Assembly: GCA_021432655.1 (NCBI GenBank) | Contig: MU271564.1 | Span: forward strand, 1-44,245 | Length of the DNA: 44,245 nt | Reading direction: 5' to 3' | Source: Atractiella rhizophila | Lineage: Eukaryota | Shown: one piece after another, positions 1 through 44,245 of the stretch | Numbering within the stretch: position 1 is the first letter of the stretch | How the letters are laid out: the number at the start of each line of letters is the position of its first letter | Program-made: the position numbers and the translations under genes | Notes under the pieces: generated by a model | Seen by the model: the letters and a program-made list of their open reading frames with translations, nothing else | Told to the model about the DNA's origin: nothing | Database searches by the model: none

Positions 1-574
1 GCAGACCCGACCTATCGGGTCCTAGATTCACCCTCTGTCGACTCCCTCATCTTCAAACACTGCCTCGCCATACGGGTCAAAGTGTTCGTAGACGAGCAAA
101 AATTCACCTACGAATCCGAAGACGACGGACTCGACGTAGACTGTCACCACTTCCTCCTCCTTTCCCTTCCCTCCTCTCTCTCCTCCGCAAGCTCTTCCGA
201 GCTCCTTGAGCGGTTAGAGAAGGAAGACGAGGCTGTTAAGCCGATTGGAGCGTTGAGACAGTTCGTGAAGAAGAAACCGGGGAAGGTTGCTCGGGTGGCT
301 ATCCTCCCTGAGGGAAGGGGGAAGGGGCTGGGAGGGTTGCTTGTGAGCAAGGTGGTGGAATGGGAAAGGGAGAATGGGAAGGTTAAGGAGCTGTTTCTGC
401 ACAGTCAATATATACCGAAAACAATTCGGTTCTATGAGAGGTTCGTTGATCCCCATTCTGTTGCATTTATCAAGTTGCTCATCCAGTGTGGATAGGTTGG
501 GATTCAAAAGTGACGGTTCACCGATCTTCATGGAGGACGGTATGGAGCACATCAAGCTGGTGCTCCCCCTGTAA
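1..574 (+). CDS. GNAT acetyltransferase (ElaA/YjcF-like), copy 1, 5'-truncated by the window edge; intron 441-495
   Basis: Motifs IRVKVFVDEQ, acetyl-CoA motif RVAILPEGRGKGLG, LHSQ and spliced FYER|LGF...FMEDGMEHIKL. GT..AG intron. Near-identical to 9110-9709. Confidence 0.8.
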
Positions 575-1029
575 ACTTAAAATATCGCGTAATGTAACTA
601 GGGGAAGGATCAAAAGCATGATGGGATAGATAACTCGATAAAAAAAGCGAATCACCATGAATTGCGCGGCATTCTCTTTCCCAAACATCAGAAACACACA
701 CAGAAACAAAAGGAACAAAAAGAAATCGAAGAAGCTGGACCACTCGAAATTTCCTCCTTTCTCTTCAATCTTCAATCTTTGATCTTCAATCAGAATCAGA
801 CAGAATACGTTTGTTCAGCGGCAGGGCACGACTGGTTGGTTTGGTTTGGTTTGGTTGGGGTGGTCGGAATGAGAGTCGAGGAAAACGTTCTTTGCTGCTA
901 CGAATGTTGAGGGTGCATGCCAAATTAAGGGAATGAGAGAAAGAGAAGAAAGAAGAAGGGGTATGATCTCGTTGGAGATGTTGAAATTGGAGCGAGCGGA
1001 AAGGAGTGGAAGGTTCAGGCGGAGTACGT

Positions 1030-2000
1030 CTACGATTGCTTGATCTGCAGCAAAACATCAATGGGCAATAGAACATGAGAGGATGGAGAGATCCCTTACA
1101 TTCTGGGTGAGCCACGAGAGTCCTATATCGAGGTTTTATGGAAAAGAGTCAAAATATGAAGAGTGAACGGAAGATGAAATGACGGACCTTCGAACAGCCC
1201 ATCGCCTTGTAAGGCGTTGCTAGGGTGGCAATACCAGCTTCGATCCCTCATCTTGAGCAACCCCAATTTCTCCGTCACCTCAGTCGGGCTCATCGCTACA
1301 CGTTCGCTTTAAAAAACAAACCAACATTCAAGAGGGAGGGAGGAATCGCAAAGACGGACCACCGGGCAAATCTTGCTTGTTGGCGAAAACGAGGAGCAGA
1401 CAATCCTTCATCTCCCTGTCTTGCAAGATCTTGTGTAACTCCAACCGTGCCTCGTCGATCCTCTCCCTGTCCTGAGAGTCGACCACGAAAACTAACGCCT
1501 GTGTGCCGGTGTAATAGTGCCGCCAGAGGGGACGGATCTTATCTTGTCCTCCCACATCCCAGACGTTGAACCTGTCGTTTGATAAAATGAGCAGAGGGAT
1601 GAGGGGTCATGATTGGAAGAGGAGAAGGACGCACTTTACGTTCTTGTAGGTCACCGTCTCGACGTTGAAACCGACGGTTGGGATGGTCGTGACGGATTGA
1701 TTCAGCTTGAGCTTGTAAAGGATAGCTGTGACCACACACAACACGAGACAGAGCGAACACATCATCCATTCATTCATTCATGCATTCATTCTCCGAGAAA
1801 AGAGGAAAGAAAGAACGCACTCGTTTTCCCAGCTGCGTCCAGTCCGAGCATGAGGATCCTCATCTCCTTGTTACCGAACAGCTTTCCTGCACCACCGCAT
1901 CACCAAGTCAGAGTTTTGCGTGGATAGCCGAAGAAGTGAATGCGCATGGAAGCAGAATGGAAGGGCATGTACCGAGCGCTTTGGAGAGGGCGGCACCCAT
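1030..2000 (-). CDS. ARF6: ADP-ribosylation factor, Arf6 class, copy 1 (multi-exon, plus a 5'-UTR intron)
   Basis: Spliced [68 protein letters not shown]. Myristoylation Gly2. YYTGTQ is the Arf6 signature. Confidence 0.93.
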
Positions 2001-2130
2001 CGTTTCTGGCTATTAGAACTGGGGGACAGACACGAGTCAACAAACACTCTCTCAGCGTGAGGAAGATACTCACGACGTATACTTTTATGGTGACAGTGGT
2101 CAATCTCCTGAAGATGATTTGGGTTACGAG

Positions 2131-2140
2131 TTCACGTGAC
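2131..2140. promoter_or_regulatory. Palindromic E-box TCACGTGA (Cbf1/CLEAR-like) in the ARF6/ATG4 divergent promoter
   Basis: TTCACGTGAC about 45 bp upstream of the ATG4 start; also at 11225-11234. Confidence 0.4.
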
Positions 2141-2182
2141 ATGTTTCCGTCCAGCTCCAACTACGACGGGTGACAAGTCTCG

Positions 2183-2759
2183 ATGTCTCGATTTCGCACG
2201 TCAGCCGAAGAAAAGTCGAGCAATGCCACCGTTTCTGCTTCGGGGTCGAGGAGACTGAGCACCAAGAGAGATCGAAGCGGATCGGTGGGGAGCAGCTATG
2301 TCCTGTCAGGTAGTGCGGGTGGCACTTCAAACACTGCAAACACCAACGCCTTCCCATCAGGTGCGTATCTTTCACATCACATGTATCCAGAACGGCAGTC
2401 AAATGGGTGTTTTTCTGGGTCAAAGCATCAATGATTTCGCCATCTGGACGGATCCGTCCCACGTCTCCTTTACAGCGCAGGGGAACCATCTCCGACCTTT
2501 TCCCGACCTCTCCCTCTCCTCCGCCCAACACCAATCCTACCTCAACCTCCAGACGGTCTCCTCCGCCGTCGCCAAGAAGCAATCAAAGCGGAAACATAGG
2601 CATCGGTATCCCTCAGGCGTTCCACGCACACAACCCTCCTCCCTTGCGACCGGAAGACGAGGACGAGCCCTCCGACGAGTCGTTTGAGGATATTGGGAAT
2701 GAACAGACGTTCAGTAACACTCATCGGAACATTCCGTCGGCGGAGTATTCTGGCAGGAG
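2183..2759 (+). CDS. ATG4: ATG4 5' fragment, copy 1, cut off by the assembly gap
   Basis: Nearly identical to 11277-11853. Confidence 0.8.
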
Positions 2760-2784
2760 NNNNNNNNNNNNNNNNNNNNNNNNN
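2760..2784. other. Assembly gap (25 N)
   Basis: Run of N. Confidence 1.
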
Positions 2785-5783
2785 CTTCGGACCACGGATG
2801 ACGATCTCATTCGCCTGTCCTTTCTCCTCACCTTCCTCACCCTCTTTCGAAGGGAAGTTGATTCGGACTTCATAAGTCGTCTCAAGACGCTTGAGCAACA
2901 TTCCTCCCTTTCCAATCAACGATCCGCGCTCGATGTTTGCCTCAGGCGGTGGCATCGGGATAGAAAGGGTAACCTCATCAGCCTGTCCGCAACCGCAATT
3001 TAAGACCCGACATCAACAACCGACGCACCCCTCCCACAAATGGGATAAAAACGTACCATCCGCTCGACGAGAGATAGGATCCTCTTCTTCGCCACCTCCA
3101 CATTCTCCTTCCTCCCCTTAATCAACACCTCAGCTTTGGCTTCCTCTTCCTCTTCTCCCCCTCCGTTGCCGCCACATCCGTAAAGTCGATTCTCACCGCC
3201 AAATCCTCTTTCAGCTTGTTGACGGTCGCTCCAGCCTTCCCAACGACGTGAGGGACGAACTTGGCGTCGATTTCAAAGGACTGAGTCTGAAACACCCACA
3301 CACTCTCAGTATCCTCATCCAACAGACCAAAGGAGGAAAGGATACGAACGTAAGAATTGACGGCCTGGTTCTCCTTCTCATCCGCGGCAGCCTTGAGAAT
3401 GGCTTCCTTGACGCGTGCGACATCAGCAGGCTTTCCACGGATGGAGACTTGGTCTTCTTTCAAGCTGTCCTTGTCCGCTTGACCGGTGGAGGGGAACTTG
3501 ACGATGACAGTCTTCTCCTCTCCGATAATCACGTTCACTACACAAGATCAAAGCTTAGATAAGGAAGAGAGAGGGTGGTGAGAACGCACAGTTGGCACCA
3601 CCAGGGACCGATGATGGCCTTGTGCAGTTTATTAGGCACGGTGATGATCTCGCTCTTGATATCCGCCTCCTTCTTCGCTTGCTCCACCAACTCAGTCTTC
3701 ACGTCCGCCAACGCCTCCTCCGCCTTTCCGTCACCAGTATAAACCAAGAGGACCTCGGATTCGTCTCCTCCCTTATCCTTCTCCGAAGGGAACAAGACCT
3801 CGACACCCTTCTTCTCCTGGAAGGTTCGGACGCGGGAGCCACCTTTGCCGATGATATGCTTATGAACCAGAGGATCGATGGAGACGGTAGCGAAGTGAGC
3901 AGGCGACAGGGACTTGGTAAGAGCCACGACATCAGCGCGAGCAGCGTCGAGAGCGCCCTGATTCTTGGAGACGATCTCGACGACCGCGCTGACGGGGACG
4001 CGTAAATCTGGAAATGCTTCTCCTGGATCGCTCTCAACTTGTTCTCAACTTGCTTCGATGCTTCTTCCCTCCTTCCCTTCCCTTCCAGATCCACCACGTC
4101 CACCAACGTCGCGTTCGCCTTCTCCATCACCTTCTGCAGACCGGTCGGCAAAGCTTCCTGCGGTCCACGGATGGTGACATTCATCGACGGGTCGTCTTGA
4201 GGCGGCACTTGGATCGTGCATCCCGTTTCCTTGAGGATTTCTTCGCCTGCAGCGCCGATGAGGAAGCGATGTTGCCTCTTCTGGATGGCAAAGTTGAGCG
4301 TGGTGGTCTTGCGTTTCAACGTGTCATAATCCTCCTTGAGCGCCTCCACCACCCTCGCCACCTTCGTCTTCTCCCCACTAACCACGATCGCCGTCTCCCT
4401 CCCACCCCGCGGGAGCCGCTCCGTCCTCTCCAGCAGCAGCAGCAGCATCAACGGTATTCCATTTCCCCGACAAGAGCGCTCTCCAATCCGGCACATCCAC
4501 TCTCACCTCCTCGCTTCCGCCCTCTTCCTCCTTAAAAACAACCTCGTCAGCCTCTCGCCCATGTCCCGCTTCAAGAAAGGATAAAACTCGACGGGGATGT
4601 CCGTCACCTTTTCCGTCCCCTTCGAGTTTCGCTCAGCCACGATGGCGTTGATCCGCTCCCGAGCGGTCGTCACCCCTTCCACGTCCCCCGCGATCGTGAT
4701 CGTGATCGTCATGTCCTCGGGAAGGTCCGTGCCGGTGGGGCGAGGGGGGAATGTCGATGCGCGCGCCCGTGCTGTCGGTGATGGATTTCAGAGTGCGTCC
4801 TTTGAGACCGATGATGTGGGAGAGGTTGGCGAGAGGCACGGGCAGCTGGACCGTTATCTGGTCGCCGGGTTATTAGCTTTAGTCCAACAGACAGCAGCTT
4901 CCACATTCAAAATAGGGAGAGTTTTCGGTGTATGGCAAATTTTCACACTCATTCTTCCTCCGTACAGACACTGGTGACGAAATGCCATCCAGCATAAAAC
5001 CATGCCTCCACTAAACCGCTAATAAAGATAAAAAAAGACTCACCTTCTTCGTGACCCTAGCCACCAACTCCTTCCTCGCTCTCACGACCGCCCTCCGTTT
5101 TACCCTTAATAGCGAACGTAGTCAACCCGGAGCTCTGACTTCTCGAAGATTCGATCTGAACAGTTCCATTAGACATCTTGATGATGAGTTTCATGACCTC
5201 TCCCAGCGTCTTCGGCTCCTCTTCCCTCCTCCCACCGCCTCTTCCCCCTCCCGACTGATGGAGCGGCTTGACTTCGATGCTATTCGTCGACAGCGCGAAC
5301 GTCTGCGTAAACGGATAAGAAGCGGCTGTATGGAACGATCCAGCACGTATAGCAGGTCCCCAAGCCGGCGCTGCACCCGTTCCCGTGGGCGTGGTGGCAG
5401 TAGCGGTCGCGGGTTCGGGGGTCAACGGTCTCGATGATCCAGGGGTGGCGCTGGCGGCTTTTGGCGGGGCGAGCGAGGAAAGGGAGGGAAACGCAGCCTC
5501 GTCCTCCACGTTCGGAAGCCTGGGCGTCCCTTGTCCCTGTCCCTGTGCTCCGCTCGCCGCGCCCTTGGAGGCTTTGGCGGACGCATCCTTGACCGGGAAG
5601 GGATCTTCCATCGCGTGGTGCGCCTGCAGGAGGGCGGCCGCGCTACCTGCTGCAGTGGTGCTCGTGCTGGGGCTCGTGCTGGAGGAGGACCCGATGGCGC
5701 CGTAGCTTCCGTTGGTGTGTGAGGTGCCGTTGAGGGGCGACGTGGCACTGCGCGCCGCTGAGGGAGGGGAAGTCGTCGGCCAT
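2785..5783 (-). CDS. SCP160: Vigilin/Scp160 multi-KH-domain RNA-binding protein, 3'-truncated by the gap, with several apparent 1-nt frameshifts
   Basis: Repeated KH GxxG motifs (HIIGLKG, FLIGAAG, HIIGKGG, AIIGPGG, HVVGKAG, LIGKGG) and N-terminal FPSL motifs. Introns include 4858-5043. Confidence 0.88.
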
Positions 5784-5980
5784 CTGCTGTGTGTGTTTTT
5801 TGATGTGAACCGTGGCGTGTTACCGGCGATGATGCTCTGACCTGGCGAATGACACTGCTGCTGCTTGCTTGAAGTAGTCGTCGCTCACTTTGCCCTTTTC
5901 TCTGTCCACTCTCATCATCTTGCATCATCTTATCCTGATCATTCAATGATCATTCAAGAGTAGAAGCAGCAGCCTAAGAT

Positions 5981-8683
5981 ATGGCAGCACCGACGAGTTG
6001 TCCTGGCTTCAACACGCCCAAATGTAAAGGGACTGCTGCCAGAAGGAGCAGCGAGGTGTCCAACCTGTTTGAAGCAGGGCGTGACGAGCAGGTGGTGTTC
6101 CAAAGGTTCGTCTTTGGCATCCCAGCTTTAGAATTCGAGAAGGCTGATGAAATGTTGCTCTCCAGAGTGCTTTGCTGATAATTGTACGTCTCCTCTCTTT
6201 AGATTAATCTACGGCTGATCCTGCTACAGTCGTGAGTGATTTGATCTCGATTTAGGCTATATCATCTCGATTTATGTTTCTTTTCTTAATCTGATTAACT
6301 CGTTGAACAAAGGATTCCTAATAAAACAGGAATACAGCTTATGTCTTTTCTTTGTAGTCAAGAAAGGCATCTCCCGCTCAACCAAGAGCATGATGTCAGT
6401 GTTGTTTGAAACACTTCTTACCTTCAAACACCGCACTCCATTCCGCAAATTCACGCTGGGAGATGCTCCAATGCAATCATTCCATCCACAGCTTTTAATG
6501 ATTCAAGCAAAGAGCAAATACTTTATTTGGGTGCTTTTCGCCCAAATATAAAGCGAGAGCCTTTCAGGTCTCGCTGTAGTGTATGTATGCCTAAATGTCC
6601 TGGTATCTCTCACCAGACAAAAAAACATTTCCATTTATATCTCAACATCGCCGTGTTCAAAAAATGGCACAGCTCTAACGTTATCGAATCTTGAAGATAT
6701 CGATTTGTAATGATCTCTGCGTGTGATTATTCTAGCAGGTTGCACACAATTTTTCAATCGTTCGAGTTTTTTGATAGGTCCATCAAAGGCATTTTCGACT
6801 TATATTAGTCTCACTGTTTCAAGTTCCGGAGCAGTACGTTCCATCACATTTTCTCACACTTTTGCAGTTGCAATTGCAAAGGAGTGTGTGGTCAGGCAAG
6901 GAAGTCACTGTCGTTCTCCCTTACGTTTGAGTGTCGAGTTCTAAACGAGATTTTTCTATCTCAGCTGAACCAAATAGCTTTACGAGATCATTACCACCTA
7001 ACTCCTGAAAGCGACATTCTCATTTTCACTGACATCTGTTGAACTAGCCAAAACACAAATTGCTACACAAAGGTGGGTAAATCTCATTCGACAGGCAGCA
7101 CCTCTCACCGTGTCCCATCATTCAAGCGCACGACCCATACCCGAAAAAAGCGTACACCGGAACACTCCGAGCTTCGTTCCCAGCATCCGTTCGTTCAGTG
7201 CCATCAGACATCCAACAACGACAGGTGCCCGCTCATATCCCTAAACCAGACTATGCAGAATCAGGTGCGTCTCCTCCTTCTCCTCGTACCAATCCTTGCT
7301 GACGGTTTGGGATTTGGGTAGGTAAGTGGGGTCGCATCAAGTATGGAATCTCGGAAGTGGGTATGTCTGATCGACGATTTTTATATTTGAAAGGTCAATC
7401 GAAAACGGAAATGGCAGCTCGAAACTTTGCTCCTGCTTGTTTGGATGCGAAAGGCATCGAGGGAATGCGAGAAGTCTGTCGCGTGCGTCTTCTTCCTCTC
7501 GTCTTACCAATCTAAGTTGTAATGTATTTGGCGACAGTTGGCGAGAGAAGTATTGGACTTGGCTGCTAGTCACATTAAACCTGGAATCACGACCATAGAG
7601 CTGGATGAGATCGTACACAATGCTTGCATCGAGCGAGGAGCATATCCTAGCCCGTTGAACTACATGCTCTTCCCGCGCAGTGTTTGTACAAGTGTCAACG
7701 AAGTCATCTGTCATGGTTCGTCTTTCATTATCCTCCTGCAAGCCGAGCTTACTTTTTCCCAGGGATCCCTGATCTTCGTCCACTGGAAAAGGAGGACATC
7801 ATCAACCTCGACGTGACGCTCTACCACAACGGGTGTGTCAGCTCTGATCTTCTCACGTCACCTCAACCGACCCGAATGGGGCAGGTTCCACGGCGATATC
7901 AACGGAACGTATCCCGTCGACGAAGCGCATACCCCTCCAGACTCGCTACGACTCATCCGCACGGCTCGCGAGTGTCTAGACGAGGCAATAGCGATCTGTA
8001 AACCAGGAGTGCCGTATTCACAGCTCGGAAAAGTCATTGAAGGCATCGCTAATCGGGAAGGAATGGGCACCAATCGACGGTATTGTGGACATGGGATAAA
8101 TCAGCTCTTCCATTGCACACCAAACGTCCCGGTACGCTTTTATTTCCATTTCTCTCTCCCTCTGGAAATTGCTGAGTTAAGATTATGTAGCATTATGCTG
8201 CTAATAAAGCGCCTTATGTCATGAAACCAGGTGAGGATCTCATCGTCCTCGCTTCATTGTTTGTTAAAATCTTAATTTTCAGGAAATGTGCGCTTGAACT
8301 TATTATGATTATTTCGCTTCCTCACTCCGTTGCCCTCCAGACGTTCACAATCGAGCCGATGATCACATTGGGCGACCACAGAGACAAACATTGGCCGGAC
8401 AATGTACGCAACCGCTTTCTTCGTCGGGACATTTACTAACAAAACTGCACAGTGGACCGCAGTGACACGCGTGCGTCAAATCCACCTGAATCACCATTAC
8501 ACTGACAATTCGGGGACATAGGACGGAAGTCACTCTGCCCAGTTCGAAGAAACGCTGCTCATTACGGAAGACGGCGTGGAGGTTCTTACGGCGAAGCCTG
8601 GGTGGAAGTTGGGAGACGGCTGGCGAAACACTTCGCAGAAAGCACCGGAAGCAAGCGGGTCAGGGAGTCAGAATGGTGCGTAG
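5981..8683 (+). CDS. MAP1: Methionine aminopeptidase 1 (type Ib, N-terminal zinc finger), paralog A; many introns and microexons
   Basis: Zn finger [64 protein letters not shown]. One extra G at 6029-6031 shifts exon 1. Confidence 0.92.
6232..7047 (+). other. 816-nt spliceosomal intron of MAP1a, densely tiled with inverted repeats
   Basis: GTGAGT donor, CTGAC branch (~7029), TAG acceptor. More than 12 stem-loops visible by eye. The same intron is 49 nt in paralog B. Confidence 0.75.
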
Positions 8684-9076
8684 GCATTCTGGTAATAGCT
8701 ATCTTTTTTCGTTATTATCGCGCTTGAAAACCTGCCTCCATTATGCATATGTGACCATGACAAACTGTTCGTCGTACCTCCACTTCTTGCTAGGGAACTT
8801 CCTGTCCTGCTTCCATTCCCCTTCCACTTTGCCGCTCAAGTGTCCTGTTGTTGTCTCCGACCATCATCACGCGAATCAAGGCATGGATCAAATTGCAGCG
8901 AAACGTGACTTGAGACTTGCCTCATGGAACAGCAGGGTAAAGGCGTTGCTCGTCGCTTTGCAGCTGAGTCATCGGAGGAGAATAAAAGCTACCGTGAAGA
9001 AAAGTCTCCTCAAGCTAGACTTGCCTGAGTGTTCAGATCTTTCCATACCTTCAGTGCCTCGATAGATTTTCCCTCG

Positions 9077-9709
9077 ATGGATTCCACACCATCCACCCCA
9101 ACCGTCCTAGCAGACCCGACCTATCGGGTCCTAGATTCACCCTCTGTCGACTCCCTCATCTTCAAACACTGCCTCGCCATACGGGTCAAAGTGTTCGTAG
9201 ACGAGCAAAAGTTCACCTACGAATCCGAAGATGACGGACTCGATGTAGACTGTCACCACTTCCTCCTCCTTTCCCTTCCCTCCTCTCTCTCCTCCGCAAG
9301 CTCTTCCGAGCTCCTTGAGCGGTTAGAGAAGGAAGACGAGGCTGTTAAGCCGATTGGAGCGTTGAGACAGTTCGTGAAGAAGAAACCGGGGAAGGTTGCT
9401 CGGGTGGCTATCCTCCCTGAGGGAAGGGGGAAAGGGCTGGGAGGGTTGCTTGTGAGCAAGGTGGTGGAATGGGAAAGGGAGAATGGGAAGGTTAAGGAGC
9501 TGTTTCTGCACAGTCAATATCTACCGAAAACAATTCGGTTCTATGAGAGGTTCGTCGACCCCCGTTCTATTAATTTTACTTCCTGTTGCTCATGCAGTTT
9601 GTATAGGTTGGGATTCAAAAGTGACGGTTCACCGATCTTCATGGAGGACGGTATGGAGCACATCAAGCTGGTGCTTCCCCTTGTAAACTTAAAATATCGC
9701 GTAATGTAA
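9077..9709 (+). CDS. GNAT acetyltransferase (ElaA/YjcF-like), copy 2; intron 9550-9606
   Basis: ATG at 9077 (MDSTPSTP..) and the same GNAT motifs as copy 1. Confidence 0.83.
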   Translation: MDSTPSTPTVLADPTYRVLDSPSVDSLIFKHCLAIRVKVFVDEQKFTYESEDDGLDVDCHHFLLLSLPSSLSSASSSELLERLEKEDEAVKPIGALRQFVKKKPGKVARVAILPEGRGKGLGGLLVSKVVEWERENGKVKELFLHSQYLPKTIRFYERFVDPRSINFTSCCSCSLYRLGFKSDGSPIFMEDGMEHIKLVLPLVNLKYRVM

Positions 9710-10128
9710 CCACGGGAAAGTCCAAAAGGATGATGGGATAGATAACTCGATAAAAAGCGAATCACCATGAATTGCGCGGCATTCTCTTTCCCAAACATCA
9801 GAAACACACACAGAAACAAAAGGAACAAAAAGAAATCGAAGAAGCCGGACCACTCGAAATTTCCTCCTTTCTCTTCAATCTTCATCCTTGAATCTTCAAT
9901 CAGACAGAATACGTTTGTTCAGCGGCAGGGCACGACTGGTTTGGTTTGGTTGGTTGGGGTGGTGGGAATGAGAGTCGAGAAAAAACGTTCTTTGCTGCTA
10001 CGAATGTTGAGGGTGCATGCCAAATTAAGGGAATGAGAGAAAGAGAAGAAAGAAGAAAGGGTATGATCTCGTTGGAGATGTCGAAATTGAGCGAGCGGAA
10101 AGGAGTGGAAGGTTCAGGTGGAGTACGT

Positions 10129-11094
10129 CTACGATTGCTTGATCTGCAGCAAAACATCAATGGGCAACAGAACCCGAGAGGATGGAGGGATGTCTTACAT
10201 TCTGGGTGAGCCACGAGAGTCCTATATCGAGTTTCGGATGGGAAAAAAGTCAAAACATGGAGAGTGAAGGGAAGATGGAATAACAGACCTTCGAACAGCC
10301 CATCGCCTTGTAAGGCGTTGCTAGGGTGGCAATACCAGCTTCGATCCCTCATCTTGAGCAATCCCAATTTCTCCGTCACCTCAGTCGGGCTCATCGCTAC
10401 ACGTTCGCTTTAAAAAACAAACCAACATTCAAGAGGGAGGGAGGAATCGCAAAGACGGACCACCGGGCAAATCTTGCTTGTTGGCGAAAACGAGGAGCAG
10501 ACAATCCTTCATCTCCCTGTCTTGCAAGATCTTGTGTAACTCCAACCGTGCCTCGTCGATCCTCTCCCTATCCTGAGAGTCGACCACGAAAACTAACGCC
10601 TGTGTGCCGGTGTAATAGTGCCGCCAGAGGGGACGGATCTTATCTTGTCCTCCCACATCCCAGACGTTGAACCTGTCGTTTGATAAAATGAGCAGAGGGA
10701 TGAGGGGTCATGATTGGAAGAGGAGAAGGACGCACTTTACGTTCTTGTAGGTCACCGTCTCGACGTTGAAACCGACGGTTGGGATGGTCGTGACGGATTG
10801 ATTCAGCTTGAGCTTGTAAAGGATAGCTGTGACCACACACAACACGAGACAGAGCGAACACATCACCCATTCATTCATTCATGCATTCATTCTCCGAGAA
10901 AAGAAAGAACGCACTCGTTTTCCCAGCTGCGTCCAGTCCGAGCATGAGGATCCTCATCTCCTTGTTACCGAACAGCTTTCCTGCACCACCGCATCACCAA
11001 GTCAGAGTTTTGCGTGGATAGCCGAAGAAGTGAATGCGCATGGAAGCAGAATGGAAGGGCATGTACCGAGCGCTTTGGAGAGGGCGGCACCCAT
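10129..11094 (-). CDS. ARF6: ADP-ribosylation factor, Arf6 class, copy 2
   Basis: Same exon structure and protein as 1030-2000. Confidence 0.93.
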
Positions 11095-11276
11095 CGTTTC
11101 TGGCTATTAGAACTGGGGGACAGACACGAGTCAACAAACACTCTCTCAGCGTGAGGAAGATACTCACGACGTATACTTTTATGGTGACAGTGGTCAATCT
11201 CCTGAAGATGATTTGGGTTACGAGTTCACGTGACATGTTTCCGTCCAGCTCCAACTACGACGGGTGACAAGTCTCG

Positions 11277-14200
11277 ATGTCTCGATTTCGCACGTCAGCC
11301 GAAGAAAAGTCGAGCAGCGCCACCGTTTCTGCTTCGGGGTCGAGGAGACTGAGCACCAAGAGAGATCGAAGCGGATCGGTGGGGAGCAGCTATGTCCTGT
11401 CAGGTAGTGCGGGTGGCACTTCAAACACTGCAAACACCAACGCCTTCCCATCAGGTGCGTATCTTTCACATCACATGTATCCAGAACGGCAGTCAAATGG
11501 GTGTTTTTCTGGGTCAAAGCATCAATGATTTCGCCATCTGGACGGATCCGTCCCACGTCTCCTTTACAGCGCAGGGGAACCATCTCCGACCTTTTCCCGA
11601 CCTCTCCCTCTCCTCCGCCCAACACCAATCCTACCTCAACCTCCAGACGGTCTCCTCCGCCGTCGCCAAGAAGCAATCAAAGCGGAAACATAGGCATCGG
11701 TATCCCTCAGGCGTTCCACGCACACAACCCTCCTCCCTTGCGACCGGAAGACGAGGACGAGCCCTCCGACGAGTCGTTTGAGGATATTGGGAATGAACAG
11801 ACGTTCAGTAACACTCATCGGAACATTCCGTCGGCGGAGTATTCTGGCAGGAGCGGGTTTCGAAGGAGGAGTAAGAGGAAAAGCAATGGCCCTGGAGAAG
11901 ACAAAGACACGGCGAGCGTGAGGAGTGGTGGTGGTATAATCAAGGGGTTAGGGAGGAAAGGCTCTCGGATCTTTGGGGGAGGAAAGAGTTCGATGACGCC
12001 GTCAACGAACGAGGATGCCGGAACGACCCTTGGAAGGTCCGGATCACAGGGGTCGAACAGCATTGACGAACTGTTCAACTCCCTCACCTCTCCACGGTCC
12101 CCATCACCCGGCCCCAACCTATCTGGATACACCGGAAGTGGAAGTGGATATCCCGAATCCTCCCCGTCCCCTCCTCCAAGCGCCTCCCGCCGTCTGTCAC
12201 CACGCTCCTTCCTCAACCTTGGCATCTCCAATTCCTCCACGCCTGACCTCTCACAGCACCCTCCCTCTCCACCACCGAGCTCGGGAAGCAGACTGATGTC
12301 CACCATCGGCAAGGTCAAGTCGAAGTCGAAGCGAGGCGCAACCATCTCTACTCCTTCACCTTCCGTCACATCTTCTCCACTGAACAACAACTCCAATGCC
12401 CAAACACACAGTCGTGGTGGTTCGACGGATATCCTGCGCCCATCTCATCCTCCTCCAACACTACATTCCCGTACTTTCTCCCCTTCGATGCAACAAGAGC
12501 TCTTCAGAGCTTCTCCAGAGCCACCCACCCCTCCGACAGCAGCACAAGGCGGTCCAGACTTTCCCGTCGCCTGGGCTCCCTCCCACCAACCTCAACAGCA
12601 GCAACAAGAGACCCAAGGCCCTCCCTCCGCCTTCCCACGGCGTATCTCAGGCTGGCTATCCGGCGTCCTCTCCCCTCCCACTCCCAGCCCAACACCCGGA
12701 CCCGGATCCGGAGGCAGTGGGACGGAAACTCTCTCTCCCAGTCCCCTGCCGCGCACTTCCAGCGCAAGTGGATACCGTGTGATGCAGGGAAAGAACGCGA
12801 GCGCTCAGTCCCTCTCTTTCCCCCCTCCCTCTCGCGAACGTTCCGTATCTCCGTCACCAGCTCCTCCCCCGCCTCCGGCGTCCAGTCCCCCCTCGACGTT
12901 CCGCGCTCCGTCCCCTAAGAAGAGCGCTGGAGGAGGGTTAGGTGGATGGGTCGGCCTGGGTGGAGGTGGTGGATTGGATAAGGCGGTGCAGTTCTTTTTG
13001 GATTCGGATTCGAATGGAGTGGGAAGTGGTGAGGAGATTTGGGTGATGGGTGTGCGACATGATGGTGTTGTGAAGGACGAGGAGAGGGAGAAGGAGAGCA
13101 AGAAAGAACGGAAGAGAAAGGAGAAGGAGAAGGAAAGAGAGAGGGATGAACTCGAAATCGTTAGAGTTGGAGCATCTACACCTGGAGGGAGCAAGATACT
13201 CTCTGCCCTCCCGAAGAGAGCTATCGTCAAAGCGTTACCTGGGGCAGTGACTGGTGGGAACAAGCTGATGTCTTCGGCGGCAAAACTAGCGTCATCCAAT
13301 AGCAAGGAGAAGAAAGGAAAGAAGGAGCAACAAGCGTCTTCAGCTCCACGGTTTCGAGAAGGATGGGATCGGAACGCCTCCGTATCCCCACCCCCCTCCT
13401 CCGCTGCATCCACATCCTCCGGTCCACTCTCTTCCATGCCCTTCCCTCCCCCATCCCTTGCACAAACCGGAGGCTGGCCCCCGAGCTTCTATCACGACTT
13501 CTACTCCCGCATCGTCCTCCACTACCGCTCCGGATTCCCAGTCATCCCTTGTCAACCGAACACCAACCCTCTTCGCGACGTGCTCGGCAGTCTTTCAGCC
13601 TCCTTAGGGAGGGGAGGCGGACCGAGCGGGCGCACGGCTGACGGTCTGACGAGCGATGCGGGATGGGGTTGCATGCTCAGGACTGGGCAATCCCTTCTCG
13701 CGAACGCGTTGGAGCGTGTACATCTCGGTAGGGAATGGAGAAGACCTGTACCCGCGAAAGATAAAGAACCGTCGTCGCCGATGGTCGTTGTCGATCCTCA
13801 TACTTATCAACGTCTCATCAGCTGGTTCATTGATGATCCCTCGCCCCTAGCACCGTTCTCGGTGCACAAGTTTGCGGTGAAGGGAAAGGAGCTGGGGAAG
13901 GAGATTGGAGAGTGGTTCGGCCCTTCTACCGCCGCTGGTGCTATCAAGTCCGTCGTTTCTTTTGACTACTATCTTCTTTCTGATTTCTAATGTTGATGAG
14001 ATTAGGAGTCTGACGAATGAGTTTGCGCCGGCGGGCATGGGCGTTGCGAACGCGATTGATGGAACCCTCTACCGCACAGACGTCTATGATGCTGCCCAGA
14101 CCGTCTTGAAGAAGGAGAAGAGGAGGAGCAAGGACGTGATGCGGAACCCGAATGCCAAAGTCAAATGGCAACGACCTGTGTTGGTTCTTTTCGGCTTACG

Positions 14201-15601
14201 TTTGGGCATCAACGGGGTAAATCCGATTTATTTCGAAAGTGTCAAGGTACACGTTCCTCTGAAACTCTTAGTATGAATGGAATGCTGAGAAAGATTTGGT
14301 GCAGGCAATCTTCCGCTTCCCTCAATCGGTGGGAATCGCAGGCGGTCGACCGTCCTCATCTTATTACTTCATCGGCTATCAAGGCACTTCCCTTTTCTAC
14401 ATCGATCCACATCACACCCGTGCCTCCATTCCTCTCCGCATTATTCCCCAGGAACTTCATCAACAAGCGCTGACGAAGCCTTTGACGAGCGGAAAGAAGG
14501 ATGATTCGGAATGGGAGAAGCTGGAAAACAACAACGATTCCGGATCGTTCCAATCCGTCAGCTTTAAACCATCTTCTTCCCCCACCACCAGCTCTTTTGG
14601 CGGATTCAGCGGTGGCGTCGCAAACTCCAACTCGTCGACCTCCAAGTATGGAGACACCGAGAAGGAGGATCCGCTGGACGCTTTCTTCTCCCAGGCTTAT
14701 CCGGATGTCTCGCTTAGAACCTATCATTGCGAAAAAGTTCGGAGGATGGGCATCACCGGCCTCGATCCCAGCATGCTGGTAGGATTCTTGATCAGGGACG
14801 AGGTAGACTGGGAGGACTTTGTCGCTCGGACAAAAGAAGTCCGTTTCTCTTTTTTTTAAGCTTTCGGGTTGCTGACATCTCAAATGATAGCTCCCCAAAT
14901 CCATATTTTCCATTCAGAACGAAATGCCACACTGGCTAAGGGGCAAAGGGACGGAGAGCGATGGCAGTACCTCAGATCACGGCGTCGAGTCACTGTCAGA
15001 ACCAGAAGATTGGGAGGAAGATGGGACATCTTCCTCGAAGCAGTCAGACTCCAACTACAATTCCATCCGCAAGAGCAAGGAGAACACTCCTTTCTCAGAA
15101 GAACTTGATGCAGAGGTGACTCCGAATACGAAGCGGAAACCAGACCCACCGCCGGAGATGGACCTCGGCGAGGAGACGCCAGAGCTTGACGATTCCATGG
15201 TATCTGAAAATCCAACACTCAACGCGAAGGAGCCAGATAGGGATTCATGGGTCGACACCGGTTCCACGGGCGGATCTGTACCTTCAACCGCCAGACCAAA
15301 CAAAACGTTCAATCACGACGATTCCAGACCGCAATCGGATTATCAGACTCTGCTCAAGGACGATGAGAGTGTATTGATGATGGGTAGCGGAAGCATTCAT
15401 AGTCTCGAAGGTTGGCAGAGAGTGGAGGAGAAGAGGAAGAGGAAAAGTTCTGGCCTTGCTCTGGGGTGGAGTGGGGATGACGATGACGATGACGAGATGG
15501 AATCATCGGAGCCCCAGGTTAGTGCAGAAGGAAACAGCAACGATCAAACTCGACAACCTGATCGCAACGGAGAAGTTCAAAAACCTTCCATCAGCCGTTG
15601 A
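11277..15601 (+). CDS. ATG4: Atg4 cysteine protease (peptidase C54) with long disordered N- and C-terminal extensions; introns ~11455-11519, 13948-14005, 14247-14304, 14839-14890
   Basis: SDAGWGCMLRTGQSLLANAL (catalytic Cys), WFGPSTAA, GIAGGRPSSSYYF, YIDPH (Asp/His), DPSMLVGF. Confidence 0.93.
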
Positions 15602-16192
15602 CCTGTCCATGACTTCCACTGCGCATACTAGCTACATTATAATAGATTCCCTCGATTTTATTTCAATGACCACGTTTACATTCCTTGTTCGACTTGCGGA
15701 CTTGTGGATGCAAATCCCGTTCAGCTGTTGTCACGCTTTTGGATTCATTCTTTTCCATCAACCATGATGCCACAATTACTGCCTCTTGTTTTACTAGTAC
15801 ACGTTTTTTTCGTCAGGTTTTGCGTCCTCCTTTTTACCACACTCCTCTTCTGCATCCCTCCGGTACATCTCGCTGCACGCCATTTTCTTATTCCGAGATC
15901 TGTAACAGATCGGTTACCTTGCAATTATATAACAAAGGCTCCTCTGCCTCCCCAACATCCGTTTTCCTTTCGATGTGTAGGCTTCAACATGGCACGAAAG
16001 TGCAACAGAGATTGGTTGAGATCATGCAGGCACACAACTTTTGAGGACAACGATCGCTGCCTCATTACGGTCTCTGGCTGAGTCTCCTCCCCGCTCCAGT
16101 CTTGCTTCTGAGAGGAGATTTAATTGACTGAGACAACAAAAGGAATGTCGACAGAGCTTCATCTTCCTTCAAGTTATTTCACACTAATCTAA

Positions 16193-16595
16193 TTACATAT
16201 CGCTGTGGGGCCATGTAAGCCTGTCAACATATACGCAACGATTGCAGTCCCCTGAGTTCCTGTTCAGATTGAAACTCCAGAATTCGATGTGAATTTGCGA
16301 GTTCTGGAAGTAACGTTGGAAGTTGAACGCTGAACAGGCAAACAGGTAGAAGAACCACTCCCCAATTGTAGAAGTGTTCACAAATTTCGAGAATTCCCTT
16401 GAAAGCTACCCGCAATAATAGAAGAATGCACACCAGTGGTGAACTCAACAGTAAAGCGCACTTTGGTATACACGGACAATGCTTTCAGCAAGAGACTTGG
16501 ACGTGCAGATACAAAGCATAGGGTTGGCAAACCAACAAAGATGTTAAAAAATCTCCGCCCTGGAACGAACCCAAGCTCGCATCTATCGTCCAACC
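16193..16595 (-). CDS. Possible spliced hypothetical protein; start exon unresolved
   Basis: Two open segments join in frame across a GTGCGC..TAG intron (..SVYTK|LSREFSKF..). No recognisable domain. Confidence 0.25.
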
Positions 16596-16862
16596 TGTAA
16601 GGAGGTCGTGCGAGAGAGTCAGATAGAGGCGTTACTCAAAATGAATGCAAAGTGCAAAATCCACTCTCCTAAGCCCAAATCACTACTAGGAATTCACTTT
16701 CTCACCAGAGGTAGTTTTAAACACTTCAAACTCCATCCATTCTCCTCAATAGACTGTCTGCGTTACCACCTTGTTGGTAGCAGTCCCATTCGCGGTGATT
16801 TGGTGAGGTCGGGTCCGATACAAACGACGAAAAGCGCGTGAGTTCTTTAACGGAAGGCTCCT

Positions 16863-17245
16863 ATGGCTACACCACCTCCTTCAGGCTCTCTGATCTCTCA
16901 ACCCCTTGATCTCATCCGTCTCTCCCTTTCCGAACAAGTTTTCATCAAGTTACGAGGCGATCGTGAGCTAAGAGGAGTATTACATGTTTGCTTTCTGTCG
17001 CTTTGTAAAATAGATCTGACGGGACATCTGTAGGCGTATGACGCACACATGAATATGGTGCTGTCAAATGTCGAAGAGACGGTATATATTATTGAGGAGG
17101 ATCAGTTGAAAACAAACAAACGGAGAGTCGACATGCTTTTCGTGAGAGGAGACGGAGTCGTCTTGGTGGGCTGTCCAACCGTCTTTAGAGCTTTTGTTGA
17201 TATTCTGTTGATGGTAAATAGGTCAGCCCGCCATCTCGAACATGA
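16863..17245 (+). CDS. LSM3: U6 snRNA-associated Sm-like protein Lsm3 (3 exons)
   Basis: Spliced [56 protein letters not shown]. Confidence 0.93.
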
Positions 17246-18811
17246 AGAATGAAACAAGAGAATAATGCTCGAGGTTGGAACACCTTCCTTCTGCAAGACA
17301 GAAAGCGAACAACCTGAGTAGGATCTGCGAAGTTGATAAGGAAGGGCAGACCTAGTTGTTAGTTTGCTGAATGATTAGGCGCTTGGTGGGTCCATCGTTG
17401 CATCAATAGCATGGTTATGTGAAGGGCTGTTTTGTCTACAATCTAAATCACGATGCCACGGGTTTTGAAACTCTGCCTGAAGTTTCTTCTGTTCTTCAAA
17501 CGTGTGATCACATTACATCCTGGCGTGAGCATTGAGGTCTGCCTAATAGCATCGCCGAACTCAAAAGGTTTTCTCTTGCCAAATCCGATCACCTTTGGTC
17601 TTTGGGAATGAGTTGAATAAATCTAATTACGGTTAAAGTAGTGAGATAAAAGAAAGAGCTGGAGGAAATGCGTCACTTGTTCTGGACGATTGAATCCATA
17701 AGGTTATGACTACTGCAATTGTTCCTCCAGGCACTTTCCAGCCTATCTAAACAGTCTATGTTCGCAGCCAGCTGTTCCTGCTGAGCCGCTCCCAAGTGGA
17801 GTTCGATTCTCCCAATAATCTATATGCGGCTTTCTTGGGACGTTTCCTGTGAGCAAACATTTGTCGAGTAGACCTTGATGTCGATCCAAAGTATTCGAAA
17901 TCAGCCTCGACCATCTCTCCGGTGATGATGTTCTACCCATTTCTGACATGGCACTCTATTCACTATGTCGACGGAGACGGTGATGAGGAATTTGAAGAAG
18001 GATGCAGAGTTCTTTGCTCAGCCTCCTCCGCCGTCGAATCGATGATATCGAGGCGGACGAAAGAGCCACGCCCTTCCAGCGGATCCAGAAGATACTAAAC
18101 AGTTTTATGGAACTGAAAGTGGACAATCAGACAGTCCCAACTGATTCCCGCGTCGATTATGTCTTCAAGACCTCATTGGAGTGTGCAATTCAACGAAGAG
18201 CAACTGATTCTGCAACAAGTATCCAAAGTGAAACCACATGGAGTTCCTTGCTCGAATACGCCTGAAATAGCAACCTGTCCATAGGTTTATGCGCGACTCC
18301 TCCGATCAGAATATCTCGAGGGATTTTCTTATCGTTTGCGAATTCTCGTCCCTAACTGATCCTGCCATCCTGGATTCGACCAAGATCAAGCAAAACATTG
18401 TGGGGAGCTTGGACAAAATCGCAATACAGCTTTTCCATCCTAAAGGAAGTAGACAGCTTTATTTCCTGTTTGCCCGAGTTACTAACGCGTGCAGAAGGAA
18501 GAAGTTGTCACCATCTTTACAACTAAAGCTTTGATCGATCTGGCTTCATGCGGAGGGGTGGTTTGGGTCTGGCTGCCGTGGAGGGCTTCCAGGGATACTT
18601 CTCTCGCGAAATTGCACATCTGTGGATGAAGATGTTGGATTAGACGTCTTCTGTACCATTTGCAATATGCATGATTCAAGAATTTTACATTGTTACTGTT
18701 TACTTTATATAGAATGAGAATGAGTTTTGTCTACAACAGACAAAATGCAGGTGAAAGTGAAATGGTGGACCCAGAACCCTAAACAAATCCAATAGAAAGC
18801 GAAACCTCAGA

Positions 18812-19483
18812 TCACCAAATCAAGCGTCGATGCGATTCTGATACAGCCCGATGTTCCCTCACATGTTTCTCCAGTAACCCCTGTGACCAAGCCTTTTCTT
18901 CTGCACGTAAAATGCTATCCAAATCTTCTCCCTCTTGTCGTAACGAAAATGAGAGGCAACGAAAAAGTTCCATCTCCATCTCGTCGATTTCCCCAACTGA
19001 AAAGATCCCTTTTGAAGCTATGCTCCACGAAGAATTGGCATAGGAATTGTCGAGGGAGTAGGCAGATGCGAGGACGAGACTTGAGAGGAAGATTCGTTCG
19101 TGGAAGAAGGGAGGCGCGTTTGCATTTGGTGATGTCTCAAAGCTTCGGGAGAGGCGCTTGACAAGGTGGATGGCATGGAAGACTGTAGGATTGGGAACAT
19201 CTGTTCGGTATAAGACATACGCCTGCACGATATTAGTTGGTTGCAGTTGTCAAAATGATTGCGAAACTCACAATCCAAGTTTTCAGGCAATGTTTTTTGA
19301 TAGGTTCTGAGGAACGAGTGACCGCACCAAAGAGCTTAACGAAGGTGTCAGCAAAGAGAACCGCCAGGTCTACATCAACATCAGCTTGAGCCGCTTTGGG
19401 TAAGGTATAGACAGGAACGCACCTCTGTGACTGCTGCACTTGGCTTCCAGAGAATAACTTTCACTTTCTTGTTGAGAGACCAT
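18812..19483 (-). CDS. Pho80/Pcl-family (Pho85-type) cyclin, divergent (3 exons)
   Basis: Spliced ..WI|AYVLYRT..TVFHAIHLVKRL..HERIFLSSLVLASAYSLDNSYANSSW..IFSVGEIDEMEMELFRCLSFSL matches the Pcl cyclin box pattern. Confidence 0.75.
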
Positions 19484-20091
19484 TTTGAGCAATACGATCA
19501 GCTTGTTAAAGTTGTGAGGAATAAGGGTAGTTCGCTTGTGCTGTGGTTGGTAAGTGAGGTAGAATGAAGAGCTCTTGACCCATAACTTATATACCCTGAC
19601 ATAAGGCATCTGGTAATTTACCCATAAAAAAACAGAGCGCAATTCAAGCGCGCATCTACAACAGCGAGGAACTTCGCCCAAGAGAGCCGTGGTTAAAAAC
19701 TCTATAAATTTGCAACAGCGCCATCTAAGATGCGCACACAGGGCTTCGGGTCGCTGCTCGCTTTTGCCTCGCATCAGATAAACCATGTGGAAGGGCATCC
19801 CGATCAGGCAGAAACGACGGGAGAAGAAGATTGCAACGATGACCGACACCCGTAACTAGCCAGGTAGAAAAGAAACCTAGCGCTGGAATTTTGCCAGAAC
19901 CGAGCCAGCAGAACGTGACACGACGATCTATGGAGCGAGGATAGCTCCCAGAGTGATGCTCCTCAGATTGTCGAGGCTGAACGAAAGAGAGGGACGAGGA
20001 ACTGAGTGCAGGAAGATATTGTCCAGGGTTGTTCACAAATACGAATTACGGAATGCTACTGATGTCAGGTCTAAGAAGCAGCGCACGCGTC

Positions 20092-21281
20092 TCAAAGTGC
20101 GGAATAACCAGAACGACCAGTCCGTCCCCCGGTGACAATATCGCTGTGGAAAATGTTAGCATAAAATAACGCAGACAGCATCACTTACCGTAAGAGGTAG
20201 GGAAGATCACGCCTAAAGACAACATCAATTTCAGTTCAATTGCAAGAACGACAGGTAATCACCAAAAGTCTCGATGAGGTATCAAATCCCAACCTCGAGC
20301 TCCAAAGTTCTTGTGGTTGTTATAAATTCCGATAGCAAAATAGGCAGCAAGACCGCAAAATATCCTGGTCCAAAACGCCATCTCAGGTCTTTAGCTGATA
20401 TGAAGCAATCCTAGACGCACAACAAGAAAAATGTGCCTACTCCCCATCCACCACCGCCACCACCTTTACTCCCTTCATCGTCTTCTGACTTGTCTCCTCC
20501 GCGCCGCAACAGGTCAAGGTCGCATCCGGCTCTGGACACCCACTCGAGCTCGAGCTTTCCTTCCTCCTTCTCCCCTAATTCCAGATCTGAATACCGCATG
20601 CTCTTGATCGTCGGTTCAGTCTGCTCAATCGTAGGTGAGCGAAGTGCCATGAAGGGAAAGCTAAATCACCTTTTCTGCATCCTCCGAGCAGGTGAATAAT
20701 ATTGACGTAGAAAGAGCGCGGCCATTGTAAGAGCCTCCCGTGAGGTTAACAAGGAAATTTGCTAGATACAAGTTATTAGTAACGGTCGTCCTAATACTCA
20801 ATTCTGAACCACGCATGAATCTGACAAATGCTGACGACGTATTCTGCAAGTGATAATTCGAAAAATGCTCATAGATATTTATGCGTGGGACTGTGTAAGA
20901 AGGAGGTTGAGTCCTTTTGAAATTAATACGGGACAACTCCAGTTCTCTGCAAAATGGTAAAGCAAAGGGAAGCCACAGCGACAACTGTCTCAGCAGCTCA
21001 GCTTCACGCCACAAATAGTAAAGTATCCCCTTGCAGGCTTATAGAATCATTCAAAAGTCCAGAGAAAGGAAAGGACATGTGTTCCCTCAGCTCTGTAGAA
21101 GCGAGACGTACCGTTGCTCTTCCCTTTAGCTTTCTCAACGCTTCCCTCTCCTTCCGACCAGTCAATCACCCTCGTAATCCTTTCCCTCTCCACTTCCTTC
21201 TCCTGATCCCCATCTGGCACTTTCTCCTTCTTAAAGTTCCTTTCCTTCGAACACACCCTGCTCCCTTCCTTACACCTATCA
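20092..21281 (-). CDS. ATG27: ATG27 copy lacking its 5' end (broken inside exon 1 at the duplication junction)
   Basis: Matches 26339-27527; no signal peptide part. Confidence 0.7.
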
Positions 21282-21698
21282 TCGCCCAAGCGAGCCGTGG
21301 TTAAAAACTCTATAAATTTACAACAGCGCCATCTAAGATGCGCACACAGGGCTTCGGGTCGCTGCTCGCTTTTGCCTCGCATCAGATAAACCATGTGGAA
21401 GGGCATCCCGATCAGGCAGAAACGACGGGAGAAGAGGATTGCAACGATGACCGACGCCCGTAGCTAGCCAGGTAGAAAAGAAACCTAGCGCTGTAATTTT
21501 GCCAGAATCGAGCCAGTAGAACGTGACACGACGATCTATGGAGCGAGGATAGCTCCCAGAGGGATGCTCCTCAGATTGTTGAGACTCTTCGCAAGGAGGG
21601 AGGAGAAAGTGAGCACGGTAAGATAATGTCCAGGTTGTTCACAAAATACGAATTACGGAATGCTACTGAGGTCGCATCTAAGAAGCAGCGCACGCGTT

Positions 21699-23128
21699 TC
21701 AGAGTGCGGAATAACCAGAACGACCAGTCCGTCCCCCGGTGACAATATCGCTGTGGAAAATGTTAGCATAAAATAACGCAGACAACATCACTTACCGTAA
21801 GAGGTAGGGAAGATCACGCCTAAAGACAATATCAATTCCGGTTCAAATGCAAGAGCGATGGGTAATCACCAAAAGTCTCGATGAGGTATCAAATCCCAAC
21901 CTCGAGCTCCAAAGTTCTTGTGGTTGTTATAAATTCCGATACCAAAATAGGCAGCAAGACCGCAAAATATCCTGGTCCAACACGTCATCTCAGGTCTTTA
22001 GCTGATATGAAGCAATCCTAGACGCACAACAAGAAAAATGTGCCTACTCCCCATCCACCACCGCCACCACCTTTACTCCCTTCATCGTCTTCTGACTTGT
22101 CTCCTCCGCGCCGCAACAGGTCAAGGTCGCATCCGGCTCTGGACACCCACTCGAGCTCGAGCTTTCCTTCCTCTTTCTCCCCTAATTCCAGATCTGAATA
22201 CCGCATACTCTTGATCGTCGGTTCGGTCTGCTCAATCGTAGGTGAGCGAAGTGCCATGAAGGGAAAGCTGGATCACCTTTTCTGCATCCTCCGAACAGGT
22301 GAAGGATATTGACGTAGAAAGAGCACGGCCATTGTAAGAGCCTCCCGTGAGGTTAACGACAAAATTTGCTGTGTACAAATTATCAATAAGGGTTGTACTA
22401 ATACTCGATTCTGAACTATGCATGAATCCGGTAAATGCTGACGGCGTATTCTGCAAGTGATAATTCAAAAAATGCTCATAGATATTTATGCGCCGGACTG
22501 TGTAAGAAGGAGGTTGAGTCCTTTGAAATTAATGCGGGACAACTCCAGTTCTCTGCAAATGGTAAAGCAAAGGGGAGCCACAACGACAACTTTCTCAGCA
22601 GCTCAGCCTCACCCTACGAATAGCAAAGTATCCCTATAGAATTGTTCACAAGTCCAGAGAAAGGAAAAGGACATGTGTTACATCTGCCATGTAGAAGCGA
22701 GACGTACCGTTGCTCTTCCCTTTAGGTTTCTCGACGGTTCCCTCTCCTTCTGCCCAGTCAATCACCCTCGTAATCCTTTCTCTCTCCACTTCCTTCTCCT
22801 GATCCCCATCTGGCAATTTCTCCTTCTTAAAGTTCCTTTCCTTCGAACACACCCTGCTCCCTTCCTTACACCTATCACCTTCCTCTGCATCTTTCTCCCC
22901 GTCCAGCTTCAAAGCGTCGCATAAAGAAATGTAAATAGACGTCTGCGTGCGCGTTGGCGGTGTCGTTTGGTCGAGTATGAGCGTAGTGAGTGGTGGAAGA
23001 ATGGACAAGTCGTATGACTTGGAGTTGAGCGAGAATGTACATGAAAACGGCTCACCATTGGCTGTGGCTGCCAAAAGAAGGACAAGGGAGAACGGCAGAA
23101 GCGATATTCGAGGAAGCATTGTAGACAT
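21699..23128 (-). CDS. ATG27: Autophagy protein Atg27 (M6PR-like type I membrane protein); first intron 22369-22707
   Basis: Signal peptide, YDLS, TPPT..ISLC..C..GSRVC, TM helix, YNNHKNFGARGWDLIPHRDFW..DLPYL, C-terminal YxxPhi motif GYSAL*. Confidence 0.88.
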
Positions 23129-24023
23129 AATTTGCCTGTTGGAAAGAACAGCTCAAACCTTAAGACATTACTGATCGAAGCAAATTGAGGCAACCGTGCT
23201 TAACAGCCGTGAAGTTGAAGTTGAAGAACAAATATTTGATTGAGCTTGGGTCCTTGGTGTTAAGCGAATTACGACAGGAGAAGTCAGGAGAAAGGCTTAT
23301 AGCTAGCACGCTGTTTGGTCTCAAGCGTCAGGATAACCACTGGCATCTAGTAAGCTTTCTCAATCAATCAGTGATTGAAGCCATCTATTCCTTCACAGTG
23401 TGCGTTTTACTCTCATTTAGAGTTGTGTTCTGTGGCTTCGAGTACCGAGACAATAATAATCTCATGAGTGACGCTCTCCGTGACTACAAACATTCCACAG
23501 CAGATTATTGTTTGTTTCTTCGGGCCATTCTACGAGTTATATCCCCTTGTTATAGATGACCTGCTAGGTAAAAATCTTCTTGCACGCAGATTCTGGTCGT
23601 TGCAATCTGAAGAAGGCGGCACTATCAAGATCTCGTCTGTCAGGCTTGATCTTGGTTGAAGGCTCTTTGTTCGTGACAGCTTGAATGGATACGTGCCCAA
23701 TAAAATGTTGTGGGATACATGGCTTTGTGTATGCAGAATCAATTGACGCCGCTTCCTTTTTGTCAGGAGAAAAAAATAAGGACCTTGCGTTCTTTCCCTA
23801 TTGTCCAATACACAAACACGATTTGTCGATTTGACCAACTGTCGTCAAGTAGGACCTTTCTCTAATGCCATCGTACACCTCTGTCTACTCTCCTATTGAT
23901 TTGACTTGCATCAATACTAACTGGTCACCAGATCAGAGCTAGTGCGCGTTACCGAATTTCAACTCGAGTCTCCACTCTCATCTCACTCTTCCTTCACTTG
24001 ATTCACAACATACTTCAACACCA

Positions 24024-24528
24024 ATGGCTGCCTCAGAAGCTGGAGGCTCCGATTGGCACACCATGTGAGTCCTTCCCGAGCCCTTCTTCCTTTCGCCCTC
24101 TCTAACCACGCGACCATGCTTTCTCACAACGCAGCAACCTTTCAATACCATTCGCTACCGCCCCCGCTTGCTCCACAGCCCTCCGTGTCCTTTCCATCGA
24201 TCGTCCATTGCGCTCAGAAACGCTCAAACGGGTACTTTCCATCTCTCCCTCATCACCAAATACCTTGAACGTGTATATCCCTTCTTCTTCTTCTTCGCAC
24301 ACGCCAAAGCGATGACATTTGTTCTTCAGCGAATTCCAATCTCTAACGCTCCGCCAGGCTCGTGTCGCCATTGACCACTTTCTCGCTGATCTCAAATTGG
24401 TGGCGGAGACGATGACGGAGTTTGGGCCTGAGGAGTTTGGGGGGACGAAGAATGGAGAGAAGGAGGAAGCGGATAAGAGCGTGGAGGTGGGGTTGAAGGG
24501 CAGCTTTGATGGGACTAATATCCGTTAG
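24024..24528 (+). CDS. PCC1: EKC/KEOPS complex subunit Pcc1/LAGE3 family, copy 1 (3 exons)
   Basis: Spliced DWHT..LSIPFAT..ALRVLSIDRPLR..KRVL..LNV..LTLRQARVAIDHFLADLKLVAETMTEFG. Confidence 0.8.
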
Positions 24529-24748
24529 ACAGAGTTGGTCAGATTGACACCTTACATGTATCATTCGGAAACGAAATTTGAGAGAATGAATGTGATATAA
24601 CTTGTATCAAATTTTCTACCTTTCATCCAGTGTATCAGATGCTTGAGTTATCTAACCATCCTTACAACGTCAGGAAAGACAAGTACACAATCCAAAGAGA
24701 TCCAGCATGTACATAACCCTCACACAGTCTGGCGGGGATTAGCAAGCT

Positions 24749-25264
24749 TCATTCCTCAGTCTTCCAACCATCACCCCATTTCCATCCATTGGCAGCCGTA
24801 AGCACTTCCACTCCATCCTCGGTGATCAAGAGCGTTTCCTCCCACTGCGCAGAATGCTTACCATCCCTCGTGACAGAGGTCCAGTTGTCTGGCCAATGCC
24901 TATCTCGGTAGTCCCCGAGAGTGATCATAGGTTCAATAGTGAAGGTGTGCCCTGGTTTCATCACGTATGGAGCCTTATTGGCAGCGTAATGGGGAACATC
25001 GGGGATAGCATGATAGAGCGTATTCACGCCGTGTCCAATGTACCTTTCGTTCCCGGATCAGCTTGATCAGTACCGACTCTTTTTACGTTGAAAGGAGGCT
25101 CAAAACGTACTTTCTGACGGTCCCCATGCCATGCCTGTCCGCTGTCTTCTCGATCACTTTTCCCACCTCTCTATAAGGAACTCCGGGCTTGCAGATGGCA
25201 ATGGCCTGGTCTAGACATTCGCGAGATGCCTTAATGAGACGGAGAGATTCAGGAGGTGTGTGAG
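24749..25264 (-). CDS. MAP1: MAP1 paralog B, 3' fragment running into the gap
   Basis: Nearly identical to 29530-30045. Confidence 0.85.
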
Positions 25265-25979
25265 NNNNNNNNNNNNNNNNNNNNNNNNNNNNNNNNNNNN
25301 NNNNNNNNNNNNNNNNNNNNNNNNNNNNNNNNNNNNNNNNNNNNNNNNNNNNNNNNNNNNNNNNNNNNNNNNNNNNNNNNNNNNNNNNNNNNNNNNNNNN
25401 NNNNNNNNNNNNNNNNNNNNNNNNNNNNNNNNNNNNNNNNNNNNNNNNNNNNNNNNNNNNNNNNNNNNNNNNNNNNNNNNNNNNNNNNNNNNNNNNNNNN
25501 NNNNNNNNNNNNNNNNNNNNNNNNNNNNNNNNNNNNNNNNNNNNNNNNNNNNNNNNNNNNNNNNNNNNNNNNNNNNNNNNNNNNNNNNNNNNNNNNNNNN
25601 NNNNNNNNNNNNNNNNNNNNNNNNNNNNNNNNNNNNNNNNNNNNNNNNNNNNNNNNNNNNNNNNNNNNNNNNNNNNNNNNNNNNNNNNNNNNNNNNNNNN
25701 NNNNNNNNNNNNNNNNNNNNNNNNNNNNNNNNNNNNNNNNNNNNNNNNNNNNNNNNNNNNNNNNNNNNNNNNNNNNNNNNNNNNNNNNNNNNNNNNNNNN
25801 NNNNNNNNNNNNNNNNNNNNNNNNNNNNNNNNNNNNNNNNNNNNNNNNNNNNNNNNNNNNNNNNNNNNNNNNNNNNNNNNNNNNNNNNNNNNNNNNNNNN
25901 NNNNNNNNNNNNNNNNNNNNNNNNNNNNNNNNNNNNNNNNNNNNNNNNNNNNNNNNNNNNNNNNNNNNNNNNNNNNNNN
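25265..25979. other. Assembly gap (715 N)
   Basis: Run of N. Confidence 1.
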
Positions 25980-26338
25980 CGCACACAGGGCTTCGGGTCG
26001 CTGCTCGCTTTTGCCTCGCATCAGATAAACCATGTGGAAGGGCATCCCGATCAGGCAGAAACGACGGGAGAAGAAGATTGCAACGATGACCGACACCCGT
26101 AACTAGCCAGGTAGAAAAGAAACCTAGCGCTGGAATTTTGCCAGAACCGAGCCAGCAGAACGTGACACGACGATCTATGGAGCGAGGATAGCTCCCAGAG
26201 TGATGCTCCTCAGATTGTCGAGGCTGAACGAAAGAGAGGGACGAGGAACTGAGTGCAGGAAGATATTGTCCAGGGTTGTTCACAAATACGAATTACGGAA
26301 TGCTACTGATGTCAGGTCTAAGAAGCAGCGCACGCGTC

Positions 26339-27779
26339 TCAAAGTGCGGAATAACCAGAACGACCAGTCCGTCCCCCGGTGACAATATCGCTGTGGAAAA
26401 TGTTAGCATAAAATAACGCAGACAGCATCACTTACCGTAAGAGGTAGGGAAGATCACGCCTAAAGACAACATCAATTTCAGTTCAATTGCAAGAACGACA
26501 GGTAATCACCAAAAGTCTCGATGAGGTATCAAATCCCAACCTCGAGCTCCAAAGTTCTTGTGGTTGTTATAAATTCCGATAGCAAAATAGGCAGCAAGAC
26601 CGCAAAATATCCTGGTCCAAAACGCCATCTCAGGTCTTTAGCTGATATGAAGCAATCCTAGACGCACAACAAGAAAAATGTGCCTACTCCCCATCCACCA
26701 CCGCCACCACCTTTACTCCCTTCATCGTCTTCTGACTTGTCTCCTCCGCGCCGCAACAGGTCAAGGTCGCATCCGGCTCTGGACACCCACTCGAGCTCGA
26801 GCTTTCCTTCCTCCTTCTCCCCTAATTCCAGATCTGAATACCGCATGCTCTTGATCGTCGGTTCAGTCTGCTCAATCGTAGGTGAGCGAAGTGCCATGAA
26901 GGGAAAGCTAAATCACCTTTTCTGCATCCTCCGAGCAGGTGAATAATATTGACGTAGAAAGAGCGCGGCCATTGTAAGAGCCTCCCGTGAGGTTAACAAG
27001 GAAATTTGCTAGATACAAGTTATTAGTAACGGTCGTCCTAATACTCAATTCTGAACCACGCATGAATCTGACAAATGCTGACGACGTATTCTGCAAGTGA
27101 TAATTCGAAAAATGCTCATAGATATTTATGCGTGGGACTGTGTAAGAAGGAGGTTGAGTCCTTTTGAAATTAATACGGGACAACTCCAGTTCTCTGCAAA
27201 ATGGTAAAGCAAAGGGAAGCCACAGCGACAACTGTCTCAGCAGCTCAGCTTCACGCCACAAATAGTAAAGTATCCCCTTGCAGGCTTATAGAATCATTCA
27301 AAAGTCCAGAGAAAGGAAAGGACATGTGTTCCCTCAGCTCTGTAGAAGCGAGACGTACCGTTGCTCTTCCCTTTAGCTTTCTCAACGCTTCCCTCTCCTT
27401 CCGACCAGTCAATCACCCTCGTAATCCTTTCCCTCTCCACTTCCTTCTCCTGATCCCCATCTGGCACTTTCTCCTTCTTAAAGTTCCTTTCCTTCGAACA
27501 CACCCTGCTCCCTTCCTTACACCTATCACCTTCCTCTGCATCTTTCTCCCCGTCCAGCTTCAAAGCGTCGCATAAAGAAATGTAAATAGACGTCTGCGTG
27601 CGCGTTGGCGGTGTCGTTTGGTCGAGTATGAGCGTAGTGAGTGGTGGAAGAATGGACAAGTCGTATGACTTGGAGTTGAGCGAGAATGTACATGAAAACG
27701 GCTCACCATTGGCTGTGGCTGCCAAAAGAAGGACAAGGGAGAACGGCAGAAGCGATATTCGAGGAAGCATTGTAGACAT
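26339..27779 (-). CDS. ATG27: Autophagy protein Atg27, complete second copy
   Basis: Same structure as 21699-23128 with a few substitutions. Confidence 0.88.
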
Positions 27780-28799
27780 AATTTGCCTGTTGGAAAGAAC
27801 AGCTCAAACCTTAAGACATTACTGATCGAAGCAAATTGAGGCAACCGTGCTTAACAGCCGTGAAGTTGAAGTTGAAGAACAAATATTTGATTGAGCTTGG
27901 GTCCTTGGTGTTAAGCGAATTACGACAGGAGAAGTCAGGAGAAAGGCTTATAGCTAGCACGCTGTTTGGTCTCAAGCGTCACGATAACCACTGGCATCTA
28001 GTAAGCTTTCTCAATCAATCGGTGATTGAAGCCATCTATTCCTTCACAGTGTGTGTTTTACTCTCGTTTAGAGTTGTGTTCTGTGTCCTCGAGTAACGAG
28101 ACAATAATAATCTCAATGAGTAACGCTTCCCGTGACCACAAACTGCCACAGCTGTATATTGTGTGTTTCTTCTGCATAACCTCGCTAGCCGTTCTACGAG
28201 TTATTCTTCCTTGATATATATGACCTGCTAGGTTTTAAAAAGCATTTTGCGCTCAAATTCTGGGCATCGCAGTCCGAAGAAGGCGGCACTATGAATACCT
28301 CGTCTGCTCGCATTTAGGGTTGGGCTCTTCATTCGTGGCGGCTTGAATGGATACGTGCCCAATAAAATGTTATGGGATACATGGCAGCAGAATTGCGAAC
28401 TGTGACAAGCTGACAAGCTTTCTCCCCACAACTAAGAGCTGGGTGGCTGTCTTTCTGTCCAGCATCTCTGGCTATGATAAAGAGATCAGCTCGCTCTCAA
28501 CTACGGCTTTTTACCCACAGAATCAATTATCGCTGCTCCTTTTGTTGTGGGGGAAAGTAAGAACTTGCGTCTTTCCCTATTGTCCTATTCACACGATTTT
28601 GCCGACGAACTGTCGTCAAGTGGGACTGTTTTCCAATGTCATCACACACCTCTGTCTACTCTGCCATCGCGTTCACCTGCATCGACACTTACTGATCACC
28701 AAATCAGAGCGAGTACGCTTTATCGAATTTCAACTCGAGTATCTCTCGACCTTTCATCTCATTGTTCCTTCACTTGATTCACAACATACTTCAACATCA

Positions 28800-29309
28800 A
28801 TGGCCGCCTCAGTCTCAGAAGCTGGAGGCTCCGATTGGCACACAATGTGAGTCTTTCCCGAGCCCTTCTTGGTTTTCCCTCTCTAATCATGCGACTATGC
28901 CTTCTCGCAAACGCAGCAACCTTTCAATACCATTCGCTACCGCCCCCGCCTGCTCCACAGCCCTCCGTGTCCTTTCCATCGATCGTCCCTTGCGCTCAGA
29001 AACGCTCAAACGGGTACTTTCTATCTCTCCCTCATCACCGAATACCTTGAACGTGTATATCCCTTCTTCTTCTTCTTCGCAACGCCTAAGTGATGACATT
29101 TGTTCCTCAGTGAATTCCAGTCCCTCACACTCAGACAGGCCCGGGTCGCCATTGACCACTTTCTCGCCGATCTCAAATTGGTGGCGGAGACGATGACGGA
29201 GTTTGGACCTGAGGAGTTTGGGGGGACAAAGAATGGAGAGAAGGAGGAAGCGGATAAGAGCGTGGAGGTGGGGTTGAAGGGCAGCTTTGATGGGACTAAT
29301 ATCCGTTAG
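28800..29309 (+). CDS. PCC1: EKC/KEOPS subunit Pcc1, copy 2
   Basis: As 24024-24528, with a 2-codon N-terminal insertion (MAASVSEAGG). Confidence 0.8.
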
Positions 29310-29529
29310 ACAGAGTTGGTCAGATTGACACCTTACATGTATCATTCGGAAACGAAATTTGAGAGAATGAATGTGATATAACTTGTATCAAATTTTCTAC
29401 CTTTCATCCAGTGTATCAGATGCTTGAGTTATCTAACCATCCGTACAACGTCAGGAAAGACAAGTACACAATCCAAAGAGATCCAGCATGTACATAACCC
29501 TCACACAGTCTGGCGGGGATTAGCAAGCT

Positions 29530-31137
29530 TCATTCCTCAGTCTTCCAACCATCACCCCATTTCCATCCATTGGCAGCCGTAAGCACTTCCACTCCATCCT
29601 CCGTGATCAAGAGCGTTTCCTCCCACTGCGCAGAATGCTTACCATCCCTCGTGACAGAGGTCCAGTTGTCTGGCCAATGCCTATCTCGGTAGTCCCCGAG
29701 AGTGATCATAGGTTCAATAGTGAAGGTGTGCCCTGGTTTCATCACGTATGGAGCCTTATTGGCAGCGTAATGGGGAACATCGGGGATAGCATGATAGAGT
29801 GTATTCACGCCGTGTCCAATGTACCTTTCGTTCCCGGATCAGCTTGATCAGTACCGACTCTTTTTACGTTGAAAGGAGGCTCAAAACGTACTTTCTGACG
29901 GTCCCCATGCCATGCCTGTCCGCTGTCTTCTCGATCACTTTTCCCACCTCTTTGTAAGGAACTCCGGGCTTGCAGATGGCAATGGCCTGGTCTAGACATT
30001 CGCGAGATGCCTTAATGAGACGGAGAGATTCCGGAGGTGTGTGAGTTGGATCGACGGCATATGTCGCGTTCAGATCAGCGTGGTACCTGTTTCGTAGAGT
30101 GGAGGATTAGAGTGGTTGTCCGTCTGCAAGCTCAGACCGGAGGATTGGGAAGACAGACCCGTTGTAGAAAAGAGAGACGTCGAGATTGATGATGTCTTCC
30201 TTCTCAAGAGGTCGACAATCAGGAATCCCTACAGAACTAGGTCATCGGCATTCTTCACACAATGACTGCGAGAACGCATACCGTGGCATATGACCTCGTT
30301 TACGCTGGTGCACACCGAACGAGGGAAGAATCCATAGTTCAAAGGTGAGGGATAAGCATTGCGCTTGATGGCTTCTTCATGTACAATCTCATCGATCTCT
30401 AGTGTCGTGATTCCAGGCCTGATAGCGGCAGCGGCTATATCAAGCACTTCCCTTGTCAACTAGCCAAGCGTTAATATTTCAAGGACAGAGAGGATCAGAT
30501 CGACAAGCGCACACGTCCGACAGTCTTCATCGCCTCTATGCCTGCCTCATCGAGAGCGACCGGAGGCTTCATTCGCGCCGCATACTCCAATTTCGATTCT
30601 CCCGTCGCAGCGTAATCCGGACGGGGGATGTGAGCAGGAACGTGACGCAGCGGGATGTCGGCTGGGATGTTGCGCATGTTGGAGGGAAAGGAAGCGCGCA
30701 ATGAGCCAGTGTAGGTTTTCTTTGTGTAGGGATCGTGCACTGTCCTTTAGGTTGACCATGCAATGGGCGATAACGGAGAAATTCACTAACGCTTGTGTTG
30801 GGATTTGTGTTTTGGCTTGAACGGGGGGAGTTGGCTTGCGTTCAGTGCAGGAGAAGAGACGTACGACTGTTCAGCATATGAGCATTCTGCGTACGGGTTA
30901 AAAGGGGTTACTTACAATTATCGACAAAGCATTCTATAGGTCATGAGAATATACTTTAGCTTCAATGTGCTAGATTTTGGTGAATGACCACAGACCTTTG
31001 GAGCACCAGCGGCTGGTGTTGCCCTGCTTCAGGCATACACTGCATCGTGTGCCTTCCTCTTGGTCAGGAACGAGACCTTTGCATTTTGGCGTGTTGAATC
31101 CTGGACAAGCCACAGGCACTGCAGCTTCGGCAGACAT
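29530..31137 (-). CDS. MAP1: Methionine aminopeptidase 1, paralog B (complete)
   Basis: [89 protein letters not shown]. Confidence 0.92.
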
Positions 31138-31555
31138 TTAGAAGGATGGAGAAACAGATTGGTAACTTTGGCTATTCCAACATTCCAAATCAGCGACATC
31201 AGTATGAGACTACAGTACCAATCACCGCCTGACCTTTGGCTTGACTGTGATCCGTCCAAAGATTTCAAGTCGCTCCGCTCCGACTGAATCTTGCCGCTTC
31301 ATTTACACGGAATCCGGGCTCCAACACACATCTGTACCCTGTCCTGCTGAAAGAAGGCTTCAAAATGATGAGACGCAGCTTGGAAGTTATGCTGGGATAT
31401 GAATAGCTAAAACACAGAACCAACGAGGTACATAAAGTAAAAGGCATGCGATATACACGGCAAACTCATCCATCCGAATCCATCGAGAACACGCAAGTTA
31501 GAAATAAGCCCAATCCTTCACACTGTCCGTTGCTCTCCAACCTATCTATCTTCTC

Positions 31556-32525
31556 TTAATTTCCGTCCCAGGTATCAGTGCTATCCCTCCTATCAGCCGC
31601 CGACGGCACTTTGTTCTGACTGAGGGGCAGCTGATCCTCAGCGCCAGCGTCTGAGGCTAGAGGAATATGCCGACTTGTCTGCGAGTTTATAGAGTTGTTG
31701 CCCTCGGGAAGTGGACCAGTATTGTAACCTGCAATGGATGTGACTGTTAGCTCAGCACACACTTTATTTGCATCTGGAGGTCATAGGGCAAAGTACCAAA
31801 CAATCGCAACCTTAGTTAGTACTAAAGCAGGAGTTTGGCGCGGCGCAATAGGCTGCAGCTGAGATTTGTTCTGAATAAGTGACTGCAGTGTGGAAATACG
31901 TTGGGCAAGGGTTGGGTTGATTAAACACCTCTTGACTGCTGCCTAGTAGTGGCAGACCGCAGCAAAGCCGAGTTGGCAAAGACCGAATCACAGCCCGACT
32001 CCTCTTCTGAACCTCAGACGAGAGCTCTCACCTGTTCCGCTACCTGCATCTAAACCGAACCACCCCCTCATGAAGCTCCTCGTCCCATTTGGACCTGCCG
32101 TCCCACCAGGAATATCGACACCCCAATCAGCGCGATTGTGCCTAGACAAATTGCATCAAGCCAGCGTCCGTACGGCTGCACGAGTAAGGCACGCACTGTC
32201 TGATGGTCCCAAATTCCTGAGTGCCGCCGCCGTCCTCCATCTCTTTGTCCGTTTCTTGCTTGTTGTTGAGGGAGTTGTTAAAGTTGGCCATCCGCGCGTT
32301 AAACGAGGCGGAGGGAGAACTGCCTCCGCGTGGCCGTGCGCGAAGGGATCCGGATGTGGGAGGACGGTAAAATTTGAAGTACCAGAAAAGGAGGGCGAAG
32401 ACGATGAGGAAGAAACCGAGAACGCTGCATAATACCTTGGTCCCGTGATGTAGTCAGGGCAGAAACCGTGCCATGTTTCTGGGGAAACTTACAATAATTA
32501 TCGTAGTCGTTTCCGAGTCTGCCAT
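31556..32525 (-). CDS. Hypothetical single-pass membrane protein with an N-terminal signal anchor (4 exons; last intron 31729-32031)
   Basis: Spliced MADSETTTIII|VLCSVLGFFLIVFALLFWYFKFYRPP.. followed by a disordered tail. All GT-AG junctions stay in phase. Confidence 0.65.
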
Positions 32526-32681
32526 GATGCGTTAGGCCGTAACTGAGTATATAGAAAGATATCAGAGATCGTGTCTGTAGAGCGTATCGCTGTTGGTGGT
32601 TTTTGGAGTAGAAGTTCAGTCACCAGAACAACAACAACAAACAAACGGGCACGTGTGGGACCTTAACCCAGTTCAGCAGCC

Positions 32682-33197
32682 ATGTCTTCATCTGCTTCAC
32701 CAGAGCCAGAGGCAAAGCCGGAAAGCGTCAAGAAGCGAGGGAAGAAAGGGAAGAAGTTTGTGCAAGACAAGGTGAATATTCTGGCCTTATTTGATTTGCC
32801 AGCGTCTCACCAAGATTTTATGAAGGAATCACTCCTCGCCCTTGCCAGTTCCATCGTTGAGTCCAAAGAGGACAAGATAAAAGAAAAAGTGGACAAAGCG
32901 GTCTGTGGCGCATTCGGGCTCCTATCTTTGCTCACGCAGTACCAGGCACCAAGGAGAGAGCGCGAATTGGAGGCAAGTACAAAATCGGAACTGCCGAAGA
33001 AAACTCGTGCTCGTGAACGACTGGTTCGCTCATCTTTCTCTTTAATCAGCAGGAGAGAAATGATGCATGTGAAGTAGGAAAAGGCAAAGTCGAAGATAGT
33101 GGAGCGGAAGAAGCAGAAGGAATCCGGGAAGAAGACGCGGACGGTCCATCCTGCTCATCCAGAAGGTCGCAAGAAGAAGGCTGTCGCATTCGCCTAA
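32682..33197 (+). CDS. LOC1: Loc1-like 60S assembly/mRNA localisation protein (introns 32772-32825, 32901-32945, 33024-33077)
   Basis: Small Lys-rich protein with KKFVQDK|ESLLALASSI..E.KI..K and a C-terminal KKKAVAFA*. Confidence 0.65.
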
Positions 33198-33500
33198 ACC
33201 GGGTAACAGGGGGCGTCTGAGCCTCGCGGGGTTGAATAGACTTGTAAATCTACAACCAACCTGGAATAGCCTGGTCGATCCTTTCGACAGTGTTTGCAAC
33301 AGCAATACTGTCGCATTGAAGGGGACGGGAAAGCATTGTAAAAAGCGTGTTGTTAGATATGGTCGTAGAGGTTAAAGAATGAGACAGTGGATTGGAGGGA
33401 AATGATCTATCATTCTCATGGCACAGAATACAACATGCAAAACAAATCGCGGAAGTTTCAAAATCGTAAACAATCGTGAAGGCGTCAAACTGTCAACCAT

Positions 33501-35995
33501 CTACCTCCTGTTCGTCTTGCCCATTTTTCCTACACCAACTATAAGCTTCTTGCTAGGTAAATAAGTTGATACTTACGTTTACCAGTGTAGAGATGCTTGG
33601 GCATCTTTGTAGCCACATGTCTGTCAGCCTCTCCAGCTTTCGCAAGACGGTTCGGCTTCCTTTGACTGACGAACTTGAGACGATTACTCCTTGCGATTTG
33701 CTGTACAGACGCGGCCCAGTCAGCAATCATCCACGAACTAGCATTTGAGAGACATACAGCGTCAGTACTCATTCCGGCCACAGCCCTATTCTTGCCAGGC
33801 ACCCTCTTGCCTTTATGCACCACAGTTCCCTTATTCCCTTTCTGGCGCTTAGCGCTCCTCTTACTCTCTCCATCCACGTCCATTCCCTTCTCGCTCTCCT
33901 CGTCGGTGCTTCCCCATCCATCATCGCCATCTCCCTCTTGATCAACGTCCATCCCATCTTCCCCGTCCTCATCATTTCGCTTTCGCTTCTTCCCCTCACC
34001 ATCCACCAATCCTTTGGCCTTCGCAATCAGCTTCGCCCTCTCCTCGAGGTTCGAAGGATCGTAACCCGCCTCCCGAAGCTTGGATGTCATCTCATCTAAT
34101 GTCCGCGTCTGCTTGGTTCGCGGGATGATAGCACGATTTTGTTTCTTATCTTTCGATTGATTCAGGAGACGAATCTGCGCCTTCTTGTCCCGAATGAGAG
34201 CGGCGGTAGATCGGATGGCTTCTGTATCGGAGTCGTCCTGCAGTTCGCATGAATACCAGAATCAGACCTAGGCAAGAAAAGCTCACCATATCTTTTTCAT
34301 CGTCGTCATAGTAACCGTCCTGCTCCAACTTTTCCTCTTCCAATTCCAGTTCTTCGAGCTTCCTCAAGATATCGACGTCAATGAAATCTGCAATATTCTT
34401 CCCATCCTTGACTTCGGGAATATTGTCGTATTTCCAATCCTCATTACCGAGCATGTAATACTCTGTAGGCAAATTGTCATCAGTCCTCCGCCAAGCACAG
34501 AAACGAAAGACAGACTCTTCATATCCACAGAATAAGCGCCGGCACCAGCACCCTCATTCTCTAAGTCCTTCTCCAACTTGATACGATCTGGGTCATCTTT
34601 ATCGTACTTCTTCCGCGTTTGCACCTCGTCCGGAATATGCGGCAGTCTCGCCACTTCATCCCTGGCTGTCGGGACGGCGACTCTGAGACGACCAAGGAGC
34701 GCCTCAGCACGTTTGCTCTTCTCCTTGCTTTCAACTCGTTGCGTTAAGAGTGCCTCACAGGCGGCGTTTCGAACGTCCATTACTCCTTCAGTTGAATGGC
34801 AAGAGAGTTGGAGGATTTGGACGGGGAACTCGGGATCGGTAGTGAGAGAATTGAGGAGGTCTTGCGTCTCTTGTGGGAGGTCAGAAGGACGACAGACGTC
34901 GATTTTGTTGATCACGATAAAAGTTGGTTTGCCAGAGAAAAGGGGACGGATGGATTGAAAAAGTTTGACCTATGGTTCATTGTCAGTCAGGGTTCCTGTG
35001 ACAAAAAGGAGAGAGACAGACTTGATCTGCAACGCTGTAACCGCATTGTTCCGAAAGGTCCATGAAATACATGATACAAGCTCGCAGGTGAGCGAGAGCA
35101 GTGATCGACTGCATTTCAATAGTATTCATTTCTTCCAAAGGTCTATCTAGGATACCAGGAGTGTCCTAAAACCAGTCATGAGCTTCCTTATTTGCTTTTT
35201 GTAGCGCCGAATACATACCACGACTTGCCATCGCAAGTACTTATAATCCAAATGTCCGACGAACAAGCTCTTCGTCGTGAAGGCGTACGGTTGAACATCG
35301 ACATCCGCACGAGTGACCTTGTTGAGAAAGCTCGACTTTCCCACGTTCGGGTATCCACAGATGATGAGTGTACGAGTGGCAGGATCGATCGCAGGAAGAC
35401 GGGACATATGCTGTCGGACTTGCTCAAGGTAAGCGAGACTATCTTTCTGTCTCCTCATAATTGTTGCCATGCTGATTTCGCGGCAACACTCAATCATTAC
35501 CCTCAAATTATTATGAAAAGAACGCACCGACCCAACCCTGCTCTCTTCAACTGCTTGCATCGGTACAAGCTGTCTCCAAACTTCAGGAGTCTCAAGTAGT
35601 CCTTCCCGACCTGCTCGATCAAATTCTTCGCCGTATTTAGTTGCGACAGGGCCAATTTGTAATGCGATTTATCGTATAAAACGTTGAGGAGAGAGGAGAG
35701 GAAGGGATGGAGAGCATCAAGGACTGGAAACTCGCTCAGGATCTGTTGAAGTCGTTCCGTGAACGTTTCAGCTGTAAACTTCACTTTTCGCATGTAGAAG
35801 GATCGAATACTATTCAGTCATTCGTGCATCAGGGCACATGTATGAAACTTTGGAATGTTGGACAAACCGTGAGATCTTCCATCCTTTCCGAACTACTGTG
35901 GGAGTGCGCCGCTGAGTGCCGGACAGGACAATGTCTAGGAAATCACTAGCGGTAGGCACTGGCGCAATGCTCTTCAGGGCTCCCCGACTTGCCAT
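33501..35995 (-). CDS. NOG1: Nucleolar GTP-binding protein 1
   Basis: [83 protein letters not shown] C-terminus. Confidence 0.96.
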
Positions 35996-36194
35996 CGTTC
36001 TGGTTTCTCGATTGGTCGAAATGTGGCTGAAATTTTTGTGACTGTGTGTTCTTGTTCGGCGGCCGGAGTTCGAGTTCAAGATCAGGAAAGATGTTCGAGA
36101 TCAGGGGAGTCAAAGCGAAGCAGCAGAGGTAGCCTTGGCGAATAGCATTTAAGTATTATTACAACAGAATATAAGCTGCAAGGTCTTTACACAA

Positions 36195-38624
36195 TCAATA
36201 CCCGAATCTCAAGTCATTCCTCGAGAACATAGGCGGTCTCCATTCCCTCAGCTTTTCCGGTGCAATTCTTCTTCTCTGTTTCGCCATAGTCCTTTGGTGC
36301 TTTTCGATAACGATATCTGAGACTTGAAGGAAGTAACCGTTCTTGTTGAACTTGAGGATTTGCAACGCCTGACAACTATTCCATCGCCCGTTAACAAAGA
36401 GAGCATACAAGAGAAAGGATTGGAAAGCTAACGTGTGCATGATATCGGCATGAGTGATACTCGTCTTCTGAGCGATCTCATCAATGCTGATCTCCTCCTG
36501 CCCACCTTCCGTGCACTTATTCAACAGCAGCTGCACAATAACCTCTGCCCAATATGCTCGATAAGTCAACAGTCCAAGATCGGAAAGCGGCTTCTCTGGC
36601 GAACCAAGCTTTCCCTCCTTCTTGCTGAGTTCGTAAGAGAATTCGATCAGAAACTTTCCCCATCCAGATCGTTGGTGATGAGGAAGGGTGAGGATACAAG
36701 CGACGTTATAGTTCTCTGCCGATTCTTTCTCCTTCGAGAAGTAACCAATGATGTGATGGCCCTTATCGTCTCTTTGCGTGAGGACGTAGAAAAGGAAAGG
36801 ATCTACGTCGTAGTATAACGTTTTGTGATCGAGAAAGCATTTGGATAGGAGACAGAGATTGCGACACCAAGTCTTCTGCTTCCTTCCGTCAATCTCGAAA
36901 AAGCTGAGATCCTCGTTCCTATAGATTTCATTTCCAGGCGGATGAACCAACATGCACTTGAACTTCCTATGTCGCTCGAACATCCTCTCCGAGCCAAAAT
37001 ACGAGAGACAGAACTCGCAGACAAAAAGTGCCGAATCGTTCGAGCGGGAAATGGAGTATTCCACTGGATAGGGAGAAAAGTACCACGCTTCAATGAGATG
37101 TTTCCCAATCTGGATGAGGTTCACGTTCTTCACTCGCGAGATCTCATGGTGGGACTGAGTCATCGATCCAGACGTTCGAAGCTTTTCCAGCTCGTCCGCT
37201 TTGGAGAAGGTGTTGGCAGGATCCAGGTGTCCGGCAGCAGCGGCGTTGGCATCTTCCTTCTGCTTCTTCTGGAATTGAGACAGGGTATAACGCTGGTTCG
37301 ACAGATCTTCAGCCTCTGCTTCCCCTTCATCCATTTCCTCATCTTCGTCTTCATCCACAACCTCTACCTTCAGCGTAACCTCCCCGCCGAAAGGATCCTC
37401 CTCGTCAATCTTCGGATAGTCCTCCTCCATAGGGGTGGACGGCGGCTCAATTTCCATCGTGCTTCCTTCCCTACTCTCTTCAATCTCCTCATCTTCATCG
37501 TCCATCACACTCCCATCCAAATCCGGATCCGCCACAATAGTCTCCTGACTTTCCGCCAACTCCTCTCCATCCTCCTCTTTCCGCTTCAGACCCATCAGAG
37601 TTCCCGTCGAAGCGCGAAATACAGCTTTCTTCAACAAACTTTGCTCCAACGCCTGGCTCTTGATGGTACTCCGCTTCGGCGTGAGGACCGGAGGGGTCGC
37701 GCTTGGTGACTTAAGCGACGAGGGACCAGCGGAGGGCGAAGGTTGCGTGAAAGTACGTTCGAGTTTTCGAGAGGGACCAGGAGAGGATGCTGCTGCTAGG
37801 GACGGCGCGGAAGCGCTGTGCGGTAGAGGTGGGGCGGAGGTGGTCGTTGGCCATTCGACGGGCTCGGTGAGGATGATACGAGAGCCAGGGATCCATTCAT
37901 CCAGACGCTACATAGAACAATGCCTGGGTATTAGGTACGGTCCACTGGAGTCCAGCAGCAAAGTACATTCGATAATGAGCCTCTCTTTCAATTTCAACAA
38001 CGCATTGCAAAACAGTCCAATCCCATTGGAGAATGAGATAAGACACCAGGGACTGCACCTGCCTTCTACGTGAACTTGCCTTAGCATAATGCACAGGCCG
38101 GCAAATTTTGATTGACCAGAAACACACTCTCTCCATCTTGCATCCTTCGTATAATTGGAAAACAAATGAGAGACACTATACTCTGGCGAAGGGTAGTCAT
38201 GATCGAGGAAAGGAACACTAGATACATTGTGCCTGCTGAGATAAAGCAACATAAGGTTGTACTGCTTACACAAGCGTAATTTGGGCATTAATGATATTGC
38301 CAATGAGCCATCACCAAAGCTGTCTTTGTAAACACATGCAGGAGTGGGTTTATTCGCCAAATACCACCACAAGCTCAGCACAAGTCGACATACCTTATTA
38401 AAGTCCTGATAATGGACATAATACTCTAACCCTGTCTCCTGAGCCCCTAACTCGCTGTCCTTCCTCCGTAACAATCTGCTGGCTGTCTTCTTGCGCTCCC
38501 GTATGCTCAAGATCTCCGCTTTTCTTGCTTCCTCTGCTGGGCGACGGTCAACCATGACCTTGCAACCTACAACGAGGCTATCTAGGGCCGGTAGACCATA
38601 GGCTGAGGGTGAAGGTGAAGCCAT
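36195..38624 (-). CDS. ESA1: MYST histone acetyltransferase Esa1/Tip60 (introns 37908-38393 and 36377-36433)
   Basis: Chromo-barrel [24 protein letters not shown]2HC finger, [37 protein letters not shown]. Confidence 0.95.
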
Positions 38625-38941
38625 GGCGCGCTGGGATCGACCAAGTAGCAAGACTTCGTCGTCGTTTGTTTGGTTTGAAAACATTGTCATGAGAATTGCC
38701 ACACATCCGACCGGCAGACAATCTGAAGACAACAAAAGTCTTGAATGTTTGATTCAACCGGTGTTGGTGTTGGGCGACCAGCAACCTCCGCGTTGCCTTT
38801 CATTTTTGTGTTAGTCTTCCGACGTTTCTTCTTAAATTCTTTACAAGGTTGCGGCACCACTTGCAGATGTTTAACATCCAACAACATCTAACAGAGCGCA
38901 AGAGTAGAGTTTTGGTGCAGAGTTGTGTCGCGCGGGAGAAC

Positions 38942-39165
38942 AGTTGGTCGCGGAGTAGAGTTAGTCGCGAGAGTAGAGTTGGTCGCGAGAGTAGAGTTGG
39001 TCGCGAGAGTAGAGTTGGTCGCGAGAGTAGAGTTGGTCGCGAGAGTAGAGTTGGTCGCGAGAGTAGAGTTGGTCGCGAGAGTAGAGCTGTTTCGCAGAGT
39101 AGAGTTAATCGCGCGAGTGTAGGTTAATCGCGCTTGAGAGTAGAGTAGAGCTAATCGCTCGAGAG
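38942..39165. repeat. 18-bp minisatellite GAGTAGAGTTGGTCGCGA (6 perfect copies at 38971-39078, plus degenerate flanking copies)
   Basis: Direct tandem repeats read from the sequence. Confidence 0.97.
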
Positions 39166-39617
39166 TATGTTCTTGATGGCGTCCTTCACGGTGGGACCAC
39201 TCCAAGACCTCCATCAGTTCCGAAAGATTATGTTACGCCGCTACAGTCGTAATGGAGGCACGCAGAAAGGAAGGCTCCTCGCATGGGTGGACACTTTTTG
39301 TGCTCTTTAGTTCTTTATGTGCCCTGTGCCTTGTCATTGTGTTGCGGCTATATCTTTGCGATTGCAGGGTGTGTAATATATTTCATATTACGGAATGATC
39401 GCAGTTGTCGCCATCTCTCCACTGTGATACTACAAGACGTTGGCAGAAATAAATGCTCCTCGATATCCAACACTCATACACTCATTTTTAACATGTCGCC
39501 GTCGCTGCCATTCTTAAGAGAATACGGAATACAATTATGGAATACTTCTATTTCATGCGCGACTAATGAGCTTTATGCTTGTATATATATCCTTTGTTAG
39601 ACTTTTAAGAAACCCCG

Positions 39618-40150
39618 CTAAATCATCTCCACGACCATTTGATCGCCATCTGCTATCTGTCCACCCCTGATCCCCATTTTATGAAGTATATGAAGAACCA
39701 CAATGCACAACATCCAAACGACGATTAGGAGTGGTAACAAGTATACCACCCACTTATGGGTGTCGTCGAGGCACTCGGCGACGAAGTAGTAGGTGACAAA
39801 GAGATAGAATGCCCAGAACGCTACGTAGCAACAGACTCGCAAAAATGCTGGTAGTTTTTGACGGTAAAGTCGCCTCCCGGCTATGATTACTTTCAGTTAG
39901 AAGTAAGGCAGCGAGGATTGGAGGACTCACAGGTATGGGCATGCATGCGTGAGATGTTGTCCAACACTGAGATTCTGGCGAGGAGGAGGAGAAGGCAGAT
40001 GAAAACCCCAAGGCATTGTCTACCTCCCTTGTCTGAAGACTTGAGCAATGTATCAGTAACGACTGGCAGCATGTTGTCAACGTATTCTTCAACTTTGCTC
40101 CTTGGTGCCTCCTTCTCCATCCTCCTCTCTGAACTGAAGCGAGGGGCTGC
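39618..40150 (-). CDS. Hypothetical multi-pass membrane protein, 3' exons; 5' end unresolved
   Basis: Hydrophobic segments (CLGVFICLLLLL; CCYVAFWAFYLFVTYYF; WVVYLLPLLIVVWMLCIVVL) separated by a GTGAGT..CAG intron-like segment. Confidence 0.35.
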
Positions 40151-41628
40151 CTGATCGACACGGCGGTTTTGCTATTGTGGAAGTCAGTAACACTGGACAG
40201 GTAACTCAAACTGTGGATTACTTGATGGTTTTCATTCCCTCTTTGTCTAACACGGACAATAGTAGCATCGGTAACAGTCGAGTTCTGGCCCTCAAGAGAA
40301 TTTTCACTGCAATTCAACATTAAGTGAGTGGTCTCCTGAAAATAAAGATCTTGATACCCTCGAGCGACGGCTTCAGTACCTGGTACAATATCCTTTAGCT
40401 ATTTACCGCTTAAGGTGGATTAAAATACTTACCTGGGATGTCTGGGCTTGGAGAGGACGCATTCTCTTGTTCTTTTCTCAAGTTGCTATCACTGTTTTCA
40501 AGTTGCGGATCCATTGGTAAAAAAAAATCTGCTGATGGGGATTTCTTACTCGGAGGGGCATCAGGAGAGCCTTTTAAGGAGTGCAGCCTGTATTGATCTA
40601 TTGACTCTGTTCGGGACTTGATACGCTCTTCCGTGGAGTCGGGGTTGGTGGAACAACATTCGATAGTGCTTTGACGACGGCGGGATCCTTCTCCGCGACT
40701 TTGATTGCAGACGCGAACTTTGATCTGATCTCAGAAAGGCGAGATCCTTTGGATCTGGGATGCGACTGCGCGAACTGAATTTGCTCAAACTTCGAGTTGA
40801 AATTACATTAGTCTATTCAATGTGATCAGCACTGACTTTCATTTAGGTCTGCATCGTATTCTCAATTACCTGCGCCACAGACAGTTCCCTCCCAATGGTC
40901 AACTAATGGTCATGTTGTCGACTGTTCATGAGGATAGTAGAGCAAGTCATCGCTTCACTGGAAGCCCATTTAGCTGTTCTGTTGCAGTTGCAAAGTGGGG
41001 CAAGAAATTGACATAGATATTAAACGAGAAGCTGAAGCTCGAAGGTTAAGAAACTGAAGTCCATTTTGAGAGTTTAACCGTGTGCAATTAGCGAGGTTAC
41101 GTGATCTGGTCTCCCTTGATCAGGTCCTCGTACAAACTGTTGCATTGATTGGTTGAGCACTTATCTGGCGTTCTTCTCTCTGTTCTGTGAGGTGGTAATA
41201 CGAACCAGAAAGGCTGAAACAACACGGAGCGGAGACATGAGACGAAGAAATGTGGAAGATCTGCGAGCTTTCTTCACAAACAAACTTTGTCAGTGGGCAC
41301 GAGCTCGTTTCTTTCACGCTAACCTCCCACTGGAGTGCAGGAGCTTGGCAGGAGCCTTCTCCTACAGTAGCTCCTTTTTTTGGAACGGCCCAAAGCCACC
41401 AGAAGGCGAAACAACAGTGGCAGGGAGAGTCAAAATAGAAAAGCGGCCGAACCCGAAAACCTACCGCTCATCAGGGAAAGGGACCCCATCCAGATAGCCT
41501 CAGGTCCAGACGTCTGTCATTCTTTTGGGGCACCGTTTCTATAACACCTGGGAATACGTACCATCGAAGCTTTTAGTGGAGCGAAAATCATTGTTTCAAA
41601 CCGCTGAGCGACCGACAAGGCGGACGTC

Positions 41629-42621
41629 GAAATCCGCTCTCATTCAACTCATCTCACGCAAGTGGAAAGTAGTCGTCTCCTTCAAACAGCAAGCGCGGCC
41701 GCTATTGAGTAGACTGCTGGAGAATTCGTTGCCCTTTGCTCTTCGCTTACATACTCAGATACTGAGATGTTTCGATCGATCATAGCGGCCGTCGACTCCT
41801 ACGCCGAAATCCGCTCTCATTCAACTCATCTCACGCAAGTGGAAAGTAGTCGTCTCCTTCAAACAGCAAGCGCGGCCGCTATTGAGTAGACTGCTGGAGA
41901 ATTCGTTGCCCTTTGCTCTTCGCTTACATACTCAGATACTGAGATGTTTCGATCGATCATAGCGGCCGTCGACTCCTACGCCGAAATCCGCTCTCATTCA
42001 ACTCATCTCACGCAAGTGGAAAGTAGTCGTCTCCTTCAAACAGCAAGCGCGGCCGCTATTGAGTAGACTGCTGGAGAATTCGTTGCCCTTTGCTCTTCGC
42101 TTACATACTCAGATACTGAGATGTTTCGATCGATCATAGCGGCCGTCGACTCCTACGCCGAAATCCGCTCTCATTCAACTCATCTCACGCAAGTGGAAAG
42201 TAGTCGTCTCCTTCAAACAGCAAGCGCGGCCGCTATTGAGTAGACTGCTGGAGAATTCGTTGCCCTTTGCTCTTCGCTTACATACTCAGATACTGAGATG
42301 TTTCGATCGATCATAGCGGCCGTCGACTCCTACGCCGAAATCCGCTCTCATTCAACTCATCTCACGCAAGTGGAAAGTAGTCGTCTCCTTCAAACAGCAA
42401 GCGCGGCCGCTATTGAGTAGACTGCTGGAGAATTCGTTGCCCTTTGCTCTTCGCTTACATACTCAGATACTGAGATGTTTCGATCGATCATAGCGGCCGA
42501 GGCCGCTATTGAGTAGACTGCTGGAGAATTCGTTGCCCTTTGCTCTTCGCTTACATACTCAGATACTGAGATGTTTCGATCGATCATAGCGGCCGACGAC
42601 TCCTAAGCCGAAATCCGCTCT
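41629..42621. repeat. 177-bp tandem satellite: units start at 41629, 41806, 41983, 42160 and 42337, then one internally deleted unit
   Basis: Identical units at exact 177-bp spacing. Confidence 0.98.
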
Positions 42622-42790
42622 AAATTATACCTGTGTTCATTCCTCTCAAACAATGCTCTGAGCTAGGCTGATCGTTGTGAACGTCGTGTTCCGCTCACCT
42701 CGCCCTCCGTACTCAAACGGTAGGGAGAGCTTTTCCAAGTGATGTCGTCTCTTGCCTTCCAGATAACCACGAACGCGTATTCATTTTGCC

Positions 42791-42814
42791 AAGTCAAGTC
42801 AAGTCAAGTTAAGT
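42791..42814. repeat. (CAAGT)n microsatellite
   Basis: aagtcaagtcaagtcaagttaagt. Confidence 0.8.
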
Positions 42815-43579
42815 ATGAGTCAAAACTTAAGCAGCCCTTCATTGTACTTTCCCACTTTCCGCCTCACTTTTGGCTCATAGATCCCTCTGCCTCGTAATCC
42901 GAAGCCCACAACCCACCGAGTAGACGCCGCCTCCGCGCACCAAATATCTCTGATCCTAGTATTTTCATCCACGAGGAGATCAACCTGAGCAAACCTCACA
43001 AGCAGAACGTTGAGTTTGGGACATGGCTGACGCTCGGATTAAGTGATCCGCAGGCGAGTATGATGGCTGAAGAGTACGTGCTTTCCTTTCTTCATTTGCT
43101 TTCGTTGACGATATCCACGACTAGGTCGAAAGCGCGTAGCGCCATCTCCATCTTACCATACCATCCGTGTCATCCGTGTCAGCTTCTCTCCCCAATCATC
43201 TCTCGACTGCCTTCCCAACTCCGTCTGCTCCAACGCACCTGTGGCCAACCGGCTTATTATGGCCTTGTCTTTCCACTCACGTTGGTGGCTATGGCCAGGA
43301 AGGAACATGGTACGCCTTCTAACATTTTTTTTCCTTTGTTAATGGGACGGGCATGTTGGAAGAGAGGGATTGTTTGAGACAATACTGCGTATTTGTGATG
43401 CAGCCAGAGTTTGTTATGCTGTTTGTAGTTTATGGAGTTATTGTAAAAGAGATACATTTCATCAATAACTAGGCTGGGAGTTGGTCTAGGTCCATAGGTC
43501 ACAACACTATGAGTTTATACGATTCACGACCCTGGTTGCGGGAAGTAAGTAAAATCGCAAAGCTCGGCCGCTTTTGAGT

Positions 43580-43593
43580 GGTTAGGGTTAGGG
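43580..43593 (+). repeat. Interstitial telomeric motif GGTTAGGGTTAGGG
   Basis: 2.3 copies of TTAGGG. Confidence 0.6.
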
Positions 43594-44245
43594 GCAACTT
43601 TCAGGATCAGGGGCAACATCAACTTGGCCTCACAAACGCTAAACGGGCAGTGAAAGGCACACCAGTAGCCAACTGAAGCTAGCAATATCTCATCAATATG
43701 TATGACATGCTGTCTTATAACGTGCCGATTACATGCAGGCAACTATCCAACTACAACTATAACTACGGTTACGACCTGCCATTTAAAGTTCTCGAAGGAG
43801 CAAGAGATTCTTAGACTGTTGTGGATTGAATCAGTTTGCATAGTATTTGGTTTGTCTGGACACCATGATTGGCATTGAAAGGAACAATAACAATGAAAGG
43901 ACATGATTAACCAAATTGAAATTCGAAAACTAAGTATTCTGAGCGTTCGATAGGAGAGAGCAAGGAAATGAAGGAAAACGTGACTGTTTCAACAAAATGT
44001 GAAGGAGGAAAAAGAAAAGAAGGAGGTATCAAACAGACATGCTGAAATGAAATTGAACTTGCAACTGGCACTTTGCGCTGTACAGAAAGCGTCTTAGAAG
44101 AGAAACGATTGGTTTGAGATCCATACTGCTAGATTGGAGGATTTGATTGCTGAGCAAGAGAACGCATACGGTTGGAGGGAACGGAATGTAGCTCTTCAAG
44201 TGGCGCTGACGGCACTCGAAACACTTTGTTTCCTACCCCGACTTG

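Follow-up and report, generated by a model that had tools for sequence, protein, structure and literature searches.

The two copies of the MAP1 gene (type 1 methionine aminopeptidase) in the window, the 44,245-nt stretch of Atractiella rhizophila DNA analysed here, each contain a dinucleotide, TC, which, with a probability of about 0.88, serves as a two-nucleotide internal exon, constitutively used and flanked by two ordinary GT-AG introns. In copy A the dinucleotide is observed in RNA, joined to the exons on either side, while in copy B it is a predicted exon; that its use is constitutive is what we infer from the evidence as a whole.

Two gene copies with the same two-base exon layout

In copy A, the reading frame is short by two bases between the end of exon 2 at 6183 and the start of exon 4 at 7048 (Table 1). 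The 864-nt interval separating these exons contains three sites at which an acceptor AG and a donor GT enclose two bases (AG/NN/GT, slashes marking splice sites), the enclosed pairs TC, CA and GA giving Phe, Ser and a stop codon, respectively. The positions and sequence strings reported for both copies in an earlier, sequence-only reading were all correct when the sequence was read again, apart from its description of the exon at 7048 as the next large exon, which is in fact 25 nt in length (7048-7072).

Table 1. Coordinates of the two MAP1 copies and of the exons and introns surrounding the two-base exon.
Feature	Positions in window	Strand	Sequence	Support or remark
MAP1 copy A, 14 exons	5981..8683	+		exon model and spliced contigs
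Copy A exon 2, 18 nt	6166..6183	+	...GATAATT/gtacgt, last T opens Phe codon	X1 letters, one synonymous change
Copy A intron 2, 46 nt	6184..6229	+	GTACGT...CTGAT...ACAG	A of branch-like CTGAT 11 nt from 3' end
Copy A microexon TC, 2 nt	6230..6231	+	ctgctacag/TC/gtgagt	sole AG/TC/GT in 6184-7047; present in X1 contig
Copy A intron 3, 816 nt	6232..7047	+	GTGAGT...CTGAC...CTAG	unusually long
Copy A exon 4, 25 nt	7048..7072	+	ctag/CCAAAACAC, encodes PKHKLLHK	X1 joints 6105>7048 and 7072>7127
MAP1 copy B, 9 exons	29530..31137	-		intact 383-codon frame; matches public P0001 except F54C and three substitutions
Copy B exon 2, 18 nt	30916..30933	-	...GATAATT/gtaagt	
Copy B intron 2, 49 nt	30867..30915	-	GTAAGT...CTCAT...AACAG	
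Copy B predicted microexon TC, 2 nt	30865..30866	-	gctgaacag/TC/gtacgt	sole AG/NN/GT in 100-nt interval
Copy B intron 3, 49 nt	30816..30864	-	GTACGT...TTCAAG	
Copy B exon 4, 25 nt	30791..30815	-	ttcaag/CCAAAACAC, starting 30815	

Both microexons are directly flanked by a canonical AG and GT (acag/TC/gtgagt in copy A, acag/TC/gtacgt in copy B), and the donors of the four flanking introns (GTACGT, GTGAGT, GTAAGT and GTACGT) are similar to the donors found in the remaining 17 introns of copies A and B. Three of the four flanking introns also contain a branch-like motif (CTGAT, CTGAC or CTCAT), located 11-15 nt from the acceptor and likewise similar to those of the other 17; copy B intron 3 has no YTNAY match and only a CTGAA, spotted by eye. 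The branch-motif consensus applied is the generally known one and was not derived from these genes. When each interval (A, 864 nt; B, 100 nt) was subjected to 5000 dinucleotide-preserving shuffles, AG/TC/GTRNGT appeared in 0.42% of the copy A and 0.10% of the copy B shuffles, and AG/NN/GTRNGT enclosing any aromatic-coding pair in 1.8% and 0.34%, respectively. The presence of such sites in both copies together is far beyond chance. No Rfam match was detected in the 816-nt intron 3 of copy A at E values up to 1 in a search for a hidden RNA gene, and the intron contains no ORF longer than 103 aa and no coding-like stretch.

The two copies are 70% identical in protein, and seven of the eight copy B introns share their aligned place and phase with copy A, including both introns around TC, the one preceding it being phase 1, inside the Phe codon, and the one following it phase 0. 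The layout therefore predates the A/B duplication, and the earlier claim that the microexon is common to both paralogs is borne out. The surrounding intron sequence had also been described as unrelated between the copies, and blastn of 5900-8700 against the window agrees, its sole match to copy B spanning 7580-8040 (65% identity), with none between exon 2 and 7048. The arrangement was probably maintained because loss of either splice site, or a change in the two bases, destroys either the frame or a conserved aromatic residue. In metagenome contigs, a spliced-junction probe allowing 0-2 bases between the exons gave 0 matches, and relatives of the copy B protein record P0001 were detected at 12 loci with 24-47% identity, none close enough for orthologue comparison.

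The two-base exon in RNA and its Phe codon in the zinc finger

A sequencing-run search returned six weak matches, and four of the runs were mapped to 5500-9200, the region of copy A; spliced copy A forms were observed in all four. The decisive contig, record 1 of X1, a run recorded as RNA and metatranscriptome, consists of 222 letters at a depth of 3.3 and is 95-99% alike to the window. It spans 5984-6105, joins 7048 with AATGCTTTGCTGATAATTTC in between, and then crosses the 7072>7127 joint. AATGCTTTGCTGATAATTTC comprises 20 letters, namely exon 2, altered by a single synonymous G>A, and then TC; it fits copy A (GCTGAT) but not copy B (GTCGAT). In mature copy A mRNA, exon 2 is therefore linked to exon 4 through TC, as represented by one low-depth contig whose source is a close relative or an allele rather than the window's own strain. 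Since 6230-6231 is the only AG/TC/GT in the interval, under GT-AG splicing the TC of the mRNA can originate only from there. RNA carrying TC between exon 2 and the exon at 7048 had been proposed as the check on the sequence-only reading, and its detection in X1 supports for copy A the frame-keeping role ascribed to the two bases.

In a second contig, X6 record 13 (depth 5.9), exon 1 has been spliced to exon 2, while the stretch that follows, 6164-6654, is unspliced. The contig and the window differ at 19 changed and 21 gap letters, but the listed changes include none within 6225-6248, and the contig thus confirms the genomic AG/TC/GTGAGT in a second allele or strain. Among the few contigs that cover this stretch in the four mapped runs, none joins 6183 directly to 7048, and no half-spliced intermediate, with one flanking intron removed and the other retained, was detected among the copy A contigs. 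Overall, 10 of the 13 copy A introns are backed by spliced contigs, introns 2, 3, 10, 11, 12 and 13 through letters lying between two joints; intron 1 is represented by a loose end of X6, introns 2 and 3 by the single X1 contig, and the acceptor at 7393/7394 by RNA joints. For copy B, a protein search with exon 1 returned only the public record P0001 and no transcript-derived protein.

Several further features of copy A and of the assembly were observed. A 5-nt exon, GAAAT (8283-8287), is present in all four runs mapped, and exon 13, 18 nt in length (8453-8470), in two (X6 and X2). In the window, a surplus base in exon 1 of copy A shifts the ATG at 5981 out of frame, and no alternative ATG is suitable; the gene may be defective in the window's strain. 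Over the 122 bases of 5984-6105 the X1 contig is one letter shorter, at 121, which would restore the copy A frame. Nearly identical blocks, among them a third, incomplete copy of the copy B 3' end, adjoin the N gaps of the window, suggesting that redundant haplotypes are present in the assembly.

At the protein level, the final T of exon 2 together with TC forms a Phe codon, such that the mRNA reads ...GAT AAT T/TC/CCA AAA CAC... and encodes D-N-F-P-K-H within a finger of the form CF(A/V)DNFPKHK. The corresponding column was inspected in a 37-protein alignment of P0001 with 36 homologues, hand-picked from the hit lists to represent Pucciniomycotina, other fungi and two animals rather than all hits. 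The column contains W in 22 homologues, Y in 10, F in one and S in one, with two gaps and no Cys, so that 33 of the 36 are aromatic (W, Y or F). P0001 matches Peptidase_M24 (PF00557) with an E value of 4.1e-48 and a score of 164 bits (cut-off 23), while its residues 30-62, which cover residue 54, match zf-C6H2 (PF15801) at 25.2 bits, short of the cut-off of 30; PF15801 is listed for P0001 in a precomputed table, and the Cys/His pattern aligns with that of the homologues. The codon read-out and the aromatic column together uphold the earlier assignment of TC to a Phe codon in the zinc finger, which is probably of the zf-C6H2 type. Skipping of TC had likewise been said to cause a frameshift, and the computed consequence is a stop after 47 (copy A) or 72 (copy B) out-of-frame codons, from which it follows that a transcript lacking TC would probably be degraded.

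The public copy B protein and readings without the exon

P0001, the best database match to copy B, is a protein of 383 aa annotated as 'putative methionine aminopeptidase type 1 [Atractiella rhizophila]'. It is identical to the copy B model at 379 of 383 residues, the differences being three substitutions and Cys in place of Phe at residue 54. This Cys is reproduced when copy B exon 2 is lengthened by the GT of the following intron and a 98-nt AA..AG intron is removed, indicating that the public annotation adopted a non-canonical model and missed the microexon, as had been anticipated of gene predictors in the sequence-only reading. A model of the AAT TGT CCA type is what frame-keeping prediction yields if a two-base exon cannot be placed.

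The same record could be taken at face value, in which case there would be no microexon but a single AA..AG intron starting two bases later, AAT TGT CCA would encode Cys, and the copy B cDNA would read GATAATTTCCCAAAACAC. We consider this extremely improbable. The Cys at residue 54 of the NCBI protein, together with its derivation from exon 2 and the GT of the intron, speaks for such a gene structure, but the copy A RNA contig contains TC and not GT, and Cys is found in none of the 36 homologues, 33 of which are aromatic at this position. AA is not a known spliceosomal donor. Furthermore, the AG/TC/GTRNGT of both copies would have to be a coincidence, at odds of 0.42% times 0.10%.

The missing two bases could alternatively signify a frame that is truly broken, either because one or both copies are pseudogenes or because the assembly is short of two bases. 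The 1-nt frame error affecting the first exon of copy A, together with the signs of redundant assembly next to the N gaps, lends this some plausibility. With TC included, however, copy B is an intact frame of 383 codons and the copy A frame stays open all the way from the zinc finger to its stop codon; spliced copy A contigs occur in four of four runs, and X6 record 13 confirms the genomic sequence from 6164 to 6654. The same two bases would also need to vanish from two copies whose exon 2-exon 4 intervals do not align, and for copy A the proposal is already contradicted by the RNA contig. A broken frame is therefore almost certainly not the cause of the two-base shortfall.

Mis-modelling of this position is probably not isolated to copy B, as four of the 36 homologous models, all basidiomycete, look mis-modelled at the microexon column: the two from Rhodotorula (R. 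paludigena and R. mucilaginosa) have a gap, that of Panus rudis has Ser, and that of Cerrena zonata breaks off straight after Phe. For copy A, a search of proteins of 145-2000 aa yielded no corresponding sequence, and the top match is 70% identical and from another genus; the search was word-based, making this weak evidence that a copy A protein is absent. A broader reading is that the TC exon, or one that begins in the same aromatic codon and measures 2 nt plus a multiple of 3, is ancient in basidiomycete MAP1 and constitutes a slow splicing step that sets the amount of MetAP1. This extension was suggested by the low-depth transcript, which keeps just introns 2 and 3 after intron 1 has gone, and by the four odd basidiomycete models; we regard it as unlikely.

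Splicing of the two-base exon, regulation and known systems

Both flanking introns appear to be ordinary short fungal GT-AG introns, each equipped with a donor, a branch-like motif and an acceptor of its own, and TC would be retained between them as a constitutive exon. It is established thinking on the steric limits for short exons that an acceptor and a donor this close cannot be bound jointly, and here the upstream AG and the downstream GT, separated by two bases, are probably not engaged simultaneously. As this spacing leaves no room for exonic signals, the two introns would be recognised by intron definition and removed sequentially. Recursive splicing at zero-length exons (AG/GT ratchet points) and spliceosomal twin introns are comparable in that an acceptor adjoining a donor forces consecutive reactions. 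A twin intron or a recursive zero-length exon as such is ruled out, each intron having complete signals of its own and two bases remaining in the RNA.

The frameshift caused by skipping had led to the suggestion that TC could act as an on/off switch. In such a scheme it would be skipped under some conditions with subsequent nonsense-mediated decay, and skipping or intron retention would tune the dosage of MetAP1. The position of the stops, 47 or 72 codons after skipping and with several exon junctions downstream, is compatible with this proposal, and a switch-like microexon has a precedent in Trichoderma virens according to the accessible text of PMC11121469. X6 record 13, in which intron 1 is gone and introns 2 and 3 are kept, also hints at late or inefficient splicing of these two introns, its depth being 5.9 against ~300 for the mature form in the same run, although contig depth is a poor measure of abundance and cannot rank forms or splicing efficiency. 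One unspliced contig is, however, expected for any gene, and no condition is tied to the unspliced form. The sole non-mature form keeps both introns and a direct 6183-7048 junction is absent from the contigs, the cover being too thin to decide either way, so that the switch did not gain support from the RNA. MetAP1 is a housekeeping enzyme, and frame constraint alone explains a layout kept in two paralogs. We therefore consider regulated skipping improbable and favour constitutive use of TC.

Exons of this size are documented in basidiomycetes. The available portion of the long-read annotation of Coprinopsis cinerea (PMC12230235) reports 57 two-nucleotide exons distributed over 50 genes, along with 13 one-nucleotide and 27 three-nucleotide exons, and states that omission of ultra-short exons results in premature stops and broken gene models. 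On this partial account, basidiomycete spliceosomes handle such exons. The resemblance to MAP1 lies in a basidiomycete host and internal 2-nt exons, whereas C. cinerea belongs to the Agaricomycotina and the window is Pucciniomycotina-like, and the exon described here is common to two old paralogs. No aminopeptidase is named in the readable part of the supplements of PMC12230235.

In plants, the portion of PMC4674806 available to us describes a constitutive 1-nt exon in Arabidopsis APC11, demonstrated with GFP fusion constructs, for which the GenBank cDNA was mis-annotated. In both cases the exon is too short for exonic signals, intron signals suffice and the annotation is wrong; APC11 differs in being a plant gene with a 1-nt exon shown by GFP constructs, in contrast to the 2 nt of MAP1 and its support from an RNA contig and sequence logic. 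Plant microexons of <=15 nt are, as far as the consulted sections of PMC8831610 go, often missed by annotation and evolutionarily conserved, two properties shared with the MAP1 exon, in different hosts. The microexon of Xlr2 in Trichoderma virens is likewise fungal, but in the available part of PMC11121469 its use varies with the glucose level and changes the protein, whereas no alternative use was seen in MAP1 copy A.

Searches found no literature tying methionine aminopeptidase to a microexon, and none of the papers listed by a direct term search for 2-nt exons concerned fungal genes. The term 'microexon' in two Cryptococcus papers proved to be a read-mapper setting only and was set aside.

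The TC of MAP1 is a further instance of a rare, already documented exon class. It affects the public record directly, as the public copy B protein has an incorrect Cys in place of Phe in its zinc finger, and it illustrates that frame-keeping pipelines which allow non-canonical introns can hide such exons. It also provides a clean case, RNA-backed for copy A, of an exon without room for any exonic signal. Its retention through an old duplication of a housekeeping gene suggests that intron definition alone may be sufficient for the long-term stability of a two-base exon.

Reading frame and splicing of copy A

In copy A of the type 1 methionine aminopeptidase gene (MAP1), the conserved CPGFNTPKC motif is in frame with the ATG at 5981, the remainder of the gene being read in a different frame. 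The change of frame after CPGFNTPKC implies one surplus base in exon 1, at about 6010-6045 (+), which is likely located in the A run of TGTAAAGGG. The main frame contains no upstream ATG, a stop being encountered at 5961. Over 5984-6105, the contig from the RNA metatranscriptome run X1 is shorter than the window by one letter, and the surplus base is due either to an error in the assembly or to a frameshift specific to the strain.

A second microexon, GAAAT, is present in copy A, across which the gene reads KPG-N-TFTIEPM. The letters AAAT are observed between the joints at 8231 and 8341/8344 in all four sequencing runs whose contigs were aligned to copy A, the G being common to exon and donor. 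Copy B lacks an intron at this site.

Intron 3 of copy A (6232-7047, +), which follows the 2-nt TC microexon, is 816 nt in length, compared with 46-129 nt for the remaining introns of both MAP1 genes. Neither an Rfam match nor a convincing ORF was found within this intron. A low-depth contig from a second run, X6, spans 6164-6654 (+) with intron 1 removed, but still contains intron 2 and TC, followed by 423 nt or more of intron 3. This contig is about 92-96% similar to the window, exonic X6 contigs being mostly at least 99% similar, and it probably derives from another allele or strain.

Genomic surroundings and assembly

Five neighbouring genes of the MAP1 copies, named by Pfam on open frames, all encode ordinary housekeeping functions. 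The large direct repeats of the window are 90-100% identical, lie beside N gaps at 2760-2784 and 25265-25979, and carry duplicated genes for a GNAT acetyltransferase and for ATG27. They look like redundant haplotype contigs within the scaffold rather than a true tandem duplication. The partial third MAP1 copy is truncated by the 715-N gap, and any microexon region that it may have lies outside the window.

Features of the window surrounding and within the MAP1 genes
Feature	Position	Strand	Basis or remark
KH-domain protein	3125-4502	-	Pfam
Peptidase_C54 (Atg4-like) gene	11408-14856	+	Pfam
Cyclin	18815-19249	-	Pfam
NOG1-like GTPase	34149-35668	-	Pfam
MYST-family histone acetyltransferase with Tudor-knot	36198-38753	-	Pfam
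Direct repeat	1-2759 vs 9110-11853		near-identical block adjoining N gap
Direct repeat	21341-25264 vs 25980-30045		near-identical block adjoining N gap
Direct repeat	19733-20053 vs 25980-26300		near-identical block adjoining N gap
Partial third MAP1 copy, 3' end of copy B	24600-25264	-	99.1% identity to 29381-30045
Microexon GAAAT, 5 nt	8283-8287	+	copy A; flanking introns 52 and 53 nt

The aromatic column in other basidiomycetes

Four further basidiomycete MAP1 models (P0002, P0037, P0123 and P0124) are odd exactly at the aromatic position of the zinc finger that TC completes in copy A (column 91 of the alignment of 37 MAP1 proteins). The Rhodotorula paludigena model reads CFASK-C-KKMH there and its neighbouring paralog reads CFASKYPLHVKKMH. 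The R. mucilaginosa model lacks the remainder of the finger. Ser occupies the column in the Panus rudis model, and the Cerrena zonata model stops short after the Phe. Judged from these sequences, small exons may have been mis-modelled in these four basidiomycete proteins as well.

Follow-up and report, generated by a model that had tools for sequence, protein, structure and literature searches.

The stretch of Atractiella rhizophila DNA that we analysed (contig MU271564.1, 44,245 nucleotides, hereafter the window) contains a methionine aminopeptidase type 1 (MAP1) gene, gene A, and a MAP1 paralog, B. Gene A has 13 intervening sequences, counting the 129 nt at 7265-7393 as one, and its spliced frame is open; its junctions were drawn from RNA contigs and from the placement of contig loose ends. 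Type 1 enzymes combine Peptidase_M24 with an N-terminal zf-C6H2 domain. Peptidase_M24 (PF00557) was found by Pfam on exon 7886-8131 (E 1.5e-12) and exon 7541-7717 (E 4.8e-08), zf-C6H2 (PF15801) was found on exon 1 as a weak match of 19.7 bits, under the cut-off of 30, and the best database relatives carry both PF00557 and PF15801. Paralog B was located by tblastn of the gene A exons against the window, and its introns are placed by homology only. The features discussed below are as follows.

5982..8683, + strand: gene A, MAP1; ATG at 5982, stop TAG at 8681-8683
6230..6231, + strand: 2-nt exon TC, between the 46-nt intron 6184-6229 and the 816-nt intron 6232-7047
7127..7264, + strand: upstream exon, with ...CCAGACTATGCAGAATCAG as its close (PDYAES, then base 1 of a Gly codon); the left side of the X9, X1 and X6 contigs stops at 7264
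7265..7321, + strand: first intron unit, A1a, 57 nt; GTGCGT at its start, CTGAC, TAG at its end
7321..7322, + strand: putative zero-length exon (pivot), TAG (7319-7321) | GTAAGT (7322-7327), the A1a acceptor touching the A1b donor
7322..7393, + strand: second intron unit, A1b, 72 nt; GTAAGT, CTGAT, AAG
7394..7482, + strand: downstream exon, opening GTCAATCG at 7394, translation ending REVCR; from RNA contigs
7483..7537, + strand: next intron, A3, 55 nt; RNA joint 7482^7538 in X9, X1 and X6
8283..8287, + strand: 5-nt exon GAAAT, between introns 8231-8282 and 8288-8340
8453..8470, + strand: 18-nt exon, between introns 8404-8452 and 8471-8521
29530..31137, - strand: paralog B, MAP1

As its letters read, 7265-7393 on the + strand is made up of two complete intron units of 57 and 72 nt that abut without an exon between them. 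The upstream exon closes with ...ATCAG, its final base being 7264. A1a follows, with GCTGAC at 7298-7303 and TAG at 7319-7321; its branch A, at 7302, precedes the close of the unit by 19 nt. A1b begins at the very next base, with TCTGAT at 7367-7372 and AAG at 7391-7393; its branch A, at 7371, precedes the close of the unit by 23 nt. Two marks of a zero-length exon are found here: within the intervening sequence an acceptor AG is followed directly by a donor GT, and the donor, branch site and acceptor needed for splicing are present in either half, at distances that would work. The insertion point is phase 1 of a Gly codon. Read in frame, A1a contains a TGA stop at 7300-7302, and A1b, at 72 nt, is a multiple of three and stop-free, so that it translates between two Gly codons. 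Excision of A1a alone creates a CAG|GTAAGT donor at 7264^7322. Splicing out all of 7265-7393 gives a protein reading ...PDYAESGQSKTE..., collinear with paralog B, which is intronless at the site matching 7264|7394. An earlier note on this DNA had described the two complete abutting introns, the collinearity with paralog B once both are removed, the ideal donor formed by the first removal, and the stop-free second unit of 3n length, and each of these descriptions holds.

To see which forms reach mature mRNA, we used Logan assembled contigs of four RNA runs (X9, X1, X6 and X2), an assembly that loses rare forms. Nine runs were listed, none of which contains half of the sampled words, and X1, X6 and X2 come from related strains of 95-99% similarity, whose RNA contigs carry no intron sequence. 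The joint 7264^7394, which skips 129 nt and which the earlier note had predicted as the mature junction, is present in contigs of X9, X1 and X6, that is, in all three runs that cover the site, and no contig of the four runs examined covers the bins 7272-7333. These contigs show that the mature mRNA lacks both halves, in agreement with paralog B. They also bear on the note's other suggestion, that 7322-7393 could be kept as a 24-residue insertion: this is not the main form, and the 7264^7394 contigs speak against constitutive retention. The joints of the two possible intermediates, 7264^7322 and 7321^7394, are absent among the contig joints, which carries little weight either way because assembled contigs drop rare intermediates.

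Gene A contains several exons that are themselves close to vanishing. The 2-nt exon is read from loose ends of X1 and X6 contigs that run ...GATAATTTC immediately before 7048; its genomic context is AATT|GTACGT...ACAG|TC|GTGAGT, and paralog B has a counterpart at 30866-30865. The 5-nt exon rests on the letters AAAT inside the joint 8231^8341 (X9, X1 and X2) and restores the reading frame, while the 18-nt exon rests on 17-18 letters inside the joint 8403^8521/8522 (X9 and X2), with which the translation agrees. A further exon, of 25 nt, is also RNA-supported. Next to exons of 2, 5, 18 and 25 nt, a zero-length exon would simply be the end of a series. Because RNA-supported intron pairs lie 2, 5 and 18 nt apart, near-touching acceptors and donors are evidently handled routinely by this organism, and these pairs need consecutive reactions too.

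We next compared the signals of A1a and A1b with those of other introns; the splice-site matrices and lengths came from 12 gene A introns with RNA support and 8 paralog B introns placed by homology. The A1a donor scores 10.5, above all 20 training donors (1.6-10.1, leave-one-out), and is the best-scoring donor of the gene. The A1a acceptor (GGATTTGGGTAG) scores 1.9, which lies within the range of real acceptors (0.9-6.5) and is reached by 44% of all AG sites in the window. The A1b donor scores 5.6, against 1.6-10.1 for the training donors, and its acceptor 4.7. Among the 19 short training introns, just 9 have [CT]T[AG]A[CT] at a distance of 7-25 nt from the 3' end; A1a and A1b both have canonical versions, CTGAC and CTGAT. 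Short introns measure 46-60 nt in gene A (11 other RNA-supported introns) and 49-72 nt in paralog B (8 homology-placed introns), so that 57 and 72 nt are ordinary sizes here and 129 nt is not.

To assess whether such a layout could arise by chance, we shuffled the interior of the element 40,000 times, holding the outer donor and the last 30 nt fixed, and asked for an internal HAG|GTNNG that is preceded at 7-30 nt by a branch motif and leaves each half at least 45 nt long. This layout was found in 255 of the 40,000 shuffles; in 205 of these the donor scored as real donors do, and in 64 it scored at least as high as the donor actually present. The layout is thus beyond chance expectation. When the window was scanned on both strands, under strict rules, for introns separated by 0-6 nt, 7265-7321/7322-7393 was the sole match; the scan missed the RNA-supported pairs 2 and 5 nt apart, and its sensitivity is therefore low. 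A home-made intron finder, run on the whole window, gave 331 donors with a flat length distribution, mostly noise, and was dropped.

We think that the best reading of 7265-7393, somewhat better than even at a probability of roughly 0.55, is a composite of two complete, abutting U2-type introns that are separated by a zero-length exon and removed in two steps, i.e. by recursive splicing. A1a and A1b would each be recognised separately by intron definition and excised in two consecutive reactions. If A1a goes first, the route put forward in the earlier note, the intermediate would be 7264^7322, and the regenerated consensus donor CAG|GTAAGT would then be used. If A1b goes first, the intermediate would be 7321^7394, and A1a would then be spliced through the branch site and TAG that it carries itself. 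These reactions could never be simultaneous, because one and the same phosphodiester bond is the A1a acceptor and the A1b donor. Both orders would end in an identical mRNA, encoding ...PDYAESGQSKTE....

The alternative that survives best is a single 129-nt intron with its donor at 7265, branch A at 7371 and acceptor at 7393, which we regard as possible but not favoured. The internal TAG|GTAAGT and the CTGAC would on this account perhaps be relics, bypassed altogether or used in few transcripts; such relics might conceivably descend from two introns around a lost micro-exon, or from an intron inserted beside another. In its favour, 7264^7394 is the sole junction seen, in all three covering runs, and the outer donor is the best-scoring one of the gene. 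The 816-nt intron 6232-7047, in which no internal HAG|GTNNG was found, is removed from the same transcript, showing that the spliceosome here can excise long introns whole. There may also be a hairpin over A1a and the pivot: in the minimum-energy fold, the CT-rich 5' end of A1a pairs with a G-rich stretch over the pivot. This fold is not significant (z = -1.61; an equal or better fold was reached in 12 of 200 shuffles), but if real it would be predicted to mask the pivot and draw the outer donor close to the A1b branch site. Against removal in one step, internal signals that serve no purpose would be expected to degenerate, but both have kept their consensus, and the layout itself is left unexplained by chance in the shuffles. 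Under intron definition, moreover, one-step removal would need to bypass a consensus branch site and AG, 37 nt past the donor and at normal spacing from it, and also to bypass an internal GTAAGT; of the two donors, this GTAAGT is the nearer to the downstream branch site.

We also considered that A1b might at times be kept as coding sequence, in the manner of an exitron or retained intron, and so under certain conditions add 24 residues between the zinc-finger linker and the catalytic domain. Its length and open frame are what such a segment requires, and six MAP1 protein models from Microbotryomycetes have an in-frame insert at exactly the 7264|7394 site. However, 80 of the 87 database MAP1 proteins that were measured, and paralog B, lack an insert there, and the peptide encoded by A1b bears no significant likeness to the Microbotryomycetes inserts (the score of the actual comparison is reached in 35 to 491 of 1000 shuffles). 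All of these inserts begin with [G/S/C]-E, as a read-through of N|GTGAG would, which suggests that they are unrecognised introns rather than coding sequence. In the RNA, full removal is seen in three runs and 7272-7333 is uncovered in four, bearing in mind that contigs show presence, not absence. Altogether, we consider a coding role for A1b very improbable.

A protein search with the 45-residue exon adjoining the site gave 12 candidates, none of them significant. A metagenome scan retained 80 loci, the most similar at 59% identity, and none of them is an orthologue. In all 71 loci that reach the site the match is unbroken through residue 55, and in 69 of the 71 a single match spans residues 45-65, the other two stopping at residue 61. 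Because these loci are distant and partly intron-free, the result says no more than that the intron position is not widespread.

There is little to recommend a last alternative, that the pivot is regulatory and that use of a single unit yields unproductive transcripts, tuning MAP1 levels through nonsense-mediated decay: retained A1a does introduce the TGA at 7300-7302, and prp10 of S. pombe is regulated by decay-coupled splicing (10.1101/226894), but no such isoforms were found among the contigs of any run, and retention of any stop-bearing short fungal intron would act alike.

The two-step reading has precedents in fungi. In Cryptococcus neoformans, spliceosome profiling by Burke et al. describes recursive splicing at a zero-nucleotide exon in the 375-nt intron of BOT1 (10.1101/224170). 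Like gene A, BOT1 is a protein-coding gene of a basidiomycete in which two introns abut at a zero-nucleotide pivot and neither is left in the mature mRNA; there, what had been annotated as one intron was really two. Unlike in gene A, where the units are 57 and 72 nt and the intermediates are predicted, the BOT1 units are 210 and 165 nt, and measurements were made of junctions, branches and intermediates. In S. pombe, Chen et al. describe a zero-length exon within a 336-nt intron of SPNCRNA.445 (10.1101/226894). As here, an acceptor sits directly beside a donor inside a fungal intron, and its complete removal was confirmed by RT-PCR; in contrast to gene A, the host is a non-coding snoRNA host of an ascomycete yeast. 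The splice sites at the SPNCRNA.445 pivot are conserved in sister species. Ratchet points, or recursive sites, are reportedly a feature of long introns in Drosophila and vertebrates, in work attributed to Burnette (2005), Duff (2015) and Sibley (2015). They share with our element the juxtaposed AG|GT that restores a donor after the first reaction, but they lie in introns of tens of kilobases and, in vertebrates, involve exon definition of a cryptic exon, whereas the whole element here measures 129 nt and the short introns of this organism imply intron definition. The earlier note's statement that ratchet points are known mainly from very long animal introns needs correction in view of the two fungal genes. 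In the available parts of the same two papers (10.1101/226894, 10.1101/224170), the documented fungal zero-length exons comprise two from S. pombe and one from C. neoformans, in introns of 336-375 nt. We therefore regard gene A as a candidate further instance of an already documented kind of fungal splicing.

A related class of complex fungal introns is that of the stwintrons of Pezizomycotina, in which the donor, branch site or acceptor of an external intron is split by an internal one (PMC6616335). Like our element, stwintrons are complex intervening sequences, and they are removed by consecutive U2 splicing reactions; their order is obligatory, as the external intron does not exist before the first excision. 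We rejected stwintron identity for 7265-7393, where the genomic sequence holds all six signals uninterrupted and the two units could be removed in either order. A [D1,2]-type stwintron in particular was rejected, since the letters at 7264-7267 and 7319-7327 do not fit. In the portion of their paper at hand, the stwintron authors themselves set abutting introns apart as a separate class (PMC6616335). A literature search on abutting or tandem introns and micro-exons alongside stwintrons found no relevant paper. In the accessible text of a re-annotation of Coprinopsis cinerea (PMC12230235), exons of 1 nt (n=13), 2 nt (n=57) and 3 nt (n=27) are listed. Intron pairs 1-3 nt apart are thus common in that fungus, and the 2- and 5-nt exons of gene A resemble them. 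As far as that text goes, the survey reports exons of at least 1 nt; zero-length exons leave no trace in mature mRNA.

The window also holds a hint as to how such a pair might arise. The best non-self match of A1a in the window was the next intron, A3, which is identical to it at 24 of the first 30 nt. In a pairwise comparison of 13 intron sequences, from which the pair scores of A_up1 (6106-6165) were left out, the alignment score of A1a and A3 is 35, against a shuffle mean of 14.0 (sd 2.1), and none of 300 shuffles reached it. The elements GTGCGTC, a CT-rich run and CCAATC are common to three independent introns of the 44-kb window, starting at 7265, 7483 and 10735 (the last with a duplicate at 1634), and the likeness of these introns is limited to about their first 30 nt. 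An introner-like element family, a candidate class for A1a, would by definition have many near-identical copies of an intron, spread over unrelated genomic sites. It is conceivable, though we think it improbable, that an intron was gained where exon and intron meet and that the zero-length exon is the trace of this event, with A1a a young copy from this look-alike family. The shared 5' module of A1a, A3 and an ARF-gene intron would then mark the family, and A1a would have been inserted, e.g. by reverse splicing, precisely at the CAG|GT proto-splice site of an older GTAAGT intron. MAP1 genes of Microbotryomycetes seem to have an intron at the same phase-1 position.

For the annotation of gene A the choice between one and two steps has no effect, because the protein is identical either way. 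More generally, zero-length exons are invisible in mature mRNA and in gene annotation. The units of this element are minimal (57 and 72 nt), and its host gene includes exons as short as 2, 5 and 18 nt, which makes it a compact test substrate on which to ask whether abutting introns are obligatorily sequential in short-intron spliceosomes, in what order they are removed, and how intron gain makes such pairs. If the intron-gain view is true, abutting introns and ultra-short exons would be a regular by-product in intron-rich basidiomycetes, and zero-length exons would be far commoner than annotation shows.

Gene A of Atractiella rhizophila, a type 1 methionine aminopeptidase (MAP1) gene at 5982-8683 (+), contains two complete introns that abut without a spacer, and their letters are exactly those that the earlier note had given. 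The acceptor TAG of unit 1 (57 nt, with a TGA in frame at 7300-7302) touches the donor GTAAGT of unit 2 (72 nt) at 7321|7322, a zero-length exon that we call the pivot.

Anatomy of the abutting pair, read from the sequence
to 7264 (+): end of the upstream exon, ...ATCAG
7265-7321 (+): unit 1, with GTGCGT at 7265, GCTGAC at 7298-7303 and TAG at 7319-7321
7322-7393 (+): unit 2, with GTAAGT directly at 7322, TCTGAT at 7367-7372 and AAG at 7391-7393
from 7394 (+): start of the downstream exon, GTCAATCG

Nine RNA runs matched the window, none of which contains half of the sampled words (the share of run X9 is 0.36). Assembled contigs of four public runs, X9, X1, X6 and X2, were aligned over 6900-8750, X1 and X6 being recorded as metatranscriptomes. 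The contigs of X9, X1 and X6 each join 7262/7264 to 7392/7394, with 129 nt absent between GT..AG ends; the cut position has a 4-letter ambiguity, and the shorter sides of the joint measure 33, 86 and 57 letters, respectively. The X2 contig begins at 7393 and is uninformative on the pivot. Because three runs carry this joint and the bin 7272-7333 has zero depth in the contigs of all four, the mature mRNA lacks both units and reads ...PDYAESGQSKTE.... The mature joint 7264^7394 that the earlier note sought is thus present, and, as also proposed there, the product is collinear with a 12-residue stretch of paralog B, a MAP1 copy at 29530-31137 (-) that is intronless at the position matching 7264|7394. 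Neither 7264^7322 nor 7321^7394 is in the joint list of the assembled contigs; since contigs drop rare forms, these missing intermediates count neither for nor against a two-step path. Separately, two 61-nt contigs of X9 differ at exon positions 7425 and 7428 (depths 132.6 and 202.7), which fits two alleles or nuclei in the sample.

The remaining introns of gene A, and its very short exons, were placed from the same RNA contigs.

Other introns and ultra-short exons of gene A; exons of 5, 18 and 25 nt are the letters between joints
6106-6165 (+): intron, 60 nt
6184-6229 (+): intron, 46 nt
6230-6231 (+): 2-nt exon TC, from loose ends of X1 and X6 contigs, ...GATAATTTC before 7048
6232-7047 (+): intron, 816 nt
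7048-7072 (+): 25-nt exon, directly 3' of the 816-nt intron
7073-7126 (+): intron, 54 nt
7483-7537 (+): intron, 55 nt
7716-7762 (+): intron, 47 nt
7833-7884 (+): intron, 52 nt
8132-8190 (+): intron, 59 nt
8231-8282 (+): intron, 52 nt
8283-8287 (+): 5-nt exon GAAAT
8288-8340 (+): intron, 53 nt
8404-8452 (+): intron, 49 nt
8453-8470 (+): 18-nt exon
8471-8521 (+): intron, 51 nt

Eleven of these 12 introns measure 46-60 nt, and the eight of paralog B, whose positions come from homology alone, 49-72 nt, so that 57 and 72 nt are ordinary lengths and 129 nt is not. Gene A transcripts can also lose long introns, as the 816-nt example shows; a scan of this intron for internal HAG|GTNNG found none, and its G+C lies below that of its flanks (0.42 in bin 6001-7000). 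Exon TC sits between the 46-nt and 816-nt introns, and paralog B has, by homology only, the same AG|TC|GT layout at 30866-30865 (-) between two 49-nt introns. The exons of 5, 18 and 25 nt are flanked by introns of 49-54 nt, except for the 816-nt intron before the last. With exons of 2, 5, 18 and 25 nt, nearly touching acceptor-donor pairs are therefore normal for gene A, and zero spacing is the end of a series. For Coprinopsis cinerea, the accessible part of a report on a long-read annotation gives 13 exons of 1 nt, 57 of 2 nt and 27 of 3 nt (PMC12230235). A strict scan for further intron pairs 0-6 nt apart returned only 7265-7393, at low sensitivity, since the known 2-nt and 5-nt pairs were also missed.

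Splice signals were scored with position matrices trained on 20 other introns of genes A and B. The donors of units 1 and 2 score 10.5 and 5.6 (real donors 1.6-10.1, leave-one-out), and their acceptors 1.9 and 4.7 (real acceptors 0.9-6.5); acceptors carry little information here, because 44% of the window's AG sites score 1.9 or more. Canonical branch motifs lie 19 nt before the AG of unit 1 (CTGAC) and 23 nt before that of unit 2 (CTGAT), and only 9 of 19 short training introns have a comparable motif 7-25 nt from their end. When the 129-nt interior was shuffled 40,000 times with the outer donor and last 30 nt fixed, an internal HAG|GTNNG with a branch motif upstream and each half at least 45 nt arose 255 times, 64 of them with a donor as good as the real one or better.

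Introns so short imply intron definition. On this point, see also the accessible part of PMC6616335. Reading 3' from the outer donor, a consensus branch site is met after 37 nt and the first AG 19 nt beyond it, and of the two donors the internal GTAAGT is the nearer to the downstream branch site; given intron definition and this spacing, each unit should be recognised separately. As the pivot bond would be acceptor and donor at once, the two reactions would have to run consecutively, in either order, with the same mRNA resulting. We infer such two-step removal, a plausible recursive mechanism, at a probability of roughly 0.55. One-step removal of the 129 nt as a single intron is somewhat unlikely: it would use the strongest donor in gene A, and a long intron is excised elsewhere in the gene, but both a consensus donor and a good branch site, together with the AG that follows it, would need skipping. 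The minimum-energy fold (-38.4 kcal/mol), in which the CT-rich start of unit 1 pairs with a G-rich stretch across the pivot (7266-7336, +), would mask the pivot, but it is not significant, because 12 of 200 shuffles fold as well (z = -1.61). The earlier note had rightly described unit 2 as 72 nt without stops; its retention as a 24-residue coding insert is very improbable, the RNA contigs showing both units gone. That the pivot is a regulatory decoy we hold to be just as improbable.

The window DNA is fungal and rich in short introns. In Pfam, the gene A product matches Peptidase_M24 on two exons (E 1.5e-12 and 4.8e-08), as a type 1 methionine aminopeptidase, and zf-C6H2 weakly on exon 1. A protein database search with an 82-residue exon (274 candidates, 189 proteins at E <= 0.001) placed Sporobolomyces and Rhodosporidiobolus MAP1 first, followed by Agaricomycetes and rust MAP1 proteins. 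Because those top relatives reach 63-70% identity, the source organism is, judged from these matches, a basidiomycete for which the protein collection contains no close relative, and it is probably nearer to Pucciniomycotina, to go by this single exon. The window also contains near-identical duplicated blocks (24761-25262 (-) and 29542-30085 (-); 1000-2700 and 10100-11800; and a triple block at 20400-21100, 22000-22700 and 26600-27350), among which are an ARF GTPase gene present twice and a partial third MAP1 copy that runs into an N run at 25265-25979. Either genuine segmental duplication or an artefact of assembly could explain these blocks.

Over their first 30 nt, unit 1 and intron 7483-7537 are alike (24/30 identical, gapless). 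This alignment scores 35 (shuffle mean 14.0, sd 2.1; 0/300 shuffles reach 35), the highest of 78 intron pairs and unit 1's best non-self match in the window; the next, at 28, is an intron of the duplicated ARF gene. Common to these three independent introns are GTGCGTC, a CT-rich run and then CCAATC.

Positions of the shared 5' module
7265-7294 (+): unit 1
7483-7512 (+): intron 7483-7537
10735-10712 (-): ARF intron
1634-1611 (-): ARF intron, second copy

CCAAT follows GT[GA]CGT by 15-40 nt at 4 of 38 window sites (3 independent), all in module introns. CCAATC occurs 38 times in the window (about 21 expected), and was also seen shortly 3' of donor-like sites in other putative introns (39921, 36423 and 30148 (-)). 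Since the likeness ends after about 30 nt and CCAATC occurs elsewhere, the module may mark a small family of introns or be a motif that introns share.

Among 87 database MAP1 proteins, six (P0001, P0009, P0014, P0018, P0021 and P0031) have an insert in frame three residues beyond P[DE]Y, at the codon matching 7264|7265. These six are all from Microbotryomycetes (Microbotryum, Rhodotorula, Sporobolomyces), and each insert starts [G/S/C]-E, which fits read-through of N|GT GAG; the inserts are probably phase-1 introns that the gene models failed to recognise, in the position that the gene A pair occupies. Read in this way, they suggest an intron here that predates A. rhizophila, with a second unit added beside it. 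The Sporidiobolales inserts are alike (...WSG..GG...KAEEV.R.I.YGLRD), a likeness not expected of plain intron sequence. None of 71 metagenome MAP1 loci reaching the site, all distant, is interrupted there.

By its letters, the pair belongs to a known class in which two U2 introns abut and meet at a zero-length exon. A stwintron was considered and rejected, no splicing signal being interrupted and the order of excision not being forced. The accessible parts of two reports describe a 336-nt intron with a zero-length exon in S. pombe SPNCRNA.445, one of two S. pombe instances in all (10.1101/226894), and, in C. neoformans BOT1, a 375-nt intron that divides into 210 and 165 nt, with junctions and branches measured (10.1101/224170). 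Those cases are defined by observed intermediates, whereas the gene A pair is known from its anatomy and mature joint; unlike them, both its units are of minimal size and set among exons of 2-25 nt. Zero-length exons with units so short are undescribed in the accessible parts of the open literature searched. The gene A pair is thus a candidate further case of known zero-length-exon splicing: fungal precedents for zero-length exons exist, and the minimal size of its units sets the gene A candidate apart.
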